DNA from: Spirochaetia bacterium UBA5763
GTDB taxonomy: Bacteria > Spirochaetota > UBA4802 > UBA5550
Direction of reading: 5' to 3'
Assembly (NCBI GenBank): GCA_002418835.1
Contig: DIEX01000011.1
Coordinates: forward strand, 40,435-104,434
DNA length: 64,000 nucleotides
Part shown: piece by piece, positions 1 to 64,000 of the stretch
Layout: every line of letters starts with the position of its first letter
Numbering within the stretch: the first letter of the stretch is position 1
The notes under the pieces: generated by a model
The model's input: the letters and a program-made list of their open reading frames with translations, nothing else
Database searches by the model: none
Told to the model about the DNA's origin: nothing
Program-made: the position numbers and the translations under genes

Positions 1-25
1 AGCAAGGGATTGCAACCCCTTGCTG
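1..25. repeat. Copy 1 of a 26-nt palindromic hairpin repeat (AGCAAGGGATTGCAACCCCTTGCTG), truncated at the window edge
   Basis: Near-identical to 1795-1820 (two substitutions). Perfect 8-10 bp stem. Lies just 3' of the minus-strand acyl-CoA ligase gene. Confidence 0.5.
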
Positions 26-39
26 TGTGTATGCTGCAT

Positions 40-1665
40 TTAATTCTTCAGTTTCTCCATCTCCCTGTTCCGCAATTCATTCCTCATCGGTTTTCCCACA
101 GCGGTTAATGGCAGTTCATCGATAAACTCCACATACTTCGGTACCTTGTATGCTGAGAGCTTTTCACGGCAGTGATTAATCACCTTTTCCTCTGTAAGTT
201 CTGCTCCGGGATTAAGAACAATAAATGCTTTTACAGATTCCCCCCTTTTGGCATCAGGCACACCGATTGCACATGTTCTGAACACCTGCGGCAGTTCATA
301 GATCACCTCGTCAATCTCTCTGGGATATACATTGAAACCGCTTGAGAGGATCATATCCTTTTTCCTGTCCACAATAAAGAAAAACCCGTCCTCATCCATA
401 TAAGCGAGATCCCCTGTATAAAGCCAGCCGTTACGCAGTGCATTTGCTGTCTCTGCCTCATTCTTCCAGTATCCGGACATGATGTTAGGACCGCGAGCGA
501 TAAGTTCACCCGGCTCGCCAACCGGCATATCTTTTGTTCCAGTCTCTATATCAACAATGCGGATATCGATGTCAGGCCACGCGAGGCCGACGCTCCCCGG
601 CTTTCTCTTCCCGAAGGGTGTGCATGTGAGCACATTGGAGGTTTCGGAGAGTCCGTACCCTTCAGTTATTGTGGCGCCGGACAACTCCTCAAATTTTTTC
701 ATTACTTCAACTGCAAGTGGTGATGAGCCGCAGATCATACCCTTTATTGATTTTATCTTTGATGAGGGTGTAGCGGGATGCTGATTCAGCCCGAATATCA
801 TTGCGGGTACTGCTGAGTAGTAGTTCGGCTCATGCTGATTTATGGCATTAAGTATATTGTCAACAGTTGGTTCAGTTACAAGGATTGAACATCCGCCAGC
901 AACCTTGTTTATGTTTATGTTGGTGTTGAATCCATATATATGATATAGCGGCATACAGCAGAGCGTTTTGAGATAAGGTTCGGACTCATAGCTTCCTTTA
1001 AACCACTCATGATCCTGGAAAGCCTGTGAAAGCACATTCATATTGCTCAGCATACACCCCTTTGATACGCCCGTAGTGCCGCCGGTATACTGAAGCATGG
1101 CGAGATCTTTCGATGACACCTGCACATCCGGCTCAGTGTCTGGTGCCGCAGCAATTATATCTTCATATTTCAGAACATCGTCTGAGAAAGAGAAGCTCTC
1201 ATCCCCCTTTGAACGGAATACAATGACTTTTTTAAGAGCGGCTTTCTTTTCATTCAGAACTTCAAATGGTTTTGCCGCAATCCCTGCCCAGGCAATAACA
1301 GCTGAGGTTCCGCTGTCACTGAACTGATGGGTAATCTCTCGCACTGTTGCCATTGGATTAGTCGGCACAACTACCGCTCCAAGTTTATAACATGCCTCCA
1401 GTGCAATGACATACTCCGGAAAATTCGGTGACATCAGCGCCACCCTGTCCCCCTTTTTAATACCAAGCGTTGTAATTGCATTTGCAAGTTTACGGGCAGC
1501 GGAATTTGCTTCTGAGTATTTAATCTCCTGACCGCCAAAAATCAGGTAAGGCCTCCCGGGATTTTTTTCGGCATTTCTGTTGAACATTTCCTTGAGCGGA
1601 ATTTCAGGATAATTAAGTGATGAGGATACCCCTTTGTCATACCATTTGAGCCAAAGTCTTTCCAT
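40..1665 (-). CDS. Long-chain acyl-CoA synthetase (AMP-dependent synthetase/ligase)
   Basis: 541 aa ORF with AMP-binding signature YTGGTTGVSKG, plus GYGLSE and YTGDL motifs. GGGGGAG RBS 5 nt upstream of the ATG. Confidence 0.85.
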   Translation of the reverse strand: MERLWLKWYDKGVSSSLNYPEIPLKEMFNRNAEKNPGRPYLIFGGQEIKYSEANSAARKLANAITTLGIKKGDRVALMSPNFPEYVIALEACYKLGAVVVPTNPMATVREITHQFSDSGTSAVIAWAGIAAKPFEVLNEKKAALKKVIVFRSKGDESFSFSDDVLKYEDIIAAAPDTEPDVQVSSKDLAMLQYTGGTTGVSKGCMLSNMNVLSQAFQDHEWFKGSYESEPYLKTLCCMPLYHIYGFNTNININKVAGGCSILVTEPTVDNILNAINQHEPNYYSAVPAMIFGLNQHPATPSSKIKSIKGMICGSSPLAVEVMKKFEELSGATITEGYGLSETSNVLTCTPFGKRKPGSVGLAWPDIDIRIVDIETGTKDMPVGEPGELIARGPNIMSGYWKNEAETANALRNGWLYTGDLAYMDEDGFFFIVDRKKDMILSSGFNVYPREIDEVIYELPQVFRTCAIGVPDAKRGESVKAFIVLNPGAELTEEKVINHCREKLSAYKVPKYVEFIDELPLTAVGKPMRNELRNREMEKLKN

Positions 1666-1794
1666 AATACTCCCCCGTTTTTTTATTTTGTGGAATATTA
1701 TAGCTTTTAATTTTTATATTTCAACAATTAATTAGACATAAATCTGTTAATTTGCCGGATTTAACTCTACTTTATTGCCAGGTATCGAAACATT

Positions 1795-1820
1795 CAGCAA
1801 GGGGTAGCAACCCCTTGCTG
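1795..1820. repeat. Copy 2 of the 26-nt palindromic hairpin repeat (CAGCAAGGGG-TAGCAA-CCCCTTGCTG)
   Basis: Perfect 10 bp stem with a 6 nt loop, 14 nt 3' of the oppF stop. No adjacent U-tract on either strand, so REP-like rather than a classic terminator. Confidence 0.5.
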
Positions 1821-1833
1821 AATAATAAAAATA

Positions 1834-2802
1834 TTACTCATAAAGCCAGCAGGATACTTTGTGCCCCGGTGCAATTTCCTTTAACGGGGGGTACTCCTCC
1901 CTGCATCTCGGCATGGCATTGGGGCACCGTGGATTGAAGTGGCACCCCTGCGGCGGATTTATCGGAGAAGGGACATCTCCCACAACGATTTTCTTCTCCC
2001 TTTTATTCCTCGGATTAATGTCAGGAAAAGCCTCAAAGAGAGCTTTTGTGTAGGGATGGAGTCTGTTGCCGATGAGATCAGCTTTTGAAGCCTCCTCAAC
2101 GATACGCCCCAGGTACATCACGATTATCCTGTCGGAGATCAGCTCCACCACCGCAAGATCGTGCGCGATGAAAACATAAGTGAAACCGTACTTCTGTTGA
2201 AGATCCATAAGAAGGTTCAGTATCTGCGCCTGCACTGATACATCGAGGGCTGACACAGCCTCGTCGCATACAATGAATTCAGGACGGAGTGAGAGAGCCC
2301 GGGCTATGCCGATCCTCTGCCTCTGTCCGCCGGAGAACTGGTGCGGGTAGCGGTTTTTATATCTCCTGTCAAGTCCCACAACATCAAGGAGTGTATCAAC
2401 CCTTTCATCAAGATTGAACTCTTTATCCAGTCCATTTACTCTCATAGGCTGTGTCAGCAGATAGGAGATCTTTTTACGCGGATTAAGGGAGGAGAATGGA
2501 TCCTGAAAAATCATCTGCATCCTTCTCCTGTAGGCCTTCATCTCCCTGTCAGAAAGACTGCTTATATCTTTCCCTTCAAAGATTACTTCACCCCCGGTCT
2601 TGCGTTGAAGGTTCAGCAGAGTTTTGCCGAGAGTCGATTTACCGCACCCCGACTCACCAACTATACCCAGGGTTTCACCTTTATATACATCGAAGGATAC
2701 TCCGTCAACAGCCTTCAGTATATGATGGCCGCTGCTTCTCATACCCTCTTTCTTTATTTCAAAATGCTTTTTAAGATTTTTTACTTCTAATATCTTTTCC
2801 AT
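1834..2802 (-). CDS. oppF: Oligopeptide ABC transporter ATP-binding protein OppF
   Basis: Walker A GESGCGKST and ABC signature LSGGQRQRIGIARAL. OppF/DppF-type C-terminal extension (PYTKALF...Cys-rich tail). Last gene of the opp operon. Confidence 0.85.
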   Translation of the reverse strand: MEKILEVKNLKKHFEIKKEGMRSSGHHILKAVDGVSFDVYKGETLGIVGESGCGKSTLGKTLLNLQRKTGGEVIFEGKDISSLSDREMKAYRRRMQMIFQDPFSSLNPRKKISYLLTQPMRVNGLDKEFNLDERVDTLLDVVGLDRRYKNRYPHQFSGGQRQRIGIARALSLRPEFIVCDEAVSALDVSVQAQILNLLMDLQQKYGFTYVFIAHDLAVVELISDRIIVMYLGRIVEEASKADLIGNRLHPYTKALFEAFPDINPRNKREKKIVVGDVPSPINPPQGCHFNPRCPNAMPRCREEYPPLKEIAPGHKVSCWLYE

Positions 2803-2822
2803 TATCAGACCTTCAGTCGTAT

Positions 2823-3818
2823 TCAGATGAATTTTATATCACCGGCAAAGTGGCACCACACGGAATGGCCGTTACCGGCCTCCTTCACATCAGGGAACTT
2901 CTCTCTGCATAGAGGCTCGGCATATCTGCACCTGCTTTCAAAGGGGCAGCCTGAACCGATCTCGAGCAGATTGGGAACATTCCCTTCAATTGCTTCGAGT
3001 CTCCCGGCGTGCCTGTACTTTTCATTGGAAGGCATTGAGTTCAGAAGGCCCACAGTATAGGGATGCATCGGATTTTCGAATATATCGTAAACATCCCCTG
3101 CCTCGACCTTTCTTCCCGCGTACATAACAGCAACGCGGTTAGCCATCTCAGCCACAACCCCCATATCGTGTGTTATAAGGAGGAGAGACATCTGTATCGA
3201 TTTCTGCAGTTCACGCATGAGGTCCAGTATCTGCGCCTGGATCGTTACATCAAGGGCAGTTGTAGGCTCATCCGCAATCATTAAACCGGGATTAGGCGAT
3301 GACAGAGCCATGGCGATCATCACCCTCTGCCGCATTCCGCCGGAAAGCTGGTGCGGATAGTCCCTTACCCTCTTTTCAGGAGCCGGAATTTTAACCATGT
3401 CCAGCATTTCTACAGCTTTTGCGAGAGCTCCCTTTTTATCCATGTTGTAATGAGTTATAAAAACTTCGGCAATCTGTTCCCCGATCCTGAATACAGGATT
3501 CAATGAAGTCATGGGTTCCTGAAAGATCATTGAGATCCTGTCACCCCGAATCTCCTGCATCTCTTTCTCCGTGAGTCTTAGCAGGTCTTTACCGTCCAGG
3601 AGTATTTCACCCGATTCGATCTTTCCCGGAGGGGAAGGAACAAGCCTCATTATTGCGGATGCAGTGACCGATTTGCCGCACCCGGATTCACCCACAAGCG
3701 CAAGAGTCTCGCCTTTGTTAATCCACAGGTCCAGTTCACGTACTGCGGGAACAACACCTTTTTGTGTATAGAATGAGACATTAAGCCCTTTTATATCAAG
3801 GAACCTGTTATTATCCAT
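2823..3818 (-). CDS. oppD: Oligopeptide ABC transporter ATP-binding protein OppD
   Basis: Walker A GESGCGKSV and signature LSGGMRQRVMIAMAL. Start moved to the internal ATG at 3818 (MDNNRFLDIKG) because a GGAGGG RBS precedes it and it follows the oppC stop at 3829. Confidence 0.85.
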   Translation of the reverse strand: MDNNRFLDIKGLNVSFYTQKGVVPAVRELDLWINKGETLALVGESGCGKSVTASAIMRLVPSPPGKIESGEILLDGKDLLRLTEKEMQEIRGDRISMIFQEPMTSLNPVFRIGEQIAEVFITHYNMDKKGALAKAVEMLDMVKIPAPEKRVRDYPHQLSGGMRQRVMIAMALSSPNPGLMIADEPTTALDVTIQAQILDLMRELQKSIQMSLLLITHDMGVVAEMANRVAVMYAGRKVEAGDVYDIFENPMHPYTVGLLNSMPSNEKYRHAGRLEAIEGNVPNLLEIGSGCPFESRCRYAEPLCREKFPDVKEAGNGHSVWCHFAGDIKFI

Positions 3819-3828
3819 AGTAACCCTC

Positions 3829-4725
3829 CTAATCCTTAAGCCTCGGATCAAGGACATCCCTGATCCCGTCACCCAGGAGGTTAAACCCGAGAACAACCAG
3901 AACTATTGCTATACCGGGGAATGTTACGATCCACCATGCATTGGAGACAAACTCACGGGCTGATGCAATCATAAGGCCCCACTCCGGTGTGGGGGGCTGC
4001 GCGCCGAGTCCCAGGAAGGAGAGTGCTGCTGATTCAATTATTGCGCTCCCCACGCCAAGGGTTGCCTGCACAATTATGGGAGCAAGACAGTTCGGAAGGA
4101 TTGACATGAACATAAGTTCCATGTTCCCCACACCGAGAGACCTCTCCGCTTCAACGTATTCAGCTTCTTTCTCGGCAAGAACAGAAGCCCTCATAATCCT
4201 TGTGTACTGCGGGAGACGGGCAATACCGATGGCAATCATGGCGTTAAGTAGAGTTGGGCCCAGAAGCGCCACAATAACAATGGTAAGGAGAATATACGGG
4301 AATGCCAGCATGATGTCAATTACCCTCATGGATATTCTGTCAAACCACCCGCCGTAGAAGCCGGAGATGAGCCCGATGAGAGATCCGAACACAAGGGATA
4401 TTGATACGGCAAAAAAACCTATAACAAGCGATATGCGGGAACCGTAGATAATACGTGAAAGGATGTCCCTGCCGAAATCATCTGTCCCCAGGATGTAGGG
4501 CCAGGAGAAGTAAGTCATTTTTCTCAGATCAATATTCTGAAGATAGGGATCAAAGGGCGCAACAACAGGCGCGAATACAGCAAGAAATACAAAAAATATG
4601 ATTATGTAAAGTCCGAACATGGCGGACCTGTTTTTCTTAAGGAGAAGCCAGTTCTCATACCAGATCGATTCAGCAGCGTTGTTCTCTGCATCATTACCGG
4701 CTTTAAATATCTTAATAGGATTCAT
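3829..4725 (-). CDS. oppC: Oligopeptide ABC transporter permease OppC
   Basis: 298 aa with multiple TM helices and a BPD-transporter (EAA-like) motif region. Sits between oppB and oppD. Confidence 0.85.
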   Translation of the reverse strand: MNPIKIFKAGNDAENNAAESIWYENWLLLKKNRSAMFGLYIIIFFVFLAVFAPVVAPFDPYLQNIDLRKMTYFSWPYILGTDDFGRDILSRIIYGSRISLVIGFFAVSISLVFGSLIGLISGFYGGWFDRISMRVIDIMLAFPYILLTIVIVALLGPTLLNAMIAIGIARLPQYTRIMRASVLAEKEAEYVEAERSLGVGNMELMFMSILPNCLAPIIVQATLGVGSAIIESAALSFLGLGAQPPTPEWGLMIASAREFVSNAWWIVTFPGIAIVLVVLGFNLLGDGIRDVLDPRLKD

Positions 4726-4743
4726 TATGTGCTACCTTCGGAA

Positions 4744-5760
4744 TTATTCTGTTCTAATTTTGGGATTGATTACTGAATAGAGTAGATCAACAAAGAGATT
4801 TATAATGACAAAACATGTTGATATCACTATTATTCCACCCTGCACTGCCGGAAAATCCCTTGATTCAATTGCATGATAGAGCCACTTACCTATCCCGGGC
4901 CAGGCAAAAATTGTTTCAGTAAGTATTGCTCCTGCCAGAAGCATCCCGAACTGGAGGCCTATTACAGTAATTACAGGGAGGAGAGCGTTACGCAGCGCGT
5001 ACTTGAATACCACCTTCCTCTCGGACATACCTGTGGCACGTGCTGTCTTGATGTAGTCCTGTTTCAGCACCTCAAGCATTGAGCTCCTTGTTATACGGGC
5101 AATAATCGCAAGCGGTATAGTGGCCAGCGTTACAGCAGGAAGAATCAGATGAGTCAGAGCTGATCCTAAAACTTTAGGGTCTCCTGTTTTAAAAATGTGT
5201 ATTATCCCGTCAAGTATGTAGAAATTTGTAATAGGGGTAAAATAATACCTTATATCCATTCTTCCCCCCGTGGGGAGGAGGTTCAGATTAACTGAAAATA
5301 TTATTATAAGCACAAGCCCGAGCCAGAATACCGGCATCGAAACTCCGAACAGTGCCCCGAACATTGAGGCATAGTCCCAGAAGGAGTACCTCTTTGTGGC
5401 TGAAATAACTCCAACAAATATTCCCAAAACTGATGCAAGGATCATTGAAAAAATAGCCAGTTCGATTGTGGCAGGGAAACGGGCTTTTATCTCATCTATA
5501 ACGTTCTGTCCTGTTTTGATCGATTTGCCGAAATCAAGCTGAACAACTTTTTTCAGGTATATGACATACTGAATATGCATAGGCTTGTCAAGGCCCAGTT
5601 CAGCATTCATCTTTTCAACAGCCTCTTTGTTTGCCCTTTCACCGAGAATTACCCTTGCAGGTTCGCCGGGAGAGAGCGCAAGCATGAAGAAGACAAGGGT
5701 GATCACTCCGAAAAGTGTTGGTATAAGGAGCCCGAGCCTTTTTAAAATAAATCTGTACAT
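4744..5760 (-). CDS. oppB: Oligopeptide ABC transporter permease OppB
   Basis: 338 aa polytopic permease of the DppB/OppB type. GGAG RBS upstream. Confidence 0.85.
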   Translation of the reverse strand: MYRFILKRLGLLIPTLFGVITLVFFMLALSPGEPARVILGERANKEAVEKMNAELGLDKPMHIQYVIYLKKVVQLDFGKSIKTGQNVIDEIKARFPATIELAIFSMILASVLGIFVGVISATKRYSFWDYASMFGALFGVSMPVFWLGLVLIIIFSVNLNLLPTGGRMDIRYYFTPITNFYILDGIIHIFKTGDPKVLGSALTHLILPAVTLATIPLAIIARITRSSMLEVLKQDYIKTARATGMSERKVVFKYALRNALLPVITVIGLQFGMLLAGAILTETIFAWPGIGKWLYHAIESRDFPAVQGGIIVISTCFVIINLFVDLLYSVINPKIRTE

Positions 5761-5818
5761 ATTAAAACTCCGTAAGACTTTGTTTTGCTTTAAAATAATG
5801 AAATATTATTTAATTCCC

Positions 5819-5953
5819 TGTCATTTCGAAGAAGCGGCAGCGACTGAGAAATCTCAATTACAGAATCAGTTTAAGAACAGAATTCACTGCAATTATTAAA
5901 TTATGCAATTGAGATTTCTCACCCGAAAAATTGAATAGGGTTCGAAATGACAT
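5819..5953. repeat. MITE-like element, copy A (~135 bp) with nested inverted repeats
   Basis: Terminal inverted repeats TGTCATTTCGAA / TTCGAAATGACA and inner inverted repeats TGAGAAATCTCAATT / AATTGAGATTTCTCA. Homologous to 13049-13158. Located between the oppA stop and the oppB start. Confidence 0.5.
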
Positions 5954-6001
5954 GTTGTAAACCATATTGTTTGCTGTTTAAACTATGTTTCTTAAAACAG
6001 C

Positions 6002-6027
6002 ATCATCCCCGCTTTCGCGGGGATGAT
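6002..6027 (-). terminator. Stem-loop (ATCATCCCCGC-TTTC-GCGGGGATGAT) 3' of oppA, a putative intra-operon terminator/attenuator
   Basis: 11 bp GC-rich perfect stem. On the minus strand it is followed by GCTGTTTTAAG (a short U-tract). Confidence 0.45.
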
Positions 6028-6044
6028 TACTAAATCAGTCCGGA

Positions 6045-7625
6045 CTATTTCTGAATCCAGACATCCCTGAATTCACGTTTTGACATTGGAGAAAGTTTGA
6101 AATCCATAACTGTTTTCTTCATAGGCTCAACAACAACAGAGTGAGCTAAGGGCACCCATGGAGCCTCTTCATGGAATATAACCTGTGCTTCTTTATAAAG
6201 CTTTATTCTCTTATCTTTATCAACAGTTTCTTTCGCCTGTGTTATGAGAGAGTTGAACTTCTCGTTTTTCCAGAACGCATAGTTCTGAGCAGGCTTGATT
6301 GTCGACTGTATTGAAAGAAGAACATAAAGGAAGTTGTCAGGATCTCCATTGTCACCTGTCCATCCTATAAGACACATGTCATGCTGGAGGTTATCCAGTT
6401 TATCAAGATATGTACCCCACTCATAAGAAACGATGTTAGCCTTAATGCCGACCTCTTTGAGCTGTGACTGCATAATCTCAGCAACTTTCTTCGCATTCGG
6501 ATTATACGGCCTTGATACCGGCATTGCCCAGAGAGTAGTTTCAAAACCGTTTTCAAGTCCCGCTTTCTTCAGAAGTTCTTTGGCAAGTTTAGGATCGTAT
6601 TTGTATTCCTGAACCGCATCATTATATGACCACATTGTAGGAGGGAGGGGGTTCTTTGCAGGCACACCGAGATTCCCGTAAACAGCCTTGATTATATCAG
6701 CTTTGTTTATTGCATGGTTAACAGCCTGACGTACAAGCTTATTGTCAAAGGGTTTTCTTGACTGGTTCATTGCCATGTAACCAACATTAAGGCCCGGTTG
6801 TTCAACTATCTTAAGTTTTGAATCAGCTTTTATATTCTCAATATCTTCGGGTGAAGGGAAGTCTATAATATCAACTTCACCTTTTTTGAGTGCAAGATAA
6901 CGTGCTGTAGGCTCAGGTATTACTTTCAGGATCAGCCTGTCGATATAAGCTTTTCTCCCCCAGTAATTATCGTTTCTTTCAAGTATTATTGAATCATCCT
7001 TGATCCACTGGACAAACTTGAAAGGGCCTGTACCGCATGCTGTACTTTTAAAATTTTCCTTCTCCTTTTCAGCAGCTGTTGGAGATACAATTGCAGCAAA
7101 CTGCATTGCAAGATTCGCGAGGAATGGAGCTTCTTTTTTCTTCAGTAAGATCTTAACCTTGTAATCATCCACTTTAACAACATCTTTAATGATATCATCC
7201 ATACCCATTGCGCTCCAGTATTTCCATGGACCGTATTTATATGCAGGGTGATCTTTCTTAAACTGACGCGCCAATGAATAGACAACAGCGTCCGCATTAA
7301 AGTCTGTGCCGTCATGGAACTTAACGCCTTTTCTGAGATAGAATGTAAATTCAAGACCGCTTGCTGCAACATCCCATTTTTCAGCGAGTCCCGGTTCAAT
7401 ATCTGTTGTGCCGTTTATAAAAGACACAAGATTGTCATAGACATTGTCCGCGATATAGAACGATTCCCCGTCAGTTTCCCTTGCAGGGTCAAGACCGCTG
7501 GCATCACCTGAACGGCCGAACACCAGTACACCGCCTGCCTTATCGCCGCTCTTACCGCATGATGTTAAAGAAAAGACCATGAGTGAAGCAAGAAGCAGAA
7601 CAAGCAATAGACTTATCCTTTTCAT
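6045..7625 (-). CDS. oppA: Oligopeptide ABC transporter substrate-binding lipoprotein OppA
   Basis: SBP family 5 fold. Start set at the internal ATG (MKRISLLLVLLLASLMVFSLTSC lipoprotein signal) with an AGGAG RBS. The upstream extension in the ORF track lacks an RBS. Confidence 0.85.
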   Translation of the reverse strand: MKRISLLLVLLLASLMVFSLTSCGKSGDKAGGVLVFGRSGDASGLDPARETDGESFYIADNVYDNLVSFINGTTDIEPGLAEKWDVAASGLEFTFYLRKGVKFHDGTDFNADAVVYSLARQFKKDHPAYKYGPWKYWSAMGMDDIIKDVVKVDDYKVKILLKKKEAPFLANLAMQFAAIVSPTAAEKEKENFKSTACGTGPFKFVQWIKDDSIILERNDNYWGRKAYIDRLILKVIPEPTARYLALKKGEVDIIDFPSPEDIENIKADSKLKIVEQPGLNVGYMAMNQSRKPFDNKLVRQAVNHAINKADIIKAVYGNLGVPAKNPLPPTMWSYNDAVQEYKYDPKLAKELLKKAGLENGFETTLWAMPVSRPYNPNAKKVAEIMQSQLKEVGIKANIVSYEWGTYLDKLDNLQHDMCLIGWTGDNGDPDNFLYVLLSIQSTIKPAQNYAFWKNEKFNSLITQAKETVDKDKRIKLYKEAQVIFHEEAPWVPLAHSVVVEPMKKTVMDFKLSPMSKREFRDVWIQK

Positions 7626-8197
7626 ACACAACTCCTGAATTAATTTTAATTTTTTTTTGTACGTGCTGATAAAAAAAACTATACTGCTTTCCGGGAAATC
7701 AGTATTAGAGGCAAACATTACAGAAAAGCGCCCCATACTCCCACGGGTATCCGGAAAAATCTCTATTATTCCGGAATGCCTGCCACAAAATGCTCTTTAT
7801 ATCAGCATATACATTATTAAACTTATAATTCATGCAGAAAACAATTATAATCAAGCTTTTTTTAAACAAAACCCTTTCGCAGCTTTTGTTTAAAAAAATT
7901 CAGCAGCAGTATCAATACAACAGTGAAATTACTTTTTTTCCTTTTTTTCTTTTTTTAATTGCCATATTATAGATATTGGAAGGATTATACAGGTACAATT
8001 TAATCCTTTACACTATCCATATCCGGGTAGTCATAATTAAATATCCTGAAACGCTGCTGGGAGATATCCAGACAACATGCCCTCAGTAAAAAACCCGGAC
8101 GTAGCGCTTAACAGGCGTTAGCGGGATTTCTGCGATCGGGAGTTTTTTTGTGACACTTTAATTACTACGCAGAACAGTGCTGTCAGGGGGGTTTCTT

Positions 8198-9373
8198 ATG
8201 GACGACTTTCTGATTTTCGATGGAATATCAAAAAGTTTCAGCAATCATAAAGTTCTCGATAATGTTTCCCTGACTGTAAAGAAAGGTGAGATATTCTCAC
8301 TACTGGGCCCCAGCGGCTGCGGCAAAACAACCCTGCTCCGGATATGCGCGGGGCTGGAAGAGCCGGATTCAGGAAGAATAATTCTGAACGGCGAGGACAT
8401 AACAGATCTTAGCCCCAATAAACGCCAGGTTAACACAGTGTTTCAGAACTACGCACTGTTCCCCAACCTTTCCGTTTTTGATAATATCGCATTCGGCCTG
8501 AGAATCTCCGGCATGAAAGAAAGCGGGATAAAGGATGAAGTCTATAAATACCTTGAAATGATCCAGCTTACGGATCACGCGAGAAAAAAACCTGATAAAC
8601 TGAGCGGAGGGCAGAAGCAGCGGGTAGCTATAGCCAGGGCACTTATTAACAAACCGAAAATACTCCTCCTCGACGAACCTCTTGCAGCACTTGACCTTAA
8701 ACTGAGGCAGAGGATGCTTGTTGACCTTGATAATATTCATGACGAAGTGGGGATTACATTTCTCTATGTTACCCACGACCAGAGCGAGGCCATGAGCTTA
8801 AGCGACAACATCGCTGTGCTTAACGAAGGCCTTGTGGAGCAGGTGGGCACCCCGACCCAGATTTACGAAGCTCCCCGCACAAGCTTTGTGGCTGCGTTTA
8901 TCGGAGACACCAACTTCTTCGAAGGTGATGTTATTGAAGTTAATGAGCCGTACAGTACACTGCACATTGAAGATTTCACTGATGTACTGGTATATAATGA
9001 CAAGAAGATAAGAAAAGGGGACAGGGTATATCTATCAATCCGTCCTGAAAAATTTACCGTTACTCTTCAGAAGCCGCAGCTTCCGGAAAGCTACAATATT
9101 GTAAAAGGGAAAGTTGAGGAGATTATCTATCTCGGTTATCACACGAAATACTGGGTAAGGGTTAATGAATACCTGATTGAGACAAAGCGCCTTCATGACA
9201 GGTATATGCTTGATGAGAAGATGATCACATGGGGTGACGAGGTATGGCTCTCATGGCACGCCGATTACTGCTACATGCTTGAACAGTACAACATGGAGGA
9301 CGAGGCACTCCTCACTCTCCCTGATGAAGAGATTATGGCTGAAATTGAAAGTGAATCAGGGGAGGATGAATAG
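8198..9373 (+). CDS. potA: Spermidine/putrescine ABC transporter ATP-binding protein PotA
   Basis: Walker A GPSGCGKTT and signature LSGGQKQRVAIARAL. TOBE-like C-terminal domain plus an acidic tail. Start at MDDFLIF, preceded by a GGGGGG RBS. Confidence 0.85.
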   Translation: MDDFLIFDGISKSFSNHKVLDNVSLTVKKGEIFSLLGPSGCGKTTLLRICAGLEEPDSGRIILNGEDITDLSPNKRQVNTVFQNYALFPNLSVFDNIAFGLRISGMKESGIKDEVYKYLEMIQLTDHARKKPDKLSGGQKQRVAIARALINKPKILLLDEPLAALDLKLRQRMLVDLDNIHDEVGITFLYVTHDQSEAMSLSDNIAVLNEGLVEQVGTPTQIYEAPRTSFVAAFIGDTNFFEGDVIEVNEPYSTLHIEDFTDVLVYNDKKIRKGDRVYLSIRPEKFTVTLQKPQLPESYNIVKGKVEEIIYLGYHTKYWVRVNEYLIETKRLHDRYMLDEKMITWGDEVWLSWHADYCYMLEQYNMEDEALLTLPDEEIMAEIESESGEDE

Positions 9374-10248
9374 TGTCTCTCCAGGGTCTTAAGAAAAGAA
9401 AAAGTGAAGTACTAATCTCTGTCTCCCCGATGGGATGGCTCTTTATATTTTTTGTCATACCGACATTTCTTGTCATAGCAATGGCATTCAGGAGTGCGGA
9501 TCCCTACGGCGGAATCGGAGAGCAGTGGACTCTCAATACGTTAAAAGATCTGCGAAACCCGAACTATCCTCTGATAATCTGGCGCACAGTGTGGCTCAGC
9601 ATAATATCAACCGCGATATGCATTCTTACCGCCATACCTGCAGCCTACTACATTTCACGAATTAAAAAGAAATATCAGGATATAATTCTGCTCTTTATAA
9701 TTGTTCCCTTCTGGATTAATTTTCTCATCAGAATTTTCGCGTGGAAAGTTTTTCTCCACCCTGAGGGGATGTTTAAGCAGCTATTGGTTACACTGCACAT
9801 ATCCGGCCCGGACTCTCTCCTGCTGTACAGGCCGGAAGCTGTTCTTGTGGTAATTGTTTATTCCTATCTCCCTTTTGCGCTGCTTCCGATATACGCCTCC
9901 GCTGAAAAATTTGATTTCCACCTCATGGAGGCGGCTTACGATCTCGGGGCAGGGAGACTTCAGGCATTCATACGGGTTTTTATACCCGGAATCAGACAGG
10001 GACTCCTTACAGCAATAATTGTGGTATTCATACCGGCGCTGGGTTCTTATGTAATCCCTGATATTGTGGGGGGACCATCTGCCGAAATGATCGGGAACAA
10101 AATCGCCCAGAGAACTTTCATAGACAGGAACCTCCCTCATGCAAGCGCCCTGTCTGCGATCCTTGCTTTTGCAGTTATCATACCTTCAGCTCTTGCTCTC
10201 ACAAGACGTTTTTTCAAAGAAAAAAATTCAGGGTCACTGGGGATATAA
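9373..10248 (+). CDS. potB: Spermidine/putrescine ABC transporter permease PotB
   Basis: Polytopic permease. GTG start abuts the potA stop. An alternative ATG lies at 9430. Confidence 0.8.
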   Translation: MSLQGLKKRKSEVLISVSPMGWLFIFFVIPTFLVIAMAFRSADPYGGIGEQWTLNTLKDLRNPNYPLIIWRTVWLSIISTAICILTAIPAAYYISRIKKKYQDIILLFIIVPFWINFLIRIFAWKVFLHPEGMFKQLLVTLHISGPDSLLLYRPEAVLVVIVYSYLPFALLPIYASAEKFDFHLMEAAYDLGAGRLQAFIRVFIPGIRQGLLTAIIVVFIPALGSYVIPDIVGGPSAEMIGNKIAQRTFIDRNLPHASALSAILAFAVIIPSALALTRRFFKEKNSGSLGI

Positions 10249-10250
10249 CC

Positions 10251-11021
10251 ATGAAGAGAAGCCGGTTCCCCTTTTACATGACAATCGCAATTCTTGTTTT
10301 TTTCTATCTCCCCATAGTTATTGTTTTTACACAGTCATTTAACGCGTCCCGGTTCGGGGGGACGTGGAAAGGATTCACATTCGACTGGTATTTCAAACTG
10401 TTTTCTGATAAAAATATCTGGCATGCTTTTTCAAACACCCTTATCATAGCTTTCAGTTCAACAGCTGTATCTGTGGTGCTGGGTACTCTTTCAGCTTTCG
10501 CCCTTTACAAGTATAAAACAAAACTTCAGATAACACACAATATACTGGTTTACCTCCCGCTCGTTATGCCGGATATACTTATGGGTATAAGTTTACTTCT
10601 CTTTTTTGTTTCGCTGAAACTGGAACTGGGGCTCTTTACTATACTCCTGGCGCACATCACTTTCAGTATCAGCTATGTGGCAATGGTGGTGCTTGGGAGA
10701 TTTCAGGATTTCGATTATTCCATATTTGAGGCTGCACTTGATCTGGGCGCCACATGGTGGACAGCGGTCAAAAAAATCATGATCCCTTATCTCATGCCGG
10801 GTATTGCAGCCGGGGGGCTTCTTGCTTTTACTCTCTCCCTTGACGATTTTGTAATTACATTCTTTGTATCAGGGCCGGACTCCACCACTCTCCCGCTATA
10901 TATATACAGCATGATGAGGCATGGTTCACCATCGGTAATCAACGCGCTCTCTGTAATTATGGTATTATTTACTTTCGTAGTAGTCTTTATAAGTAAAAAA
11001 CTTCTGGAGGTTAAGGAATGA
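10251..11021 (+). CDS. potC: Spermidine/putrescine ABC transporter permease PotC
   Basis: 256 aa permease located 2 nt after the potB stop. Confidence 0.8.
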   Translation: MKRSRFPFYMTIAILVFFYLPIVIVFTQSFNASRFGGTWKGFTFDWYFKLFSDKNIWHAFSNTLIIAFSSTAVSVVLGTLSAFALYKYKTKLQITHNILVYLPLVMPDILMGISLLLFFVSLKLELGLFTILLAHITFSISYVAMVVLGRFQDFDYSIFEAALDLGATWWTAVKKIMIPYLMPGIAAGGLLAFTLSLDDFVITFFVSGPDSTTLPLYIYSMMRHGSPSVINALSVIMVLFTFVVVFISKKLLEVKE

Positions 11022-12052
11022 AAAAAGTTCTCCTTGCCGCAGCTGCTGCGGCGCTCTCTCTTCTTATTATCTCATGCGGTTCAAAAAAGAATGAACTTCA
11101 TGTTTACAACTGGGCTGATTACATGAACCCTGCTGTTATTGAAAAATTCGAGAAAGAATACAACTGTAAGGTTGTAATGAATTATTTTGATTCTAATGAA
11201 GCGTTATATGCAAAACTTAAAGCAGGCGCTTCCGGGTACGATATTCTCTTCCCCACAAGCTACATGTCAAAGCTGATGTTTGAGCAGAAAATGATTCAGC
11301 CTATAGATCATTCCAAACTGAAAAATCTGAAGAATATAGATACAAAATTTATACAGAAAGGTCTCGACCCTGAAATGAAATACAGCGTCCCCTACATGAT
11401 GACATTCACCGGTATTGCATATAACACAAAGAAGGTGAAAAACTTCAGGGCATCATGGTCCATGTTTGACAGAGCCGATCTCGCGGGGAGAATGACGCTG
11501 CTGAACGACCTCCGTGAAGTAATAGGCGCTGCCCTGAAATTCAATGGATATGAATACAACTCCATTGACGATAAAGAGCTTGAAACGGCAATGAACACAG
11601 TAATCAAGTGGAAGAAAAATATTGCAAAATTTGACGTTGACGAAGCAAAGAGAGGATTATCTTCAGGAGAATTCTTTCTTATACAGGTTTATAACGGCGA
11701 TGCTCTCCAGCTAATCAGTGAAAATCCTGATCTTGCCTTTGCAACCCCGGCAGAAGGGACAACTCTGAGCCAGGATGATTTTGTTATACCTGTTACAGCC
11801 AAAAATACTGATCTTGCATATAAGTTTATCGACTTCATGCTGAATCCGGAAAACTCAAAGACTAATATGGAGTTCGTATACTATCTTTCACCTAACATCC
11901 CGGCCCAGAAACTCATGAGTGAAGAATTTCTGACAGACCCGGCAATAAATCCGCCGAAAGCTGTGCTTGATAAAAGCGATTTTCTGAAAGACCTGGGTGA
12001 AAATAATTCAAAATATTCTGTTACCTGGGATAAAATTAAATCCTCCAATTAA
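11018..12052 (+). CDS. potD: Spermidine/putrescine-binding periplasmic lipoprotein PotD
   Basis: Lipoprotein signal LLIISCGS. PotD/PotF family fold. Overlaps the potC stop by 4 nt. Confidence 0.8.
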   Translation: MKKVLLAAAAAALSLLIISCGSKKNELHVYNWADYMNPAVIEKFEKEYNCKVVMNYFDSNEALYAKLKAGASGYDILFPTSYMSKLMFEQKMIQPIDHSKLKNLKNIDTKFIQKGLDPEMKYSVPYMMTFTGIAYNTKKVKNFRASWSMFDRADLAGRMTLLNDLREVIGAALKFNGYEYNSIDDKELETAMNTVIKWKKNIAKFDVDEAKRGLSSGEFFLIQVYNGDALQLISENPDLAFATPAEGTTLSQDDFVIPVTAKNTDLAYKFIDFMLNPENSKTNMEFVYYLSPNIPAQKLMSEEFLTDPAINPPKAVLDKSDFLKDLGENNSKYSVTWDKIKSSN

Positions 12053-12195
12053 TAAGCACTAATGCTCCGGCTTTTCTGCTCTTAACGCCGGAGCAAATAT
12101 GTTTATGAATAAAGGCGGACAGACCGGAATTATTTTCCTGATTCAATACCGCACCAGTCTTTTAATTCAATCCATAAATAAACCGGAGTATTGAG

Positions 12196-12903
12196 ATGAA
12201 CCAGATCCTCCTCTTCCCTGAAGATTATATTTCAGACAGCAGGGTTATTCTCAGGGAGAGGCGCTTTCAGCACCTCCTTTCAATTATAAAAATAAAAACC
12301 GGGGACAGGCTTAAAGCCGGAATTATAAACGGCATGCGCGGCGAAGCAGTTGTTGCTGAAAAAGGGAGCGATTATGCCATACTTGAAACATCTCTAACTG
12401 ACCCTCCACCTGCGTCGCTGCCTCTGACTCTTGTTATTGCCATGCCGCGTCCCAAAAGTCTTCGTAAAGCTGTTCACTATGCCACAGCAATGGGTGTAAA
12501 AAAAATCTTTATCATACGCACATGGAAAGTTGAGAAGAGCTACTTCGATTCACCTGCTCTTGAGGAAGGCGCACTGAAGATGGAGATGATTCTGGCTCTT
12601 GAACAGGCTCGCGATACAATACTACCTGAAATCCAGGTTAAAAAGCTTTTCAGGCCCTTTGTGGAGGATGAACTCCCTTTAATCTCTGATGGAACATTAA
12701 AACTGACTGCACACCCCTCAGCGGAGAGTGAATGCCCGCGGTATGTCAGAAGCCCTGTCACACTTGTGCTCGGTCCGGAGGGGGGACTTATCGATTATGA
12801 AGTGGAGCTGCTCGAAGAGATCGGTTTCTCCACAGTTCATATGGGGGAGAGAATTCTCCGCGTTGAGAATGCTGTCCCAGCCCTTATTGGAAGGCTTTAT
12901 TGA
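12196..12903 (+). CDS. rsmE: 16S rRNA (uracil1498-N3)-methyltransferase RsmE
   Basis: 235 aa. N-terminal PUA-like region (RFQHLL) and C-terminal SPOUT motifs LVLGPEGGL...GERILRVENA. GGAG RBS. Confidence 0.75.
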   Translation: MNQILLFPEDYISDSRVILRERRFQHLLSIIKIKTGDRLKAGIINGMRGEAVVAEKGSDYAILETSLTDPPPASLPLTLVIAMPRPKSLRKAVHYATAMGVKKIFIIRTWKVEKSYFDSPALEEGALKMEMILALEQARDTILPEIQVKKLFRPFVEDELPLISDGTLKLTAHPSAESECPRYVRSPVTLVLGPEGGLIDYEVELLEEIGFSTVHMGERILRVENAVPALIGRLY

Positions 12904-13048
12904 TATTCATCCCCCTGTCTGCCGCAAAAAAATATATAAAACTTATTATAATAAACTTAAATATCATTCTTGACAAATAATCAAATCATGGAATCAATTC
13001 TATCTTAATTTTATTATAGCATTTTACGATTGAATTATAACATTAAAT

Positions 13049-13158
13049 TGTCATTTTGAAGAAGCGTAAGCAACTGAGACGACCGTAGTAGAGCTGTGAG
13101 CTAATCTATCTTTTAAAAATAATTTTTTAGATTTCTCACATGCGTTCGAAATGACATT
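13049..13158. repeat. MITE-like element, copy B (~110 bp), a diverged copy of 5819-5953
   Basis: TGTCATTTTGAAGAAGCGTAAGCAACTGAG... ...AGATTTCTCACATGCGTTCGAAATGACA. Shares the terminal inverted repeats and 5' ~30 nt with copy A; the inner left arm is degenerate. Confidence 0.45.
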
Positions 13159-13347
13159 GCCCTAATCATTTCGTAAATCGCTATAGCTGTATTAATTGCA
13201 GCGTTAAAAAAACTCATTATTCATATATTCACAAAAACTTTTTTTTAAAATTAGCAGGCATTCCACAGTGTCAGTAATGCCGGAGGGGTTATATGATCCC
13301 GAACATATGCTGACCAGCCTGAATCAAAAACTCTGACGAGGTGGTCA

Positions 13348-14805
13348 ATGACATTTTCAATAGTACTGCTTTCAATCTTCTTCGCAGTGATGATAGGCAT
13401 CGGCGTATGGGGCATGAAAAAGACAGTATCACTTAATGATTTTTTCCTGGGGGGGAGATCAATCGGCCCCTGGGTATCTGCCCTTGCCTACGGGACAACA
13501 TATTTTTCCGCTGTTGCATTTATCGGCTTTGCCGGTAAATTAGGCTGGGTCTTCGGCCTGCATACAATGTGGATTGTGGCTGGCAACGCCCTCTTCGGCG
13601 CTTTTGCCGCATGGATGGTGCTGGGACGCAGAACAAGGATTATGACACAGAACCTTGATGTTATGACAATGCCGGAGTTCCTCCAGGAGAGATACCAGGG
13701 CAAATACACGAAGATGTTTTCCGCAGTTGTAATTTTCGTCTTTCTCCTCCCTTATTCAGCATCTGTCTTCAAAGGGCTGGGGCATTTATTTGAAGCAAAC
13801 TTCCATATATCCTATGATGTGGCGCTCCTTATTATGATAGGTATAACAGGTATATATCTTGTGTTAGGTGGATACTTCGCGATTACACTCATTGATTTTA
13901 TCCAGGGGCTTATTATGATAATAGGTTCTCTTGCCATGGTATCTGTATTTGTATCAAAGGGTGGCGGGATTACTGAAATTATCGGGAATATAACAGAGGG
14001 GTATAACCAGCATATGCCTGCTGATAAACGTCCGCCTATGCTTCTGCTTGCGGGGCTTGTTTTTATGACATCCTTCGGAACATGGGGGCTCCCGCAGATG
14101 GTGCAGAAATTTTATGCCGTGAAAAACGAGAAGGTTATACCGAAGGCTGCTGTTGCCACATTTTTCTTTGCCCTCGTTATCGGATTCGCAGCATATTTTA
14201 CAGGTACAACATCCCATGTTTTCATGGATAAACTCCCTTTAGTTAACGGCACGCCCGCTTTTGACAGGATTGTACCTCAGCTGCTTACGGGTTATCTGCC
14301 GCAGGGGCTAATGGCGCTTATTCTTCTCCTTGTGCTCTCCGCTTCGATGTCAACACTGTCATCACTTGTGCTTGTGTCATCATCATCAATCGCGGTTGAC
14401 CTCTACAAGGGGCATGTGAACACAGAGGTTTCCACAGAAAATTCTGTTGCAATGATGCGATTTCTCAGCGCGCTCTTTATAATAATATCTTTCTTCATCG
14501 CGCGTTACGAGTTTGCAATAATCATAACGCTGATGTCACTTTCATGGGGAGCTGTTGCCGGAACATTCATGGCCGCTTATCTCTACGGACTATACTGGAA
14601 AAGAGCGACACTTACAGGTGCAGCTTGCGGTATGGTAACAGGGCTTGTAACTTCCATTACGTTGTTCTATGTTCTGGGGCCTGCAAATTCACCAATAGCT
14701 TCATCGATTGCCATGATTATTCCATTCTTTATTATTCCGGCTGTAAGCTTTTTTACAAACCCCCCTGAAAAGGAACTGATTGATCAGGCTTTCAAAGGAA
14801 TATGA
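13348..14805 (+). CDS. Sodium:solute symporter family transporter (PanF/PutP-like)
   Basis: 485 aa with 12-13 TM helices. SSF signature region GGRSIGPWVSALAYGTTYFSAVAFIGFAG. GAGGTGG RBS. Confidence 0.8.
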   Translation: MTFSIVLLSIFFAVMIGIGVWGMKKTVSLNDFFLGGRSIGPWVSALAYGTTYFSAVAFIGFAGKLGWVFGLHTMWIVAGNALFGAFAAWMVLGRRTRIMTQNLDVMTMPEFLQERYQGKYTKMFSAVVIFVFLLPYSASVFKGLGHLFEANFHISYDVALLIMIGITGIYLVLGGYFAITLIDFIQGLIMIIGSLAMVSVFVSKGGGITEIIGNITEGYNQHMPADKRPPMLLLAGLVFMTSFGTWGLPQMVQKFYAVKNEKVIPKAAVATFFFALVIGFAAYFTGTTSHVFMDKLPLVNGTPAFDRIVPQLLTGYLPQGLMALILLLVLSASMSTLSSLVLVSSSSIAVDLYKGHVNTEVSTENSVAMMRFLSALFIIISFFIARYEFAIIITLMSLSWGAVAGTFMAAYLYGLYWKRATLTGAACGMVTGLVTSITLFYVLGPANSPIASSIAMIIPFFIIPAVSFFTNPPEKELIDQAFKGI

Positions 14806-14820
14806 AACAATTTCACTGTT

Positions 14821-14859
14821 AAAAGGCGCCGGAAGGTGCCTTTTAACTTCCAGTTTTTT
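14821..14859 (+). terminator. Rho-independent terminator downstream of the symporter gene
   Basis: AAAAGGCGCC-GGAA-GGTGCCTTTT stem (GNRA loop, one G-U pair) followed by AACTTCCAGTTTTTT. Confidence 0.5.
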
Positions 14860-14896
14860 CTTGCTTTTTATCCCGCATTAATTATTATTCATTAAC

Positions 14897-15688
14897 ATGA
14901 AATTCAGGGCAATATTCATATCACTGTTCATCACTATACTGACATCATCTTTTTCTCAGACAAGAGATGTGGTAAGAGTGGCTTGCTTTTCATATCCTCC
15001 GAACCTGATTACTGACAGACTTGGAGCAGGCCCCGGCAGACCGAAGGGGGCAATTGTCCAGGTCTGGGAAAATTATATCGCGCCTGAGGCGGGAATAAAA
15101 ATCGAGTGGATCGGTCCATACCCCTTCACACGGGCAATGGCAATGCTTGAATCTGGCGAAGCTGACGCTATACAGCACTTGTCAAGAACACCTGATCGCA
15201 CAGCCCGGTTTATATTTTCAGATAAACCCGTTATGTGGGGTAGGCAGGGGATACTTGTACTTAAATCTGAAAAGGCCCGGGAGCTCAGTAAACCGGAGGG
15301 ACCCGGCAATAGAAAAATAGCAATGATTGGAGACGGATACCTGGCTCCTTTCCTGCTGCATAATAAAAAAAATCTGAATATTATCGAAGTCTTCGGTGAA
15401 GATGCCGGTCAGAAGATTGTAAGGATGCTTCTTTCAGGGAGAATCTGGGGCGCTTACTTTACCTTCCCGGACGTACTTCTTTACTACGCGGCTCTGGAAC
15501 GGAGACTCGATGACGTGAAAGTTATTTCATTCCCGGGTTCGGACAGCGATGAGGTCACTTACGCGGCAATGTCTAAAAAGCTCGACCCCGCTATTACACG
15601 GAGAATTAACTCCGCAATCACGAAAGTCTCCGGCACATATAATTACCCAGGCATGACCAGAAAAATTTTTAATGAGATAAACCGCTGA
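14897..15688 (+). CDS. Periplasmic solute-binding protein, family 3 (orphan; no cognate permease adjacent)
   Basis: Signal peptide MKFRAIFISLFITILTSSFSQ. Bilobal PBPb-like composition. Call is by fold-level resemblance only. Confidence 0.55.
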   Translation: MKFRAIFISLFITILTSSFSQTRDVVRVACFSYPPNLITDRLGAGPGRPKGAIVQVWENYIAPEAGIKIEWIGPYPFTRAMAMLESGEADAIQHLSRTPDRTARFIFSDKPVMWGRQGILVLKSEKARELSKPEGPGNRKIAMIGDGYLAPFLLHNKKNLNIIEVFGEDAGQKIVRMLLSGRIWGAYFTFPDVLLYYAALERRLDDVKVISFPGSDSDEVTYAAMSKKLDPAITRRINSAITKVSGTYNYPGMTRKIFNEINR

Positions 15689-15829
15689 CATTATTTTAAA
15701 AATACCTGAGCAGCCTGAATATGAGCACCATTCCAAGCACGAGGATAATTATATTTATTATAATAAAAAAAATATATCCTGCCATAAAATAGAATTTTCG
15801 TTTATCAGTAATTCTTTTCAATGGCATAT

Positions 15830-16447
15830 TTATTCACGTCCCTTCCCTATCAGTTTTTTAATAAAAATTTCTTCACGTTCAATCTCCTCCAGCCTGTCCG
15901 AGATGTATTTTCTGGTCTCTTCATGAGCCGGAATAAATATTTTTTCCAGAGCATTTACCCTTCGCTGGACTTTTTTAAGCTCAATAGAGAGAAGAAAAAC
16001 TTTTTTTGCGAGTGAAGCATAATCTGTTATTAGTTTCAGCAACGAAGGAGTGCCGAGCTTAATCATATCATAAGACGCCCCTGTGCCGAGTAGAGATGCG
16101 GACATTTCCGGAGGGGCGGACTCTATCATGTTATGCGGAATTGATATCCCCATGAGCCTTGTCCATTCCACTGATATATTATATTCCGGTTTCTCCGACA
16201 TTGCTTTTACAGCAAGAGTCTCAGCACCTGAATCAACAGCTGCGGATTTATACCTGCCATAGAGTTCATCCAGCGACTGTTTGAACTCATCTTCAATCAC
16301 CCTGATATTCTTAACAGTTTTCACGATCTCAAGAACAAGTATCTCTCTCTTCTGGTTGAGAAGGTCAAAGCCTTCGTATGCAAATTCGAGATCCGACTTA
16401 ACTTTTCTCAGATTGGATTTTGTCGGTGCAACGTCTATCCTCTGCAT
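15830..16447 (-). CDS. atpD: V/A-type ATP synthase subunit D
   Basis: 205 aa. Conserved N-terminus ([37 protein letters not shown]) typical of V-type D subunits. Start overlaps the subunit B stop by 1 nt. Confidence 0.85.
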   Translation of the reverse strand: MQRIDVAPTKSNLRKVKSDLEFAYEGFDLLNQKREILVLEIVKTVKNIRVIEDEFKQSLDELYGRYKSAAVDSGAETLAVKAMSEKPEYNISVEWTRLMGISIPHNMIESAPPEMSASLLGTGASYDMIKLGTPSLLKLITDYASLAKKVFLLSIELKKVQRRVNALEKIFIPAHEETRKYISDRLEEIEREEIFIKKLIGKGRE

Positions 16448-17850
16448 TACTTCTCTCCGCTTTTATCAGGGATATAATACCGCTGTATATCATCGCGGGA
16501 AATCCTGTATAGCTCCTCTTCCGGAAGGAACGAAAGCATCTTCCATCCTATTGAAAGCGTAGTTTCAATGTCACGATTTTCGTCATATCCCTGGCTCAGA
16601 TACTCATCTTCAAAAGCCCGGCCAAAATGGAGATAAAGCTTATCGATTTTCGACAGTTCCTCTTCACCTACAATTGCAGCAAGGGATCTTATCCTTTTAA
16701 CTTTCGCATAACAGGCAAACAACTGAGCCGCAAGCCCGGCATGATCTTTACGCGTTCTCCCTTCACCTATTCCGTCCTTCATCAGACGGGAGAGAGAGGG
16801 GAGTCCGGCAATAGGGGGATATATCCCGCGATTAAACAGCTCCCTTTCGAGAACTATCTGGCCTTCAGTTATATAGCCTGTAAGATCCGGAACAGGATGC
16901 GATATATCATCACTTGGCATTGTGAGGATCGGTATCTGCGTAATTGATCCCCTTCTCCCCCTGATTCTTCCGGATCTTTCATATATTGAAGCAAGGTCGC
17001 TGTACAGATAACCGGGATATCCTTTCCGGGATGGTATTTCTCCACGGGAGCTTGAAAGTTCGCGAAGTGATTCACAATAGTTTGTCATGTCTGTCAGTAT
17101 AACAAGAACATGCATTTCGAGATCGTATGCAAGATATTCAGCCAGTGTAAGCGCGGCACGTGGAGTTATAATTCTCTCTATTGACGGAGAGTTTGCAAGA
17201 CTCAGAAAAATTGCCGAGTTATCAAGAACTCCGCTCTCCTCAAGTGAATTGATAAAAAACCATGCAACGTCAAACTTCACACCCATTGCTGCAAAAACAA
17301 CAGTGAACTCCTCTTCAGATGTCAGAATTTTTGCCTGCCTGGCAATCTGCGCAGCTATTCTGTTATGCGGCATACCGCTTCCGGAAAACACGGGGAGCTT
17401 CTGTCCCCGGATAAGGGTATTCATTCCGTCAATGGCAGATATGCCTGTCTGAATAAAGTCACGGGGATACTCCCTGCTGTAGGGATTGATCGGAAGCCCG
17501 TTTATATCACGCATAACCTCAGAAACCACCTGCGGTGCGCCGTCAATAGGCCGCCCGAGCCCGTCGAAAATTCTCCCTAACATATCTCTGTGAACCGGTA
17601 TCTCCAGTGTTTTCCCGAGAAATACTGTTCGCATATTCCTCTGAGAAAGTCCGGTAGTCCCTTCAAAAACCTGCACCACAGCTTTATCTTCATCCACTTC
17701 AAGGGTCTGGCCGATCCGAATCTCACCTGAAGGCGTTCTGATTTCAACAAGCTCACCATAGCCTACACCCTTCACCCCCTCCACAATAATCAGAGGGCCC
17801 GTGATACCTGCAACATTCATGTACTCACGCTCAGACACCGGAAGCACCAT
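16447..17850 (-). CDS. atpB: V/A-type ATP synthase subunit B (non-catalytic)
   Basis: 467 aa ATPase alpha/beta-fold protein without a canonical P-loop Lys, with conserved V-type B blocks ([22 protein letters not shown]). Exact start uncertain: ATG at 17850 or 17820. Confidence 0.9.
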
Positions 17851-19618
17851 CCTTAGCTTTTCTCAGTAATTCATACATCCCTGACACGAGTTTCTCTTCA
17901 AACTGGTCTATCATTTCATTCTCATCATTCCCGATTTCTGATTTGAGCCTTGCCAGTTCCGGAATACCGGGCATTTCAAGGATATCCTTAAGATCAACAC
18001 CACTACTGATAAGCTTGTTCCCCTCATGGAAAAATTTCGTCATCAATTTTAATAGTTTCATCTGCTTCAAAGGCGTGCTGTACATATCCTTTGGATCAAA
18101 GGCATTCTGCTGAAGAAAACCGTTTTTTATCAGTTCCGCACACTGCAGAAGGAATCTCTGTTCAACAGGAAGAGCATCAGGCCCCACAAGTTTAACTATC
18201 TGCTGAAGCCTGTTCTCTTCGAGGAGAATATTCAGCGCCGCAGACCGTATCTCATGCCAGGCGCTGTCCACTGCTATCCACCAGCCCTTTATATCATCCA
18301 GATACTCGCTGTAACTGTCTATCCAGCTGATTGAAGGGTAATGCCTTGCATCGGCAAGTATCTTGTCAAGAGCCCAGAAGCACCGTACAAAACGTGTGGT
18401 ATGCTGTGTTACAGGTTCGGAAAAATCCCCTCCGGGTGGCGAAACAGCTCCGATTATTGAGATACTCCCCTCTGTACCGCATAACGTTTCAACATACCCC
18501 CCCCGCTCGTAAAACTCCGCAAGTCTTGTTGCAAGATAGGACGGGAACCCCTCCTCTGCCGGCATATCACCCAGCCTGCTGGAGAGTTCCCGGAGAGCCT
18601 CTGCCCACCGCGACGTGGAGTCTGCCATTATAGCTACATTGTACCCCATATCGCGGTAATATTCGGCAATGGTAACCCCGGTGTATATGCTCACCTCCCG
18701 GGCGGCAACAGGCATATTGGATGTGTTTGCAATCATCACTGTGCGTTCCATAAGGGGGTGCCCGGATCTGGGATCAACCAGTTTAGGAAACTCATTGAGC
18801 ACATCGGTCATCTCATTACCCCTTTCACCGCAGCCGATGTAGACGATTATCTCAGCATCGCACCATTTTGCCAGGGCATGCTGCGTCATGGTTTTTCCGG
18901 TGCCGAAACCTCCGGGTATAGCAGCTGTCCCTCCGCGAGCTATAGGAAAAAAGGTATCAATAATCCGCTGTCCTGTTATAAGTGGTACTGTTGATTTCTT
19001 CTTCTCCAGGAAAGGCCGGGGTTTACGCACAGGCCAGTAGTTAGCAAGCTTCCCTGAAAAAATTCCTGTTTCTGTTTTTATACGATAGATCTCATCCTCA
19101 ATAGTGTAACTTCCGGAGGGGGCGATGTAGTCTAACCTCCCTGAGACACCGGGGGGTATCATAACTCTGTGGAGCACAGCTTCACTCTCCATTATTCCCC
19201 CGATTACCATACCGCTCTTTATCTCATCACCTTCAGTCGCAGTAATATCAACACACCATTTTCTTTCAATATCAAGAGGAGATGCTTTAACACCTTTGGT
19301 GATGAATGAGCCTGTAATCTGTTCGAGACTGATAAGGGGGCGCTGGATGCCGTCATAGATATTGGATATTAAACCGGGGCCAAGAAGCACAGAGAGCGGC
19401 CTCCCTGATGTTGTGACCGTGTCTCCAGGTTTTAATCCAGTGTTATCCTCGTAAACCTGGATCACCGCGATTTCATTCTGGAACCGGATAAGTTCACCTA
19501 TAAGTCTGTATGGCCCTACTTCAGCCATATCCATCATCCCGGCGCCGGTGAGCCCCACAGCTTTAACTATAGGGCCGTTAACGCTTACGATTCTCCCTGT
19601 CAGACCGGTTTCGCTCAC
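17831..19618 (-). CDS. atpA: V/A-type ATP synthase catalytic subunit A
   Basis: 595 aa. Walker A GGFGTGKT, and [17 protein letters not shown] and GFPSYL motifs diagnostic of the V/A-type A subunit. Confidence 0.9.
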
Positions 19619-20250
19619 CTGATTTCCACCCCGTCAGCGTAATCATTAACAAACCTCATAATAATTCTTTTCAGCTCATCACTCTTCCTGTACAAAATTC
19701 TTTCCACGGTATTATTGAAAACAACTTCAGGTTCATCATCAATAACCAACGCGCCCCCTGTTGTAATACGTTCATCATAAGTAATCCTGATTTTAATATT
19801 ACTGCTGTTTTTTACCACTTCATTCATTATCATTTCATGAAATTCCGCGTCACCGGGAGATAAACATATTGTCATGCTTTGCCCTGTTATATCCTTCAGA
19901 GGTGTGATTACGCATTGCTTAAGAAAATCTGCGTATCGTCTGTCACCCCTTATAATCTCTGACGCTCCGGTTAACACACTGCTGATGAACCTGTTTATTA
20001 CCTCAAGATTCTGCTTTTTTAATTCGATTGAAAAGAGATTTGCGGCTTTACCCTCTTCGTACTCAATCATTTTATCTGACTTTGTCTGCTCCTCAGCACG
20101 GAACTTCCCGATCTCATCTTTTACTGCATCTTCTATTCTTTTAATTTCAGCATCAGCATCAGAATTAATCCCGTCAATTTTTGATTTCACATTCCTGCGC
20201 AGAGTTTCAATCATACCGGCAGGGTCATTCTTTAATACTGTTTCATTCAC
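19615..20250 (-). CDS. atpE: V/A-type ATP synthase subunit E (peripheral stalk)
   Basis: 211 aa with a charged coiled-coil N-terminus and a globular C-terminus. Position immediately upstream of atpA. Confidence 0.6.
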   Translation of the reverse strand: MNETVLKNDPAGMIETLRRNVKSKIDGINSDADAEIKRIEDAVKDEIGKFRAEEQTKSDKMIEYEEGKAANLFSIELKKQNLEVINRFISSVLTGASEIIRGDRRYADFLKQCVITPLKDITGQSMTICLSPGDAEFHEMIMNEVVKNSSNIKIRITYDERITTGGALVIDDEPEVVFNNTVERILYRKSDELKRIIMRFVNDYADGVEIR

Positions 20251-20552
20251 AGCGCCACCCCCAGGGCATCTGTTATATAACCTGTAAGTGACTTACCGAA
20301 TCCCCCCTCATCATCAATACCGGGTATTTCAATTATAACCCGGCGCGGCGTTTCGAGGTTTACCCTTTTGATAATATCACCCAGAGATTCAGAGCACCCC
20401 CTTGTCACAAGTATAACCAGTGCCTTATCATCTGAAAGAAGAGATTTAAGAATATGAGCGGAATTTGACGCATCAGCATAAAAACCTTCAATCCCGCATA
20501 TCCTGAAGGCATTCACGGTATGAGCATCACCTATGAGAAAAATTTTTTCCAT
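20247..20552 (-). CDS. atpF: V/A-type ATP synthase subunit F
   Basis: 101 aa (MEKIFLIGDAHTVNAFRICGIEG...ALVILVTRGCSE) resembling the V-type F fold. 4 nt overlap with atpE. Confidence 0.65.
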   Translation of the reverse strand: MEKIFLIGDAHTVNAFRICGIEGFYADASNSAHILKSLLSDDKALVILVTRGCSESLGDIIKRVNLETPRRVIIEIPGIDDEGGFGKSLTGYITDALGVAL

Positions 20553-20557
20553 AAGAA

Positions 20558-20908
20558 CTAAATCTTGTTAACAAGCATAATCGCAATAATAAGCCCGTAT
20601 ATAGCGATCCCCTCAGCCATTCCGAGAAAGACCAGAGCTCTTCCACCCAGTTCAGGTTTTTCGCTCATGGCTCCCATAGCTGCAGTTCCAATCCGTGCCA
20701 GGGCATACGAGCTTGTTATGCAGGAGATACCGACTGCTGCAACTGCCGCATATGCAAAAAGCGCCCGCCCGTTTTCTGTCTTCATAGCCACAGGCGCTGT
20801 TTCAGCAACAGCTTCTGCGGCAAATGCCCCTGCCGCAAGGAGCAGAACTCCTGCCGCCAGAAAAATCAGTCTTAAGAATATACCCGTTGAAAATATTTTT
20901 CTATGCAT
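20558..20908 (-). CDS. atpK: V/A-type ATP synthase proteolipid subunit K (c-ring)
   Basis: Hairpin of two TM helices with the ion-binding Glu in GMAEGIAIYGL, plus a hydrophobic N-terminal extension. Start placed at MHRK (GGAGGGG RBS). Confidence 0.75.
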   Translation of the reverse strand: MHRKIFSTGIFLRLIFLAAGVLLLAAGAFAAEAVAETAPVAMKTENGRALFAYAAVAAVGISCITSSYALARIGTAAMGAMSEKPELGGRALVFLGMAEGIAIYGLIIAIMLVNKI

Positions 20909-20927
20909 AAACCCCTCCATCCTGCAT

Positions 20928-22898
20928 CTACCTTAGTTTAAATGAAAACGGCGCGAAAGCTGTACCGTCCCCTTTAAAAAATTTACCGAAAAATTCATAA
21001 TATTCAAGTCTCATAGACTGGATTGAACAGACCAGCCCCTCAAGCAGTATAATAAATATATTACCTGTAACAATTGCAGCTATTGCTCCGATGTTTTTCA
21101 TAGATGGATCAATAATTTCAGCAAGAGTGAACACAGCAATGCTCAACCCCGCGTGGCTGAGAGCAAAGGCCCCTGCCCTGATGTATGATATTGTATTCCC
21201 CAGAAAACCTGAGAACATCTCGATGATTTCAACCATTGATTCAACAATGTACTCGAATAAGCCCTGCGGGAAAAGAGTCTCTCCATGAAAAAAGATATAA
21301 CCGAGCGGCCCCCTGAGCAGAAAAAGAACAGATGGCGGAATAAACACAGCTGCAATCATGGCAGCACCGAGGAACTCCCCTCCAGTTATGTACCGCATAA
21401 CAAAGTATACAACAGAAAGATAAACAGCAAGACCGCAACACCCCTTTGTACCGAAAAGAGCCCCCTCGTAATGCCCCGAGAATAATCCGTTTACCACGTT
21501 AAAAACAAGCCCGGCTGAGATAAAAATTACCCCTGCCATAATTGCCATTAAAAAAAGTTCCATCATGTTTTCCATAGGGTGAAAGAGAACTGCGGGTATA
21601 AGATTCTCATAACTGAAGACACTGCCGTAGAGAATTCCGAAAACTGCTGCGGAGAGCCCGCACCAGATCATAATCCCGCCGAAATCGGAGATACTGTTTC
21701 TCTCCCCGTATCTTCTCCTCCCATATCTCAGAAAGAATAAACCTGCTGCCGCAATGGTAAGCCCCTGCCCCAGGTCGCCAAACATCACACCGAATATTAC
21801 AGTATAAGCAATTGCAGCAGCTGGTGTGGGATCAACTTCACTGTTTCCCGGGGTCCCCATCATCCTTACCAGAAGTTCAAAAGGCCTGAAAATTTTTATG
21901 TTTTTAAGAAGGACCGGAATCCTGCCGCGAAAATTCCTGTTCTCCTTAACTGAAGCAATGTGCATGTAGAAGCTTTCACCGGAACCTTCACCAAGCAGAG
22001 ACTTCAGAGACTCCGCATCAGCGAAATTTATCCATCCGCTGATAACAACAAGTTCATCCGAAGATAAAAGACCAGATTCCACTTCTGAAATTTTAAGAAT
22101 AATTCTGTAGACTTCAGATAAATAGAGCAGCCTCCCCGATAATTTTTCTCTGCTGTTCTCATAGAGCTGATGCAGCCGTTCAAGCCTCCCCCGCAGAATG
22201 CCGAGTCTCCTCTTCAGATTCAGCTCAAAAGCGCCGCCCGTCAGTAAAAAATCATCAGTCATTGATGATCCGTAAAAGCCTTCAATTTTAAGTAGCCCGA
22301 GCACATCTTCCCTGTCGGAAGAGGGGAACATTACAAGAAGTCTGTTGCCATTCATAATATAGAACCAGCTCTCCCGCATCTCACGAAGACAACTATCACT
22401 GTTTACTGTTCCGTAAAAATATGAAGCATACTTCAGGCTGTTAAGCGGTAGGAAATCGATGTTGTCTTCGCGGATTATTCTGAGTTCATCAAGCTGTTTC
22501 TCAAGAGAAATTATTCTCTTTTCAATTGCAGCCTCCGCTTTTTCAAATTTTTCTCTGCTGCTGACAATACGCCTCACCTCACGGAGGTCCTCTCCTGCAT
22601 TTCTCAGAAACAGTGCCGGCAGATCATACGTAAAAGATCCCCCTGTAAGCTCCGTATCAGTGGAGATAGCCTCCTCTGAAAAAAAGTCTTCTGCTGCTGA
22701 AACAATCAGCCCGGCAGTTTCACTGATAGAGGAGAGCCCCCGGTTTTTTAATCCATATTCCAGAGCCGGTGTTTGACCCGCAATTTCTCTGTCAAGATGC
22801 AGAAGTCTACTCTTCCCGAGACTTACGATGAGATCACTATACCTTACCGCCGGTATTACGATGTTCACTCTCCGTATGTCACTCTTTGTGAACATCAC
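20928..22898 (-). CDS. atpI: V/A-type ATP synthase subunit I (a-subunit homologue, stator/ion channel)
   Basis: 656 aa. Soluble coiled-coil N-terminal half and a polytopic C-terminal half with a conserved Arg-containing TM region (SIQSMRLEYYEF). Confidence 0.8.
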   Translation of the reverse strand: MMFTKSDIRRVNIVIPAVRYSDLIVSLGKSRLLHLDREIAGQTPALEYGLKNRGLSSISETAGLIVSAAEDFFSEEAISTDTELTGGSFTYDLPALFLRNAGEDLREVRRIVSSREKFEKAEAAIEKRIISLEKQLDELRIIREDNIDFLPLNSLKYASYFYGTVNSDSCLREMRESWFYIMNGNRLLVMFPSSDREDVLGLLKIEGFYGSSMTDDFLLTGGAFELNLKRRLGILRGRLERLHQLYENSREKLSGRLLYLSEVYRIILKISEVESGLLSSDELVVISGWINFADAESLKSLLGEGSGESFYMHIASVKENRNFRGRIPVLLKNIKIFRPFELLVRMMGTPGNSEVDPTPAAAIAYTVIFGVMFGDLGQGLTIAAAGLFFLRYGRRRYGERNSISDFGGIMIWCGLSAAVFGILYGSVFSYENLIPAVLFHPMENMMELFLMAIMAGVIFISAGLVFNVVNGLFSGHYEGALFGTKGCCGLAVYLSVVYFVMRYITGGEFLGAAMIAAVFIPPSVLFLLRGPLGYIFFHGETLFPQGLFEYIVESMVEIIEMFSGFLGNTISYIRAGAFALSHAGLSIAVFTLAEIIDPSMKNIGAIAAIVTGNIFIILLEGLVCSIQSMRLEYYEFFGKFFKGDGTAFAPFSFKLR

Positions 22899-23875
22899 CC
22901 CTCACATATAACATTTTCCATTATAATATCGGGATCAAGCTCAAACCTCAGCCCGTCAGCAATGGCAAAGAGATTCCGTATCTGCCTGTAAAGCAGCGCC
23001 AGATAACACGTCACAGTATTCATCGAATGAAAATTCTCATGAAATGTGCGGCTGAAATCACGAAACAGCGCCCGCTCCATAACTCTCTCCGCAGAAATAA
23101 CTCCTGCTCCTGTGAGGATATCAACATAGCTGGTCTGGACCTGTTTAACCAGGAACCTCTCCCACTCCTCAACAGATGAACGTATACCGAAGCCGTATGC
23201 CGGGATAGATATATTCGTTTCAATATATCTCCTGATGCTTGATTCGTCCCAGCAATAAACATTCTGAAGCCTCCAGCTCCAGGAGAGTCTGAAGTAAGCC
23301 GCAAGCCCTGTAATAATCTTCATTGAATCCCCTCCGCGGGAGAAGCTCATTGAGTTAGGAAACTCAGCGGCCAGCCGGAGAGCTGCACGGTCAATAGAAA
23401 ACTCCACCTCTTCAAATGAACCTGCTGATTCAGAAGTGAGTATATCTCTCATCCATGTATTTTGTGTGTATTTCAAAATAGCGGCCACATCGGTGTTGTC
23501 CGTGAGCATACCACGGTCCAGTACCGCAAACTCTCCGGTGTTATACCAGATTGACGGCACCGGTGTACGCCTGAATGCTTTTGCGTAAAGCTGTTTAAGA
23601 TTCAGTATTTCAAAATAGCGGAGAAAGAGGACAAAAACTTTATGGTATGACTCTGATGCTTCAGCCAGTGAAATTATAAGCTGAATCTGGCTTTCAAAAA
23701 GTCTCTCTTTGATCGAAGTGTAATCGTTTTTAATATTTCCGGAATTGAGCCCGTTTATAACCGGATTAAAATTTCCGTTCCTTGCCATTTCGGAATAATC
23801 CTTCCTGGAAAGAAGCAGACTGTGCAGCGCGTAAATTTTAGCATGAATATAACCACTGTCAGCATAGAAATTCAT
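22895..23875 (-). CDS. atpC: V/A-type ATP synthase subunit C (d-subunit homologue)
   Basis: 326 aa all-alpha protein. Size and position (between I and the upstream gene) fit the V-type C/d subunit. 4 nt overlap with atpI. Confidence 0.7.
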   Translation of the reverse strand: MNFYADSGYIHAKIYALHSLLLSRKDYSEMARNGNFNPVINGLNSGNIKNDYTSIKERLFESQIQLIISLAEASESYHKVFVLFLRYFEILNLKQLYAKAFRRTPVPSIWYNTGEFAVLDRGMLTDNTDVAAILKYTQNTWMRDILTSESAGSFEEVEFSIDRAALRLAAEFPNSMSFSRGGDSMKIITGLAAYFRLSWSWRLQNVYCWDESSIRRYIETNISIPAYGFGIRSSVEEWERFLVKQVQTSYVDILTGAGVISAERVMERALFRDFSRTFHENFHSMNTVTCYLALLYRQIRNLFAIADGLRFELDPDIIMENVICEG

Positions 23876-23887
23876 AACCGCACCACC

Positions 23888-24202
23888 TTATGTCCGGTTA
23901 TCAAGTATTACAGATACTATCCTCCCGGTTATTTTATTCTTCAGTCTCCCGTCATCAAGGAGCAGCTGCTGCTCCTGCCGCGCCTCCTTAAGCCTGTTCA
24001 ACATGCTGCATTTTATTTCCTGCAATTTCTCTTCACTCATACTTCTGTATTCGGCTGCAATCCTGCTTAATTCCGATTCCCTGAATTCAGCCAACTCTCT
24101 CCTGCGGATTTCGACCCTCTCCCCGGCACTCAATTTTGCTGCTTCGAGCTCCCTGGCGAGCCGTTCATCCTCTTCAATAATATGACTGATATCCGGATCC
24201 AT
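23888..24202 (-). CDS. Putative V-type ATPase subunit G/H-like coiled-coil protein (first gene of the operon)
   Basis: 104 aa from the first in-frame ATG (the ORF track uses an upstream TTG). Highly charged coiled coil (EELRRREL...). Operon position only; RBS weak. Confidence 0.35.
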   Translation of the reverse strand: MDPDISHIIEEDERLARELEAAKLSAGERVEIRRRELAEFRESELSRIAAEYRSMSEEKLQEIKCSMLNRLKEARQEQQLLLDDGRLKNKITGRIVSVILDNRT

Positions 24203-24316
24203 CTCTACACCATATAACGGTTCCAACTTCTACTAATTTAGCGATTAATGTGTCCCTGGTCAATAAAATGATCATTAATGGCTAAAAAACTTCTTTAAAA
24301 TTAAATAACTTTTCCC

Positions 24317-24338
24317 GGAAAAATTTACAAAAAATGTC
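24317..24338 (+). promoter_or_regulatory. Candidate ECF-type promoter (GGAAA-N14-GTC) upstream of the ECF sigma gene
   Basis: GGAAAAATTTACAAAAAATGTCA lies ~50 nt upstream of ATG 24389. Spacer is shorter than the classic ECF spacing, so tentative. Confidence 0.25.
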
Positions 24339-24388
24339 ACACATAGCAGTTAAAAAGGTATATGTAAAAGAGGAGAGAGAAAGAGTTT

Positions 24389-25261
24389 ATGTACAACCCC
24401 TTTACAGAAATTGAATCTCATGATGATAACACTACTCTTATAGAGGATACACTCCGCGGCAGCCGGAAGTCTCTTGAAAATCTTATACTTCGCCACCAGG
24501 GGTGGATTTACAATATTGCATTCAAAATGGTTATGGATCATGATGACGCAAGCGATATTACTCAGGAGATACTTATTAAGTTCATCACAAGCCTCTCCAC
24601 TTATGACCCGGCTAAGGGAGCATTCAGAACATGGCTCTACCGTATCGTTGCAAATCATGTGCTCACAATGAAAAAGAAAAAATTTGAAAAGCGTATACAC
24701 GATTTCGACACATACCTGGCGCTGATTGAAAGACTTCCGGATAACAGATCCTTTTCACATCCGGACGCCGGAGTCATGGAGGAGGAGCTTAAAACAGGGT
24801 GCATGATGGGTATGCTGATGTGCCTCAGCAGGAGGGACAGACTGGTTTTTCTCCTTGGAGCTGTATTCAATGTCACTGATATTATCGGTTCGGAGATCAT
24901 GGATGTTTCAAGGGAAAACTTCAGGAAGATCCTTTCACGCTCAAGGCAGAAGGTCTACTCACACATGAATGGTTTCTGCGGAGTTGTGAATCCTGAAAAT
25001 CCATGCCGCTGTTCACACAAGACAAAAGCATTTTATGAAATGGGGATGCTGAACCCCAGAAATACCAGGTTTTACAAACCTGACCGGAAAAGTCTGCGTG
25101 AGCTGCTGAACATAAAACTTGAACAGTTCGATGAATCATTCTATGGCCCGTTTCTGGAGACTTTCCGGGAACAGCCATTTTATGATGCACCGGACATGGT
25201 GGTCTGGCTAAGACACATGCTTCACCGCGATGAATTCAGAGGTATATTCGAACTGCATTAA
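24389..25261 (+). CDS. ECF-type RNA polymerase sigma factor with a ~100 aa Cys/His-containing C-terminal extension
   Basis: Sigma-70 region 2 (DITQEILIKF...FRTWLYRIVANHV) and region 4 HTH. C-terminal tail contains FCGVVNPENPCRCSHK. Strong AGGAGAG RBS. Confidence 0.75.
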   Translation: MYNPFTEIESHDDNTTLIEDTLRGSRKSLENLILRHQGWIYNIAFKMVMDHDDASDITQEILIKFITSLSTYDPAKGAFRTWLYRIVANHVLTMKKKKFEKRIHDFDTYLALIERLPDNRSFSHPDAGVMEEELKTGCMMGMLMCLSRRDRLVFLLGAVFNVTDIIGSEIMDVSRENFRKILSRSRQKVYSHMNGFCGVVNPENPCRCSHKTKAFYEMGMLNPRNTRFYKPDRKSLRELLNIKLEQFDESFYGPFLETFREQPFYDAPDMVVWLRHMLHRDEFRGIFELH

Positions 25262-25289
25262 TCAGCATAAATTTTTAAAGGAGATATAG

Positions 25290-25712
25290 ATGGAGGATTT
25301 GAAAAAAAGAATAAAGCAATCTTTCCGCATGGAGATGATCGGCACAGGGATGTACAGATCCCTTGCATCACAGTACAGCGGCAAAACCGGACTTAGCAGC
25401 AGGTTTATGGAATTTGCAGACCAGGAGGAGATGCACGGAAGGATGTTCAGAGAATTGTACAGAAAAAATTTCGAGGAGGAGATCGGCAGCGGCAGGCTGT
25501 GGCTGCTCACTGGTAAAACAACGGCCTTTATAATGCGGCTACTCCCACTTGAAAAAAAGATGAAAAAATTGAGCACAGCTGAGTCAGACGCGGTAAAGCG
25601 CATTGAAGAAGCACTCGCCGGAGAGTGCGAACCGGGCTTTAGAAAGATAATCAGCAGAATCCTGCCGGACGAAAAAGCTCACGCCGCGTTATACGGTGAA
25701 ATTTTCGGCTGA
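25290..25712 (+). CDS. Ferritin-like (rubrerythrin-like diiron four-helix-bundle) small protein
   Basis: 140 aa with E...ExxH...E...ExxH spacing (MEMIG, QEEMHG, DEKAHA). AGGAG RBS. 28 nt downstream of the ECF sigma gene. Confidence 0.5.
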   Translation: MEDLKKRIKQSFRMEMIGTGMYRSLASQYSGKTGLSSRFMEFADQEEMHGRMFRELYRKNFEEEIGSGRLWLLTGKTTAFIMRLLPLEKKMKKLSTAESDAVKRIEEALAGECEPGFRKIISRILPDEKAHAALYGEIFG

Positions 25713-26061
25713 TTAGAATCAGACGTCAAAATGATACAGGTTTTTCACTTCTTGAAAATCAGACAGCCACTCAGATCAGCGAAATAGACAGAAAAATCCG
25801 CCAACCTCTGACAACAGAAAAATGCCGGGGTATAATTGATACTCCGGCATCTCATAAAACGACAGATAAAAAATCCCATCCTTAAAAACATTTTATTGAA
25901 AAGATATAAAAATCATATTATATTTATCTATACGAAATTTAGCAAATATAGCCAGACCCGACATTACCGGTTCATCCAAAATTTCTAAACGGAAAAGTGA
26001 ATCTGCCGGATGGAACGGCAACATCAGTATAATCAAACGACAGGTTAAACATAATCAGGTT

Positions 26062-29000
26062 ATGAAAGAAAGAGTTTCATCACTCGGGGTAAGCGAAGAC
26101 AGAAAACTGGCATTCAGTTTTGGCGCCCTTATTCTCGTGCTGATGCTGATTGTAACAATTACAGGTATGTACCTTTACAGTTACCAGCAGATGAAAGAGG
26201 AAAACCGCCTATCCTACGCGCTTGCAGGGCTTTTAAGTGAATCTATAAGCAAGGTAAATTTTTCCGGCAGAAATAATACACGCGTCTTTGTTGAAGATAT
26301 AAAAAAGAAAGTACCTGTCCTCGAATCAGTCTCCGTGGAAACATTCGGTGGCAGAATAATAGCTCACAGCAATCCTGCTCATAATGATGGTCCACACCTG
26401 GATAACGAGCCTGCTGTTGACATTAATCAGTTTTTGGTCAGTGACGCCATTGTATCAGAACATTTTCATGGCGACATCCTGGTTAAAGAAGTTATAGTAC
26501 CTTTCCGCGAAGGTTTGAGTAACCGGCCTGCGGGTATTATTCGTATAGCCATAAATGTTGACAGAACCCGCTGGTGGCTCAGGGTAAACCGTATTGTCCT
26601 GTTTTTTCTTATAACCGTCCTTACATCTGCCGCAATATTTATTGTTTTCAAACTGAGCGGATATTTCGGCGGCCGGGTAAGAAACCTGGCATTAAGAATG
26701 CTTACAATTCTCGACAATTCCCCGGCGCTGATATACATGAAAGATTTCGAGGGCAGATACCTCTTTATCAACAGGAAGTGGGAGGAACTTTTTAATACCA
26801 CCAATGATGCTGTAAAAGGTAAGACTGACTCCGAGATATTCACAAAAGAGATAGCAGACGGATTTATTGCTAACGACCGTTATGTGATGGATAATGACAA
26901 ATTACTGGAGATAGAGGAGTATGCGTCATTTCCGGATGGTTTACGCAGCTACCAGAGCATTAAAGTGCCGATAAAGGACAGTAACGGTAGAATTTACGCG
27001 CTTTGCGGGATATCCACAGATATTACAGAAAGAAAAAAGTCCGATGCAGCTCTCAGGGAAAGCGAAGAACAGTACCGGGTACTTTTAGACCTTGCGCCTG
27101 ATCCATTTTTCCATGGGGACTCAAAAGGAAATTTTATCAATGTGAATAATGCAGCACTGGAGCTGACAGAATACTCCAGGGATGAACTCCTGGGAATGAA
27201 TATTAGAGAACTTTTCCCTGATGATGTACTCAACAGGATACCACTGAGATTTGATCTCCTCGAACAGGGGCTTATACTCAAAGTTGAACGTACTATGCAG
27301 ACAAAAAGCGGCGGGCGTTTAACAATTGAGATGAACTCAAAAAAAATGCCCGACGGAACTTATCAGTCATTCTTCAGGGATATCACCAGAAGAAAGCAGG
27401 CTGAAGAAGCCCTGAAAGAAACAGAGGAAATATTCAGAAATTTCATGGAGAACAGCCCCATTTATGTATTCTTCAAAGACGAGGAGATTAGATCCATCAG
27501 GTTGAGCAGAAACTATGAACAGATGATCGGCAGGCCGATGGAAGAATTAATCGGAAAAAACATGTACGATCTCTTCCCGTCTGATCTGGCAAAGAATATA
27601 ATTGAAGATGATAAACGGGTTCTTAACAACAGCGAGATTGTCACCGTTGATGAGGAGATGAACGGCCGGTATTTCACCACAATAAAATTCCCGATTCTGA
27701 TAGACGGAAAGCCGAGATACCTCGCCGGATACACAATTGACATAACAGAGCGTATTCTTTCAGAAAAGATGATCGACGCGGAACGCGAAAGACTACTGGT
27801 AACACTCCGCAGTATTGGTGACGCTGTAATAACATCAGACATAGAGGGAAAAATCGTGCTTATGAACCGGGTGGCGGAAAATCTTACCGGCTGGACTCTC
27901 TCTGAAGCACAGGGGCGCCAATTAATGGAAGTTTTTAATATTGTAAACGAGTATTCACGAGAGCCCGGAGAGAATCCCGCGGACAGGGTGCTTAATTCCG
28001 GCGATATAATTGAGCTCCCGCAGAATACTATTCTTGTAAACCGTGACGGAACTGAAAGGCTTATCGCCGACAGCGGCGCGCCAATACGCTCCAGCGACAG
28101 CAGCATAACAGGTATTGTACTTGTGTTCCGTGATATCACTGAGAAGAGAAACACAGAGCTTCTATTGCAAAATTCTCAGAAGCTTGAATCACTGGGAGTA
28201 CTGGCTGGAGGAATAGCCCATGACTTCAACAATCTTTTGAGCGGTATATTCGGTTATATGGAGCTTATGAAACTCCATATTAAAAATCAAAATTTTAATA
28301 AGCTTGATGAAAATCTCAATAAATCAATCCAGGTATTTGAGAGAACCAGGGCGCTGACACAGCAGCTGCTGACTTTTTCCAAAGGTGGAGAACCTCATAA
28401 AAAGCAGATTCACCTTTCACAGATGCTTGTTTCCACCACTCAGTTTGCACTGAGCGGAACAAAGGTAAGCAGCAGGCTTGACATACAGCCTGATCTCTGG
28501 TACTGCATAGCGGATGAAAATCAGATTGGCCAGGTACTTGATAATATAATCATTAACGCTGTGCAGGCGATGCCTGATGGGGGCGGGATAAACATATGCG
28601 CTTCAAACTATTACCATAAACTTCACGACCCGGGTCTTATGCTGCCGCCGGGAAAATATGTCCGTGTCGGTATAACTGACCAGGGGCCGGGTATACCCCG
28701 TGAAAACTTAAGCCGGATTTTCGATCCATTCTTTACTACAAAGCCATCAGGCACAGGGCTCGGGCTTGCAACAGCCTATTCAATAATAAAAAAACATGGC
28801 GGAAGTATTGAAGTAACCCCGGCCGAAAATACAGGAACCACATTTATCCTTTATCTCCCTGCTGAAGATAAAGGCTCCGGCCGACGGGAAGTATCCCCCG
28901 GAATGACCAATACACAATTTAGCGGGAAAGTGCTGATTATGGATGACGAGGATTTTGTGCGGAATACAACATGTGAAATGCTTACGTCATCCGGGATAAA

Positions 29001-29298
29001 AGCTGATAGTGCCGCAAATGGTGAAGAGGCGGAAGCTAAATACAGGACGGCATACATAAGCGGAGATGCATATAAAGCCGTCATACTTGATCTTACTGTG
29101 AAGGGTGGTACAGGGGGGAGAGATACGATAAAAGCACTGAAAAAAATTAATCCCGATGTTATTGCAATAGCCTCAAGCGGATATTCTGCTGACCCTGTTA
29201 TGGCTAATCCGGCCGGGTACGGCTTTACAGACAGGCTGATAAAACCGTACAGGCTGGACGAACTGTTTACTGTGCTGAACAGAATAATGAAGAGATAG
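26062..29298 (+). CDS. Hybrid sensor histidine kinase (periplasmic sensor, multiple PAS, HisKA, HATPase, REC)
   Basis: 1078 aa. Two TM segments flank a ~130 aa extracytoplasmic domain. At least 4 PAS-like repeats. H-box GGIAHDFNNLLSGI, G-box GTGLGLA. C-terminal receiver (VLIMDDEDFV...). Confidence 0.85.
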   Translation: MKERVSSLGVSEDRKLAFSFGALILVLMLIVTITGMYLYSYQQMKEENRLSYALAGLLSESISKVNFSGRNNTRVFVEDIKKKVPVLESVSVETFGGRIIAHSNPAHNDGPHLDNEPAVDINQFLVSDAIVSEHFHGDILVKEVIVPFREGLSNRPAGIIRIAINVDRTRWWLRVNRIVLFFLITVLTSAAIFIVFKLSGYFGGRVRNLALRMLTILDNSPALIYMKDFEGRYLFINRKWEELFNTTNDAVKGKTDSEIFTKEIADGFIANDRYVMDNDKLLEIEEYASFPDGLRSYQSIKVPIKDSNGRIYALCGISTDITERKKSDAALRESEEQYRVLLDLAPDPFFHGDSKGNFINVNNAALELTEYSRDELLGMNIRELFPDDVLNRIPLRFDLLEQGLILKVERTMQTKSGGRLTIEMNSKKMPDGTYQSFFRDITRRKQAEEALKETEEIFRNFMENSPIYVFFKDEEIRSIRLSRNYEQMIGRPMEELIGKNMYDLFPSDLAKNIIEDDKRVLNNSEIVTVDEEMNGRYFTTIKFPILIDGKPRYLAGYTIDITERILSEKMIDAERERLLVTLRSIGDAVITSDIEGKIVLMNRVAENLTGWTLSEAQGRQLMEVFNIVNEYSREPGENPADRVLNSGDIIELPQNTILVNRDGTERLIADSGAPIRSSDSSITGIVLVFRDITEKRNTELLLQNSQKLESLGVLAGGIAHDFNNLLSGIFGYMELMKLHIKNQNFNKLDENLNKSIQVFERTRALTQQLLTFSKGGEPHKKQIHLSQMLVSTTQFALSGTKVSSRLDIQPDLWYCIADENQIGQVLDNIIINAVQAMPDGGGINICASNYYHKLHDPGLMLPPGKYVRVGITDQGPGIPRENLSRIFDPFFTTKPSGTGLGLATAYSIIKKHGGSIEVTPAENTGTTFILYLPAEDKGSGRREVSPGMTNTQFSGKVLIMDDEDFVRNTTCEMLTSSGIKADSAANGEEAEAKYRTAYISGDAYKAVILDLTVKGGTGGRDTIKALKKINPDVIAIASSGYSADPVMANPAGYGFTDRLIKPYRLDELFTVLNRIMKR

Positions 29299-30576
29299 TT
29301 AATCCTTAACTTTTACAAGGGAAGTTTTCTTCCCTTTCTTTATCTTCTTTCTGTCTAGAGGTTCACCCTCCCATGCCTTTTCAAGAACCATAAGCGCATC
29401 TTTATAATCAAGATCCTCAGGATTATAAACCATGGCTCCGTCATTCAGTGAAAGAAGCGCAATATCAGAGAGCACCTCTCTTGGCACCATCATATTGCCG
29501 TCTCTATCTACAATCTCTTTCAGACATGTGGGATGTTTCCCCCCTGTAGCTTTTCTGAGATCTGAATTCATTTCCCTTATTGCTTTGATAGTAAGAAGAG
29601 GGCGCTCCTCAGCCTTCGCGCTGTTATATGCCTCTGCTCCTTTCAGAGGGAAGAGGAGTTCACCTGTGAGGTGGCCTGTTTTATGCAGATTATACTCAAG
29701 CCCGTAGGGAAGCAGCACACTCATGCAAACGCCGTGGGGCACATGACATATTGCTCCGATAGAATGGCCTATCGCATGAATCATCCCCACCATGGAATTC
29801 GAAAAACTCATCCCTGCAAGAGCTGAAGCATTAGCAAGCGCAAGGCGCGCCTGCATATCACCCGGCTTTTTTACTCCCTGCATAATATTTTCGCTTATCA
29901 GTTTTATAGCCATTACAGCAGTTGAATCACTGAGAGGATTTTTTGAAAGGCAGGTATATGCCTCACATGCATGAGTCATGGCATCCATAGCAGTAAAAGC
30001 AGTAAGTGCTGCGGGCAGGGTCTTTGTCATCCGTGAATCGAGCACGGCAAAATCAGGGAGAAGAAAGAGAGACGGGAATAGCATCTTCACATCGCGCTCA
30101 TGATCAGCTATTACAGCAACCAGTGTCATCTCTGAGCCTGTGCCGGAAGTTGTTGGAACAGCAATTAAAGGTTTCAGCCTCCTCTTAAGTGCGCCAAACC
30201 CCACAAAATTCATGAGGTTGTCCGAATTCTCAGAAACCAGAATATTCACACCCTTGGCTGTATCAAGAACCGAACCTCCGCCTACAGCAATGATAGAATC
30301 ACACTTCGCAGCCCTGTACTTTGCAGCTATATCTTTCACTGTTTTTACATCTGAGTCAGCCGGTACATCGTCATATATCCCTCCGGCCTTCACCTTTGCT
30401 CCAAGGGCTTTCTTCACAGGCTCAATGAGCCCTGCCCCGTTAACTCCCCTGTCAGTAATAATCATCGGCTTCACGGAATTCACAGAGGCAAGCATTTCAG
30501 GCAGTTTATCAAGAGCATTATGCCCTGAAACTGTTTTTACTTTATTGCAAAATTCATAATATCCCGGTATCTGCAT
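29299..30576 (-). CDS. Iron-containing (group III) alcohol dehydrogenase
   Basis: 425 aa. Fe-ADH fold with a GGGSV(L)D-type NAD-binding loop and His-rich metal site (HAIGHSIG...HG). AAGGAG RBS. Confidence 0.85.
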   Translation of the reverse strand: MQIPGYYEFCNKVKTVSGHNALDKLPEMLASVNSVKPMIITDRGVNGAGLIEPVKKALGAKVKAGGIYDDVPADSDVKTVKDIAAKYRAAKCDSIIAVGGGSVLDTAKGVNILVSENSDNLMNFVGFGALKRRLKPLIAVPTTSGTGSEMTLVAVIADHERDVKMLFPSLFLLPDFAVLDSRMTKTLPAALTAFTAMDAMTHACEAYTCLSKNPLSDSTAVMAIKLISENIMQGVKKPGDMQARLALANASALAGMSFSNSMVGMIHAIGHSIGAICHVPHGVCMSVLLPYGLEYNLHKTGHLTGELLFPLKGAEAYNSAKAEERPLLTIKAIREMNSDLRKATGGKHPTCLKEIVDRDGNMMVPREVLSDIALLSLNDGAMVYNPEDLDYKDALMVLEKAWEGEPLDRKKIKKGKKTSLVKVKD

Positions 30577-30605
30577 TATTCGCTCCTTTATCAGTTATCA
30601 CGCCA

Positions 30606-31148
30606 TCAGAATGTAAATGTTCTTACATAGACCAGCACGCGGCCGGCATATTTTCTCATAGGACTCATCTGTGACCACTTCGGATATCTCTTCACTGCGA
30701 AAGAAGTAATAATCTTCGGGAGGAGATAAGTCTCCACAATATTCAGTATCCTGATAAAGGCCATTGTATCAGGAACATTCCCTGAAACAGCAAGCCTGTT
30801 GTTCGCGGAAGCCACACATGTGGATTCCTGGAAAGTAAACATCAGCATCGCACCTTCGATATTCTTTACTTTCATGTCGAGAGTGATCTTCTTCCCCTTA
30901 GGGTTCCATCCCATGTATTTAACCTTTCCGTTTTTATCCTTACCCACAATCATTCCGGGGCCGGAGGGGAGCACATGGAGGTGCATCATGAAATCATCAC
31001 TGAGCCGTCCGAACTCCTCTTTCACTTCGCGGTCAACACGTGACGCTGCCTGTATAGCACGCCCCACAATCCAGAGCATAACAGCAACGTATATCTTTTT
31101 TATGAGCTTCCCCCCGCTCTTAATCTCAGGGTATTTATTAATATTCAT
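30606..31148 (-). CDS. Hypothetical protein between the two Fe-ADH genes
   Basis: 180 aa with an N-terminal hydrophobic segment and no recognisable motif. Start overlaps the upstream ADH stop (ATGA). Confidence 0.4.
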   Translation of the reverse strand: MNINKYPEIKSGGKLIKKIYVAVMLWIVGRAIQAASRVDREVKEEFGRLSDDFMMHLHVLPSGPGMIVGKDKNGKVKYMGWNPKGKKITLDMKVKNIEGAMLMFTFQESTCVASANNRLAVSGNVPDTMAFIRILNIVETYLLPKIITSFAVKRYPKWSQMSPMRKYAGRVLVYVRTFTF

Positions 31149-32320
31149 TATTTTTTACCTCCGGATACTCTTTCTCCATTATATGCAGATTCGAGAATCA
31201 TCAATGCCCCGCCTTTGCCGTACTGTTTTGCAAAGCTGTCCTCAACAGCCTCCGCAGTGCTTTCAAGAATATAACGGGGAATATTCAGTTCCTTAAGCGT
31301 AACCGGTATATACTTATTCATACCTTTCACTATTTCGAAAACTGCTTCCACTCCAAGGAGCCCCCTCTCTGTTTCAGCAGCAGCGCAGTAACGATCAATC
31401 CCAGCAACCGGAAGAAGGAGCTCACCCCTCACACTTTTTTTTGTATTCTTAAGCTTATAATCAAGTGTATGCGGAAGGAGTACAGCAGCACAAAGCTCCC
31501 TGCTGTTACCTGTTCTAACCGCCAGTTCCTCAGCAAGAGCAGAACCTATACCTTCAGGGGCATTTGACCAGACGATTCCGGAGATCGCTATACCATTAGC
31601 AAGTCCCAGTACTGATTTCACGGAACCGCCATTAACTGCTGCTGCAAGATTTTCACAAATCAGCTGTATTGATGCAAATGCAAATGAATCATTCATCGGG
31701 TTGGCCGCATCTTCAGTACATGCTTCAACAGCCTCTGCCATTGCCCTCAGAGCGGGGAGTATTGTTTCAGCCTTCCCCCTTTTTTTCAGCATCCTCGGAT
31801 CAATCACAGCAATATCAGGCATAAGTTCATCAGATTCATAGATACGCCCGTCTATGACGCTCCGCGTGGAAGTCTCTCTCCCTGAAGAGTCAGACGTGGG
31901 GATAACAATAAAGGGACACAGATGCATATTATCTGGGAGTGAATCAAACTGCAGGAGATCTTCAGTTTTATGCGAAACCAGCAGGTTCAGTGCCTTTGCT
32001 GCAAATGCGCAGCTCTCACCACCGATTGATATTATAGAATCGCAGCCGCGGGCCCTGAAAAGCCGGGCTGCATCAAGCACTGTCTTTGCTGAAGTATATG
32101 CTGTTACCCCATCAAAGACCGCGCCAATCACAAGCCCTGAATCACCATATGCATCAATAAGTATCTTTACAAGGCCTTCATCAACCGATCTTTTATCGGT
32201 GATTACAAGCGGCTTCACTGCATCCATGCTCTGCAGTTCATAAGGGATATTCTCAAGAGACTTCTTCCCTGATACTATCCTTGTTTTATTAAAAAATTTA
32301 AAGTAATCCGGTATCTGCAT
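31148..32320 (-). CDS. Iron-containing alcohol dehydrogenase, paralogue 2
   Basis: 390 aa. Same N-terminus as the other ADH (MQIPDYFKFFNK vs MQIPGYYEFCNK). Located 3 nt after the AOR stop. Confidence 0.8.
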   Translation of the reverse strand: MQIPDYFKFFNKTRIVSGKKSLENIPYELQSMDAVKPLVITDKRSVDEGLVKILIDAYGDSGLVIGAVFDGVTAYTSAKTVLDAARLFRARGCDSIISIGGESCAFAAKALNLLVSHKTEDLLQFDSLPDNMHLCPFIVIPTSDSSGRETSTRSVIDGRIYESDELMPDIAVIDPRMLKKRGKAETILPALRAMAEAVEACTEDAANPMNDSFAFASIQLICENLAAAVNGGSVKSVLGLANGIAISGIVWSNAPEGIGSALAEELAVRTGNSRELCAAVLLPHTLDYKLKNTKKSVRGELLLPVAGIDRYCAAAETERGLLGVEAVFEIVKGMNKYIPVTLKELNIPRYILESTAEAVEDSFAKQYGKGGALMILESAYNGERVSGGKK

Positions 32321-32323
32321 ATA

Positions 32324-34198
32324 TCACACCGCCATTCTTTTCTTTATTTTAAGTCGTCTTACAGTTCTCTCTTTAGGGATTCCGTTTTTATCAAAACCCC
32401 GGACAAAGTAATACCTGTTAAGCATCTTTTCAAGGGGGATCGCCCTCTCCTTTGAATCGCACTTGCGGAATTCATTAAGCAGCCTGTCAGGAAGTGTATC
32501 ATCCTTGCGTGAAATCCCCTCAGCACAGTTCATCACCCTTTCAAGCACCTGCACCCTTGCACCCACACGGAGAAACGCTGTCATACCAAGCCTGTTCCCT
32601 ATTACGGCAGACCAGAGTTCAGGCCAGAGGCTCACATCAACAAATCTCATGGCAACACCTGCCATAAGGTTCATCATAAATTTAAGGACAGGCCTTGGCG
32701 AATACTTCATCAGCAGCGTTTCCAGCTCATATGGGAAGACTGTGAACACACAGGTCTGAAGGGAGTTTATGGCTGAGTAGATATCCTCCTGATACTTCAC
32801 CATTGATGCCTTACTCCTGTACGAGTAGGCATCCATGAGACCGAGATATACCTCAAGCCCGAATGCCGTTGCCGACAGGTGACATGCCCCCCTGTTTGCA
32901 ACAGCATAAGAGAGTCCCTGACCGAATGCGCCCCTGGGATCATAAGCCGCCATCTCAAGCCCCTTGACCTGAATCGCGAAATCCTCTCCGCCATATTTTT
33001 TTGAGCAGTATCTTGAACCCATTGCGAGGTCTTTCCCTATACCCTTCATATGAGCTATATCTTTTAAAACTTCGCATACACCATCTGCTGACCCGAACTT
33101 CAGATCTGACTTAAACAACCCCCGTTCTGTAGCCTCCATTGCCCATGCGATTGTTCCACCCGCTGTAATTGTATCCATGCCCATAAGTGTACATATCTCG
33201 TTGAAATCAGAAATCTTCACAGGGTCAAATATCTCAAGGTTTGACCCCATGAGCCCCACAGTTTCATATTCGGGGATCTGCCTCATCTGGCCGTTAATGT
33301 TACCCTTGTGGCCGCAGAGTATCGTACAGGGTTTGCATGTACTGTAGGAGGTCTTGAACTTCTCGGCCATCTCCTCTCCTGAAATTTTATGCGCCTCTCC
33401 GTGAGTCCCCCCTGTAAAATTTCTCACAGGGAGGAGCCCCCCTGCATTGTTGAGATTAACATTGGCATTGGTTCCGAAGTTCCTGTAGCTCCCTGCGGAG
33501 ATATCATTCCCGTTTATGTAATCTGTGGCTTTCTTCTTTGCCTTCTCAAATTTTTTCTGGTTTACAGGGAGAATTTTAAACTCCTTACCCTTCGCGGATA
33601 TTGCTTTGAGATTTTTCGAGCCCATTACTGCTCCCATCCCTCCGCGCCCCAGGAACCTGTGGCCTGAAGCGACATTGGCGTAAAGCACAAGGTTCTCTCC
33701 GGCAGGGCCGATTGCAAGCGCTCCGCCTGAATCTTTAGAAATCTCCTCCTGGGTCTTCTGTGTGTCCATTCCCCAGAGTTTTTTTGCATCCCTGAACTCA
33801 ACTCCCTTTGAATCCACATAGAGATAAACCGGGGTATTTGACTTACCTTTAACAATAAGGCCATCCCATCCTGAAGTCTTCAGAGCCATGCCGAAAGCCC
33901 CTCCGCATGAACATGATGTCATAATCCCTGTAAGAGGTGACTTCGTTACAGCTGCAAACCTCCCGGAGCATGGAGCCCCTGTGCCCAGCAGCACCCCTGT
34001 ATGTATTGCGATCATGTTATCCTCGCCAAGCGGATCAATACCCGGCTCCATTCTGTCATAAAGCATTTTCAGAGCCAGACCCTTACCGCCTAGGTAGAGC
34101 TTCAGATCCTCCTTCGGAACTTCATATACGCTGAAGCTCTTTTTTGTCAGGTTAACTTCAAGGATCCTGTTGCTTGTGCCGGTTATCTCCTGCATCAC
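32324..34198 (-). CDS. Aldehyde:ferredoxin oxidoreductase (tungsten/molybdopterin AOR family)
   Basis: 624 aa. Characteristic AOR N-terminal domain (RILEVNLTK...YLGGKGLALKML...TGVLLGTGAPCSGRFAAVTKSPLTG) and C-terminal alpha domains with Cys ligands. AGGAG RBS. Confidence 0.9.
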   Translation of the reverse strand: MMQEITGTSNRILEVNLTKKSFSVYEVPKEDLKLYLGGKGLALKMLYDRMEPGIDPLGEDNMIAIHTGVLLGTGAPCSGRFAAVTKSPLTGIMTSCSCGGAFGMALKTSGWDGLIVKGKSNTPVYLYVDSKGVEFRDAKKLWGMDTQKTQEEISKDSGGALAIGPAGENLVLYANVASGHRFLGRGGMGAVMGSKNLKAISAKGKEFKILPVNQKKFEKAKKKATDYINGNDISAGSYRNFGTNANVNLNNAGGLLPVRNFTGGTHGEAHKISGEEMAEKFKTSYSTCKPCTILCGHKGNINGQMRQIPEYETVGLMGSNLEIFDPVKISDFNEICTLMGMDTITAGGTIAWAMEATERGLFKSDLKFGSADGVCEVLKDIAHMKGIGKDLAMGSRYCSKKYGGEDFAIQVKGLEMAAYDPRGAFGQGLSYAVANRGACHLSATAFGLEVYLGLMDAYSYRSKASMVKYQEDIYSAINSLQTCVFTVFPYELETLLMKYSPRPVLKFMMNLMAGVAMRFVDVSLWPELWSAVIGNRLGMTAFLRVGARVQVLERVMNCAEGISRKDDTLPDRLLNEFRKCDSKERAIPLEKMLNRYYFVRGFDKNGIPKERTVRRLKIKKRMAV

Positions 34199-34246
34199 AT
34201 TTCTCCTTCATTTTTTATTTTTGTTTAACAGGCTTGTTGAGGAGGT

Positions 34247-34501
34247 TCATCCCCCTCCTGATATTTTAAGACATGAAATCTCTGCGGATTCCATAAATTT
34301 CGTGCGTAGATTAATTCTCTCCCCTCCTGAAAAAAAAGCGTATCCGGAAAGTTTCTGAAGCCCTGAATCAGCAATAATATTCTTCAGCTTTGTTCCCTTA
34401 TTAACTTTGATTATTACCCCGGAATTAACATTATAATCCGGAATTTTTAGCTCTTTTTCCAGACCGGAGTACAGTTTTAATGTAATTATTATATCTTCCA
34501 T
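34247..34501 (-). CDS. MoaD/ThiS-like sulfur-carrier (beta-grasp) protein ending in Gly-Gly-Gly
   Basis: 84 aa whose C-terminus FFSGGERINLRTKFMESAEISCLKISGGG matches the MoaD pattern vNGEyV.L.T.L.DGDEV.I.PPVSGG. Lies directly upstream of AOR. No good RBS. Confidence 0.5.
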   Translation of the reverse strand: MEDIIITLKLYSGLEKELKIPDYNVNSGVIIKVNKGTKLKNIIADSGLQKLSGYAFFSGGERINLRTKFMESAEISCLKISGGG

Positions 34502-34621
34502 AAAATTTTAAATGAATAATCAAATTCAGGACAGTCTATGCTATTATTAACAGAAATTCCGGAGAGATCGTCCGAATCTATATATCCGGACAGATTTTTT
34601 ATGAAAACCGGAGAAAATAAC

Positions 34622-35716
34622 TCATTTCACTGTTTTACTTTTGCGGAACTCAAGGGGGGTAATCCCTGCAATTTTTGTGAAGGCATCGTAGAAGGTGGAT
34701 TTTGAATTGAAACCTGCTTCATAGGCGATATTGAGCACAGTCCACTCTGTTTTTTCGAGAAGAAGTTCCTTGGCGTATTCAACGCGGTAGGTATTTACGA
34801 AAGTATTAAAATTCATATTAAGTCTTTCATTAAGAAGCTGCGACAGCTGGTGGTGGGTTATATCGAGGATAATTGCCACATCCTTCAGTGTAATCTCCTC
34901 ATTAAGGAAAAGCCTTTCACTCTTCATAATTGCATCAAGACTCACCATCAGAGTATCGACATCAACCCCTTTTAAAAGAGATCTCGAATAATTCCCCTTC
35001 TTTACATTCATGGAGAGGAGTTGAAGAAAATGAGGATACCTGATGCTCACAAGGTAAGTAAAGATAAAACATATTGAGATCAATATAGCGCTATACCTTA
35101 TAAAACCGCTGTCACCGGCAAGATACCCTGGAACCGCAAGGAGGGTTGACATGGTTGATCCGATAGAATAAAGAAACGTTATACATACAATATTATTCCC
35201 CTCCCCTGCTTTTAACGAAGGAACGAGTATCTTTATAAGTGCAAGATGATACATAAGCATCTGAAAAAGCCCCCCTGCCGCAGTCAGTTTGAATATCAGT
35301 ACACCTGCGGAGTTGCTGCCGGAAAAAAATTCATGAACAATGGCAATCTTGATTTCCCGGTCAAGCATTACGAGGTATGTGTCCAGTATCAGGGCAAGAA
35401 GCGCCGGAAGAAAAAAAAGATAGAACCTTCGCGGAGGCTCAACTCCGGGGAAAGCAACAACATAATAAGCATAATAGAGTACCGGCGAAAAAACAAAGAT
35501 CACCGTTGAATGATACGATATAAGCTCCGGCCTTACAAGAATCGAATGAGTAACTACAGAATAAAACTGAAGAAGTATAACCCCCATAAGGCTGAAGAGA
35601 ATAAAAAGATTAATATTCTCCCTCTTCCTCTTTTTCACAACAAGCTGCCCTGCTGCTGTGAGGAAACAGGAAAGTCCTGAAAAGAATATGAAGTTTTCTG
35701 AAATTGTAATCATCAA
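34622..35716 (-). CDS. Membrane-embedded AraC-family transcriptional regulator (polytopic N-domain plus HTH_AraC)
   Basis: 364 aa. ~250 aa with 6-7 TM helices, then the AraC HTH (LKDVAIILDITHHQLSQLLNERL...IAYEAGFNSKSTFYDAFTKIAGITPLEFRK). Confidence 0.75.
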   Translation of the reverse strand: MMITISENFIFFSGLSCFLTAAGQLVVKKRKRENINLFILFSLMGVILLQFYSVVTHSILVRPELISYHSTVIFVFSPVLYYAYYVVAFPGVEPPRRFYLFFLPALLALILDTYLVMLDREIKIAIVHEFFSGSNSAGVLIFKLTAAGGLFQMLMYHLALIKILVPSLKAGEGNNIVCITFLYSIGSTMSTLLAVPGYLAGDSGFIRYSAILISICFIFTYLVSIRYPHFLQLLSMNVKKGNYSRSLLKGVDVDTLMVSLDAIMKSERLFLNEEITLKDVAIILDITHHQLSQLLNERLNMNFNTFVNTYRVEYAKELLLEKTEWTVLNIAYEAGFNSKSTFYDAFTKIAGITPLEFRKSKTVK

Positions 35717-35888
35717 AATTCACCGCCGCTGGAAATATTACAATATGCAGCGGCTTAACTTCAAGCGTTTTCTCACTGAAGGAATAACATTTCAGGTAAA
35801 TATATTTCATTTAAGCTTTCGCAGAAAGTTGATTATCTTATAATTTGTAATTACTATAGAATAAAGATTACCGGAATGAAATTCTGAC

Positions 35889-38534
35889 ATGACAGAGATA
35901 TACCAAAAAACACCAAAAAGAGATCTCCTGCTTAAACCTCTGGTATCCATAATTCTTCTTGCGTGTATAACCATAGGCACGTTTCTTTTTCTTCATCAGC
36001 AGTGGATAGAATCTCTCTCAGAAGAGGTTGAACTTCAGCACCGTCAGAATATCTCACAGATTGCAGGGATAGCCAGAAACACAATAGAACCGATCCTCAT
36101 TCATTATCGCTTGGGTAAAATCAGCCGCAGCGATGCTGTCATGGCGATACGTAAAACAGTACGGCAGATGACTTACAAAGATCAATATGGTGATAACTAT
36201 GTTTTTATGAGCTCTTATAACGGCATAATGCTTGTACAGCCTTTCGAGCCTCACAAGGAGATGACAAATCAATGGGATCTGCGTGACAGCAACAGGGTAT
36301 ATATAATCAGGGAACTGGTTAAAGCCGCAAAGACATCCCCCGAAGGTTCCTTCGTAAAATATCATTACTACCTCCCCAGTGTACATTCTCTCCAGGAGAA
36401 ACTGGCTTATGTTATCGGTATACCTGAACTTGAATGTTATATAGGAACAGGTATGTATATGCAGAGGGCAATTCAGGAGCAGAAAGATATTCTGAAAAGA
36501 GTTAAATTCAGCTCCATCCTGTTTTTTATAGCTATACTCATCCCCCTTTCACTGGCCATCCTCTTTATACTGAACAGAAACCATCTCCTCTTAAACGAAA
36601 TCAGTTCACGCGAAGCAGCCGAAAATGAGCTGAAAAAGAGTGAAGAGAAATACCGATCGATTTTTGAAAACGTACCCCAGGGGATTTACCAGACAGAACC
36701 TGACGGGCGCTTCAGAAATGCCAATAAAACTCTGGCGAAAATGTACGGTTATTATTCAGCCGAAGATATGATTAAAAACACTTATAGTGTAGCAGAACAG
36801 TATTACGCGGAGCCATGCTACAGGGAAAACTTTCTGAAGATTATGAAAGAGAAGGGTTATGTTGAAAAATTTCTTACGCGGTTTAAAAGGATAGATGGCA
36901 CCTTTTTCTGGGGGACAAATAACGCAAGGGAAGTAAAAGATGAATCAGGGAATATTCTTTACTATGAAGGATCAATCGAAGACATAACAACTCTGATAGA
37001 AGCTGAAGCAAGGGCAAAACAGTCCGAAGAAAAATTTTCTAAAATATTTCTGACTTCACCTGAATTAGTTGCCATAACCCGCCTCCATGACGGAAAATTT
37101 ATCGATGTTAATCCCGGATTTGAAAAGATAACAGGCTGGAAAAAAGAGGAAGTCATGGGTCTGACCTCCCTTGACATTAAATTCTGGAATGATATATCGC
37201 ATAGACAGAAGATGTTTGATGAACTTAAAACTGCGGGGAGTGTGCTTTACAGGGAAGTCGCTTTCAGACGCAAAGACGGCTCAGTGGGCAACGGGATATA
37301 CTCAGCCAGGACAATTACCATAGCTGATGAAGAATGCCTTGTATTTGCCATGCACGATATTACCGAAAGAAAACAATTAGCCGAAGAACAGCGTAAACTG
37401 GAACAGCAGCTTTACCATTCACAGAAGATGGACGCCATAGGCAAGCTCGCAGGGGGAGTGGCCCACGACTTCAACAACATGCTTGCGGGTATTCAGGGCC
37501 TTGTGTCACTGATGCTTATTAAATGCTCTCCAGATGACCCAATGCATAAAAGGCTGACAAAAATCGAGGAGCAGATAAAGAGAGGCTCATCCCTCACAAA
37601 ACAGCTTCTCAACCTTGCGCATGAAAGTAAAAATGAAAAAACTACACTAGACATCAATGAACTTCTCAATAAAAGCGTTGAGATTTTCACTGAAGCAAAA
37701 AAAGGTATTGAGATCAATTTTAAACCGGGGAGCAATATTCATCCGGTTGAAGCTGACGCAGGGCAGATAGATCAGGTTATCCTCAATCTTTTCATCAACG
37801 CAGATCACGCGATGCCTGATGGAGGTTCTATTACACTTCAGACATCTGAAATTACTATAAACGAAAGTGATTCAAAAAGATTTGCACTGAAGCCCGGCGA
37901 CTATGTAAAGATATCTGTGTCTGATACCGGCACAGGGATGGACAGCGAAACAGTAAAAAAAATCTTTGAGCCATTCTTCACCACAAAAACCGAAAGAGGG
38001 GGCACAGGTCTCGGACTCGCTTCAGCATACGGGATTATACGGAACCATGAGGGGATAATCAGCGTTTACAGCGAACCGGGCCACGGAAGTACATTTAATA
38101 TTTATCTTCCTTCGTCATGCAAAGTAATTAAAAAAGAGAGGCTCCCGGCAAAGAATATTTTTTACGGCAGCGGCACCATACTTATCGTTGATGATGAACT
38201 GCCGATACTTGAAGCAGTTTCCGAGATGCTTAATATACTGGGGTACAGGGCTTTGCAGGCATCTTCCGGGGAGGATGCTGTCTCAATTTACAGGGAGGAG
38301 AAAGATACCATCAATCTGGTGATACTGGATATGATAATGCCTGTGATGAGCGGTTCTCAGGTGCTCAAGGCTCTTCGTGAGATTAATCCTGACGTCAGAG
38401 TCATACTCTCCAGCGGATACGTTATGCAGGGGAACGCGGTTAAAGTTCTTGAATATGAACACAGCAATTTTATGCAGAAACCGTACAGTATTACCGACCT
38501 CTCAAGGATTGTGCACGATGCACTGAATTCATAA
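35889..38534 (+). CDS. Hybrid sensor histidine kinase (Cache-like periplasmic domain, PAS, HisKA, HATPase, REC)
   Basis: 881 aa. TM helix, ~150 aa extracytoplasmic domain, second TM helix, PAS repeats. H-box GGVAHDFNNMLAGI, G-box GTGLGLA. Receiver ILIVDDELPILEAV. Confidence 0.85.
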   Translation: MTEIYQKTPKRDLLLKPLVSIILLACITIGTFLFLHQQWIESLSEEVELQHRQNISQIAGIARNTIEPILIHYRLGKISRSDAVMAIRKTVRQMTYKDQYGDNYVFMSSYNGIMLVQPFEPHKEMTNQWDLRDSNRVYIIRELVKAAKTSPEGSFVKYHYYLPSVHSLQEKLAYVIGIPELECYIGTGMYMQRAIQEQKDILKRVKFSSILFFIAILIPLSLAILFILNRNHLLLNEISSREAAENELKKSEEKYRSIFENVPQGIYQTEPDGRFRNANKTLAKMYGYYSAEDMIKNTYSVAEQYYAEPCYRENFLKIMKEKGYVEKFLTRFKRIDGTFFWGTNNAREVKDESGNILYYEGSIEDITTLIEAEARAKQSEEKFSKIFLTSPELVAITRLHDGKFIDVNPGFEKITGWKKEEVMGLTSLDIKFWNDISHRQKMFDELKTAGSVLYREVAFRRKDGSVGNGIYSARTITIADEECLVFAMHDITERKQLAEEQRKLEQQLYHSQKMDAIGKLAGGVAHDFNNMLAGIQGLVSLMLIKCSPDDPMHKRLTKIEEQIKRGSSLTKQLLNLAHESKNEKTTLDINELLNKSVEIFTEAKKGIEINFKPGSNIHPVEADAGQIDQVILNLFINADHAMPDGGSITLQTSEITINESDSKRFALKPGDYVKISVSDTGTGMDSETVKKIFEPFFTTKTERGGTGLGLASAYGIIRNHEGIISVYSEPGHGSTFNIYLPSSCKVIKKERLPAKNIFYGSGTILIVDDELPILEAVSEMLNILGYRALQASSGEDAVSIYREEKDTINLVILDMIMPVMSGSQVLKALREINPDVRVILSSGYVMQGNAVKVLEYEHSNFMQKPYSITDLSRIVHDALNS

Positions 38535-38582
38535 CGGGTAAAGAATAAAAATTATTTCTTTTTCATAGACTCCGCGCATACA

Positions 38583-38951
38583 TCACCCTCCTCCGCGGCT
38601 TCGAGCCATTTTTTTTAATTCAGAAGTCCGGGCTTCGGTGAGATCTTTCAGAAGAAAAAGCTGACACATGGTACGGGTAGAACCGGCTTTGCTGTTGTAA
38701 TCATGGAACTTAAGTTTAACCTCTGCATCACGGAATTTAATCCAGAGAGCCTGCGATTCCTTCAGGTTCCGGATAAATACTTTATCAGATTTATACTCTT
38801 TCAGAATCTTATTGTAGACTTCATTAATGGCTGTATCAGCAAGCTTATAATCCTGAAGCGCGGCGTAGGTCATTTCACTTTGTGTCTGGGGATAGAGATT
38901 TATTGAGAACAGAAGTGCCGTGAGAATAAATAATACTTTGTACTGTTTCAT
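38583..38951 (-). CDS. DUF1311 (LprI lysozyme-inhibitor-like) periplasmic protein
   Basis: Signal peptide. Motifs AINEVYNKILKEY, QALWIKFRDAEVKLKF and a conserved Cys (TRTMCQLFLLKDLTEARTSEL), typical of DUF1311. Confidence 0.55.
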   Translation of the reverse strand: MKQYKVLFILTALLFSINLYPQTQSEMTYAALQDYKLADTAINEVYNKILKEYKSDKVFIRNLKESQALWIKFRDAEVKLKFHDYNSKAGSTRTMCQLFLLKDLTEARTSELKKMARSRGGG

Positions 38952-38957
38952 TAAATG

Positions 38958-39425
38958 CTAATCCTCTTTTATGAATTCAAGAAACTTCACATCACATTTC
39001 TTAAAGCATACATACTGATTTAAAGAATTTCCATAATTCTGTACAGTAATTTTTCCTTCAGAGTATAGTCCCTCTATTGCCGCATTATCTCCGCTCCGTT
39101 TTGTACCTGTGAAAGCAAGATATATATTCTTCCCATCCTTAACAACAGAAAGTTTACCTGAATTTTTCACACCTTTGCCGGTTATTGAATAGGTATATCC
39201 GCTGTTATCTTTTTTAATTGTTATAACAATATCACAAACCTGATTATCAGAGAGTTTATAAACTCCGGAGTAATCAACATCAACGGATTTACTCTCAGTC
39301 ATACCGGTCTTTCCGGCTCCATTATTCCTAGAAGATTTACTGACGGCACAGGATATTACTGTCATTGTTACAACAATAACCAGAGAGACTACTGAAAGAG
39401 CTGATAAAGATTTCTGAATTTTCAT
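38958..39425 (-). CDS. Hypothetical lipoprotein
   Basis: 155 aa with a lipobox-like VISCA after the signal peptide, and two Cys pairs. Operonic with the genes on either side. Confidence 0.45.
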   Translation of the reverse strand: MKIQKSLSALSVVSLVIVVTMTVISCAVSKSSRNNGAGKTGMTESKSVDVDYSGVYKLSDNQVCDIVITIKKDNSGYTYSITGKGVKNSGKLSVVKDGKNIYLAFTGTKRSGDNAAIEGLYSEGKITVQNYGNSLNQYVCFKKCDVKFLEFIKED

Positions 39426-40075
39426 TTACTCACCCTGGTATAATCTACAAGAATATACCTGCTCTTACCTTTTTCGGTTACCTTCTGAAGTGTCGCTTTC
39501 ATTTTATCTGTTATCTGCGGGACATCATCAGGGGAAGCTTTTTTCCATACATTCTCATTTGCATGAGTGTCTCCGGCCCATCCTGAACCTGCGCTGTAGA
39601 CATTCACTGTTGCGGTGAATATATTACCGCCATTATCGTAGAGGCTCGCAATCTGCGAAAAGTCGAACTCCTCTCCGGACGCATCAGTTGTGTAATACCA
39701 TCCGTCTTTGTAGTCAATACCGCTGTCTGCAATGGACTGGTGCTTTGTAATCTTTTTACCGAAAAATTTCATTACTGTCTCATCGATGTACGAGGCCTTG
39801 ATCTTCACCTGATATTCCTTGCCGCCCTTTGTAAAACGCTTTTCATTGTTCCTGTAATTGTGATAGATACTGAATTCAATGAGTTTAATATCGCTGATTT
39901 TATCCTTCGCGAAAGGTTCGACAAAGACTTCAGAGAAATTACTGAAGAAGGTATTCAGTTCCTTTTTTTCCTTCGGGGTGAGTTTTACTTCTTTGCCGGG
40001 GGTCTGGGCGAAAGCAATTGATGCTGCGAATGCTAATATAAGTAATATACCTGCTGTATTTTTAAATTTCATCAT
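39422..40075 (-). CDS. Hypothetical secreted protein
   Basis: 217 aa with signal peptide MMKFKNTAGILLILAFAASIAFA. 4 nt overlap with the downstream lipoprotein gene. Confidence 0.45.
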   Translation of the reverse strand: MMKFKNTAGILLILAFAASIAFAQTPGKEVKLTPKEKKELNTFFSNFSEVFVEPFAKDKISDIKLIEFSIYHNYRNNEKRFTKGGKEYQVKIKASYIDETVMKFFGKKITKHQSIADSGIDYKDGWYYTTDASGEEFDFSQIASLYDNGGNIFTATVNVYSAGSGWAGDTHANENVWKKASPDDVPQITDKMKATLQKVTEKGKSRYILVDYTRVSK

Positions 40076-40178
40076 AGGTATTCTCCTTAATATTTCAAGA
40101 TCAAGACTATTGCACTTCTATGAGCATAAAAACCACTTCTGCTTACAAATAGCTACTACAAATCCATCTGGATACAGT

Positions 40179-41390
40179 TTAATACGACCGGATAGCCCTG
40201 ACAAAACGCTTATATCCGCTATAACCTTTGTCATTTGAACCCTGAACGCCGCTATTCCACTCAAAACCATGGAGCCACACCATATTGTAATTCATCTCGG
40301 AAGAACTGTAATGAAAATTCGTTGTGCCATAACCGCTGAGAAGGCCCTGTTGATACAAATTTGTGTAAACTAAATGCAGTTCTTCTTTTGACGGCAGAAA
40401 CCAGTCGCTCTTACCGTTATTGCTGTATGCTGTGCATTTTGCAGCAGCATATTCCGTCTGCAATGGATCATTTACCTGGGCAATAATCGCAATCGTGTTT
40501 GCTTTTCCCGTACCTACAGCTGCTCCTGTTGTTCCGATCAATGTACTAATTAAAGAACTGATTGTCCACATATAGTACCCCTGATCAGCCGGCGCTGCTT
40601 CAAGATACCTCCAGTCACCATTGGGATCTCCTGTTGTATACACACCCCTGTCATAAAAAACCAGTCCGCCGCCGGGTCCTGTGTAGCCGCATGTTTTTAA
40701 ACTAACTTCATCTCCATAAGCAGTGCTTCCGGTTGAACTTGTTGCATATGCCCTTACATAGTAAGTAGTACCACCTTTCACAAGACCAGTTATACTACTG
40801 GTAAAAGTTCCTGCACCTGAACCATCTGAAGTCTTTGAATCACTTATTGTCGGATTATTGCTGGTACTCCAGCAAACACCACGTGAGGTGATTGATAAAC
40901 CGGCATCATCTGTGATATTTCCACCGGCAGTCGCACTTACAGAATGAATATCTGTAACAATGGTTGTCGTTAAAGCAATTTCCCTTGGAATTGTAACAGT
41001 AAAACTGTATATAACAATACTCTTTCCGTTACCTGATACAACCTTAATCTCATATTTTATAATCTTATTTGTAGCACTCTGTAACCCGGTTACTGTTTGG
41101 GCACCTATCAAGTCAGTCCAAGCTCCTCCATCTATCCTGTAAAACATTATCGCATCAGATTTAGCCGGTACTGCAGTAATAGTAAGAGTATCTATTGTCG
41201 AACCTTCGGTAACAGTATAACTTGTCACTCCCCTATTAAAAGCAGGACTTAGACTCCCTATTGATACAGTCACATTCTCGAGTGCAGCCATCCCGACATT
41301 TATATCATTTATCATATCATCAAAACCGGCTTCACACCCTGCCAGAAAAGAAGTGAGTATTATCAGCATTATCATTTTTTTCAGTTTCAT
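40179..41390 (-). CDS. Surface lipoprotein with cadherin-like beta-sandwich and DUF1566 (Lcl C-terminal-like) domains
   Basis: Lipobox FLAGCEA. Beta-sandwich motif LSPAFNRGVTSYTV. Gly/Ser/Thr-rich repeats. C-terminal DWFLPSKEELHLVY matching the DUF1566 'WRLPT.EL' core. Confidence 0.55.
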   Translation of the reverse strand: MKLKKMIMLIILTSFLAGCEAGFDDMINDINVGMAALENVTVSIGSLSPAFNRGVTSYTVTEGSTIDTLTITAVPAKSDAIMFYRIDGGAWTDLIGAQTVTGLQSATNKIIKYEIKVVSGNGKSIVIYSFTVTIPREIALTTTIVTDIHSVSATAGGNITDDAGLSITSRGVCWSTSNNPTISDSKTSDGSGAGTFTSSITGLVKGGTTYYVRAYATSSTGSTAYGDEVSLKTCGYTGPGGGLVFYDRGVYTTGDPNGDWRYLEAAPADQGYYMWTISSLISTLIGTTGAAVGTGKANTIAIIAQVNDPLQTEYAAAKCTAYSNNGKSDWFLPSKEELHLVYTNLYQQGLLSGYGTTNFHYSSSEMNYNMVWLHGFEWNSGVQGSNDKGYSGYKRFVRAIRSY

Positions 41391-41401
41391 CTTCAGTGCT
41401 C

Positions 41402-42808
41402 CTACAATTCAAACTTTAGACCGATACTAATAAAGCCCTCATAAAACGGCTTCACGCCTGAACTCTCATATAAAAAACCATAATCCGCTCCAGTAGAGAG
41501 AAACAGATTTTCACCTTCAATAGCCAATGCAAGCCCGGCTGCAGCTACAGGGTCAATTACTGCCTTATCTTTTTCCCCTTCGAGGCCTGTATATTTTACC
41601 ATGGAATAAGACTCACCTATCTTAACAAAAGGAAAGAAGGAAAACCAGTCACCAATACCCAGATGATAACCGGCATAAACTGAAGCAGTAATCATGGTCA
41701 TACTGTCAGTATTCTCCTCATCTTTCCCTTTAAATACGAAGTATCCGGAATTAATTCCCGCTTCAAAATTCTGAAACATAAAATTGCGTAATCCGATATT
41801 TAACATCCCGCCGTACCCGGGACCGAACATCTCACCCAAATCCCCTGTAAGGACAAAAGTAGATGGCGCTACTGACACAACAAGCTGCATCGGCATAGAC
41901 ACCCTTACTTTCTCTGATTCACTCCCAAGGTCATCCTCAGCAGTAATTTCAATTTTATAAACAGAAACATTATCAGGAACTGTGTACTCAGGCCTTTTCA
42001 CAGTTGCAATTTTACTTTTGCCCTTGTCATCAATATTGTATATATTATATACTTTAACTTTGCCATCATTGTCTTTAGATTCATCCCATCTTAAACTGAT
42101 CCTGCCATTATCGGACTCGCGTGTAATCCCCTTCGGTTTATCCGGCGGGAGGTTTTTTGTTTTAAACTTCAGTTCATTACTGGGTTCAGATTCATTCCCC
42201 GCTGAATCAATTGCTGTTACAATCATGAAGTATTCAGTATTGCTGCTGAGATTTTTTATAGTAAGTGAAGTTCCGCCGGTTGTATCTGCGGGTTCATATT
42301 TATCTGACTGTTTCTTCTTTATAAAAAGTTTGTACTTCTTCACAGGATCATAAGGAGGGAGCCACTTAACGCTTACCCTGTCGGTTCCGATCTCACCATC
42401 AGGCTGAAGTCCTGAAGGATTCTTCTCTGCCATAAAGAGTACTTCATTTCTTTTAAGTGTAAACTCTTCAGGGCTGTACAGCTCCTTCCTGAATGTGTAG
42501 CTCTCCCTGTCCTCATCAACAAGGTGTGCAACTATACCCTTCCCGTCCCTCTTCTGAACATATATCTTCCCGAGTTTAAGTTCGGTATAGAGTATGCGCA
42601 TAATATCGGTGCGTTTAATCTGCCTGCTCATTTTTTCATGAGTGCGTATTGTAACTGAACCCGCACCATCCGAGATTATGCTTCCTTCAACAATCGATCC
42701 GTCTTTTAAGAATACAGCTTCAGCCACAAGAGGGGTTTCCTGTAGGACAGCTAAACACACAGATGCTGCAACCAGCACAGAGAGCCTGATAAACTTTCCC
42801 GGTTTCAT
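41402..42808 (-). CDS. Secreted FN3-repeat protein with a C-terminal beta-barrel-like domain (putative outer-membrane-anchored surface protein)
   Basis: Signal peptide, two fibronectin-III-like modules (…TAIDSAGNESEPSNELKFKT), then an aromatic-rich segment of alternating hydrophobic residues ending GFISIGLKFEL. Confidence 0.5.
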   Translation of the reverse strand: MKPGKFIRLSVLVAASVCLAVLQETPLVAEAVFLKDGSIVEGSIISDGAGSVTIRTHEKMSRQIKRTDIMRILYTELKLGKIYVQKRDGKGIVAHLVDEDRESYTFRKELYSPEEFTLKRNEVLFMAEKNPSGLQPDGEIGTDRVSVKWLPPYDPVKKYKLFIKKKQSDKYEPADTTGGTSLTIKNLSSNTEYFMIVTAIDSAGNESEPSNELKFKTKNLPPDKPKGITRESDNGRISLRWDESKDNDGKVKVYNIYNIDDKGKSKIATVKRPEYTVPDNVSVYKIEITAEDDLGSESEKVRVSMPMQLVVSVAPSTFVLTGDLGEMFGPGYGGMLNIGLRNFMFQNFEAGINSGYFVFKGKDEENTDSMTMITASVYAGYHLGIGDWFSFFPFVKIGESYSMVKYTGLEGEKDKAVIDPVAAAGLALAIEGENLFLSTGADYGFLYESSGVKPFYEGFISIGLKFEL

Positions 42809-43091
42809 AATTACTTCCTTAAAAACTTTTCTTTATAAAAAAGCCGATAATAACTTTTTCATGAACACTAATGATGCACCAATTCCATATATAGAACACA
42901 AATAAGCATACACACACTTCAATCGAGCATCGAAGACAATAATCTTTTGATTTATACTATGATTTAATAATTCCCGTCGACCAGATTTATAAATATAGAC
43001 GCATCAGAATTTTGCACCTGCACCGATTATTGGATAGACAGGATGTTGATGTCTTATAGAAGTGATGAAACTATGAATTATTAATATCCGA

Positions 43092-44189
43092 ATGATTGAG
43101 AGCATAATAAAATACAGTGAGTTTACATGCGGCATAGTACTGTCGCTCTTTGCTCTTATACAGATTACATATAAAAACCGGCAGTTCATAAACTTCAATA
43201 TAGCGGGACTCTACTTCTGCCTCTCCTATGTAATACTTTCGCTCTGGACATTTAAATCAGGAATCATATTTTATGTACCATGGCTTATGTATACAGATAT
43301 TACAGCAGCTTATGCTATCGGCCCGTTTGTTTATTTTTACCTGAGAACAGTGATGGGGTATAAAACAAAGATCGACCGCATGTATCTCTTTCACTTTATC
43401 CCGGCGTTTGTTGTGTTTGCACTGATTGTAACCAACAACATTGTTAACGATTCCTTCATGTTGTATTACAGAGCAAATCCTTCAGCATACCCTGTATACA
43501 ACCTGAACCCTGTTGTGAGAGCTATTGATTTTATATCAAATTTTTACATGTTAACCTATCTCATAGCAGCAACAAAAAATATACGTATATACCTGAGAAA
43601 AGGAAACCATAAACAGGCGGATGAACTGCAAACCTTATTATATTACATGTTCTTCATTCTCCTGTTCAGCCTGATGATGATTACTGCAAACATAACAGGG
43701 AGCAGCGTGCTCAATATCACAGCAATATACCTCCTGACTCTTGCGGGCTTGTGGTACTTCATATTCAGTTTCCGCAACCCGGAGTTCACTCAGAAGGCGA
43801 TTAAAGAAGCGAAAATTTTAAGATATGAAAACTCAATGCTCAGCGGGGTTGATGCAGATATTGTACTCCAGAGGCTTGACGACCTTATGAATGAAGAGAG
43901 AATATACATAGACTACGAACTGACGCTACCCCGGCTAAGCGAATACCTGATGGTCACACCACACCAGATGTCGAAGATCCTGAACTCCAGGCGTAAAATG
44001 AACTTCAGAACACTGGTAAACTCCTACAGGGTAAAGGAATCGATTATACAGATGGCTGAACACCCCGAAAAGACCATACTTGAAATCGCCCTTGCAAGCG
44101 GATTCAACTCCAAGTCTTCATTCAACTCTGTGTTCCTTAAATCAACAGGGAAAACACCGAGTGATTACAGGGAGAGTCTGAAAGAGTAA
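43092..44189 (+). CDS. Membrane-embedded AraC-family transcriptional regulator, paralogue of 34622-35716
   Basis: 365 aa with the same architecture (polytopic N-domain, GVDADIV linker, HTH_AraC LTLPRLSEYLMVTPHQMSKIL...ASGFNSKSSFNSVFLKSTGKTPSDYRE). Confidence 0.75.
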   Translation: MIESIIKYSEFTCGIVLSLFALIQITYKNRQFINFNIAGLYFCLSYVILSLWTFKSGIIFYVPWLMYTDITAAYAIGPFVYFYLRTVMGYKTKIDRMYLFHFIPAFVVFALIVTNNIVNDSFMLYYRANPSAYPVYNLNPVVRAIDFISNFYMLTYLIAATKNIRIYLRKGNHKQADELQTLLYYMFFILLFSLMMITANITGSSVLNITAIYLLTLAGLWYFIFSFRNPEFTQKAIKEAKILRYENSMLSGVDADIVLQRLDDLMNEERIYIDYELTLPRLSEYLMVTPHQMSKILNSRRKMNFRTLVNSYRVKESIIQMAEHPEKTILEIALASGFNSKSSFNSVFLKSTGKTPSDYRESLKE

Positions 44190-44209
44190 GACTCTCCGCA
44201 AAAAATAAA

Positions 44210-44230
44210 CGGGCGTCATATTGACGCCCG
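44210..44230 (-). terminator. Terminator hairpin between the convergent AraC and FecR-like genes
   Basis: CGGGCGTCA-TAT-TGACGCCCG stem followed on the minus strand by TTTATTTTTTGC. A second hairpin GGAGAGTC..GACTCTCC at 44171-44197 spans the AraC stop. Confidence 0.45.
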
Positions 44231-44260
44231 GCATAAGAATCATAACTTTTTATCTTAATT

Positions 44261-45163
44261 TTATCTTACGTCTGTTCTTCTTACATCCTTTGCTTTGATC
44301 GCAACTGGCCCGTTTGTTGTAAGCACCCTGTAGCTTTCTCCGCGTGAAACAATAATTCCCTGTATGGTTCTTCCGCTGTAAAGAGTAATCAAATCAATCC
44401 TGCCGTATTTAGCTTTCATCTCAGCGGGAGTGAGACCGGTCTCTTCTTTAATCTGCTCGTTAATGTCCACTTCTGTTTTCTCTATCTCATTAAATATCTG
44501 TTTCAGTTCATCCGGAGTCTTTTTTTCAACTTCCGGAACCACCGGGGTCTTCTCAAGTTTTGAAAGCTCAAGAGTTTCAACTTTATTTATTTCACGCAGT
44601 TCAACAAACTCTTTCTCAGTTTCAACAACGGCGCTGTTACCCTTCTCTACCAGCTTCTCGTCTGCGGCACCGGCAGTTCTCTTCACATTTACTACCCCTT
44701 TACCAACAGCAACAATCGATTTAGTCCCTGTAAACTCTGTTAAAAACTGTGTTCCCCTGACAGACGCAACAGCTGTCGGGGTCTTTACTGCATAACCGTG
44801 ACCCTTCTGAAGTTTCTCAACACTTGAGAGCACCCTCCCTTTATTAAGCGAAATCTCCCGTTTAGTTATATCAGTTATTGATGACATTACGGCTTCTGTG
44901 TTAGATTCAAATCTTATTACAAGGCCGTCACTGCTTTGAAGTATCAGTGCTGACTTCTCCCCGATTGTAAAAATATCCCCTTCCTGTGCTACGCTCTTTA
45001 CCTCTACCGGAACCGGTGTACCGCTTCTCGTCTGTGTCACAGAACCGGTAAAAAAAGATACAAAAATCTCCTTCTTTGTCTCTTTTGCGCATGAGATAAA
45101 CATTGCTGCGGCAGTTACCGCGCCAATAAGAACTGCCCTTTTCAATATTTTTTTTGAATTCAT
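44261..45163 (-). CDS. FecR-domain lipoprotein
   Basis: Signal peptide/lipobox FISCA. FecR-like central region (GDIFTIGEKSALILQSSDGLVIRF...GHGYAVKTPTAVASVRGTQF). Confidence 0.55.
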   Translation of the reverse strand: MNSKKILKRAVLIGAVTAAAMFISCAKETKKEIFVSFFTGSVTQTRSGTPVPVEVKSVAQEGDIFTIGEKSALILQSSDGLVIRFESNTEAVMSSITDITKREISLNKGRVLSSVEKLQKGHGYAVKTPTAVASVRGTQFLTEFTGTKSIVAVGKGVVNVKRTAGAADEKLVEKGNSAVVETEKEFVELREINKVETLELSKLEKTPVVPEVEKKTPDELKQIFNEIEKTEVDINEQIKEETGLTPAEMKAKYGRIDLITLYSGRTIQGIIVSRGESYRVLTTNGPVAIKAKDVRRTDVR

Positions 45164-45388
45164 TTTCTGCTCCTTATAATCAAAGTTGTCTTTTTCTGAA
45201 TAATAAAAAATTCAGTCAATATCACCACATTGCAGACGCATATTAAAGTGTGATATATGCAGGATACAGTACAGTATGATTTATTTTTTTCCGTGAGTCA
45301 ATCGTTTTTGGGATGCAAAAGACTGGAACTGAGAAAATCCGCTCCGGCAGAAAAATCACAAGAGCGGATTTAAGGGAGTTACAAAGTA

Positions 45389-47419
45389 TCAGACCCTGAA
45401 AAAATCGACCCTGTTCTTTAAAATATCAGACAGAGATGTAATCTCTTCGGCCATGGATGCCATCTCTTCTGCTGCACCTGCGATAGACTGCGTCATCTCG
45501 TTAATGCCCCCCGATGCCCGCACAATCTCTTCTGTGGATATTCTATGTTCATTTGTTGCGTTCTTAATCTCTTCTGTTTTTACACTTACAACATCCGATA
45601 CATCTGCAATGCCGTTCCGTGCCTCAATCTGCCTGTTCATGAATCCGGATACTTTATTCATCATCGCCATCACCTGCTCAACGCCATGAATGATTACTCC
45701 GAAAACTCTTACAGCTTCATCAACTCTTGAACTTCCGTTTTTAATCTCCGCTTCATTGGACTTGATAAGCCTGTTGATGTCCTTGATGCTCCCCGCAGTC
45801 TGATCTGCAAGTTTTGATATTTCGTCAGCAACTACAGCAAAACCTCGCCCCGCATCACCGGCCCTTGCGGATTCAATAGCGGCATTAAGTGAGAGGAGAT
45901 TTATCTGTTCAGATATATCATTGATTATCTTAATAATATTGTAAACCTGCGATGAACTGTCCTCAATCTTGTCCATGCTCTCTGTCATTGAACGGAGAGA
46001 ATTCTCCCCGTTACGCGCTTCGGAAGTCATCTTTACACCGAGACTTATGGACTCATCAATACTGAAGCTTGTTTCGTTTATCAGATCTGAAAGCTCACTT
46101 ATCCTGTTGATCAGGGCTTTCATACTTTCAGCCTGTACTTTTGTGCTTTCAGAGATCATCTCCATACCGGCAGAGAGCTCCTCTGTTGTGGCATTAACCT
46201 CCTCTATTGAAGACGCCTGGGACTGCGAATTATCTGAAAATATCCCCGTTGCCCTGTTAAGTTCACCGGCCATATTGTTCAGCTCCACTGCGACCTTTTT
46301 TATATCAACAACAACATTCTTTATCTTTTCAACAAACTTATTAAAATTACCCGCGAGTCTTCCGATCTCATCTTCCGAAACTTCATTAATACTCACGGTC
46401 AGATCCCCGTCACCTTCGGCAATCTCCTTAAGCCTTCTGTTAACCCTGTTAAGTCTCCTTATCACAGCGGAACCGAGAAATATACGCACTCCGAGAACAA
46501 ATCCTGCTCCCGACAGACATATCACAATTGACAGATAGAGGAGAAGCTTATTAATAAGTCCCCGTATTACACCTGCTTCACGTCCTATAAAAAGCATACC
46601 GGAGATTTTCTTCTCTGTATCAACAATGGGGATGTAGGCCGTATAATACCGCAGGCCCTGAATCATTGCATCACCATAATATATGGCGCCATCTTTCAGC
46701 ACTCTGTCTGTAATGGCATCTATACCTAATTTTGTGCCTATAATTCTTTTACCGTTTAAATCTTTAATTGTTGTGGAACTTCTGATATCTTTATGAAATA
46801 CTGTTACATGACAATCAAGGAGATCCTTCTGCCTGTCCACAAAGCTGTCGCCGCTTAACACATATCCCATAGAGATTGCTCCGATAATCCTTCCCCCTCT
46901 ATCCTTAAGAGGAGCCCCGGCCCTTATTGAGAATTTAACCACTTCCCCCTCTTCCACAGCGACACTGCTCTCCCCTTTCAATGCTTTCTGAATATTCACC
47001 TGATTATTTATATTGTCTCCGAATTTCTCCGGTGAATGAGCTCTTGCAAAAACATCACCATTTATATCAGCAACAACAAAGTAATCCAGCCCCAACGACT
47101 TCATCGCAGCCTGGCCAATTCTTACTGCCGCACCCCTGTCCTTTCTGCTGAAAGAGTCAATCAGTTCCGGTGATGATTTGAAAAGCTCTGTCGAATCGAG
47201 AGCCTGTTTCTGCATATTATCCACATTGCGGATTATAATCTGCGATTTATCTTTCACCTCTAAGGCTATATTATCACCAAGCACCTTTTTTATTACAAGC
47301 ACCATGCTTATTGATACAATCAGCAAGAATATTATAAAAAAAAGAATTCCCATAAATGTAAACTTCCTGGAAATCTTCATGTTAAGAAGAATAGAATTTA
47401 ATTTTCTCATTACAATCAC
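45389..47419 (-). CDS. Methyl-accepting chemotaxis protein with a Cache-type periplasmic sensor and HAMP
   Basis: 676 aa. TM helix, ~270 aa extracytoplasmic domain, second TM helix, HAMP, and the conserved MCP signalling hairpin ([31 protein letters not shown]). Confidence 0.85.
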
Positions 47420-47641
47420 CGGTTATATTATATTCTTTATATTTTTTTTATATGTTTAAAAATATTAATTTTCACAGAGAGTAAAAGTCAATTCAATAAA
47501 CAGTCCAGCCGGATTGAAGACTCAAAAAAAACAGTGAACAACGTTCCGTACTGATCAATTTCAATTAAATATACATTTATAAAATGAACAGTATGGTAAT
47601 TATAGTGGTAAAAGCTTAACGGGGATTATTGAAAGAAATTA

Positions 47642-47821
47642 TCAATTGGAGGCCTCATTCTCAGGGGAAAACATCAGACACCCAGCTGGCGTATCTTCAT
47701 TGCGTTTAACGGTAACAATGAGGCCCTGGAGATCGTGATTGTCCTCATGCTTCACACAGATTATCATGTCATCAAAATGTGTCAGGTAAAACCTGCATTT
47801 CATACATTCATGTATATTCAT
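47642..47821 (-). CDS. Possible small ORF (59 aa) in the MCP upstream region
   Basis: MNIHECMKCRFYLTHFDDMIICVKHEDNHDLQGLIVTVKRNEDTPAGCLMFSPENEASN. GGGAAG lies ~9 nt upstream. No recognisable family. Confidence 0.2.
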   Translation of the reverse strand: MNIHECMKCRFYLTHFDDMIICVKHEDNHDLQGLIVTVKRNEDTPAGCLMFSPENEASN

Positions 47822-48048
47822 TTTTATTTCTTCCCGTTTCAGATCCGGTTTATTCCGCAGTATTAATATAATTTTTTATTTTTATGACTTAACAGTCAAC
47901 CTATTTACAGTAGTGTAATAAACGTCCTGATACGGGTGAATATTATTAATGCAAATTCATTTTTTCAGGTAATTTTTATCCTTGTAATAAAGATGTCAAT
48001 AAAATATCCGGAATTATATTGGCAGGGAATCAGCATCAGGAGTTTTAT

Positions 48049-49230
48049 ATGAAATACAGATTTGATAATGTTATAGACCGGCATGGCACAGGCTGCGAGA
48101 AGTGGGATATGTGTGACCGGATTTTCGGAGGAGAGGATCTTCTCCCTTTATGGGTTGCTGATATGGATTTCCAGTCGCCGCCGGAAGTAATTAAAGCTCT
48201 TGCGGAGAGAGCAACGCACGGAATATTCGGCTACACAGCATATACAGATTCAGCATATGATTCTCTCATTCAATGGTTCAGCAGAAGGTACAGTTGGAAT
48301 ATTGACAAGGAGTGGATTGTCTACTCGCCTGGAGTTGTTCCGGCCCTGAGCCTCCTGGTGCAGTCACTTACAGAGCCCGGTGAAGGTGTAATTATTCAGA
48401 GGCCTGTATACCACCCCTTCATGCATGTGGTTGAGGGCAACGGGAGAAAGCTCCTTAATTCACCCCTCAGACAGAACAGTGACGGAATGTTTGTCATGGA
48501 CTTCGATGATCTCAGGGAGAAAGCATCCGACCCATCCGCGAAGATGATGTTCCTATGCTCACCGCACAACCCTCCTGGAAGAGTATGGAGTAGAGAGGAG
48601 CTCGAAACTCTTGTAGACATCTGTGCAGAGAAAAATTTAATAATTGTTTCTGACGAGATACATTGCGATCTGACCTATAAAGGGGTAACCCACATCCCGC
48701 TCCCCCTTGTAAAACCGGAGTATTCCGGCAGAATCATTACATGCACGGCACCAAGCAAAACTTTTAATATTGCAGGTCTTCAGCTCTCCAACATTATTAT
48801 ACCGGATAAATCTCTTCGTAAAAAATTCAGGCAGGCACTGATGAAAAACGGCATGATTGATCCCAACTCCTTCGCGGCAGTCGCAATGGAAGCCGCATAC
48901 ACTCACGGAACTGATTGGCTCGATGAACTGATGGATTACGTTAAAGCAAACCTGGAATACATGAAGCACGCCTTCCGGAACTCTCTGCCGCAGATCAAAG
49001 TTATTGAGCCTCAGGGTACATACCTTGTATGGACAGACTTCAGGGGATTCGGTCTCAACTACAAAGAGCTTCTGAGAATCTTTATTGAAGAGGCGAAAGT
49101 GGCTCCCGGTCAGGGAAACATCTACGGTCAGGAGGGTGAAGGGTTCATGAGATTTAACCTCGCCTGCCCGGGATCAATACTTGAAGAAGGGATTGAGAGA
49201 ATAATCAGGGCATTTACTAAATACATTTGA
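48049..49230 (+). CDS. PLP-dependent C-S lyase / aminotransferase (PatB/MalY family)
   Basis: N-terminus MKYRFDNVIDRHGTGCEKWD typical of MalY/PatB, and an aminotransferase class I/II fold with the PLP Lys in the SKTFNIAGL context. AGGAG RBS (the ORF-track upstream extension lacks one). Confidence 0.8.
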   Translation: MKYRFDNVIDRHGTGCEKWDMCDRIFGGEDLLPLWVADMDFQSPPEVIKALAERATHGIFGYTAYTDSAYDSLIQWFSRRYSWNIDKEWIVYSPGVVPALSLLVQSLTEPGEGVIIQRPVYHPFMHVVEGNGRKLLNSPLRQNSDGMFVMDFDDLREKASDPSAKMMFLCSPHNPPGRVWSREELETLVDICAEKNLIIVSDEIHCDLTYKGVTHIPLPLVKPEYSGRIITCTAPSKTFNIAGLQLSNIIIPDKSLRKKFRQALMKNGMIDPNSFAAVAMEAAYTHGTDWLDELMDYVKANLEYMKHAFRNSLPQIKVIEPQGTYLVWTDFRGFGLNYKELLRIFIEEAKVAPGQGNIYGQEGEGFMRFNLACPGSILEEGIERIIRAFTKYI

Positions 49231-49244
49231 TATCTGCCGGATAT

Positions 49245-49703
49245 TTATTCCATTCCGCCGAAAAATTTCGTTACTGATTTTATCCGGTTACCGTAGATCA
49301 TTGAGAAATAGGTATCCCTCAATTTTGTTGTCCCTCCTCCGGTGATGCTGTATTCAAGATAGAGGGAATATAACTGGTTATCGGATGAATCCTTCATCAC
49401 TATAAAAAATACAGCGTTTCCTGAATCCTTCAAAAACCTGATCTTCTCAAGCTCAAGGTTACTCCTCCTGCTGTCATAAAGAAAAAAAGCGAACCTGTCG
49501 ATAAGGCGCGAACCGGTATTTCCGTCTCTGACCATTAAACCGAGGCACTTTCTTATCTCATCCTCTCTGCCGGGATTATCCATTATTATCCTGGCCATAA
49601 ATGCACTCCTTAGCCCGGCTAGTTCACCCTCGCCGATATCAGCTGAAACTATAGTATTCATAAAGAGGATTATGATAAAAAAAGAAGGTAGTATATGCTT
49701 CAC
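49245..49703 (-). CDS. Hypothetical secreted protein
   Basis: 152 aa with a signal peptide and no recognisable motif. Confidence 0.4.
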   Translation of the reverse strand: MKHILPSFFIIILFMNTIVSADIGEGELAGLRSAFMARIIMDNPGREDEIRKCLGLMVRDGNTGSRLIDRFAFFLYDSRRSNLELEKIRFLKDSGNAVFFIVMKDSSDNQLYSLYLEYSITGGGTTKLRDTYFSMIYGNRIKSVTKFFGGME

Positions 49704-49795
49704 CCTGTCCCCCGTAAAATATGTCGCTTAACTTTATAAAGAGAAATCCCGATAAATTATAAGAGTTCAAATTATCTGTTGGCAAGATTTTTTTA

Positions 49796-52162
49796 ATGAA
49801 AACAAAAAATATAATAATATATACTCTCCTCGCTCTGCTGGTGCTGATGCCATTTGCCTATACAGTATATGCCTACTCAGCAGGTTACAAAGCTTTCAGT
49901 GAATCGAGAGATCTTAACCAGCCCCTCCCGACAAAACTTTATGACCGCAACGGTGAACTGATTTCAGAACTTTACGATGAATACAGAGAGTATGTGAAAT
50001 TTTCTGACATCCCGGAAACATTGATTAAAAGCTTTCTTGCGGCTGAGGACAGTTCATTTTTCATGCATACAGGCTTTGATGTTGCAGGGATACTCCGCGC
50101 TATTATTATTGACATAGCCAGCGGCGAGATGAAACAGGGCGGCTCAACAATTACTCAGCAGCTTGTGAAGCAAATATATACGGGGAGAGAAAAGAGCATC
50201 AAAAGAAAGCTCGTTGAACTCTTCATCGCTCGTGAATTCGAAAAAAGATACACAAAAAACGAAATCCTTGAGATGTACCTTAACCAGATATATATGGGAC
50301 ACGGAGTTTACGGCATAGCAGCTGCATCTGATTTCTATTTCGGAAAGAGGCTGACTGAGCTTAACGCGGCAGAAGCCACTCTCCTTGCGGGGATACCCTC
50401 AGCTCCAGACAGATTCTCACCTCTTAAAAATCCTCAGAACTCTCATGATCGGACTCAGGCGATAATCTTCAACCTCATAGCCTCGGGATATATCAGCAGA
50501 GCTGACGCTGCCGCACAATTTAACGCGATGTGGGAAACTCTCTCCGGAAAATTAAAGACAGAGTTTCCTGAAGCTGGAATCCGTCGTGAAAGCAGGGACA
50601 GGGCGCCATGGCTCACGGAATATGTCAGGCGTGAGCTTATATCAAGATATGGCGAGGCAGCTGTTTACAGGGGGGGGATGAAGGTTATGACAACAATAGA
50701 TCTGTCGTACCAGGGAATATCCGACTCGCTCATCACTTCATCACTGGAAGCGCAGAACAGGATCTCGGCCGGTTACAACCGATCAAGACTATGGAAACTG
50801 GAGGCGCAGATTGCAGCAAAGGCCCTCCCTCCGGAGAAAAAAAAATCTTTTGAAAGCGAAGCAATGAAAACCGTTGTGCATTTCAACAGGGAATTTATAA
50901 AATCAGTTTCTGATGAACTTGAAATTCTTTCACTCATATCAGATCTTCCTGCGATTGAAAAACAGCTATCAGTACATATTGAATATTACGATAAACTGAT
51001 GTCACGGTCAAGAGCCGAAGGCGCACTTGTGGCGATTGATCCCCGCACAGGGGAGATCCTTGCCATCACCGGGGGGAGCGAATTCAACCCGGTTAATCAG
51101 CTCAACCGCGCGGCGCAGAGCAGAAGGCAGCCCGGCTCCGCATTCAAGGCTTTTGTTTATGGCGCAGGCATTGAATCAGGGGCTATAAACGCCGCGACTC
51201 CGATTCAGGACTCCCCTGTTTTTTATGGAGGAGGGAGCAAGGCATGGTCTCCGTCTAATTATGACAAAGACTACTCCGGACGTGTGCTTGTCAGGAAAGC
51301 CCTTGCTCTTTCACTTAATATAGTATCAGCAAAGGTATATGACCTCACCGGTGGAGAGAAGATTGCTGACTTCGCATCGCGAATGACAGCGGTACAGAAG
51401 GATAGGTTCCAGGTTGACCCTACACTCTCTCTCGGTACAAGCGAATTTACACCTCTTGAAATCGCTTCTGGCTTCGGCGCCTTCGCCAACAAAGGTATTC
51501 TCATTCCGCCCCATGCCATAAAAAGAATTGAGGACAGGCACGGCCTGGAGATATACAATGCCGGCACTATAAAACCTCTTAAAGCTACTGACGAAAATAC
51601 TGCTTTTATCATGACAGACATGATGAGAGATGTAATAGAATCGGGAACCGCTTCTTACGCAGTAAAAAAAGCCGCAGGGTTCAGGCTGCCCTGCGCAGGT
51701 AAAACAGGGACAAACACAGGTTTCCGGGATGCATGGTTTATCGGATATACTCCGGATCTTGCGGCTGCTGTGTGGGTGGGGTGCGATTCCCCTGAATATT
51801 CTCTCGGTTCAGGACAGAGCGGTTCAGCTTCAGCAGCGCCGGTATGGGGAAGATTCATGACAGAGGTCTATAAAACCCGGAAGAAAACATCTTTCCATGA
51901 TAAACCCTCCGGTGTTGTTATAAGAAATGTATGTTCTGTTACCGGCGCAATTCCGGATAAAGGATGCCCGGCAAGGAAAGAATTCTTTATTTCAGGATAT
52001 GAGCCTGCGGAAAAATGCGACGGCCTCCATGGAAGGCTTTCTAACATTAAGGAACTTGTCAATAAAGGCAAAAATAAGATGTCGCCTGAAAGCGGAACAA
52101 CACTGTTCAGTGAAGAAGCACCTGAAGAAAAATTAGAAGAGGAGAATATCTTTTTCGACTGA
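49796..52162 (+). CDS. mrcA: Penicillin-binding protein 1A (bifunctional glycosyltransferase/transpeptidase)
   Basis: 788 aa. GT51 motifs (EDSSFFMHTGFD, GGSTITQQLVK) and transpeptidase motifs (SAFK, SLN, KTGT). Confidence 0.9.
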   Translation: MKTKNIIIYTLLALLVLMPFAYTVYAYSAGYKAFSESRDLNQPLPTKLYDRNGELISELYDEYREYVKFSDIPETLIKSFLAAEDSSFFMHTGFDVAGILRAIIIDIASGEMKQGGSTITQQLVKQIYTGREKSIKRKLVELFIAREFEKRYTKNEILEMYLNQIYMGHGVYGIAAASDFYFGKRLTELNAAEATLLAGIPSAPDRFSPLKNPQNSHDRTQAIIFNLIASGYISRADAAAQFNAMWETLSGKLKTEFPEAGIRRESRDRAPWLTEYVRRELISRYGEAAVYRGGMKVMTTIDLSYQGISDSLITSSLEAQNRISAGYNRSRLWKLEAQIAAKALPPEKKKSFESEAMKTVVHFNREFIKSVSDELEILSLISDLPAIEKQLSVHIEYYDKLMSRSRAEGALVAIDPRTGEILAITGGSEFNPVNQLNRAAQSRRQPGSAFKAFVYGAGIESGAINAATPIQDSPVFYGGGSKAWSPSNYDKDYSGRVLVRKALALSLNIVSAKVYDLTGGEKIADFASRMTAVQKDRFQVDPTLSLGTSEFTPLEIASGFGAFANKGILIPPHAIKRIEDRHGLEIYNAGTIKPLKATDENTAFIMTDMMRDVIESGTASYAVKKAAGFRLPCAGKTGTNTGFRDAWFIGYTPDLAAAVWVGCDSPEYSLGSGQSGSASAAPVWGRFMTEVYKTRKKTSFHDKPSGVVIRNVCSVTGAIPDKGCPARKEFFISGYEPAEKCDGLHGRLSNIKELVNKGKNKMSPESGTTLFSEEAPEEKLEEENIFFD

Positions 52163-52223
52163 TAATATATTAAATTATCAAAAAGAGCCATAAAACACTA
52201 ATTAGAATAATAAGGATATTTAC

Positions 52224-53708
52224 ATGCAGGTATTCTGTTCAAATTGCAATACGGCCCATGAAGTGACACAGGATCAGGCAGGAGATAAAGAGCGATCTGT
52301 TATCCACTGCAGGCGGTGCGATAAAAATATCAAACTTCAGTTCTGCCCCCACTGCGGCTCATTCTACTCTATAACTTTCGCCAACATTAAAAACGGAAGG
52401 TACAGATACAGATGCCGTAAATGCATGAAAGACTTTGCCATAGAGTTTACCGGGGCGAAACCGGATATCCATGTGCTCACAAGGACTACGCATGAGGGAT
52501 CATCGCAGGTAATCAATACGGAACAATCGGCCGGGTTATCCAGGACTGTTCAGTCACCACTCCGGGTTGAAACTTCACAGACAATACAGGCACCGGCAAA
52601 TGTCGTTCATGAAGAACAGGCAGAGAAGTCTCAGGCCGTTTCTGCTGAAAAAATTGATGTGGCAAGTTTTATCAGCAACAGCATCAACTCATTCAGCATC
52701 AATGAGCTCTTTGCAGCTGCTGCAGGAGCATTCTCGTTTAACAGGCTTCTTGTTGCATCCGGTGGTGTTGTAATGATGCTTCTCCTCATGGCAATTTTTA
52801 ACAAAGTTGAGACTTTGTGGTTCAGCGGAGGAACCGCTTTATATCCTTTTGTCGGTTCAATTATTGCACTACTCCCTCTTGCCATAATCTTTTCATTATA
52901 TACCGCGACTGCGGCAATAATTTCACGCATAACACTTGATATAATCTTTCACAACAAATCTCCGGAATGGGATGATATTATAAGGTTTTCATTCAAAACA
53001 GCCCCTGCGGTTTTTATGGGAAATATTGCAGTGCTTCTTGCAGTCAGCGCTCTCCTTGTTCTTTTCGGCAGAATACCGCTGCTTGGGCCGATTATCTTTT
53101 CACTGATATTCCTCCCCGTCTATATCGCGGGAATTATAATCACACTGTTATGCGTAATCGGAATCTGGTTCTATCCGCCAATATCAGCACACAGGGAAGG
53201 GGGGATTTTCGGAAACATGAAAAACCTTATGCTTTTCATTAAGAAGCATAATCTGGCCATGCTATATATGATACCGGTAATCATACTTGTTTCAATAATC
53301 ACTCTAACTGCAATATTTCTTATACATACAGCAGCATTCTCTTTTACAATTTCACTTTCTCAATGGCTCCTGGGTAATGACGCCGGAGGTGTATTCGCAT
53401 CAATTCCAGCGTCCTTTATAAAAGCATCAGAATCAACAATCAGCGGACTCGGGAACGGACTCTTCAGGCAGCTCTCTATCAATCTCGGCATGACCCATCA
53501 TGTCAGCGGATTTATACTGGGAGCAATCATGATGTTCATAACGACACTGCTTCTCTCGATAGCTGTATCAGTAACCGCGACAGTCTCATCTCATATCTAT
53601 ATAGTAATGGAGAGGGGCCTTACAATTGACGACAAAAAGAAAGGTGCAGTTTTCCTGATTCTGACATTAATGCTGTCAGTTATGCTGCTGCTGAAAAAGC
53701 TTATATAA
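52224..53708 (+). CDS. Zinc-ribbon (MJ0042-like CxxC x4) N-terminal domain fused to a polytopic membrane domain; hypothetical
   Basis: CSNC..CRRC..CPHC..CRKC in the first 75 aa, a low-complexity linker, then ~8 TM helices. Confidence 0.5.
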   Translation: MQVFCSNCNTAHEVTQDQAGDKERSVIHCRRCDKNIKLQFCPHCGSFYSITFANIKNGRYRYRCRKCMKDFAIEFTGAKPDIHVLTRTTHEGSSQVINTEQSAGLSRTVQSPLRVETSQTIQAPANVVHEEQAEKSQAVSAEKIDVASFISNSINSFSINELFAAAAGAFSFNRLLVASGGVVMMLLLMAIFNKVETLWFSGGTALYPFVGSIIALLPLAIIFSLYTATAAIISRITLDIIFHNKSPEWDDIIRFSFKTAPAVFMGNIAVLLAVSALLVLFGRIPLLGPIIFSLIFLPVYIAGIIITLLCVIGIWFYPPISAHREGGIFGNMKNLMLFIKKHNLAMLYMIPVIILVSIITLTAIFLIHTAAFSFTISLSQWLLGNDAGGVFASIPASFIKASESTISGLGNGLFRQLSINLGMTHHVSGFILGAIMMFITTLLLSIAVSVTATVSSHIYIVMERGLTIDDKKKGAVFLILTLMLSVMLLLKKLI

Positions 53709-53720
53709 GCCGGCAGCAGC

Positions 53721-54056
53721 TTAACCCTTTACAAGCACATTGAAAAGCTTTACATCAGTTACTGCTTCTACTCCGTAGCTGATACCCGATTCAAGTGCCG
53801 TCATCTCCCCCTGCCTCAGAATAATCTCTTCATCTTCTCCGTATAGAATTTTAACTATACCTTCAATAACGAAGAAGAGAGTTTCCATTATGTAGTACTC
53901 CTTATCAATACTTTCACCTTCAGCAAAAGAGAAAAAACGTATCTCTGTGTTTTCACTATCAATAAGTGCTTTACTGGCAATTTTGTTTCCAGTGTGCTTT
54001 ACTATGTCAGCCATAACAACAGGCTCATAGGGCCTGATATTTTTCAGATATCTCAT
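53721..54056 (-). CDS. Cupin-domain protein
   Basis: 111 aa small beta-barrel (cupin_2-like) with G..H..E-type motifs. Confidence 0.55.
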   Translation of the reverse strand: MRYLKNIRPYEPVVMADIVKHTGNKIASKALIDSENTEIRFFSFAEGESIDKEYYIMETLFFVIEGIVKILYGEDEEIILRQGEMTALESGISYGVEAVTDVKLFNVLVKG

Positions 54057-54058
54057 CT

Positions 54059-54397
54059 CTATTCCTCTTTCACAACAATAAGAAGCATCTTCATATCCTC
54101 TTTTGCTGTAACCTGATGCGGAATATTTGCAGGCATAACCACTATCTGCCCTTTTGATGCTTCCATTACCATGTCTCCAACCTTAACTGTTGCAATCCCC
54201 TGATGTATATATATGAGGGCGTCACCTTTTGCCGAGTGTGGCCCTACACCTTCACCTTTACCAAAGGCAAGCGCAGTAAGGCCGACACCTTTCTTCTGTG
54301 TCATAGTCACAGTTTCGATCTGCCCTTCCTGACAGTTTACAAGGCTGTCAAAATCAATAACTTTTCCCTTTGCGATATTTTTAATTAATTCCTGCAT
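54059..54397 (-). CDS. Cupin-domain protein
   Basis: 112 aa with a [26 protein letters not shown] cupin_2 motif. Tandem with the previous cupin, 2 nt apart. Confidence 0.6.
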
Positions 54398-54560
54398 TGA
54401 GAATTCTCCTTTAGTTTAATAAGTTCAATATATCACATTAATTACCAATTAAAAATGACCTGGATCAATCTGCTCAATTTTTATTTTTTTTATTAACATG
54501 GGAACCTTTTTCACTTTTTACAGGTCTAACTCACATATAAGAAAATGGAGGAAATAACAA

Positions 54561-55193
54561 ATGAAACGTATAATGCTCACACTGCTGGCTCTTGCTATTC
54601 TGGCTGGAACCGGCTCATCGCTCTTTGCAAGGGGTATGGGGAATGGCGGAAACTCATGCTACGGCATGGGTATGAACGGCGGCCCCGGATATCACGGCTG
54701 GATGTTTGATGACCTGAAGCTCACAGAGGAACAGGAACTCAAAATCCATAAAATCAACAAAGAGTACGCAGACAAATTTTTTGAAGCCAGAAAGGATCGT
54801 GACACTCATTACAAGGTAATGGAGAGTCACAAAAAAGAGATCGAAAAAGTTCTGACAAAAGAACAGCTCGAAAAAGTAAAGGATTTTAAAGGCCCCCGTC
54901 AGGGGAAAGGAAAAGGTATGCGTCAGGGAAAAGGTGACGGCAAACCCGGCATGATGCATAACTACCTTGGCATTACAGATGAGCAGGCTGAAAAAATTCA
55001 TAAGCTCAACATGGATTTCCATGATAAAATGTTCAAAAGCAGAAGTAATGAGAAAGAAATGGAAAAACTTCGTGAAAACCATTTAAAAGAATTTAAAAAA
55101 GTTCTTACGAAAGAACAGCTCGAAAAATTTAACGGTTTTCAAAAACATCACAGAGGCATGGGTTTCGGGCCTGGATTCGGAGGGATGTGGTAA
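54561..55193 (+). CDS. Periplasmic LTXXQ-motif protein (CpxP/Spy/ZraP family) with an internal tandem duplication
   Basis: Signal peptide. Four LTxEQ motifs (LTEEQELKIHKIN, LTKEQLEKVKDF, ITDEQAEKIHKLN, LTKEQLEKFNGF). Gly/Met-rich ends. Confidence 0.6.
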   Translation: MKRIMLTLLALAILAGTGSSLFARGMGNGGNSCYGMGMNGGPGYHGWMFDDLKLTEEQELKIHKINKEYADKFFEARKDRDTHYKVMESHKKEIEKVLTKEQLEKVKDFKGPRQGKGKGMRQGKGDGKPGMMHNYLGITDEQAEKIHKLNMDFHDKMFKSRSNEKEMEKLRENHLKEFKKVLTKEQLEKFNGFQKHHRGMGFGPGFGGMW

Positions 55194-55257
55194 TCAACGG
55201 TTCTATTGGCGGCTCTTTTGCCGCCGGTAACCTTTATTTTATTGAGAGAGAATAATT

Positions 55258-55548
55258 ATGAAATATATCACAGCAATTATAATGATAACGGTACCCGCGG
55301 TATCAGCATTAGCCGGACCATATTACTGTTATACACCCTTTTATAACAGAGGAGGTGGAATTATGTGGTTAATTACAATTGCCCTTTTCGGATTCATTAT
55401 ATATCTTCTTTATAAGAACATCGCGAGAGCGGGGCGGAATAATTGTGATGATTCCCCTGATGTCATGAGTATTCTTAACAGACGGCTTGCAAAAGGGGAA
55501 ATATCTGAAGATGATTACGAAAGACTGAAGAGCAGAATTTCAGGTTAG
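55258..55548 (+). CDS. Small membrane protein with a C-terminal SHOCT domain
   Basis: 96 aa with two TM helices. C-terminus ILNRRLAKGEISEDDYERLKSRISG matches the SHOCT consensus. Confidence 0.55.
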   Translation: MKYITAIIMITVPAVSALAGPYYCYTPFYNRGGGIMWLITIALFGFIIYLLYKNIARAGRNNCDDSPDVMSILNRRLAKGEISEDDYERLKSRISG

Positions 55549-55563
55549 ATGGAGACCGGTGTT

Positions 55564-56112
55564 ATGAACAGCAGGATAATTATAATAATACTTTCAGTGA
55601 TAATAGCAGTACTTGTCACTGTAAACATAATGATGTTCAGAGATCACAGGGAACCGCAATTCATGCCCGGTCCCGGGGGCGGGCCGGAGTTTCTGGATGA
55701 GGGCCCCGGAATGAAAGGGAGACACCCCATGCCGGGAAACAGATACGGCAGAAATTTCTGCGGACCTGACTTCATGAGAGAAAAACTTAATCTAAGTGCT
55801 CAGCAGATTTCAACGATTGAAGAGCTCAACAGAAAGTTCGGAGAAGAAAATAAAATTTTATTCCGCGCCATGGAACCGGAGAAAGAAAGACTCAGAAGCA
55901 TTCTGCAGAAAAACGATAAACCTGATATAACAGAGGTGAAAAAGTCTCTTGAAAAAATGGCATCACTGAATGTCGAATTACAGATACTGAGAATAAAACA
56001 GGGGAGCGAAATAGACTCAATACTCTCGGCGGAGCAGAAAAAAATTCTTAAAAGCGAGAGAAACAGGTTCTTTGAAAAAATGCAGAGAGGGCGTGGCGGC
56101 AGAAATGAATGA
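55564..56112 (+). CDS. Membrane-anchored periplasmic Spy/CpxP-like helical protein
   Basis: N-terminal TM helix. Helical region (LNLSAQQISTIEELNRKF...LSAEQKKILKSERNRF) resembling LTXXQ chaperones. Start at MNSRIII (GGAG RBS). Confidence 0.45.
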   Translation: MNSRIIIIILSVIIAVLVTVNIMMFRDHREPQFMPGPGGGPEFLDEGPGMKGRHPMPGNRYGRNFCGPDFMREKLNLSAQQISTIEELNRKFGEENKILFRAMEPEKERLRSILQKNDKPDITEVKKSLEKMASLNVELQILRIKQGSEIDSILSAEQKKILKSERNRFFEKMQRGRGGRNE

Positions 56113-56608
56113 GCGTGAATTCGCTGATATAGTGGGGAGAACAAAAAAAGCAGTCCTCTCTGCCGTAGAAAAAAATCTTGCTTCCCGATTCTATCACTCC
56201 ATAGACGATGTTGTGCAGGAGACCTATATCCGGGCATACAGCAGCCTAACAAAAGGCAAATTCCGGGGTCAATCTTCAATCAATACATGGCTCTACAGTA
56301 TTGCACGGAACGAATCCCTGCGTATGAACGAAAAACTTTTACGGGAGGAGCGGAAGGAGAAGAAGCTGATCGATGCTGATGATTTAACTGTAAATTACGA
56401 AGACGACAGCATCGCACTTCTGCAGGAGAATATACTGAAACTTCCCGAAAAGTACGGGGCAGTGTTATCGCTGGTTTCACTTGGATACAGCCTTAACCAG
56501 ATTTCCGAAAAGCTCGGGTTAAATACAGGTACTGTAAAGTCAAGAATATCAAGGGGTAAAAAAATTTTACACGATAATATGAAAGGGGGGAAAGATGCAG
56601 GACTATAA
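56105..56608 (+). CDS. ECF-type RNA polymerase sigma factor
   Basis: Region 2 (DDVVQETYIRAY...INTWLYSIARNE) and region 4 HTH (LSLVSLGYSLNQISEKLGLNTGTVKSRISRG). Start at MNEREF. Confidence 0.8.
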   Translation: MNEREFADIVGRTKKAVLSAVEKNLASRFYHSIDDVVQETYIRAYSSLTKGKFRGQSSINTWLYSIARNESLRMNEKLLREERKEKKLIDADDLTVNYEDDSIALLQENILKLPEKYGAVLSLVSLGYSLNQISEKLGLNTGTVKSRISRGKKILHDNMKGGKDAGL

Positions 56609-56915
56609 AACAAAAATGGATGAAGAGATCAGTCTCAGGCTGGAGAGCGATTCATGGAATCTCTCAATAGCCGGCAGGGTATTGTCTGAAAAGAATGCCC
56701 GTAAAGAGAAGACTATATTCAGAAGCTATATAACTTCTCTCGCTGCGGCATCGGTTTTCCTTGTGCTTTTTATTTTCAATGTCTACAGCTATTTCAGCAC
56801 AGGCACAGATGCATCTTCATATAATTCGTATCTTTACAGCTACAGCAGCGATTCGGACTCAATAAATACCGAGGAGACAGATCTTATAATAAATGAGGCG
56901 TTTCCTATGAGATAG
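56595..56915 (+). CDS. Putative single-pass anti-sigma factor
   Basis: 106 aa with one TM helix. 14 nt overlap with the sigma gene (translational coupling). No diagnostic motif. Confidence 0.45.
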   Translation: MQDYKTKMDEEISLRLESDSWNLSIAGRVLSEKNARKEKTIFRSYITSLAAASVFLVLFIFNVYSYFSTGTDASSYNSYLYSYSSDSDSINTEETDLIINEAFPMR

Positions 56916-57196
56916 CGCGTTCAAGGGTTCTGCATGAATCGCATGATTCTGAGCCCTGAAAGCCGCTTAAATTTATGTAGGTTCTGAGAGAAAACTCCTC
57001 CCTTTTCCCGATATTCCACTGGTTAACCGGCCTGAAATAACCTGAAACTCTTGAAAAAACTTCAGCAGGAACAACAATCTTTTTATTCATATTACCCCCT
57101 GTCAGATTACTCCGGATTATGGCTAATGAGACATAATATGTCAAGGATTAATAACATTAATAGAGCTGAAAAATTGATTAATTCCGGTATACTTAT

Positions 57197-59452
57197 TTAC
57201 TCAACAGCCGGGAGGTATATATGGAAAACAGTTCCTCTCCCCTGCTCTGACTCTACCTCAATCAGGCCTTCATGCCTTGTTATAATTGTATTAACAATGG
57301 CAAGCCCAAGGCCGTTCCCCTCTTTTTTTGTTGTAAAGAAAGGATCAAAAATAGTCTCCAGGTGTTCTTTGTCAATACCGGGGCCATTATCACGTACAGA
57401 TAAACGCCAGATATATCCTTCCGGAGAAGTGAGAGGTTTATCCCCTGTTTCTGTTTTTTCAAGTTTTAGTTCAATTTTTCCCGGCACATCTAACCTCTGA
57501 TTATCCTGCTTTATAGCCTCAGCGGCATTGACTATAAGATTAAGAATAACCTGCTCAAGCTGTGTGCGATCTCCAAATACATATGAATTACCACTGCCGG
57601 CATCAAATGTACATTCAACGTCCTTAATTGTTGCTGCCGCCAGACCTGACACTTCAGAGATAATAGTCCCCAGGTCAACTTTTACATGTTCAAACCTGCT
57701 GCCTTTTGAAAATGACATGAGGTTTTTCACAAGCCCGGCAGCCTTCTCACCAGATGTCCTGATGATATTCAGATGAGACTGTATCTCATTTATGCCGGTT
57801 TCACCTCCGCTTTTCAATATTACATCGAGATAAGAGGCTGTACTTACTATTCCTGATATTATATTGTTGAAGTCATGTGCAAGCCCTCCGGCCATTGTAC
57901 CCAGGGCTTCAGCTTTTCTGGCCCTGTCAAGCTGCTCCTCTTTTTTCGCGAGCTCAGTAACATCATCAATTCTAAGTATAACGCCTGTTATCTGCTCTTT
58001 ACTGAAGGGGAAAATGTAAATGTTCTTAACATAAACATCCTCCCTCCCGTTTCTTTCAACGATAAAGTTTTCACCGTAAAGTTCGGCTTTAATCCTCTTC
58101 TGACGCACATCTTCACATTTTGCCCTGTATTTATAAAGCTGAGGTATGGCATCCCATAAAGTCAGCCCTGTCGCCTCTGATGATGAAAGACCTGAAATTT
58201 TTTCAGTTTCCCTGTTCCACTGAATAATTCTGTCTTTGTCATTAATCGAAATGAGGGCTGATGGCATAGAATCAATTATATCATTTACGAAAGCTGTTAT
58301 CTCGCGCAGCTGTTCATTGGTTCTGTTTATTTCACCTGTTCTCTGCTGAATAGTTCTGGTCATCATGTTGATATTTGATGTTATATCAGAAATTTCATCG
58401 CCATAATTATCATCTATTGCTATACTATAATCGCCGTTTTTTATCCTCTTAAGGCTTTCAATAATATTATGAATCCGTTTGATGAACATATCATTCATCT
58501 TCATTGTCGATATCAGGAAAATGACCGCAGTGATTATTATACAGGAGAAGAGTGAGTATAAAATTATTCTTCGCATATACTGTGAAAGTATTGAAACATC
58601 ATAAACAAGCTCCGCATAAACAGGCGTTGTGCGGTTGAACATATACTTATTCATTTTTATCTTGTGGTAAACACTGATCCTGTTCTCCTTTTCCACGACT
58701 GCTTCCCCTTGCGTGGTAATAGTTCTGACAAGATCTTTGTCAAGTTCAAGCTTCTTCCCCGAATTAATCAGAGACCAGCTGACACCCCCGGCAATTGAGT
58801 ATATATCGATAGATATAAGATATTCGTTATAAAAATTTTTAAACATATCACTGAAGAGGAATTCATAAAGGGCAAAATTGTATTTTTCATTAACAAAGCT
58901 CTGCACATCCATTGACACTTCATAGATAATTCTGCTCCCCCTGGGGGAAAAATACATATAATGATTAATCTTCCCTTCTTTAATTGATACAGAAATCCCC
59001 TGTGAAATAATCTCGCTGCGTCCGTATATTGAACTAATGTAGCGTGTGAATGAAGGGCTGATATTCATAAGATTGAGCCCGATCTCAGATTTCAGTGATG
59101 AGTTAAAAACGCTCCCCTCTGAATTAATGAAGTAGATATCACCCACTCCATATCTTTTGGCCATTGATTTAAGTGTAACAGGGGAGACCTTCCCGGCTGA
59201 TCCCGCATTGCTGATATCTCTATGAATTGAGTAAAGGGCTTTTCTCCCTGTACTGTCCATCTGTTCTTCTATTGAATGGAGAATACTCTGGTACTGTTCC
59301 AGCTGTTTTTCAATGCGTATGATCTTCTCTTCCCTGTTTTCACGGAGAACCGTCTTTACGAAATCATACGAGAACCGTCCTATGATAATGGATATCACAG
59401 CAGCAGTTATTACTATAACTGCCAGAAGCAGTTGAAAGAGCCTTTTTCGCAT
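57197..59452 (-). CDS. Sensor histidine kinase (periplasmic sensor domain, HAMP, PAS, HisKA, HATPase)
   Basis: 751 aa. H-box GGLAHDFNNIISGI, G-box GNGLGLA. Two TM helices flank a ~270 aa extracytoplasmic domain. No receiver domain. Confidence 0.85.
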   Translation of the reverse strand: MRKRLFQLLLAVIVITAAVISIIIGRFSYDFVKTVLRENREEKIIRIEKQLEQYQSILHSIEEQMDSTGRKALYSIHRDISNAGSAGKVSPVTLKSMAKRYGVGDIYFINSEGSVFNSSLKSEIGLNLMNISPSFTRYISSIYGRSEIISQGISVSIKEGKINHYMYFSPRGSRIIYEVSMDVQSFVNEKYNFALYEFLFSDMFKNFYNEYLISIDIYSIAGGVSWSLINSGKKLELDKDLVRTITTQGEAVVEKENRISVYHKIKMNKYMFNRTTPVYAELVYDVSILSQYMRRIILYSLFSCIIITAVIFLISTMKMNDMFIKRIHNIIESLKRIKNGDYSIAIDDNYGDEISDITSNINMMTRTIQQRTGEINRTNEQLREITAFVNDIIDSMPSALISINDKDRIIQWNRETEKISGLSSSEATGLTLWDAIPQLYKYRAKCEDVRQKRIKAELYGENFIVERNGREDVYVKNIYIFPFSKEQITGVILRIDDVTELAKKEEQLDRARKAEALGTMAGGLAHDFNNIISGIVSTASYLDVILKSGGETGINEIQSHLNIIRTSGEKAAGLVKNLMSFSKGSRFEHVKVDLGTIISEVSGLAAATIKDVECTFDAGSGNSYVFGDRTQLEQVILNLIVNAAEAIKQDNQRLDVPGKIELKLEKTETGDKPLTSPEGYIWRLSVRDNGPGIDKEHLETIFDPFFTTKKEGNGLGLAIVNTIITRHEGLIEVESEQGRGTVFHIYLPAVE

Positions 59453-59607
59453 TTATCAACACACCATTGAAATAATCATATATACGTTACAGGAGAGCAT
59501 AACCCCTGGTAAATGTTCATCTTTTGAATATTCCTGTATTTTTGCGGGCAGCAGACCATAATATATTTATATCATATATTATATCAAGGTCAACATAAAA
59601 AATGCAG

Positions 59608-62436
59608 TTAAAAATCGTTCCTGGCAATAACTACAGATGAGTTAATCAGGCTTACCTTGTATTTTATGCCGCAGTAATCACGGTGTTCTTTAAGGAGAGA
59701 TTCCATTTCTGTGCGGGCTTTGAGTATTTTGTTTCTGATACGGGTGATTACGCTTCTCATATCCTTGCCGTACCACTTCATCTGGCTTTCATGCAGGTCG
59801 AGTTTCTCTTCAAGTTCTTTGATCTGCTTTGTGTAAGATTCTTTGATCTTTTCTATTTCAGGATCTATCTGTATATCAATATTTTCATTAAGGTCAAAAA
59901 GTCTGTCATTGATACGTTCCATGATCTTTACCCTGGCAGCATCGAAACAGCATGATACGTTACACCTCACATTCTCAATTGCACCATAATGTTCAGACAG
60001 AGGGATATTGTGCATAAAATCATGATCCATAAACTGCTCTTCAATTCTCTTAACTTCATACTCAGAAAGTACCGACCCCTTTTCAACAAGTACCGGAAAA
60101 AACTGATGTGTAACTGAAGCTGAAGTAAATTCGACAAGGTAGTTAAAAATCATTCCATCAAAAGGTGTATCGCTCTTCATGAAAATCACACCGGACTCAC
60201 CTCCGAAACAGTCGCTGTTGCAGTAATCGATGATCCTGTCAACTGTGCTGTGCCCGAAAGCCAGAAACTCAAGGCTTTCGTCCTCCAGCGCCCTCTCGCT
60301 GTCAAATGTGCCGTATCTGATCTGGGAGTCATCACCTGAACCGGAGAAGACCCTGTAAAGTCCCGCTCTGCTGTTTTTCTTTGAAATCAGACCCTGCGCA
60401 TAAGAATCCTCATCCATGAAATCACTTATAAATTTTTCAATCCGCCGGTTTGTGAAACTGCGATCTTTCAGGGTAACCTTGTAGTAGTCATCATAATTAA
60501 AATCCATACGCCCTGCCACAGTCAGTTCAGAAAGTTTTTCAAAGCTCTGCCGCGCGTTCTCTATTCTGTCAGAGAGCTCAGACTCAACATCCTTCTTCTT
60601 CTTTCTTCCGGTGGCAAGTTCCATGAAAAGTGTATTAAGATTAACCTCATCTTCAATCTGACCCAGCATAATGTCAGGTGTGCCTATGGACTCCTCAAAT
60701 ATCTTAAGCTTCTCAGTGAGTACTTCAAGTACACGCTCCGCCACAGTCCCCCGTGTAGAGAAGTTATATATATGCACATCATTGGGCTGTCCGAATCTGT
60801 GAATACGGCCGATCCTCTGTTCTATCTTCAGCGGTGACCACGGCAAATCATAATTTATGAGAATGTCGCAGAACTGCATATTGCGCCCCTCTCCGCCCGC
60901 CTCTGTCGCTATTATGATCTCCACTTCATTCTTGAATTTGAGTATTGCCTCCTCCTTCTCGTCCCTGTTCATTGAGCCGTTAAAAGCGACCCTGCTGAAT
61001 CCGGAAAGAATGTCCATGAGGTAATCCTGTGTAGTCCTGAACTGCGTGAAAATCAGAAACTTTTCGTGCCCCTTTTTCTTTAAATCTTTTATGAGCCTTA
61101 CAAGCTTTTCACCCTTTTTGTTCGATTCGATCTGCGATGCGAGATTAACAAGCCGGTCGATAGTGAGTATCTCCAGCCTCAGTTCATCAATTGTCTTTTT
61201 AACAGTGAGTTCCGCATTCTCATCAAGTTCTTCAAGCTCAGATAATGTTTCATTATCAAAGCATCCGGTATTGAATTCCACGTATGCATTATTCAGAGAC
61301 TCGGCTTTAACCAGAAGATCTTTCAGCCGCGCAGACCTGTTCCTCAGTGCAACTAACAGAGCGTATGACGAAGAATCCAGGAGTTTCTGGAAAACAGTCA
61401 TTACAAATCCCACGGCACGGTTCTCAGACTGAAGAGCGCGGTTAAACTCCTCTGCCACGTATTTAGTTGTCTCGTCATAGAGGAACCGCTCGTCATCATA
61501 GAGATCAAACCTGATGGTGCGGGCATGGCGTTTTGTAAATCCTCCGACCTCGTTCTTGGTACGGCGGATTACAACCTGGTCCAGTTTTCTTTTAAGTTCA
61601 GAGAGGTCTGCTCCGTCAAGACAGAACTGGTTGTAGAATGACTGGTACGGCCCAAGTATATTTTTATCAACGAGTGCAATGAGATAGTAAAGTTCTTCAA
61701 GCTTTCCGCGGAAAGGGGTCGCCGAAAGAAGGAGGAGCGACTTTGTCCTGACCGCCACCTGCTCCGCCATACTGTATGCCAGTGTTGAACTGTTGGCGTC
61801 TCTCCTGAGCCTGTGTGCCTCATCAAAAATAACAAAGTCCCATGAGCAGTGAAGCAGATCCTCCTGGAAGTCCTTCCCCTTAATAAAGTCAAGAGAACAG
61901 ATCAGACGATCGTATACCTTCCAGGGATTCCCCCCTTCACCGGCAATCTGCGAAGCCTTCTTCAGAAGCTTCCTGTCCATGATTATAAATTTCTCGTTGA
62001 ATTTGCTCTCCATCTCATTCTGCCACTGGAAAAGCAGCGACGCAGGACAGATGATTATTATCCTTTTATAATTCTGCCTGTAGATCATCTCCTTGATCAC
62101 AAGACCCGCTTCAATAGTTTTACCAAGCCCCACCTCATCAGCAATGAGAAATCTCTGCTTGAATGAATTTACAATCCTGTGTGTGCTCTCCACCTGATGC
62201 GCTAAAATCCGGGTCCTGGAATTTGATAAAGAGAGTATTTTATTGTATGCATATGCAAGTTTTAATATAAATGACTCTGCTTTAAGTATAAACCTCCTGC
62301 CATGCGGCAACGGAGAGCTCTCGAAAAGTTCTCTGATGCGCCCCTCATTTTGTATGATCACCTCACCCGCCGGAATATTTTCATCCGGTTGATAAGTAAA
62401 GAGATCTGGCAGGATTAAATCCGCTTCAGTATTCAT
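59608..62436 (-). CDS. SNF2-family ATPase, RapA/HepA-like (RNA polymerase-associated remodeller-like)
   Basis: 942 aa. Motif I LIADEVGLGKTIEAG, DEAH-box (IFDEAHRL), helicase-C (LPWSPLKIEQRIGRIHRFGQ), and a ~330 aa C-terminal domain of unknown type. Confidence 0.75.
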   Translation of the reverse strand: MNTEADLILPDLFTYQPDENIPAGEVIIQNEGRIRELFESSPLPHGRRFILKAESFILKLAYAYNKILSLSNSRTRILAHQVESTHRIVNSFKQRFLIADEVGLGKTIEAGLVIKEMIYRQNYKRIIIICPASLLFQWQNEMESKFNEKFIIMDRKLLKKASQIAGEGGNPWKVYDRLICSLDFIKGKDFQEDLLHCSWDFVIFDEAHRLRRDANSSTLAYSMAEQVAVRTKSLLLLSATPFRGKLEELYYLIALVDKNILGPYQSFYNQFCLDGADLSELKRKLDQVVIRRTKNEVGGFTKRHARTIRFDLYDDERFLYDETTKYVAEEFNRALQSENRAVGFVMTVFQKLLDSSSYALLVALRNRSARLKDLLVKAESLNNAYVEFNTGCFDNETLSELEELDENAELTVKKTIDELRLEILTIDRLVNLASQIESNKKGEKLVRLIKDLKKKGHEKFLIFTQFRTTQDYLMDILSGFSRVAFNGSMNRDEKEEAILKFKNEVEIIIATEAGGEGRNMQFCDILINYDLPWSPLKIEQRIGRIHRFGQPNDVHIYNFSTRGTVAERVLEVLTEKLKIFEESIGTPDIMLGQIEDEVNLNTLFMELATGRKKKKDVESELSDRIENARQSFEKLSELTVAGRMDFNYDDYYKVTLKDRSFTNRRIEKFISDFMDEDSYAQGLISKKNSRAGLYRVFSGSGDDSQIRYGTFDSERALEDESLEFLAFGHSTVDRIIDYCNSDCFGGESGVIFMKSDTPFDGMIFNYLVEFTSASVTHQFFPVLVEKGSVLSEYEVKRIEEQFMDHDFMHNIPLSEHYGAIENVRCNVSCCFDAARVKIMERINDRLFDLNENIDIQIDPEIEKIKESYTKQIKELEEKLDLHESQMKWYGKDMRSVITRIRNKILKARTEMESLLKEHRDYCGIKYKVSLINSSVVIARNDF

Positions 62437-62540
62437 AGTTCAGAAGTATTAGAAATTGTCCCTGGAGGTTTTTCAGATGCGACATAATAGAACATATACA
62501 GGTTATGGGCAAGTATTTTTTTATGGGGGGGCTGGGTTGG

Positions 62541-62672
62541 GCTCTGACCCCGGTTTCCTTTTCTAATTTTCTAATGTCTGCCATATCTGTAAAAAACAAA
62601 ACATCGGCTCTGACCCTCCGTACCATAAAATGCTCATATTCCAAAAAAAAATCAAAATAATGCTCTGACCCC
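62541..62672 (+). repeat. Three direct copies of the 11-12-mer GCTCTGACCCC (62541, 62607, 62662) upstream of the transposase gene
   Basis: Seen directly. A fourth copy in inverse orientation (GGGGTCAGAGC) lies at 63350-63360. Confidence 0.6.
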
Positions 62673-62747
62673 AAAAAAAATTCAAAAATTTGAACGCCAG
62701 AATCGTATTAATAGCAGGAAGAACAAAAACTATATACGGAGAACCAA

Positions 62748-63338
62748 ATGCCACGACCTTTAAGAACAATCGCCCAGGGGGTAACTTATCATTGCTACAC
62801 CAGATGTCACGGAAAAAGAGATCTGCTCAAAAGCAGATACGGAAGGCGACATTTTATAGAAGCTGTTCAAATGTGCCAGGGAAAATATGTATTTGAACTT
62901 ATTGCCGCTGAAACTGTTGCAAATCATATACATCTTCTTATCAAAACCGTGGAGGATGAAGAAACAATCTCCCGGATAATGCAGTACATTAAGGCAAGAA
63001 TTGCCGAGAAATATAACAGGGCAACAGGTGAAACCGGTACTTTCTGGAATGAACGTTTCGGATCAACAATAATCGAAGAATCAGATAATCCCGAACAGTA
63101 CCTCCTATGGCTTTTATGGTATATAGGCTACAATCCTGTACGGAAAGGGCTGTCTCATGATCCCCGCAAGAATGAGATCGGTTTTATAAACTGTTATCTT
63201 GACGAAAACTTTAATTCACAAATAAAATTTACTCTACATGAATATTTTTACAATCTCGGGAACAGTTTCAGTATCCGTGTTAAAAGATTTCTGGAATATG
63301 AAGAAGCCTATCTGAAAAGGCTCGCTTTGTGGGTATAA
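62748..63338 (+). CDS. tnpA: IS200-like / REP-associated tyrosine transposase (Y1 HUH family)
   Basis: 196 aa. HUH motif NHIHLLI. Overall IS200-like arrangement (YHCYTRCH...FWNERFGSTII). GGAG RBS. A canonical catalytic Tyr is not obvious by eye. Confidence 0.65.
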   Translation: MPRPLRTIAQGVTYHCYTRCHGKRDLLKSRYGRRHFIEAVQMCQGKYVFELIAAETVANHIHLLIKTVEDEETISRIMQYIKARIAEKYNRATGETGTFWNERFGSTIIEESDNPEQYLLWLLWYIGYNPVRKGLSHDPRKNEIGFINCYLDENFNSQIKFTLHEYFYNLGNSFSIRVKRFLEYEEAYLKRLALWV

Positions 63339-63349
63339 GGATACGGTAT

Positions 63350-63360
63350 GGGGTCAGAGC
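63350..63360 (-). repeat. Inverted copy (GGGGTCAGAGC) of the GCTCTGACCCC repeat, downstream of the transposase
   Basis: Exact reverse complement of the upstream 11-mer. Confidence 0.6.
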
Positions 63361-63383
63361 CTGATTTTTCTCCTGCATAAAAA

Positions 63384-63399
63384 CCCCTGTTTCCAGGGG
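63384..63399 (-). terminator. Putative terminator of bfr
   Basis: CCCCTG-TTTC-CAGGGG hairpin followed on the minus strand by TTTTTAT. The 6 bp stem is weak. Confidence 0.4.
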
Positions 63400-63435
63400 C
63401 CTTTATGGGCTAAAAATTTAAAACAGGATTCACTC

Positions 63436-63906
63436 CTATTCTTTTACCTGTGTTGTAAGGAATATCTGGATCCCCATCTGTTCAATCTGATCCTTAATCT
63501 CCTCCAGTTTGTCAATATGAGCATCTTCATCCAGAAGAATACGATCCAGCATATCCTTGGTGGCGTTGTCACCGACCTCTGCAGCAAGTTTGATTGCATC
63601 GTTGTATGCTTTTATTGCGCCCTCTTCAGCATTTATATCGTTTGTCACCTGTTTAGTTACATCGGCTCCGATATTAATCTTATTAAGAGTCGTTACAACA
63701 GGAGTCCCTCCGAGGAAGAGAATTCTCCCGATTAACTGCTCAGCATGTTTCATTTCGTCAATTGCTCTCTTCTCAAACCCCTCATGGAGTTTAACATAAC
63801 CCCAGTCAGCACACATCTCAGAGTGAACCATGTACTGGTTTATTGCTGTCAGCTCATCCGCAAGCAGATAGTTCAGCATATCAATTAACTTCTGATTACC
63901 TTTCAT
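63436..63906 (-). CDS. bfr: Bacterioferritin
   Basis: 156 aa. N-terminus MKGNQKLIDMLNYLLADELTAINQY and ferroxidase ligands (E..ExxH x2) typical of Bfr. AGGAG RBS. Confidence 0.85.
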   Translation of the reverse strand: MKGNQKLIDMLNYLLADELTAINQYMVHSEMCADWGYVKLHEGFEKRAIDEMKHAEQLIGRILFLGGTPVVTTLNKINIGADVTKQVTNDINAEEGAIKAYNDAIKLAAEVGDNATKDMLDRILLDEDAHIDKLEEIKDQIEQMGIQIFLTTQVKE

Positions 63907-64000
63907 CTTTTTTCTCCTGCAAGTTTATATGTTATATGTTAATTTATATGCAAATAACAGGATAAGCAACCTTATTTTTTTAAAAACATGATGACAAAAA

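Follow-up and report, generated by a model that had tools for sequence, protein, structure and literature searches.

The 284-nt region between oppA and oppB of a spirochaetal opp operon holds a 134-nt, ORF-less element (element A), which consists of two TGTC-tagged hairpin modules joined as an inverted dimer with the tags facing outward. Element A is probably a gene-less dimer that arose by internal deletion from ssn elements, in which a small GIY-YIG nuclease gene stands between modules of the same kind, and that is carried as passenger DNA. As an internal-deletion derivative it is comparable to a REPIN or a MITE, and it is best read as the passenger of a DNA system, described only recently, that is selfish or domesticated, and not as a device built to regulate opp. 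By its module it falls within the superfamily of CGTC/TGTC-tagged REPs, a group overlapping with the SRM repeats, and represents a variant that the published SRM pattern misses. The link between such repeats and a nuclease was already published in 2025 (PMC11893778).

Results

Locus and gene context

All coordinates refer to the window, by which we mean the whole 64-kb stretch of DNA that was analysed. OppB homologues placed the window within the Spirochaetota. Genes flanking the element were called by Pfam and form an oligopeptide-type ABC transporter operon on the minus strand, with an oppA-like gene for an SBP_bac_5 binding protein (6045–7736), an oppB-like gene for a BPD_transp_1 permease (4744–5760), a second permease gene, oppC (3829–4725), and, after oppC, two ATPase genes, oppD and oppF. 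The oppA–oppB intergenic region (5761–6044) contains a terminator-like hairpin, a small 11-nt inverted repeat (5972–6002) and element A. Folded as RNA, the whole gap reached −89.5 kcal/mol (z −7.3).

Anatomy and folding of element A

Element A occupies positions 5819–5952. Its outer inverted repeat, TGTCATTTCGAA at 5819–5830 and TTCGAAATGACA at 5941–5952, is complementary at 12/12 positions, and its inner inverted repeat (5845–5866 and 5900–5921) is 22 nt long and 91% complementary. An earlier note on this DNA had described a ~135-bp element at 5819–5953 with two nested inverted repeats; the element is real and lies in the oppA–oppB gap, with its end at 5952, and both repeats were recovered, the inner one being longer than reported. 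Read tag-first, the generic arm is TGTC-ATTTC-GAA-(variable loop insert)-TGA-GAAAT-CTC, comprising an unpaired 5' TGTC tag, a 5-bp ATTTC/GAAAT stem, a GAA...TGA junction in which tandem G-A pairs can form, the loop insert and a CTC tail. The left module (5819–5859, plus strand) runs through TGTC, ATTTC, GAA, insert, TGA, GAAAT and CTC into an extension of the repeat, and its insert, GAAGCGGCAGCGAC (5831–5844, plus strand), contains a GC-GGCA-GC mini-hairpin. The right module (5910–5952, minus strand), defined by both sequence and fold, reads TGTC-ATTTC-GAA-CCCTATTCAATTTTTCGGG-TGA-GAAAT-CTC, with the insert (5922–5940) containing a CCC/GGG hairpin. The two tags lie at 5819–5822 and, on the opposite strand, at 5952–5949, an arrangement found likewise in a second copy, element B. 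Between the modules lies a spacer (5860–5909) that continues the inner inverted repeat at either edge, up to 5866 on the left and from 5900 on the right; its position is that of the ssn ORF in gene-carrying relatives.

With at most one mismatch, the 12-mer occurred four times in the 64-kb window, each occurrence being an end of copy A or B, while shuffled sequences gave a mean of 0.62 and reached four in 0/100 cases. One strand of element A folded as RNA to −47.4 kcal/mol (z −7.1) and the other to −41.6 kcal/mol (z −5.8), and the ssDNA of both strands also folded beyond shuffles, at about −26.5 kcal/mol (z −6.1), all z values being relative to shuffles, so that the check proposed in the earlier note, folding of both strands, placed the element well beyond shuffled sequence. 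Isolated modules as ssDNA folded weakly (−1.8 to −3.7 kcal/mol, not beyond shuffles, compared with −8.9 kcal/mol for the Neisseria NTS repeat), and the tag was unpaired in the minimum-energy ssDNA fold. The hairpin of the whole dimer is far stabler than the single modules and would bury the tags.

No target-site duplication was found at element A, which is flanked by CCC and TGT. A search of the whole window against Rfam at the gathering threshold gave 0 matches, a permissive search of the gap gave noise only (E ≥ 0.27), and promoter-like matches showed no excess over shuffles. A literature search with sequence strings returned primer matches only. Two RNA motifs considered for the GAA...TGA junction were rejected, the hammerhead because the CUGANGA core is missing, and the K-turn because there is no 3-nt bulge.

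A decayed second copy in the window

The diverged second copy that had been placed at 13049–13158 exists, although it ends at 13156. Element B (13049–13156, 108 nt) is an older, decayed dimer, probably likewise a deletion derivative, that has lost its left inner repeat and retains an intact right module, TGTCATTTCGAACGCATGTGAGAAATCTA, on the minus strand. Comparison of its flanks with those of Spirochaetota/Leptospirales copies (L024, L028, L094, L005 and L049) revealed a composite unit around B (13015–13185) with an outer inverted repeat, TATAGCATTTTACGATTGAATTA at 13015–13037 and its partner at 13162–13185, about 10 nt beyond each TGTC end. The composite outer motif had 1 match in the window versus 0.01 expected. 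The outer palindrome TATAGCATTTTACGAATGAATTA may be a preferred insertion site, as may the spacer between inward-facing tags.

As at element A, no target-site duplication was seen at B, where the flanks are AAT and TTG, and an empty-site comparison by exact RsmE matches returned the same strain only. A third copy was not found in the 64-kb window; the one candidate, at 62145, proved to be a chance 11-mer inside a 942-aa ORF. The loop inserts of the window modules measure 6, 14 and 19 nt, and the tails of A-left, A-right and B-right are CTC or CTA.

The oppA–oppB gap in relatives

Directly after the oppA stop lies a terminator- or attenuator-like hairpin (6002–6027, minus strand) with the sequence ATCATCCCCGC-GAAA-GCGGGGATGAT, then GCTGTTTT. 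It is GC-rich, as the earlier note had seen, a T-run comes after it on the sense strand of opp, and it scored as an intrinsic terminator in a terminator scan. This hairpin stands apart from the repeat element. With its AT-first stem and GAAA loop it was also considered as a degenerate CGTC-1-type REP, a reading that was rejected in view of the missing GTC tag, the lack of any other copy in the window and the terminator score. The hairpin is kept in the relatives L215 and L218 and is common to the three closest relatives; in L215, one C-G pair has become T-A by compensatory change, and there is a single G-T wobble.

The remainder of the gap varied among relatives in both the presence and the type of dimer. 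In the 96% OppB relative, the gap is 221 nt long, the hairpin is kept, and an ATTGC-type dimer (L215 1352–1469) stands in place of element A. The 89% OppB relative has a gap of 271 nt with the hairpin and no tagged hairpin, and in the 88% and 85% OppB relatives the gap measures 138 and 71 nt, respectively, and contains another hairpin plus T-run, again with no tagged hairpin. The sequence from the terminator to the ribosome-binding site could not be aligned among these relatives, and a clean empty-site junction for A was not definable. This pattern of presence, absence and replacement argues that the site is permissive and that the dimer was acquired there through an insertion or replacement specific to its lineage. 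The recurring feature of the opp gap is the terminator-like hairpin directly after oppA.

Distribution of the repeat family

To survey the family, one genome per species was scanned with the two outer 12-mers only, placed 80–110 nt apart. The two-armed architecture was found at more than 117 loci in about eight phyla, against a chance expectation of ~0.5 by our own arithmetic, and the family is thus not the small one that had been supposed. Host phyla among the matches listed are Bacteroidota (many of them Mucilaginibacter), Chloroflexota, Spirochaetota, Patescibacteria, Ignavibacteriota, Calditrichota, Balneolota and Pseudomonadota. The sequence GAGAAATC, which was absent from the search pattern, was present in both arms of 94/123 elements and in one arm of another 21/123 among the matches listed. 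Loop inserts ranged from 6 to 47 nt across the 123 elements listed, in which the ends are conserved and the centre is hypervariable. Four Spirochaetota copies, L008, L024, L094 and L108, have the pair of left and right loop inserts seen in the window.

The insertion sites proposed for checking in the earlier note displayed an intergenic bias, with only 4/123 listed elements overlapping an ORF. Flanking gene pairs of the listed elements were tandem in 46 cases, convergent in 33 and divergent in 17, and the median distance was 75 nt from 3' gene ends versus 181 nt from 5' ends. Members with distinguishable arms that lie between co-directional genes comprised two in the sense and three in the antisense orientation, and this mixed orientation relative to transcription argues against a selected, strand-specific RNA role.

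All-against-all clustering of the ORFs at the 117 loci listed yielded no recurrent transposase or RAYT, and the window likewise holds no transposase of matching type, as had been noted before. The clustering did yield one recurrent gene, encoding a protein of ~100 aa, at four loci from different lineages.

GIY-YIG nuclease genes bracketed by the modules

The recurrent protein of ~100 aa consists of a GIY-YIG domain (Pfam PF01541, E 1e-13 to 1e-15). Full-length relatives of element A have near-identical ends and, as their sole ORF, a central single-domain GIY-YIG gene of 96–118 aa. At L115, a 400-bp element (1283–1679) has the same ends and carries the ORF exactly in the place of the spacer. 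At L157, a 345-bp unit (1458–1802) encodes a protein of 96 aa, the ORF of which begins directly after the left module and ends with a stop codon that overlaps the right module. The gene at L125 is precisely bracketed by TGTCATTTCGA...GAGAAATCT and AGATTTCTC...TCGAAATGACA. Near-identical modules were present at the gene ends of L157, L158, L125, L115, L102 and L053. The modules of the window match these ends closely: A-left equals the left end of L157 (1458–1485) but for one loop indel, and B-right equals the left end of L158 but for one base.

Gene-less and gene-carrying forms were also found side by side. At L115, dimers of 103–114 nt adjoin the gene-carrying element and have subterminal sequence in common with it; at L053, short dimers keep the last codons of the GIY-YIG ORF; and at L102, the gene cassette adjoins dimers and lies partly within them. 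The subterminal sequence common to gene-less dimers and adjacent gene-carrying units is what would be expected if the dimers are deletion derivatives. A toxin-antitoxin-like gene pair interrupts one element.

The association was also examined starting from the protein, in a sample of 65 metagenome loci chosen by their GIY-YIG protein and having enough flank for a search distance of 200 nt. An outward GTC-tagged hairpin was present upstream in 54/65, downstream in 56/65 and on both sides in 48/65 loci, whereas shuffled flanks gave 7.7, 9.1 and 1.2, respectively. At least seven stems occurred, each with its exact complement (ATTTC, ATTGC, ATTCC, ATCCT, ATCCC, ATTCT and ATCTC). Since differences in the stem were always matched by the complement, this covariation supports the hairpin.

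The protein family is large, with 7,991 clusters at E ≤ 1e-5 among 8,000 candidates, and its members are named at source only as 'GIY-YIG nuclease family protein'. The L157 protein is homologous to a 94-aa protein of N. gonorrhoeae, with 44% identity (pairwise E 3e-26). The latter is unannotated in its record and is taken to be the SsnA orthologue in view of its GIY-YIG sequence and length and of its being flanked by canonical NTS repeats. An HMM search at E up to 1 found no ssn homologue in the 64-kb window, and no spirochaete-named proteins were among the best 120 homologues of the L157 protein. NCBIfam gave only a sub-threshold match for the Ssn-like protein, to the N-terminus of a group I intron endonuclease, and the PDB contained no solved structure for it.

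Relation to SRM and CGTC-tagged repeats

In Neisseria, NTS/SRM repeats flank ssnA, which encodes a 94-aa single-domain GIY-YIG enzyme (Chenal 2025, Nat Commun; PMC11893778). SsnA binds the NTS hairpin and cleaves ssDNA just 5' of the tag, with no activity on dsDNA or RNA, and the authors remarked on the IS-like repeat-gene-repeat layout (PMC11893778). The present family resembles this system in having a 5'-tagged (HGTC) hairpin, many intergenic copies, a flanked single-domain GIY-YIG gene of ~95 aa and the same IS-like layout. A-left, A-right and B-right are each an oriented hairpin with an unpaired 5' HGTC-type tag and a short tail, and the repeat of the element flanks Ssn-type GIY-YIG genes. 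The modules differ from the published repeats in their stem, which has 5 AT-rich bp and a GAA/TGA junction in place of 8–9 GC-rich bp, in their loop inserts of 6–47 nt where the published loops are short, and in the direction of the tags, which face outward from the gene here and toward the gene in Neisseria. The published SRM pattern, HGTCWYN(0-2)YYVSBRHN(0-5)WNVSBRGN(0-2)RNCYNB, fitted the canonical NTS in a check by hand; both strands of the window gave 0 matches to it, with 0/4 modules fitting, and it matched 1/132 tagged-hairpin flanks of the GIY-YIG branch. A keyword search of the main text of PMC11893778 found no mention of gene-less inverted dimers, deletion derivatives or cargo forms, and no follow-up paper to Chenal 2025 was found.

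CGTC-tagged REPs, described by Di Nocera and colleagues in 2013, have the tag CGTC, often TGTC, with CCTC allowed, a stem of 8–9 bp starting A-T, T-A, a loop of 4–5 nt and a 3-nt tail (PMC3733652). They are mostly inverted dimers with spacers of 20–100 nt in intergenic positions, fall into the families CGTC-1 to CGTC-4, including Neisseria dRS3 and Rickettsia RPE-4 and RPE-6, and are present in Spirochaetes and Bacteroidetes (PMC3733652). The modules described here agree with them in the TGTC tag, the AT-first stem, the short tail, the inverted dimers, the intergenic location and the occurrence in Spirochaetes and Bacteroidetes; moreover, larger palindromes enclose some CGTC dimers, and the same holds for copy B. 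The dimensions of stem, loop and tail do not agree: the stem is uninterrupted with a loop of 4–5 nt there and interrupted with long, variable loops here, and the tail is CCA there and CTC or CTA here. For the CGTC-type repeats neither a dedicated transposase nor a flanked tyrosine transposase was found (PMC3733652), whereas a GIY-YIG nuclease is the partner both here and in Chenal 2025.

Discussion

Proposed mechanism

By analogy with Neisseria SsnA (PMC11893778), the element would act as DNA and not as RNA. During a single-stranded phase, such as replication, repair or DNA uptake, each strand would present one tag-first module. An Ssn protein encoded elsewhere in the genome would bind tag and hairpin and nick a few nt 5' of the tag, so that a top-strand nick near 5815/5816 and a bottom-strand nick near 5955/5956, each just beyond an end of the dimer, are predicted. 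That a cognate Ssn of this host recognises and cleaves the element, and that copying follows the mechanism outlined here, is extrapolated from the Neisseria enzyme. Copying or repair initiated at such nicks could spread, replace or remove dimers at permissive intergenic sites; here, the site would be the DNA that separates the terminator of oppA from the ribosome-binding site of oppB. In read-through opp mRNA, the element would be a passenger 134-nt hairpin, and any effect on mRNA stability or decay, which is possible, would be incidental.

Alternative explanations

Operon-internal REP-type elements stabilise upstream mRNA. Such stabilisation is discussed for REPs by Di Nocera et al. (PMC3733652), and the E. 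coli malE–malF REP, like element A, separates the gene for the binding protein from those for the permeases in an ABC operon. A cis-acting RNA structure that sets the oppA:oppBCDF ratio as an attenuator, an RNase barrier or a malE–malF-like mRNA stabiliser would fit the location of element A inside the operon transcript downstream of oppA, and the strong RNA folds of the element (−47.4 kcal/mol, z −7.1) and of the gap (−89.5 kcal/mol, z −7.3). We nevertheless regard this explanation as unlikely. The element is missing from the gap in the 85–89% OppB relatives and replaced by a different variant in the 96% relative, a conservation pattern that gives no support to an attenuator or stabiliser, and function is not conserved at the opp locus in close relatives in the manner of malE–malF, the terminator hairpin being shared instead. 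Attenuation is already provided by the 6027–6002 hairpin, in whose place the more distant relatives have the other hairpin with its T-run; copy B and other members lie in both orientations in unrelated gaps; and Rfam gave no match. The attenuating or regulatory role suggested in the earlier note is on these grounds unsupported. A small-RNA gene in its own right, or a structured non-coding RNA of a kind not yet described, would likewise account for the strong predicted structure on both strands, yet the near-palindromic symmetry by itself gives equal structure on both. Together with the lack of Rfam matches at gathering or permissive thresholds, promoter-like matches no commoner than in shuffles, a hypervariable centre between conserved ends, and the inactivity of SsnA on RNA (PMC11893778), this makes such a gene extremely improbable.

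Explanations in terms of DNA mobility differ mainly in the enzyme they invoke. The MITE-like character proposed earlier holds in so far as the element is non-autonomous, structured and repeated, and a classical MITE, an internally deleted IS moved in trans by a DDE transposase via its terminal inverted repeats, would explain the TG...CA termini, the small size, the multiple copies and the absence of coding capacity. Bacterial MITEs such as Neisseria Correia, ERIC and RUP are also 100–150 nt long with terminal inverted repeats, have the potential to form hairpins in mRNA and occupy intergenic or intra-operon positions. However, neither copy has a direct target duplication, of TA or otherwise, no ends shared with a DDE- or serine-transposase IS and no DDE parent were found, and no transposase recurs in the 117 loci listed. 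The recurrent adjacent gene encodes instead a GIY-YIG nuclease, the sole ORF of the gene-carrying elements, and the arms are hairpins with covarying stems, unexpected for a simple protein-binding repeat; a classical MITE is hardly credible here. The resemblance to a REPIN maintained by a RAYT (REP-associated tyrosine transposase, IS200/IS605 family) goes further. In both, two inverted hairpin repeats form a long hairpin, gene-less copies are numerous, intergenic and often near 3' gene ends, the gene-carrying loci examined have one nuclease gene flanked by its own repeats, the nuclease is one for ssDNA hairpins, target duplications are absent, and the overall logic is that of REPIN-RAYT. A classical REPIN is still very unlikely, as the tag is TGTC and not GTAG, clustering of the 117 loci listed gave no recurrent Y1 (HUH) transposase, the flanked genes encode GIY-YIG and not HUH/Y1 enzymes, and CGTC-type repeats were without a flanked tyrosine transposase in Di Nocera et al. 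(PMC3733652). Integron attC sites were rejected for their different consensus and the lack of a cassette array, and a Cardinium MITE, being derived from IS982, was set aside as irrelevant. A further possibility, tentative and less likely than not, is that the tag-hairpin/ssn/hairpin-tag units and the gene-less dimers are true, active transposable elements and that the opp element is a recent non-autonomous insertion. The sole 'transposase' would then be a GIY-YIG ssDNA nuclease of ~96 aa, in units as short as 345 bp that would cross phyla, carry cargo and replace each other at preferred intergenic sites; the preferred site would possibly be the spacer that separates tags pointing inward, in which nicks would arise on both strands.

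Implications

We know of no demonstration so far that Ssn elements are mobile. The mobility of the repeats and the role of the system outside Neisseria are stated as open questions by Chenal et al. (PMC11893778). If these units are indeed transposable elements, the published SRM motif would miss a whole branch of them. A large Ssn-type branch has hairpins that the motif misses, and SRM censuses are likely to be undercounts because the pattern passes over a branch of ~8,000 protein clusters. With element A read, as we prefer, as a gene-less passenger dimer, the opp locus itself is ordinary repeat DNA, and the structure in the operon should be annotated as such and not as a regulator. Its gene-carrying relatives are compact candidates for the Ssn-transposon question, and the 345-bp element with its 96-aa protein makes it directly testable whether Ssn is transposase-like.

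The oppA-oppB gap

A terminator-like hairpin followed by a T-run lies on the minus strand at 6002–6027, 17 nt past the oppA stop. The hairpin is retained with one compensatory change in two relatives, L215 and L218, and more distant relatives carry another hairpin and T-run at the same position. The structure at 6002–6027 is probably the real attenuator of the operon. Between the hairpin and element A, the inverted dimer of TGTC-tagged hairpin modules at 5819–5952, is a small inverted repeat of 11 nt (TGCTGTTTAAA / TTAAAACAGCA, 5972–6002), which overlaps the T-run.

Element A itself has a different counterpart in the L215 strain, whose OppB is 96% identical. The same position in the gap is occupied there by a dimer (L215 1352–1469) with ATTGC/GCAAT stems and other loop inserts, while the RBS-proximal flank is identical. 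This suggests that the element was replaced, rather than having diverged in place.

On the minus strand (5795–5824), the ATGACA at the end of element A is a possible -35 hexamer; its partner would be a CATTAT located 18 nt further on, in the direction of oppB. Since promoter-like matches were no more numerous than in shuffled sequences, the pair is recorded only as a remark.

Composite and repeated structures

Copy B, the decayed dimer at 13049–13156, is enclosed by an outer inverted repeat at 13015–13037 and 13162–13185 (consensus TATAGCATTTTACGAaTGAATTA). In this copy, as in the spirochaete copies at L024, L028, L094, L005 and L049, the motif sits about 10 nt beyond both TGTC ends, giving a repeated unit of about 171 nt; element A carries only a weak trace of it. 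The motif resembles a partial Xa-type module with its tag directed inward; Xa-type modules, of which element A's left arm is one, have the loop insert GAAGCG..AGCGAC. The motif could be a preferred target or a component of a composite element.

Complete modules are often preceded by two to four tandem partial copies, comprising only the tag and the first 20–30 nt of the module (TGTCATTTCGAA plus about 10–15 nt). Examples were found in L018 (4327–4845), L079 (3415–3460 and 4258–4290), L155 (1371–1440), L157 (1418–1457) and L158 (1425–1470). These copies look like "stutter" footprints on the predicted nicking side.

In N. gonorrhoeae, the tags of the NTS repeats point towards the gene taken to be ssnA (L223 250–720), whereas in the branch of ssn-type genes (small GIY-YIG ssDNA nuclease genes) studied here they point outward in 48 of 65 loci, which places the predicted nick sites on opposite sides of the hairpin. 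Protein tables revealed that the contigs with such ssn-type genes are for the most part very short, at 0.5–3 kb, which fits assemblies broken at repeated flanks; the genomic context of these genes may consequently be under-represented in metagenome gene catalogues.

Immediately upstream of one ssn-type gene, at least four near-identical heterodimer elements form a tandem array (L121 181–700), with ATCTC/GAGAT stems on the left and ATTTC/GAAAT stems on the right. In an Ignavibacteria MAG, a single element is interrupted by about 2 kb (L119 675–2806) and may be either cargo-carrying or disrupted. On visual inspection, a 205-aa ORF in the insert looked AbiEii-like; together with its partner there, an ORF of 99 aa, it may constitute a toxin–antitoxin pair.

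Follow-up and report, generated by a model that had tools for sequence, protein, structure and literature searches.

Two open reading frames lie one behind the other on the forward strand of the 64-kb window (the whole stretch of DNA that was analysed), the first encoding a 290-aa ECF sigma factor and the second a 140-aa ferritin-like protein (Table 1). The stop codon of the sigma gene occupies positions 25259-25261 and the next ATG begins at 25290, leaving a gap of 28 nt. An earlier note, made from the sequence alone, had read the locus in the same way, as an ECF sigma factor carrying about 100 residues after region 4, with a ferritin-like gene 28 nt downstream and no anti-sigma gene following. 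These readings were confirmed: the sigma gene was supported by its Pfam and NCBIfam matches, the extension came to about 97 residues, and we found no anti-sigma gene near the operon. On the 5' side the two genes are flanked by a divergent V-type ATPase operon, and on the 3' side by a gene for a PAS-rich hybrid histidine kinase. A PAS histidine kinase also occurs close to the sigma gene in nine loci, with varying position and strand, and we take this recurrence to reflect paralogy and not linkage. A search past position 25712 on the forward strand gave no convincing intrinsic terminator.

Table 1 Positions in the window of the two genes, their domains and cysteine codons, and the elements upstream of them.
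Feature	Position	Strand	Basis
Putative -35 element, TGTCACA	24335..24341	+	only match to the pattern in the window; 59/80 related loci; invariant in 60-site matrix
Putative -10 element, GTATATG, 16 nt past the -35	24358..24364	+	family consensus GT[AC][TC][AC]A[G]
Purine-rich ribosome-binding region before the sigma ATG, GAGGAGAGAGAAAGAG	24370..24385	+	read from sequence
ECF sigma factor gene, 290 aa	24389..25261	+	ORF, Pfam and NCBIfam matches, homologues, AF2 model
Sigma-2 domain, residues 32-97	24482..24679	+	Pfam PF04542, E 2.8e-17
Sigma-4 domain, residues ~127-193	24767..24967	+	model helices 127-144, 148-159, 164-171, 175-193; weak Pfam r4_2
C138 codon, within sigma-4	24800..24802	+	
C145 codon, within sigma-4	24821..24823	+	
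C-terminal extension, residues 194-290	24968..25258	+	
C197 codon, in extension	24977..24979	+	
C206 codon, in extension	25004..25006	+	
C208 codon, in extension	25010..25012	+	
Ferritin-like (erythrin-type, rubrerythrin-family) di-iron protein gene, 140 aa	25290..25712	+	Pfam PF02915, E 6.6e-13

The 140-aa protein matched the Pfam Rubrerythrin family with a score of 49.6 (cut-off 22.8) and displays the E/ExxH/E/ExxH signature of the four-helix di-iron superfamily, as the earlier note had described. The ligands E15, E46xxH49, E98 and E128xxH131 were invariant in 15 orthologues. Its nearest solved relatives are TM1526 (PDB 1vjx) and symerythrin (PDB 3qhb), and it has the E/ExxH/E/ExxH bundle in common with the erythrin-type proteins, that is, these two together with the N-domains of rubrerythrin and MbfA. 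The protein ends after the fourth helix, and its sole cysteine, C112, lies outside any CxxC pair. Lacking the C-terminal rubredoxin-like Cys4 domain, it is not a rubrerythrin proper, and lacking the VIT1 membrane domain, it is not an MbfA, although it shows weak similarity to the N-domain of that iron exporter. It scored far below every NCBIfam equivalog cut-off, and a weak RuberyRbr match was seen in one of 11 aligned orthologues (A4). We predict that the protein probably serves in the detoxification of peroxide, oxygen or iron.

Conserved cysteines and the extension of the sigma factor

Pfam, TIGR02937 and Foldseek all place the 290-aa protein among the ECF (group 4) sigma-70 factors. Its sigma-2 domain was recognized by Pfam Sigma70_r2, and residues 138-188 gave a weak match to Sigma70_r4_2. 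The superfamily model TIGR02937 scored 60.3 (cut-off 42.9) and was the only NCBIfam model above its cut-off. By profile, SigW and AlgU are closer to the sigma core than SigJ is; among the PDB hits, SigW scored E 2.6e-16 and SigJ was distant (E 7.5e-5). The family has no curated model, and its members are labeled in databases simply as 'RNA polymerase sigma factor'.

The extension of about 97 aa matched nothing in Pfam, among PDB sequences or among known folds. It is strongly conserved along its entire length, including a QPFYDxPD..W motif (P263, F264 and W273), and it contains the cysteine motif FCGVVNPENPCRCSH, which reads C197-x8-C206-x-C208. These three cysteines and C138 were present in all 81 sigma homologues compared, which come from many phyla, and C145 was present in 78, with serine in the remaining three; the sigma factor has no other cysteine. 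The earlier note had given the motif as C-x10-C-x-C-x-H. A conserved cysteine pattern indeed runs through the orthologues and is kept across phyla, but its spacing is C-x8-C-x-C and the histidine is not part of it, H210 being found in only seven of the 81 sequences. The two sigma-4 cysteines, C138 and C145, which lie within or at the end of the first helix of that domain in the model, had been overlooked.

The sigma family is large. We found more than 1000 homologues, those listed being nearly all about 290 aa long, and at least 507 relatives among species-representative genomes. A search among 1.84 billion representatives with a profile of the extension alone yielded 495 clusters (50% identity); its full-length hits measured about 290-300 aa, of which roughly residues 190-290 are the extension. 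Members occur in Spirochaetota, Desulfobacterota/Syntrophia, Planctomycetota, Ignavibacteria/Chlorobiota, Acidobacteriota, Verrucomicrobia, Nitrospinota, KSB1 and others; Desulfobotulus alkaliphilus (L019) and Pirellulaceae SH449 (L062) are cultured organisms that carry it. The extension-profile search added 147 hits, of which 138 carried C-x8-C-x-C. The C-x7-C-x-C spacing appeared in a single fragment, the singleton P0221, and a search from that fragment returned nothing further. A search from the divergent member P0120 recovered the same sigma family only, with no Firmicutes among its named hits. Many extension hits of 88-150 aa begin at the internal Met193; the one checked (P0139, in L083) lies on a contig of 1 kb, has no sigma core ahead of it and is a remnant, and on this basis such stand-alone extension proteins were treated as fragments. 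In literature searches, no paper dealt with this sigma family or described an ECF sigma factor with a ferritin-like neighbour, and searches on rubrerythrin or DUF3795 partners, or on Fe-S in ECF sigmas, returned nothing on this family.

We used AF2 to predict the structure of the sigma factor from 111 sequences (pLDDT 85, pTM 0.86). All 12 PDB matches that Foldseek gave for the model at E<=1e-3 were ECF sigmas. In the model, the extension adopts a hairpin (197-206) followed by short helices and does not resemble a SnoaL fold. The arrangement of sigma-2 and sigma-4 agreed best with anti-sigma-bound SigW/RsiW (5wuq, TM 0.84), followed by CnrH/CnrY (4cxf, TM 0.82), whereas RNAP-bound ECF sigmas fitted the model poorly (TM 0.3-0.4). 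Sigma-2 and sigma-4 are thus predicted to be held closed as in anti-sigma complexes, a state that may stem from training bias and does not itself show inhibition.

Promoter and lineage-specific neighbour genes

A putative sigma-dependent, autoregulatory promoter, TGTCACA-N16-GTATATG, precedes the sigma gene. Across the window, the pattern TGTCAC-N15-18-GTMWA matches at this site alone. From the upstream regions of 80 related loci we derived the consensus TGTCACA-N16-GT[AC][TC][AC]A[G], with a 16-nt spacer in 52 of the 60 promoter sites. The -10 element varies by clade, reading GTAT[AC]A[G] in the clade of our sigma factor and GTGTC[TAC]AA in others. TGTCAC[AG] occurred no more than 200 nt upstream of the sigma gene in 59 of the 80 loci. 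Overall, the motif was not enriched, with 177 sites in 728 kb (both strands) and about 178 expected; 59 of the 177 lay directly upstream of the sigma genes, in about 1% of the sequence searched, an approximately 30-fold concentration that is far beyond chance. An autoregulated promoter had been proposed in the earlier note in the form GGAAA-N14-GTC. A promoter of the autoregulation type is present, but not with those elements, as the GTC belongs to the true -35, TGTCACA.

The promoter keeps its place and spacing across many phyla, and the position of the motif follows the layout of the operon. Where another gene stands ahead of the sigma gene, the motif precedes that gene: it lies before a TAT-Rieske gene in L005, L006 and L011, and in L012 and L020, where the ferritin-like gene comes first, that gene carries the only promoter copy. 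In L002, the ferritin-like gene is divergent from the sigma gene and has its own copy (minus strand, 4645). Planctomycete and Ignavibacteria loci contain a second copy right after the sigma stop codon, before the next gene.

We analyzed the synteny of the 80 related loci, among which the closest clade (L001-L021) comprises sigma factors of at least 57% identity. The ferritin-like gene was adjacent to the sigma gene in 14 of these 21 loci (11 downstream, two upstream and one divergent). It was not beside the sigma gene in the other seven, nor in any of the 59 more distant loci, and in L015 it is reduced to a 29-aa remnant. The gene pair pointed out in the earlier note is therefore syntenic among the closest relatives, but it is not a feature of the family as a whole. 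No neighbour was conserved family-wide in the 80 loci, nor was there a conserved anti-sigma-like neighbour. Within L001-L023, a lipoprotein (selenocysteine) peroxiredoxin was found in eight loci and an upstream TAT-Rieske protein in four. Other clades carried DUF3795 (21 loci), a 144-aa Cys/His protein that is weakly TIGR04076-like (11 loci), an SDR (11 loci) with DUF1330 (eight loci), DNA-alkylation repair proteins, a 4Fe-4S protein and a secreted 467-aa protein. The +1 genes scanned belonged to the rubrerythrin family, DUF3795, SDR, DNA_alkylation and Fer4. The neighbour gene therefore varies by clade, and the sigma factor, its cysteines and its promoter stay constant. These lineage-specific neighbours look like stress outputs.

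Because the neighbour is swapped from clade to clade and often has its own promoter copy, the ferritin-like gene appears to be an output of the sigma factor and not its regulator. The promoter copy in L002, the unrelated replacements in other clades and the precedent of ECF41 make it a probable target, and the sigma factor most likely switches on its own gene together with the ferritin-like gene. The earlier suggestion that the two proteins form a sensing or regulatory unit fares poorly on the same grounds. Such a unit would have the ferritin-like protein bind the extension as an anti-sigma or co-activator, acting as a sensor of iron, oxygen or peroxide. The tight coupling of the genes across 28 nt and their adjacency in most of the closest loci would suit this arrangement; moreover, the ECF catalogue allows conserved neighbours to be regulators or targets (PMC7826278), and the DUF2461 protein at +1 of ECF288 was suggested as a possible regulator. 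However, the supposed partner is missing beside a third of the close sigma genes and all of the distant ones, and in other clades it is replaced by unrelated proteins while the extension and its cysteines do not change. In addition, the copy in L002 is separately transcribed from its own sigma-type promoter, as expected of a target, and in ECF41, which has the same promoter logic, the neighbour has no signalling role (PMC3426412). We therefore regard a regulatory role of the ferritin-like protein as very unlikely.

Relation to known ECF groups

To our knowledge, only a few types of ECF sigma factors with fused tails (ECF41, ECF42 and CorE-like) have been examined experimentally. The earlier note had proposed a C-terminally extended ECF sigma factor without an anti-sigma gene and had named these same types. 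The general description is borne out by the 97-aa extension and by the lack of a conserved anti-sigma-like neighbour in the 80 loci, but the defining features of the named types are not present. Membership of ECF42 was rejected on those features. In the case of ECF41, the extension is not a SnoaL domain (it has no Pfam hit, and the model shows a hairpin and short helices), and the ECF41 models matched the core only, far below their cut-offs (TIGR02957, 44.5 vs. 323; PRK09636, 42.7 vs. 271). CorE-like factors (ECF44) have a tail of 28-38 aa with about six cysteines and a CxC linker motif, whereas our sigma factor has a tail of 97 aa with three cysteines and, in sigma-4, a C-x6-C motif.

ECF41 offers a parallel in promoter logic. 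The group, with SigJ and Ecf41Bli as examples, uses TGTCACA-n16-CGTC, lacks an anti-sigma and has a single adjacent target (Wecke et al. 2012; PMC3426412). Our sigma factor shares with ECF41 the -35 TGTCACA, the 16-nt spacer, the lack of an anti-sigma and a C-terminal tail of about 100 aa that is regulatory in ECF41 and predicted to be so here. In both, there is usually one target next to the sigma gene, or one operon with the sigma gene in it, and the promoter stands before whichever gene is first. The -10 elements differ, being CGTC in ECF41 and GTAT/GTGTC here.

According to the catalogue supplement (Casas-Pastor et al. 2021, bioRxiv copy), a TGTCACA -35 occurs only in ECF41, ECF103 and ECF288. 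ECF103 has an anti-sigma (Casas-Pastor et al. catalogue). ECF288 is described, on bioinformatic grounds only, from Firmicutes alone, with WP_018594055.1 of Blautia producta as an example; it has an extension of about 100 aa, no anti-sigma, the promoter TGTCACA-Xn-TGTCTAAT, a Cx6Cx5C motif in sigma-4, a CGx2GxGxCxC tail motif (Cx7CxC) and DUF2461 at +1 (Casas-Pastor et al. 2021). Compared by this published description only, ECF288 is the closest described group. Both have the extension, the identical -35 TGTCACA and no anti-sigma, and both place C-x6-C in sigma-4 and 'CG...C-x-C' straight after it, with one soluble conserved +1 gene. The -10 TGTCTAAT of ECF288 resembles, but does not equal, the GTGTCTAA and GTGTCAAAG of our Ignavibacteria and Planctomycete members. 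The extension motif of ECF288 (C-x7-C-x-C) differs from the CG-x7-C-x-C (C-x8-C-x-C) found here, which has no GxG. In sigma-4, C-x6-C-x5-C contrasts with C138-x6-C145 and a conserved Arg151 at the third position. The +1 gene encodes DUF2461 in ECF288, whereas here it encodes a ferritin-like protein, DUF3795, an SDR or others, and no DUF2461 was seen among the +1 genes scanned. Finally, ECF288 is confined to Firmicutes, whereas our family extends over many other phyla. The module thus differs from ECF288 in range, motif and outputs, and in kind it is an ECF sigma factor with a cysteine-bearing extension, an ECF288-like layout and ECF41-like promoter logic.

Proposed mechanism

Overall, we lean towards a self-contained, positively autoregulated sigma module in which the extension and a cysteine centre replace the anti-sigma and the ferritin-like protein is the output. 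The sigma factor would transcribe its own two-gene operon from TGTCACA-N16-GTATATG, and its activity would be set by its own extension of about 97 aa instead of by a separate anti-sigma. C138 in the first sigma-4 helix, C197, C206 and C208 in the extension hairpin, and the near-invariant C145 would form a metal-thiolate or redox centre. This centre may staple the extension to sigma-4 and so lock sigma-2 and sigma-4 into a closed form unable to bind RNA polymerase. Oxidation or alkylation of the thiolates, or a change in metal occupancy, would then lead to a new conformation and altered sigma activity. Three points of this scheme are inferred: a single site made up by the five cysteines, an inhibitory role of the closed state, and an oxidant or electrophile as the signal. 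A thiolate-metal centre like the zinc sites of the RsrA type would sense damage by such agents, and the outputs (the di-iron protein, the selenocysteine peroxiredoxin, DNA-alkylation repair and the Cys-rich/Fe-S proteins) suggest oxidant or electrophile damage as the cue. Some observations run against this mechanism: CxC motifs are found more typically in Cu/Zn/Cd thiolate sites than in redox switches, nothing evident ties the secreted 467-aa protein or the SDR to oxidants, and the sigma family is also found in aerobes (Pirellulaceae and Nitrospinota), so that an oxygen-labile centre is not required.

The proposed thiolate-metal switch is an idea shared with the zinc anti-sigmas RsrA, RsiW and ChrR, and the anti-sigma-bound arrangement of sigma-2 and sigma-4 matches the model of our sigma factor (SigW/RsiW, TM 0.84). 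Here, however, the regulatory element would be part of the sigma factor itself, there is no HxxxCxxC, and at least one ligand would come from sigma-4. CorE and CorE2 (ECF44, now in ECF238) and OrbS are also similar in having no anti-sigma, a tail motif ending in C-x-C and conformational control, which in our family is the predicted mode. CorE differs in that its targets are metal-homeostasis genes and its autoregulation is only partial. In CorE, the Cys-rich domain is required for activity and not for inhibition, which counts against an inhibitory extension.

These metal-responsive factors raise the possibility that the signal is a specific metal bound by the cysteines. The sigma factor would then sense metal in the manner of CorE/CorE2 (Cu, Cd, Zn) or OrbS (Fe(II)), and the ferritin-like protein would handle iron. 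The weak similarity of that protein to the MbfA N-domain is consistent with such a role. We nevertheless consider it doubtful, as metal efflux or uptake genes are not among the conserved neighbours, the cysteine spacing is unlike that of CorE, CorE2 and OrbS, and the peroxiredoxin, DNA-alkylation repair and SDR outputs suggest oxidant or electrophile damage.

The cysteines might instead form a structural zinc site only, with the extension acting as a constitutive structural or RNAP-contact element and control left to another regulator or to positive feedback alone. Cys4 zinc sites are frequently purely structural, and the spread of the family over organisms of very different lifestyles would fit this explanation. 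An autoregulated sigma factor without negative control would, however, stay locked on; the fifth near-invariant cysteine, C145, and the conserved 97-aa tail with its QPFYDxPD..W motif suggest more than a zinc knuckle, and the closed sigma-2/sigma-4 state predicted by the model also speaks against a purely structural site. We judge this explanation unlikely.

We also think it unlikely that the four invariant cysteines, one from sigma-4 and three from the extension, ligate an iron-sulfur cluster. Such a cluster would give this family an Fe-S sensor for oxygen, ROS or NO built into the protein itself, a first among sigma factors; in this clade it would directly drive rubrerythrin-type and selenoperoxiredoxin defences, and the family would provide a one-protein oxidative-stress pathway in more than 10 phyla.

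ECF sigma factors with fused tails are one-protein signalling devices, and the present family brings a large group of them from many poorly studied, mostly anaerobic phyla. The module would be more notable if its cysteine centre were an Fe-S or thiolate redox sensor. The promoter is sharply defined, each locus seems to have one target operon only, and five cysteines are candidates for the sensor; the autoregulated, cysteine-controlled mechanism proposed above is therefore directly testable, and the module could be used as an orthogonal, self-contained switch. Its lineage-specific outputs would hint at the functions of DUF3795 and DUF1330.

In rare longer variants of the sigma factor, P0198 and P0218, the extension is followed by a hydrophobic segment and by a SnoaL-like/DUF4440 domain. 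This additional part puts the extension itself at the place expected of a fused anti-sigma domain, in keeping with the proposed mechanism.

Genes adjoining the sigma factor in other genomes

In five loci related to that of the window, a gene for a lipoprotein-type PrxQ/Bcp-like peroxiredoxin adjoins the genes for the ECF sigma factor and the ferritin-like protein. It lies 3' of both or, where the ferritin-like gene is 5' of the sigma factor gene (L012 is an example), 3' of the sigma factor gene. An in-frame TGA occupies the exact position of the peroxidatic cysteine (FYPKDD[ST]R[NY]-TGA-T...), and the frame stays open for about 100 aa beyond it; the gene probably encodes a selenocysteine peroxiredoxin. 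No peroxiredoxin gene of this kind occurs in the window.

At locus L015, all that is left of the ferritin-like gene is a 29-aa remnant 3' of the sigma factor gene, 55% identical to the ferritin-like N-terminus. Here the sigma factor was apparently retained while its partner gene decayed. In other clades, the gene just 3' of the sigma factor encodes an AlkD-like protein (PF08713; three loci) or a 4Fe-4S ferredoxin-domain protein (L057). Because such genes adjoin the sigma factor in some clades, we suggest that the family controls varied damage-defence genes.

Features in the window and in related loci
Feature	Location	Strand	Remark
Peroxiredoxin gene	L001:6350-6895
Peroxiredoxin gene	L004:6359-6919
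Peroxiredoxin gene	L012:~5830-6410
Peroxiredoxin gene	L013:~3305-3850
Peroxiredoxin gene	L016:~5900-6450
Ferritin-like remnant	L015:5902-5988
DNA-alkylation repair gene	L036:3043-3756		directly 3' of sigma factor
DNA-alkylation repair gene	L039:1409-2152		directly 3' of sigma factor
DNA-alkylation repair gene	L045:859-1935		directly 3' of sigma factor
V-type ATPase operon	window 20928-24226	-	subunits I and d/AC39; 112-aa first gene
Palindrome	window 24267-24276
Hybrid histidine kinase	window 26062-29298	+	1078 aa; multiple PAS domains, receiver domain
P0139	L083:786-1085		short extension-only protein

Surroundings of the gene pair in the window

The pair is flanked by a V-type ATPase operon, whose first gene has no Pfam match, and by a hybrid histidine kinase gene, neither of which is linked to the sigma factor in other genomes. 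The divergent intergenic region between the operon and the sigma factor promoter contains a perfect 10-bp palindrome, AATGATCATT, about 60 nt 5' of the -35 element. The palindrome is absent from the orthologous locus L001, which is 80% identical to the window locus. It could have arisen by chance in AT-rich DNA or could serve as a local operator.

Short and long database entries with the C-terminal extension

The search with a profile of the Cys-bearing extension returned many database 'proteins' of 88-100 aa that begin at an internal Met before the Cys motif (MNGxCG...). Besides P0139, there were about 20 similar short matches. P0139, the one case examined, lies on a 1-kb contig with no sigma core upstream. 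These entries are probably fragments or remnants, although the extension could, less probably, also exist in free-standing form. The same search recovered rare longer variants of the family, P0198 (436 aa) and P0218 (444 aa), in which the extension leads into a lipobox-like hydrophobic segment, with a SnoaL-like/DUF4440 domain beyond it. Each combines, in a single chain, a sigma factor and its extension with a membrane segment and an NTF2-like sensor. P0215 (471 aa) has a C-terminal addition of another kind, which is Cys-rich.

Follow-up and report, generated by a model that had tools for sequence, protein, structure and literature searches.

The region around the two AraC regulators of this 64 kb window (the whole stretch of DNA that was analysed) is probably a juxtaposition of two independent one-component modules and an unrelated hybrid histidine kinase, rather than one bracketed island. 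Each regulator most likely governs its own neighbouring gene set, and the two sets are unrelated: an aldehyde/alcohol operon for AraC1 and a variable envelope-protein operon for AraC2. The first-pass annotation had the two regulators bracketing and jointly serving one unit, which did not hold, because AraC1 tracked an operon on its opposite side in nine of 11 relatives. The features of the region were as follows.

29299..34501, minus strand: candidate AraC1 target operon with conserved gene order, encoding an 84-aa protein (p84) ending in GGG, an aldehyde:ferredoxin oxidoreductase (AOR), an Fe-ADH, a 180-aa unknown protein and a second Fe-ADH
34570..34591, minus strand: AraC1-type palindrome GTCCGGATATATAGATTCGGAC, within a conserved block that includes its flanks (34565-34593); possible operator for the promoter of p84-AOR
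34622..35713, minus strand: AraC1, 363-aa transmembrane transcription regulator with 7TM and AraC-HTH domains (HTH_18 at residues 282-359, E=2.4e-19)
35889..38534, plus strand: hybrid histidine kinase with sCache_2, two PAS, HisKA, HATPase_c and REC domains, divergent from AraC1
38583..40075, minus strand: conserved operon tail with p217 (signal peptide, no family), p155 (VISC lipoprotein) and an LprI/DUF1311 protein
40179..41390, minus strand: variable cargo, a 403-aa LAGC lipoprotein combining a Cadherin-like beta sandwich with a weakly matched Lcl_C/DUF1566 domain at the C-terminus
41402..42808, minus strand: FN3bb, the first gene of the operon, 468 aa with a signal peptide, a pair of small beta domains, a pair of FN3 domains and a C-terminal 8-strand OmpA-like barrel
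42976..43000, plus strand: candidate operator, the AraC2-type element GTCGACCAGATTTATAAATATAGAC within the divergent intergenic region of 283 nt
43092..44189, plus strand: AraC2, 365-aa 7TM and AraC-HTH regulator paralogous to AraC1 (HTH_18 E=5.3e-15)

The positions first given for the two regulators, the kinase and the five exported-protein ORFs were all correct, and the ORF strands agreed with the outward orientation of both AraC genes. The paralogy of AraC1 and AraC2 was confirmed by an end-to-end alignment (28% identity, E=3e-36).

Gene neighbourhoods of the two regulators

AraC1-type genes were compared in 11 relatives of 34-82% identity. In nine of them (82, 74, 64, 53, 53, 52, 36, 36 and 36%), the genes for AOR, Fe-ADH, the 180-aa protein and the second Fe-ADH lay downstream in the same direction. 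The 84-aa gene preceded AOR in six of these nine, and in a seventh (L009) it was found on the opposite strand after the operon. One of the other two relatives (L013, 34%) had an AdhE-type fusion of Aldedh and Fe-ADH downstream, and the other (L012, 40%) had neither the AOR operon nor an AdhE-type gene. The upstream neighbours varied and included transposases, PrmA and the kinase. Pfam analysis of the operon, which lies outside the coordinates of the first-pass annotation, revealed both AOR domains (AFOR_N, E=1e-73; AFOR_C, E=1e-110) and the Fe-ADH domain twice. The 120-nt gap after AraC1 contained no strong terminator, so that simple read-through co-transcription of the AOR operon is possible. 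The conserved gene order suggests that AraC1 controls the co-directional AOR/Fe-ADH operon.

Five AraC2-type genes (72, 68, 66, 65 and 55% identity) from four distinct loci were examined, and all five adjoined an FN3bb gene of ~470 aa, four divergently and one convergently. Many FN3bb paralogues lacked an adjacent AraC gene, including that of L089. Pfam matched FN3bb to fn3 (E=3.9e-14) and weakly to OMP_b-brl, and its C-terminus formed eight antiparallel strands in a closed barrel like the solved members of the OmpA-like 8-strand class. Since 8-strand OmpA-type barrels keep both termini in the periplasm, the FN3 domains are, by analogy, more likely periplasmic than surface-exposed. The LprI/DUF1311 match of the tail protein was clear (E=2.4e-17) and was accompanied by a signal peptide. 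In the 403-aa lipoprotein the Cadherin-like match scored above its cut-off (28.1 bits) and the Lcl_C/DUF1566 match below (21.3 bits). The two small proteins p217 and p155 recurred in L087 (67% and 57%), L089 (77% and 70%) and L006 (62% and 57%), and LprI was 79% identical in L089, whereas the cargo position was occupied in relatives by Big_2/Flg_new/Lcl_C, Lactonase-like, LRR_5 or other proteins. The early statement that the exported proteins had no housekeeping homologues was supported, as p217 and the Cadherin-like lipoprotein had no PDB sequence relatives and NCBIfam named none of the proteins.

The kinase was correctly recognised at the outset as a Cache-type hybrid. Pfam identified sCache_2 (E=1.3e-32), HisKA, HATPase_c (E=3.6e-22) and Response_reg (E=3.3e-20), and two TM segments flanked the Cache domain. 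Only the 82% and 74% relatives had it next to AraC1; the 64%, 53% and 52% relatives lacked it there. No defence-system model was matched beyond one weak receiver-domain match. A scan of the whole window revealed no tRNA, and no integrase or transposase domains were found among the proteins scanned in 34.6-47.4 kb. The composition showed only a mild AT shift, with a GC content of 0.39-0.43 against ~0.43 for the window.

A single accessory cell-surface island made up of the ~7.3 kb block, with its expression set jointly by the flanking AraC pair and the Cache kinase inside it, is very improbable, although parts of the gene order are consistent with it. The order from AraC1 and the kinase through LprI, p155 and p217, the adhesin and FN3bb to AraC2 was preserved in the 82% relative, and its kinase-AraC1 part in the 74% relative. 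The block also varied in content: the 82% relative kept the syntenic flanks and swapped the cargo, with three Big_2 proteins in place of the 403-aa lipoprotein, an FN3-barrel gene that was only a 33% paralogue, and an inserted transposase. Since the cargo varied and housekeeping homologues were not found, the block was not a set of housekeeping genes conserved everywhere. The relatives of 52-64%, however, kept AraC1 and the AOR operon without the kinase and the surface genes, and the complete genome GCA_942493035 carried the AraC1 module at 1.86 Mb, ~3 Mb away from the AraC2 module at 4.89 Mb. Within the window, the AraC1-type palindrome was located on the AOR side of AraC1 instead of the block side, the intergenic region between AraC1 and the kinase contained no element of either type, and the kinase was convergent with the exported-protein operon, with no common promoter. 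Neighbouring paralogous regulators thus need not define a unit, which is a lesson for annotation.

Candidate operators

The AraC1-type palindrome followed the pattern GTCCGGA-N8-TTCGGAC. The copy at 34570-34591 was the sole zero-mismatch match in the window and the top PWM match, with a score of 46.5 against 19.9 for the next. That next site (60787-60815) was located inside a 942-aa ORF and was taken as chance. Strict palindromes with up to two mismatches were not enriched across the window (3 found, 1.9 expected). Besides the window, the palindrome was present once in each of eight orthologous loci (L003/4, L005-L008, L011 and L091), 46-138 nt upstream of the p84/AOR start and 66-68 nt upstream in seven loci; it was not obvious in L009 and L010, two of the three loci of 36% identity. 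In L006 and L008 it stayed by p84 despite insertions of 0.8-2.3 kb between AraC1 and p84. A -10-like hexamer, TAATAAT, was found 20 nt past the palindrome, which would make the site overlap with a weak -35, the geometry of class II AraC/XylS activators. A sigma-70 promoter scan returned hexamers at chance level for AT-rich DNA and was left out of the argument.

A conserved 25-nt element was located ~65-115 nt 5' of every AraC2-type start. The sequence GTCGTCCAGATTTATAAAnnTGGAC was common to eight copies of it, which all shared one orientation and were spread over seven intergenic regions in five loci. In L086 and L025 a second copy was present 5' of an FN3bb gene, and in L087 a one-mismatch palindrome was found 104 nt 5' of a third FN3bb gene. 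The window's copy (42976-43000) was degenerate, with three mismatches to the strict palindrome, and was the sole strong PWM match in the window (37.2); the next other site, at 18.0, was the AraC1-type palindrome. The two types of element could be aligned with each other, and the main difference was G versus A at one half-site position, as expected of paralogous regulators with diverged specificity. Their sequence and placement suggest that AraC2 controls the divergent FN3bb operon, and probably itself, via 42976-43000.

The 7TM-AraC proteins and the proposed mechanism

In both proteins, the HTH_18 domain was confined to the last ~85 residues. A C-terminal domain of ~100 aa with two helix-turn-helix motifs (PF12833/PF00165) placed them in the AraC/XylS family, and the presence in a single protein of a DNA-binding domain and one or more predicted TM regions agreed with the definition of a transmembrane transcription regulator (PMC10269533). 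For AraC1, the ATG one codon inside the TTG-start ORF was preferred (34622-35713), because the 363-aa ATG product was on record in public assemblies while a look-up of the TTG product there was empty. The estimate of 6-7 TM helices was narrowed to seven by the AF2 model of AraC1 (pLDDT 84.9; helices 2-24, 31-54, 68-87, 97-115, 136-168, 173-199 and 202-225). Hydropathy peaks were also seen, and the distribution of K and R fitted an outside N-terminus and an inside C-terminus. The conserved linker noticed earlier was confirmed; it joined the 7TM domain to the DNA-binding domain with the pattern RYPxFLQ...SLLKGxDxDxLM, whose latter part, SLLKGxDxDxLM, was the consensus. Polar residues (Q23, Q49, H68, Y80, D111 and Y155) were conserved within the helices together with two invariant prolines (P77 and P103). 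The TM domains of AraC1 and AraC2 have diverged to ~20% identity with the conserved polar and proline positions kept, which fits different ligands.

The TM region did not belong to 7TMR-DISM and matched no Pfam family; at E<=1 there was only a chance-level DUF1689 match in AraC1 (E=0.23) and none in AraC2. Its loops were short, too small for an extracytoplasmic domain such as DISMED, and the TM domain had no PDB sequence relatives. Its likeness to GPCRs appears generic. With only HTH_18/HTH_AraC domains in 363-365 aa, the proteins were also not Bacteroides-type hybrid two-component regulators. The 7TM-AraC family is large and uncharacterised, with at least 1,596 clusters: a TM-only profile matched 1,596 cluster representatives (50% identity) at E<=1e-3. 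Nearly all of the best 150 of these matches were 340-400 aa long or shorter apparent fragments. A C-terminal HTH_18 was present in all 10 sampled members, and no alternative output domain was fused to the TM module in the best 150 matches or in the 10 domain-scanned proteins. No Pfam or NCBIfam model for the 7TM domain was found, and the literature searched contained no characterised 7TM-AraC member or membrane-embedded AraC regulator of such a kind.

The first description of the architecture as unusual was overstated, since HTH_18 is already more common than any other DNA-binding domain in transmembrane transcription regulators (16,725 of 50,302, 33%; PMC10269533 Table S1A). Regulators tethered to the membrane form an established class, with enrichment in Spirochaetota, Leptospirae, Bacteroidota and Acidobacteriae (PMC10269533), and the 7TM-AraC family occurred in the same phyla.

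In the mechanism that we favour, the 7TM domain would sense a membrane-partitioning signal and pass it through the linker to the AraC DNA-binding domain, which would remain membrane-tethered during its action, like ToxR, CadC and BcrR. AraC1 would act on the p84-AOR operon as a class II-type activator through the palindrome at 34570-34591, which would overlap the weak -35. AraC2 would act on the FN3bb operon, and probably on itself, through the related element; its target products would be the OmpA-like barrel with periplasmic FN3 domains, the adhesin-like lipoprotein and the three small exported proteins. Judged solely from gene context, the signal of AraC1 is likely a lipophilic aldehyde or alcohol, or membrane stress from such compounds.

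Two other readings, both unlikely, were weighed against this mechanism. The palindromes could be sites of another regulator or RNA/terminator-like hairpins, in which case the synteny would reflect co-inheritance and the 7TM-AraC proteins would have their true targets elsewhere. The arms can indeed pair as a 7-bp hairpin, a T-run follows several AraC2-type copies (L086b, L025a and L087b), a terminator scan gave a weak hairpin overlapping the AraC1-type site, and palindromes are atypical of AraC-family sites: the classic site of a monomeric AraC DNA-binding domain is asymmetric and ~20 bp long, whereas a 7-8-7 palindrome was found here. The copies in the window and L089, however, keep the palindrome without a T-run, the elements lie 5' of genes in divergent or promoter regions into which no gene reads, and no Rfam family matched. 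The AraC1-type copy tracked p84 instead of the 3' end of AraC1, and the class of element switched with the regulator paralogue. In addition, palindromes resembling GTCC..A-N8-T..GGAC were found 8-30 nt past the stop codons of two distant members, L063 and L071, which were picked solely by recognition-helix motifs, and a similar palindrome followed the AraC match in L064. Palindrome density was 16 per 100 kb within 600 nt of regulator genes against 2.1 elsewhere in the loci, a suggestive comparison that is partly circular because it derives mostly from the pattern-defining clades.

The other reading keeps the architecture and targets of the favoured mechanism, but the 7TM domain would bind no specific ligand and would be a bulk-membrane reporter (of fluidity, thickness, or solvent or aldehyde damage) or an anchor under proteolytic or partner control. 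The short loops of the family with no extracytoplasmic domain are consistent with this, as is the diversity of targets: genes near other members encoded outer-membrane receptors, beta-lactamase-like proteins, acyl-CoA dehydrogenases and efflux proteins. The membrane itself has also been proposed as a signal for such regulators (PMC10269533). On the other hand, the intrahelical polar residues Q49, H68, Y80, D111 and Y155 and the two prolines exceed the needs of an anchor, and their retention in paralogous domains of ~20% identity would fit different ligands. A broader version of the favoured mechanism is speculative, with a modest chance of being right: the 7TM-AraC family may consist of widespread receptor-transcription factor fusions, in which a GPCR/rhodopsin-like bundle binds a lipophilic molecule in the membrane and switches the tethered AraC domain on GTCCxxA-N8-TxxGGAC, and in which the ligand of AraC1 would be an aldehyde or alcohol processed by the products of the AOR/ADH operon. 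If true, paralogue-specific operators would give a sensor-operator-regulon triplet in uncultured Spirochaetota.

Comparison with known systems

Membrane-tethered AraC regulators form the largest class in the published census of transmembrane regulators, and the window contains two paralogues, each with a candidate regulon and a candidate operator; the operators differ chiefly at a single half-site position. The pair is a compact system in which to study the control of an AraC DNA-binding domain by a polytopic membrane domain, and it bears on the signal by which tungsten/molybdenum-type aldehyde oxidoreductase operons are induced in anaerobic Spirochaetota. The HTH_18 regulators of the census are likewise single polypeptides with both TM segments and a DNA-binding domain, but the census counts architectures only and defines no 7TM sensor family, targets or operators (PMC10269533). 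Hybrid kinase-receiver fusions, ~8% of all regulators in the census and ~72% of those in the genus Bacteroides (PMC10269533), are not the form of AraC1 and AraC2.

ToxR, TcpP and CadC also bind DNA while tethered to the membrane and combine sensing and response in one protein, as proposed for AraC1 and AraC2. In these three, the DNA-binding domain is N-terminal and of the winged-helix OmpR type, and it is joined by a single TM helix to a C-terminal sensor in the periplasm, whereas AraC1 and AraC2 have the reversed order, seven helices, almost no periplasmic mass and an AraC-type domain. In BcrR of Enterococcus faecalis, a multi-helix membrane domain that probably senses a lipophilic compound directly is fused to an HTH that activates the adjacent operon; AraC1 and AraC2 resemble it in this architecture, but BcrR has an N-terminal XRE-type HTH and four TM helices. 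YqhC, FeaR, PocR and EutR are soluble AraC-family activators beside aldehyde/alcohol redox genes and carry soluble N-terminal ligand-binding domains; the PocR and FeaR models matched the AraC proteins at the HTH level only, far below the family cut-offs. Compared with OmpA, NspA and OmpW, FN3bb has its C-terminal barrel after two small beta and two FN3 domains. It lacks the OmpA-C peptidoglycan-binding domain and heads a cassette with a variable lipoprotein, and this recurring combination is a second, unexplained envelope feature of the phylum.

Gene content and arrangement of the locus

The genes listed in the first-pass annotation were all present at the positions it had assigned to them, and its domain calls were confirmed by Pfam, as follows:

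34622-35713, minus strand: AraC1, 363 aa
35889-38534, plus strand: hybrid histidine kinase with sCache_2, two PAS, HisKA, HATPase_c and receiver domains (Pfam)
LprI/DUF1311 protein (Pfam) with a signal peptide
p217, small protein with a signal peptide
p155, small protein with a VISC lipobox
40179-41390: LAGC lipoprotein with a Cadherin-like sandwich and a sub-threshold Lcl_C/DUF1566 domain (Pfam)
41402-42808: FN3bb, fn3 protein with a sub-threshold OMP_b-brl match (Pfam)
43092-44189, plus strand: AraC2

AraC1 most likely starts at an ATG one codon into the TTG ORF: public assemblies contained the 363-aa product of that start but lacked the TTG form. In both regulators HTH_18/HTH_AraC was confined to the last ~85 residues (Pfam). 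The two proteins aligned along their whole length, linker included (28% identity, E=3e-36), in agreement with the proposed paralogy and shared linker. The window was matched by a 146.8-kb metagenome contig (ENA ERZ27315046); its closest named relatives were Spirochaetota MAGs (NCBI), with more matches in JGI and ENA metagenome assemblies.

The two regulators had been thought to bracket a single surface island. In the relative with 82% identity to AraC1, the gene order was AOR (aldehyde:ferredoxin oxidoreductase) operon, AraC1, kinase, an inserted Transposase_31, LprI, a fused p155/p217, three Big_2 proteins, a 33% FN3 paralogue and AraC2; its flanks were syntenic with the window and the middle was exchanged. 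The juxtaposition of AraC1 and AraC2 is lineage-specific, as judged from synteny, since the AraC1 and AraC2 modules lie at 1.86 Mb and 4.89 Mb of the complete genome GCA_942493035 and the kinase adjoined AraC1 only at identities of 74% or more. Half of the island claim was correct: there is an envelope-protein locus of variable content, which belongs to AraC2 alone, and AraC1 goes with the AOR operon. The regulators look outward because each of them faces, or precedes, its own candidate target. The composition was more AT-rich than that of the window, by about one standard deviation. No tRNA was found within the window, no integrase or transposase domain in the proteins scanned between 34.6 and 47.4 kb, no matching Rfam family, and no match to defence-system models beyond one weak receiver-domain match. 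The 1-kb stretch with the lowest GC of the window (47001-48000; 0.337) was intergenic, upstream of the chemoreceptor gene.

The AraC1 module and its candidate operator

The window copy of the AOR/FeADH (Fe-alcohol dehydrogenase) operon, at 29299-34501, lay outside the coordinates of the first-pass annotation. Among 11 AraC1-type relatives, nine (82, 74, 64, 53, 53, 52, 36, 36 and 36% identity) carried AOR-FeADH-180aa-FeADH in the same direction after the regulator. The gene for the 84-aa protein p84 preceded AOR in six of these nine, and in a seventh, L009, it was placed after the operon on the opposite strand. Of the other two relatives, L013 (34%) had an AdhE-type Aldedh+Fe-ADH fusion next downstream, and neither this fusion nor the AOR operon was seen in L012 (40%). 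The upstream neighbours of the AraC1-type genes differed (transposases with a C11 peptidase, PrmA, or the kinase). From this synteny, the most likely role of AraC1 is to regulate an aldehyde/alcohol redox operon, one that had been left out of the block.

The element GTCCGGATATATAGATTCGGAC was located at 34570-34591, inside the 120-nt gap after AraC1, as the sole zero-mismatch match within the 64 kb window and by far the best match to its position weight matrix (46.5, against 19.9 for the next). Apart from the window, eight orthologous loci (L003/4, L005-L008, L011 and L091) had a single copy of it, together with a conserved CGATCT extension. These copies lay 46-138 nt before the start of p84 or AOR, a distance of 66-68 nt in seven loci, and the element kept its place by p84 even where AraC1 and p84 were separated by 2.3 kb (L006) or 0.8 kb (L008). 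Two of the three loci at 36% identity showed no evident copy. In the window a TAATAAT hexamer followed 20 nt past it. The element would thereby lie over a weak -35, like class II AraC/XylS activators, a geometry that is a sequence reading and not a statistical result, since hexamer scans were at chance level here.

Several other features of this region were observed. The p84 protein at the head of the operon (34247-34501) has GGG as its last residues and may serve pterin cofactor synthesis as a MoaD/ThiS-like carrier, a role that no Pfam match supported. The 180-aa protein between the two Fe-ADH genes (30606-31148) was conserved and matched no family. A multi-PAS histidine kinase of ~1,080 aa (~26300-29280, plus strand) converged on the end of the operon, likewise in the 82% relative (L091 16465-19752), and a different, SBP_bac_3-type kinase held its position in the relative L005.

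The AraC2 module, its FN3bb cassettes and the candidate operator classes

Five AraC2-type genes from four separate loci (72, 68, 66, 65 and 55% identity) were examined, and a ~470-aa FN3bb homologue adjoined all five, divergently in four and convergently in one. The FN3bb family was multi-copy: L089 had three members in a span of 21 kb, and one 4.27-Mb contig carried at least three. The exported protein encoded next differed from copy to copy: Cadherin-like/Lcl_C in the window, Lcl_C alone in L092 and L093, and Big_2/Flg_new/Lcl_C, Lactonase-like, LRR_5 or a 993-aa protein without known family after other copies. The p217-p155 pair ended the operon in three other loci, with LprI next in L089. 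FN3bb looks like a putative dedicated outer-membrane partner for lipoproteins.

A two-gene cassette of FN3bb directly followed by a variable exported protein, often Lcl_C/DUF1566, recurred several times per Spirochaetota genome, both beside an AraC gene and away from one (window 41402-42808 with 40179-41390; L092 7001-9405; L093 7001-9091; L089 8250-21098). Transposases (Transposase_31, rve, DDE_Tnp_1) edged surface-protein cassettes or adjoined the AraC1 module in relatives (L091 5978-6895; L092 9639-10520; L003 6795-9390), which fits cassette turnover. A FecR-domain protein (44261-45163) had a lipoprotein-like N-terminus (FISC), and its C-terminal ~45 residues resembled the first small beta domain of FN3bb (residues ~30-75), itself a sub-threshold NCBIfam match to the N-terminal domain of Leptospira LA_0442/LA_0875. 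The orthologous FecR gene of L089 had a second FecR gene and an ECF sigma gene before it and an extra cassette of FN3bb and the 993-aa protein after it, all of them absent from the window.

A 25-nt element with the consensus GTCGTCCAGATTTATAAAnnTGGAC was found about 65-115 nt upstream of every AraC2-type start codon, its TCG end invariably toward the divergent gene. L086 and L025 had a second copy upstream of an FN3bb gene, and L087 had a one-mismatch palindrome 104 nt upstream of a third FN3bb gene. The window copy (42976-43000) was degenerate, yet it was the only strong match to the matrix, whose best match at any other site in the window was the AraC1 candidate operator. The two element classes were alignable, the chief difference being G versus A at one half-site position.

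Palindromes of the GTCCGAA-N8-TTCGGAC type also lay 8-30 nt past the stop codons of two distant family members (L063 1954-1997, Heliomicrobium MAG; L071 10390-10411, Leptospirales MAG) and just past the AraC match of L064 (10428-10449, Clostridia MAG), these three loci having been retrieved through recognition-helix motifs only. A similar one-mismatch palindrome followed the match in L080 (Spirochaetaceae). These sites hint at a family-wide candidate operator type.

The 7TM-AraC family and its known context

The AlphaFold2 model of AraC1 (alignment of 37 sequences, mean pLDDT 84.9) contained seven TM helices (2-24, 31-54, 68-87, 97-115, 136-168, 173-199 and 202-225), a short helix within the 4-5 loop and, after TM7, a low-confidence segment (232-243) leading to the AraC domain. 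Counted over the alignment, Lys+Arg residues were abundant in loops 1-2 and 3-4 and beyond TM7, and the N-terminus and loops 2-3 and 6-7 had next to none, a distribution that fits an N-out/C-in topology. P77 and P103 were invariant, and Q23, Q49, H68, Y80, D111, Y155 and R225 were conserved in at least 85% of the sequences. The TM part was covered by no model in Pfam or NCBIfam and matched no PDB sequence even at E<=10. When 1.84 billion cluster representatives were searched with a profile of the TM part only, 1,596 proteins matched at E<=1e-3, 424 of them at E<=1e-10. Because the best 150 matches were nearly all 340-400 aa, or shorter apparent fragments, and a C-terminal HTH_18 was present in 10 of 10 sampled, the TM module is, by these profile matches, dedicated to pairing with the AraC domain.

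Genome matches with 3-8 hydropathy-predicted TM segments came from Spirochaetota, Leptospira, Bacteroidota (Chryseobacterium, Chitinophaga, Dyadobacter, Saprospiraceae), Acidobacteriota, Calditrichia, Ignavibacteria and others. The downstream neighbours of 48 other family members were diverse and included outer-membrane barrel/TonB-type receptors (12), beta-lactamase-like proteins (4), acyl-CoA dehydrogenases (4), efflux proteins (3), acyl-CoA ligases and fatty-acyl-reductase-like proteins, types compatible with lipophilic signals but no proof of them.

No paper characterising a family member, its signal or its operator was found in the literature searched. The architecture had been regarded as unusual; it is already catalogued and not rare, given a census of 50,302 transmembrane transcription regulators in which HTH_18 was the commonest DNA-binding domain (16,725; 33%) (PMC10269533). 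The census also shows enrichment of the class in Spirochaetota, Leptospirae, Bacteroidota and Acidobacteriae, with an average of at least 3 TM regions per regulator in Leptospirae (PMC10269533). AraC1 and AraC2 are further members of a known, uncharacterised kind, for which the useful new information is the candidate operators and regulons, all regulatory relationships being ones that we infer from synteny and conserved cis-elements.

Follow-up and report, generated by a model that had tools for sequence, protein, structure and literature searches.

Five co-directional genes lie on the + strand of the 64-kb window of an uncultured spirochaete (the whole stretch of DNA that was analysed) and encode, in order, a secreted tandem LTXXQ protein (g1), a small SHOCT membrane protein (g2), a membrane-anchored periplasmic LTXXQ protein (g3), an ECF sigma factor (g4) and a putative single-pass anti-sigma factor (g5). 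All five open reading frames listed in an earlier, sequence-only reading of this DNA were found, the LTXXQ, SHOCT and ECF sigma domains that it named were confirmed by Pfam and NCBIfam scores above cut-off, and its view of the locus as an envelope-stress-type module is supported. Its description of the gaps between the genes as tiny or overlapping is accurate for the g3/g4/g5 junctions, where the start of the sigma gene overlaps the g3 stop by 8 nt and g5 overlaps the sigma stop by 14 nt, and inaccurate for the g1–g2 gap, which is 64 nt long and contains a hairpin. Two of its gene starts were also replaced. For the sigma gene it had used position 56072; the ATG at 56105 is most likely the correct start, and the 167-aa protein that begins there is on record with 100% identity. 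For g3 the most likely start is 55564 (182 aa), which is used by gene callers and is common to the homologues. The alternative start at 55549 gives 187 aa, and since an exact look-up found no record of this longer form and did find the 182-aa form, the upstream start was dropped. The neighbours of the module are genes for PBP1A, a zinc-ribbon membrane protein, two cupins, a small NrdD-like gene, a histidine kinase and an SNF2 helicase.

The first gene, g1 (54561..55193, + strand), encodes a Spy/ZraP-like protein of 210 aa with a signal peptide, which scores above cut-off with Pfam Metal_resist (30.9 bits, cut-off 29.2) and LTXXQ (28.6 bits, cut-off 24.3) and gives a partial Spy match in NCBIfam; a single-sequence PDB search with g1 returned noise only. 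Part of its sequence is duplicated in tandem (47% identity over 68 aa, E = 2e-17), and there are segments rich in Gly, Met, Cys and His at the N-terminus, in the linker and at the C-terminus, and its Gly/Met/His-rich tails presumably recall those of ZraP. The gene is present in 11 loci, each time as the first gene after the promoter described below, and its product is probably an abundant periplasmic effector. Between g1 and g2 a terminator scan located a GC-rich stem-loop (55204..55229, + strand) with a T-rich tract downstream of it. Every locus with g1 has a strong hairpin in this position; its sequence differs among the loci and a U-tract follows it in only some. The hairpin may be a partial terminator or may serve to stabilise the mRNA. 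No sigma-70 promoter that could serve basal expression of the sigma gene was found on the + strand between g1 and g2.

The second gene, g2 (55258..55548, + strand), encodes 96 aa and carries a C-terminal SHOCT domain (PF09851; residues 71-94, E = 9.4e-7, 28.8 bits, cut-off 27). Its predicted order is a signal/TM segment, a short Gly/Tyr/Cys-rich loop, a TM helix and the SHOCT domain, which would be cytoplasmic. This gene was found only in the window and in four related loci (L003, L008, L009 and L013).

The gene directly upstream of the sigma gene, g3 (55564..56112, + strand), encodes a protein of 182 aa with an N-terminal TM helix and a Pfam LTXXQ match of 34.2 bits (cut-off 24.3). Its two motifs read LNLSAQQ and ILSAEQ, and the Gln of both is invariant in the family, in which no other residue is. 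In the AlphaFold model, residues 2-26 form a TM helix and residues 79-177 a hairpin domain of three helices; the mean pLDDT is 69, with values of ~80-89 in the folded domain. When this model was compared with the PDB by Foldseek the top 36 matches were all ZraP, CpxP, Spy, CnrX or STV (target TM-scores 0.57-0.84). A single-sequence PDB search with g3 gave only noise and a family profile was needed; that profile matched STV (2e-13), Spy (2e-11), ZraP (3e-6) and CpxP (1.5e-5), and Pfam Metal_resist (PF13801) matches 38 of 42 family members. As modelled, then, g3 has the Spy/CpxP/ZraP/CnrX fold and is a member of the LTXXQ/CpxP-Spy-ZraP superfamily (PF07813, PF13801), with predicted export and a putative chaperone or modulator activity. 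The means of anchoring varies over the family, from a TM helix to a lipobox or a cleavable signal peptide.

In the CnrYXH system of Cupriavidus metallidurans, CnrX binds metal through His42, His46, Glu63 and His119, plus Met123 (PMC6851896). If g3 acted in the same way it would bind a particular metal ion, such as Ni, Co, Zn or Cu, and the sigma factor thus freed would turn on metal resistance. The three-part layout shared with CnrYXH (PMC6851896), the Metal_resist matches across the family and the Gly/Met/His/Cys-rich segments in g1, g3 and the g2 loop are consistent with such a role. The CnrX site itself is absent from g3, since the folded domain of the window protein has no His and the two LTXXQ Gln are the only family-invariant residues, leaving no invariant His, Glu or Met; because of this absence we rank metal-specific sensing low. 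Moreover, the g3 family profile does not match CnrX at E ≤ 1, the family as a whole does not keep the Met/His/Cys-rich segment, and the module has no genes for efflux or metal resistance beside it, either in the window or in the other loci examined. Taken with the points in its favour, these observations make a CnrX-like metal sensor improbable.

The sigma factor gene, g4 (56105..56608, + strand), encodes 167 aa that match PF04542 (Sigma70_r2, 32.6 bits), PF08281 (r4_2, 39 bits) and TIGR02937 (62.8 bits, cut-off 42.9). The protein has the sigma2 and sigma4 domains only, as expected of an ECF (group 4) sigma-70 factor, and its best PDB matches are SigW, SigE and RpoE. Homologues occur in Spirochaetota, among them six genomes of cultured Leptospira, from five named species, and one Turneriella MAG; the identity of g4 to the Leptospira members is no more than 45-50%. 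The last gene, g5 (56595..56915, + strand), encodes a protein of 106 aa. Its cytoplasmic helix (~44 aa) leads into a TM helix, after which comes a periplasmic tail of ~40 aa with a conserved short helix at its end; the AlphaFold model of g5 shows helices at 2-75 and 92-102. A one-TM protein is encoded at this +1 position in 53 of 61 related loci, and in every member the TM helix lies at ~45-63. All members of the family have R15 and W21, and the C-terminus carries a conserved D..I....R motif. Searches of Pfam and the PDB with the g5 family gave no family match, and a test against CnrY (PF17524) matched one of 37 members, at E = 0.048, too little to place the family there. That g5 matches no anti-sigma family counts against our preferred reading (below). 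Its features are those of the generic single-pass anti-sigma layout (a gene overlapping that of the sigma factor, a cytoplasmic N-terminus, one TM helix and an extracytoplasmic C-terminus), and from its minimal size and topology we infer that g5 is an anti-sigma factor, with sigma binding putative.

An ECF-type promoter, GGAACC-N17-GTCTAA, lies at 54501..54529 on the + strand (-35 at 54501-54506, -10 at 54524-54529), 60 nt upstream of the g1 ATG. It is the single match in the 64-kb window, where 0.03 would be expected, and 43 of 52 related loci carry a looser form of the motif in the corresponding position, against an expectation of 0.0055 per 160 nt. The strict motif has 32 matches over the window and all loci, every one of them upstream of an LTXXQ–sigma cluster and on the strand of that cluster; in the related loci it stands only upstream of the first LTXXQ gene, with zero matches elsewhere in the window or those loci and none upstream of the kinase. 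The search that the sequence-only reading had proposed, upstream of 54561 and beyond, found, in the window and the related loci, a conserved ECF-type promoter before the first LTXXQ gene, and with it regulon prediction becomes possible in any spirochaete genome.

Because this promoter is upstream of the LTXXQ genes, they are products of sigma activity, and they are at least members of a sigma-driven operon, that is, outputs of it. They may be nothing else: g1, g3 and the SHOCT protein could all be effectors of the regulon, as periplasmic chaperones or membrane protectants, with the anti-sigma factor sensing the signal alone or through proteolysis. The closeness of the g3 profile to STV and the chaperone Spy and the variation in anchoring type agree with this as well as does the promoter, and it weighs against our preferred reading that a pure effector would be just as likely to be encoded first in an operon that depends on the sigma factor. 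The arrangement of the genes argues the other way. The gene for g3 or its counterpart is at -1 to the sigma gene in nearly every locus, with stop and start codons that often overlap, and it is retained beside the sigma gene even where the extra soluble paralogue g1 exists; in addition, its relatives CpxP, ZraP and CnrX double as signalling modulators (for CnrX, PMC6851896). On balance it appears unlikely that the LTXXQ proteins are effectors only.

The trio of LTXXQ protein, ECF sigma factor and one-TM anti-sigma factor is syntenic in 53 of the 61 related loci, which come from several phyla (among them are Spirochaetota MAGs, Leptospira, Turneriella and Firestonebacteria) and have sigma factors of 37-92% identity; 20 more distant loci, which belong to other ECF groups, lack the trio. 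The possibility that orthologues of these genes are never syntenic in other genomes, which had been named as fatal to a functional module, is contradicted at these 53 loci. Since the arrangement recurs in dozens of species, it is not due to chance. The stop of the g3 gene overlaps the sigma start or lies ≤30 nt from it in 43 of 54 loci, and in 48 of 52 the g5 gene begins before the sigma gene ends. This synteny and tight packing, with the conserved promoter, bear out the earlier proposal that the LTXXQ proteins are tied functionally to the sigma/anti-sigma pair. No further gene was found to be conserved beside the trio family-wide in the loci compared, which makes the LTXXQ protein the one constant partner, and the SHOCT gene (g2) and the tandem LTXXQ gene (g1) are clade-specific additions. 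The kept -1 position and the frequent overlap of stop and start codons suggest that g3 is co-produced stoichiometrically with the regulators.

A gene for a 751-aa histidine kinase with two TM helices and HAMP, PAS, HisKA and HATPase domains (57197-59452) lies ~280 nt downstream on the opposite strand. The sequence-only reading had it converging on the 3' end of the module; its strand and downstream position are correct, and a minus-strand gene of 61 aa (56905-57090), which overlaps the end of g5 and has a promoter-like site of its own, stands between the two. Were the LTXXQ proteins to modulate this kinase in the manner of CpxP with CpxA or ZraP with ZraS, a two-component system would be linked to the ECF pair, and in the closest clade (L003, L005, L008, L009 and L012) this multi-domain kinase does keep its position. 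It is absent from that position at most trio-bearing loci, the intervening small gene is a separate one, no response regulator is adjacent (the next gene is that of the SNF2 helicase) and no copy of the promoter motif precedes the kinase gene, so such a role is very improbable. The wiring typical of ZraPSR and CpxPAR, with an LTXXQ gene, a cognate kinase and a response regulator, was not found here. The link between kinase and module is weak, and with the kinase on the other strand, a gene between and no response regulator we rejected it as a part of the module as unsupported.

We therefore favour, with a probability of about 0.55, the reading that the locus is an autoregulated ECF sigma/anti-sigma operon of a spirochaete ECF208-like family in which a periplasmic protein with the Spy/CpxP/ZraP fold is a fixed third component. 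At rest, the short N-terminal helix of g5 would keep the sigma factor g4 at the membrane. A periplasmic disturbance, likely unfolded envelope proteins and/or soft-metal stress, would free g4 from g5, and free g4 would then transcribe from the GGAACC-N17-GTCTAA promoter. This promoter would drive first g1, a secreted chaperone or buffer, which we propose is made in excess because the hairpin follows its gene, and read-through would give g2 and g3 and then the sigma/anti-sigma pair. Made together with the regulators and inserted in the same membrane, g3 would most likely bind the conserved periplasmic tail of g5 and set its stability or conformation, and client proteins or metal could titrate g3 away, giving Cpx-like or Cnr-like sensing together with negative feedback. 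That an LTXXQ protein feeds a signal into the anti-sigma factor is suggested by the tight packing of the genes and by analogy. Two further points count against this autoregulated three-component operon: the anchoring of g3 varies across the family, so that a freely diffusing chaperone fits as well as a fixed co-receptor, and if the hairpin after g1 is a full terminator, g2 to g5 are left with no recognised promoter.

A stronger form of the same idea would be that throughout the ECF family, including ECF208 of pathogenic Leptospira, a minimal anti-sigma factor always needs a Spy/CpxP-like chaperone, rather than a metal sensor, as its periplasmic co-receptor, and that unfolded envelope proteins set the activity of the sigma factor by titrating this chaperone. 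This is a tentative proposal, with the odds somewhat against it. If it were true, Cpx-style sensing would operate on an ECF switch, and the picture of ECF208 as partner-less and non-autoregulated would be wrong. The mechanism outlined above, if true, would widen the CnrX paradigm, in which a helical-hairpin protein of the periplasm controls an ECF anti-sigma factor, from one metal-specific case to a chaperone-type sensor across Spirochaetota, and would supply the uncharacterised ECF208 group with a testable model consisting of the promoter motif GGAACC-N15/16-GTCT(A/T)A, a -1 partner gene and a +1 anti-sigma factor.

How does this module compare with systems already described? ECF208 (Casas-Pastor et al. 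2021) is a Leptospira/Turneriella group that includes L. interrogans LIC_10559 and LIC_13285, and its description gives a +1 single-TM putative anti-sigma factor with no Pfam domain. By its homologues in these genera and this published description, the sigma family of the window appears to match ECF208, and it shares with that group the +1 single-TM protein of no Pfam family. The context given for subgroup ECF208s2 (DUF218 at -2, group-1 glycosyltransferases and DNA ligase) is matched by the L. ainazelensis locus (L062), which has DUF218 at -2, Glycos_transf_1 and an NAD-dependent DNA ligase; the window itself does not match it. The family differs from the description in that a -1 LTXXQ gene and a promoter are conserved here, neither of which appears in the published text, and the clade of the window has in addition the tandem LTXXQ gene and the SHOCT gene. 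That the same text gives no conserved promoter and calls the group "likely not autoregulated" counts against the autoregulated reading. The family does occur in Leptospira, where its LTXXQ partner and promoter are previously undescribed. The promoter of L. interrogans SigX (LIMLP_03680), TGA/GCAC-N15/16-TCGTT, is unlike GGAACC-N17-GTCTAA, and SigX is probably a different ECF factor from the Leptospira homologues of g4.

LTXXQ or heavy-metal-resistance (PF13801) proteins are recorded in the conserved neighbourhoods of ECF03s10, ECF111, ECF241 and ECF281. The promoter found here resembles the motifs reported for ECF111 and ECF281, and that of ECF111, TTGAACCT...GTCTAAA, is nearly identical to it. 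In these groups the LTXXQ gene either follows the anti-sigma gene, at +2, or forms a fusion with the anti-sigma factor (ECF241), whereas in the present module it stands at -1 and opens the operon, and the phyla differ.

CpxP, ZraP and Spy belong to the same superfamily as g3 and have the same two LTXXQ motifs and helical hairpin. All three are stress-induced periplasmic outputs, and CpxP and ZraP also act as feedback modulators, a logic that the module described here would share. Unlike the module described here, CpxP with CpxAR, ZraP with ZraSR and Spy in Enterobacteria are wired to two-component systems and not to an ECF sigma/anti-sigma pair, and these proteins are soluble rather than membrane-anchored and are encoded outside the operon of the regulator.

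The closest characterised parallel is CnrYXH of the ECF20/ECF281 lineage, a three-part ECF system in which CnrX and CnrY control CnrH (PMC6851896). Both systems have an ECF sigma factor, a short single-pass anti-sigma factor (here in a putative role) and a membrane-anchored helical-hairpin protein of the CnrX/CpxP/Spy type, and CnrYXH is autoregulated from a GGAAC...GTCTAA-type promoter like the one found here. The differences are that the gene order is X-H-Y here and Y-X-H there, that g3 has no His3Glu(+Met) metal site and groups by sequence profile with Spy, CpxP, ZraP and STV rather than with CnrX, that g5 is not a member of the Pfam CnrY family, that the window has no adjacent cnrCBA/cnrT-like efflux system, and that the lineage is spirochaete here and betaproteobacterial there. 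The sequence-only reading had seen in the module a hybrid circuit; with the CnrYXH precedent for a membrane-anchored sensor of the same fold (PMC6851896), and with LTXXQ or heavy-metal-resistance neighbours recorded for other ECF groups, such a hybrid is nothing new, and the module is an ordinary type of ECF stress circuit.

The module consists, as the sequence-only reading had it, of five plus-strand ORFs at 54561–56915, and family scans bear out the LTXXQ, SHOCT and ECF sigma domains assigned to them. The first gene, g1 (54561–55193), encodes a 210-aa protein with a signal peptide that passes the Pfam cut-offs of both Metal_resist (30.9 bits; cut-off 29.2) and LTXXQ (28.6 bits; cut-off 24.3). 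Its sequence is duplicated internally in tandem (the copies share 47% identity over 68 aa, E 2e-17), and each repeat is flanked by Gly/Met/Cys/His-rich segments. The second, g2 (55258–55548; 96 aa), has a C-terminal SHOCT domain (28.8 bits; cut-off 27). SHOCT is bi-helical, is predicted to lie inside the cell close to the membrane, and recurs in envelope-stress neighbourhoods (PMC11237479); a role in oligomerisation was tested and found unsupported (PMC3581485). The third, g3, is the expected second LTXXQ gene (34.2 bits; Pfam cut-off 24.3), but its start most likely moves from 55549 to 55564, which shortens the product from 187 to 182 aa, with the LTXXQ region following a very hydrophobic N-terminal helix. 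An ECF sigma gene (g4; TIGR02937, 62.8 bits; cut-off 42.9) is likewise present with a corrected start, most likely the ATG at 56105; the 167-aa protein read from there has a 100% identity match on record, and this start overlaps the g3 stop within ATGAATGA. The tiny or overlapping gaps attributed to the module are thus real between g3 and g4, but g1 and g2 are separated by a 64-nt spacer containing a GC-rich hairpin and its T-rich tail (55204–55229). The last plus-strand gene, g5, encodes a putative anti-sigma of 106 aa that has a single TM helix and no family match in Pfam or the PDB, and its database homologues are all unnamed or "hypothetical" and lack a Pfam domain. Members of the g5 family have invariant R15 and W21 within a cytoplasmic helix of ~40 residues, followed by a single TM helix and a periplasmic tail with a conserved D..I....R motif at its end; the predicted model comprises a long helix (2–75) and a short one (92–102).

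An AlphaFold model of g3 made from 20 sequences (mean pLDDT 69; ~80–89 in the folded domain) displays a TM helix (2–26), a disordered segment rich in Gly, Pro, Met and His, and a three-helix hairpin domain (79–177); in a Foldseek search of the PDB, each of its 36 best matches is ZraP, CpxP, Spy, STV or CnrX. The profile of the 42-member g3 family matches STV (2e-13), Spy (2e-11), ZraP (3e-6) and CpxP (1.5e-5) and does not reach CnrX at E ≤ 1. Metal_resist is found in 38 and LTXXQ in 32 of these 42 proteins, and the two LTXXQ glutamines are their only invariant residues. Because the folded domain of the window g3 contains no histidine, the His3Glu(+Met) metal site that is a feature of CnrX (PMC6851896) is, judged by sequence, missing from it; a Cnr-like metal-specific sensor, which the CnrX hits among the fold matches would suit, is a less likely reading of this protein. 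Anchoring varies within the family: the window protein has a TM helix, Leptospira homologues a lipobox, and others a cleavable signal peptide. Six Leptospira homologues (loci L029, L033, L035, L045, L051 and L053) have a lipobox (e.g., LLAGGC, LTQGC) followed by His-rich residues, and the LTXXQ protein encoded at −1 to the sigma gene is there probably a lipoprotein, unlike the TM-anchored g3 of the window.

A sigma alignment scan of one genome per species gave 80 loci, whose six-frame ORFs were labelled by using each window protein as the query of an iterative profile search. The orthologues are syntenic: the g3-type LTXXQ, sigma and g5 genes (the trio) are intact in 53 of 61 non-redundant loci with sigma identities of 37–92%, and the partners are present in none of the 20 loci where sigma identity is ≤34% (other ECF groups). 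A Turneriella MAG (L064) retains the LTXXQ–sigma pair, with no g5 homologue detected at that locus by the profile search, and most other exceptions are contigs that end within the cluster. The g3 stop overlaps or lies ≤30 nt from the sigma start in 43/54 loci, and g5 overlaps the sigma gene in 48/52. The association of LTXXQ and sigma genes is therefore real and widely conserved. An identical sigma gene in the same gene order occurs on contigs from two metagenomes, and, among genomes, the nearest are MAGs of uncultured Spirochaetota/Spirochaetia (sigma identity 90–92%). The trio is carried by many Spirochaetota and Leptospirales MAGs, by cultured Leptospira alstonii, L. borgpetersenii, L. ainazelensis (at two paralogous loci), L. 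sarikeiensis and L. haakeii, and by Candidatus Firestonebacteria and two Deltaproteobacteria MAGs. Extra g1-like LTXXQ genes, single or tandem, occur at 11 loci and a SHOCT gene at 5. This is a small sigma family: at E ≤ 1e-30 it forms 97 clusters of 50% identity among 1.84 billion representatives. One database protein (P0171, 338 aa) has its sigma domain at residues 170–334 and may represent the −1 LTXXQ protein fused to sigma, or a miscalled overlap.

The promoter-motif search proposed for the region upstream of 54561 found GGAACCTTTTTCACTTTTTACAGGTCTAA at 54501–54529, 60 nt upstream of g1, an RpoE-type motif and the sole match in the window to GGAAC-N17/18-GTCTWA (0.03 expected). The shorter GGAAC-N17/18-GTC is present at 43 of 52 related loci within −130 to +30 of the first LTXXQ ORF (chance expectation 0.0055 per 160 nt), before g1 where that gene is present and otherwise before g3. 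All 32 occurrences of the strict GGAACY-N16/17-GTCTWA in the window and all loci lie upstream of an LTXXQ–sigma cluster on the cluster strand, with 0 elsewhere on either strand. Near-matching motifs are reported for ECF111 (TTGAACCT...GTCTAAA) and ECF281 (GGAACTT...GTCTAA) in a preprint supplement (Casas-Pastor et al. 2021). An A often precedes the −35 element, yielding ATGGAACC (L005, L010, L013, L014, L037, L038, L047 and others), and mechanical ORF calls that begin at its ATG give the first LTXXQ protein a false "MEPF..." extension of ~20 residues. Every locus with g1 has a strong hairpin after that gene, with a sequence that differs between loci and a U-tract in some only; it might be a partial terminator or stabiliser that allows an excess of g1 over the regulators. 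The operon looks autoregulated, with the LTXXQ genes as its first products, because the conserved ECF-type promoter precedes the first of them. Such an order would also suit the main rival reading, that the LTXXQ proteins are outputs only; CpxP, ZraP and CnrX sense or feed back in their own systems.

A 751-aa histidine kinase (57197–59452, minus strand; two TM helices, HAMP, PAS, HisKA, HATPase) had been thought to converge on the 3' end of the module, but a separate 61-aa minus-strand gene (56905–57090) stands between it and g5, convergent with g5 and overlapping its 3' end by 11 nt. This small gene has a sigma-70-like promoter (57144–57116, minus strand; 11/12 match), and its product matches only the last ~30 residues of the anaerobic ribonucleotide reductase NrdD, the glycyl-radical end (RVSGYF; Pfam NRDD E 5e-6, NCBIfam NrdD models up to 2.6e-6); a stand-alone "spare-part" glycyl-radical peptide is one possibility. 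Its position is kept in L003, L005, L008, L009, L010, L012 and L015, and both it and the kinase are confined to the closest clade. The ~270-residue periplasmic domain of the kinase has no Pfam hit, and no response regulator adjoins the gene, its next neighbour being a SNF2 helicase (59608–62436). A link of the module to this nearby kinase is poorly supported. On the other side lie a gene for a 494-aa protein (52224–53708, plus strand) with a polytopic membrane domain and, at its N-terminus, two zinc ribbons, and two tandem small cupin genes (53721–54397, minus strand) divergent from g1; conservation of these three genes is limited to the closest relatives (L001–L003).

The gene set, folds, synteny, tight packing and promoter conservation are established by the sequence data, and the trio and its promoter uphold the proposed tie between LTXXQ proteins and an ECF sigma. 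Most likely, the sigma factor would be sequestered at the membrane by g5 and released by periplasmic disturbance, and the freed sigma would transcribe its own operon; excess g1 would then serve as a periplasmic chaperone or buffer, and g3, co-produced with the regulators, would bind the conserved periplasmic end of g5 and modulate it. Binding of g3 to g5 would give sensing by titration and negative feedback. We infer the binding steps and the signal, as well as the direction of action, in which LTXXQ proteins would provide signal input to the anti-sigma.

The hybrid circuit that had been suggested is not of a new type, since CnrYXH is a precedent and LTXXQ neighbours are recorded for other ECF groups. 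In CnrYXH the membrane-anchored periplasmic sensor CnrX and the single-pass anti-sigma CnrY control the ECF sigma CnrH (PMC6851896). The three-part layout and sensor fold are common to both systems; however, the present module differs in gene order, has no nearby efflux genes, and includes a g5 outside the CnrY family and a g3 that lacks the CnrX metal site and is nearer in sequence to Spy, CpxP and ZraP. LTXXQ or heavy-metal-resistance neighbours are listed for ECF03s10, ECF111, ECF241 and ECF281 in the supplement of Casas-Pastor et al. (2021, preprint). L043 (5743–6207) and L046 (7017–7538) each have a further LTXXQ gene after the anti-sigma gene, the +2 arrangement reported for ECF111. In the same supplement, ECF208 is found in Leptospira and Turneriella alone and is accompanied at +1 by a single-TM anti-sigma that has no Pfam domain; the group is said to have no conserved promoter and to be "likely not autoregulated". 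The present sigma family fits ECF208 in its taxa, its +1 protein and the context of Leptospira locus L062 (DUF218 at −2, a group-1 glycosyltransferase and DNA ligase, as in ECF208s2), a provisional assignment made from these features. Two L. interrogans proteins, LIC_10559 and LIC_13285, belong to ECF208, and the function of both is uncharacterised (PMC12655853, PMC10144590). The account of ECF208 in that preprint supplement includes neither the −1 LTXXQ partner nor the conserved promoter. Useful by-products of this analysis for this uncharacterised ECF group, which has Leptospira pathogens among its members, are a promoter motif and a partner gene.
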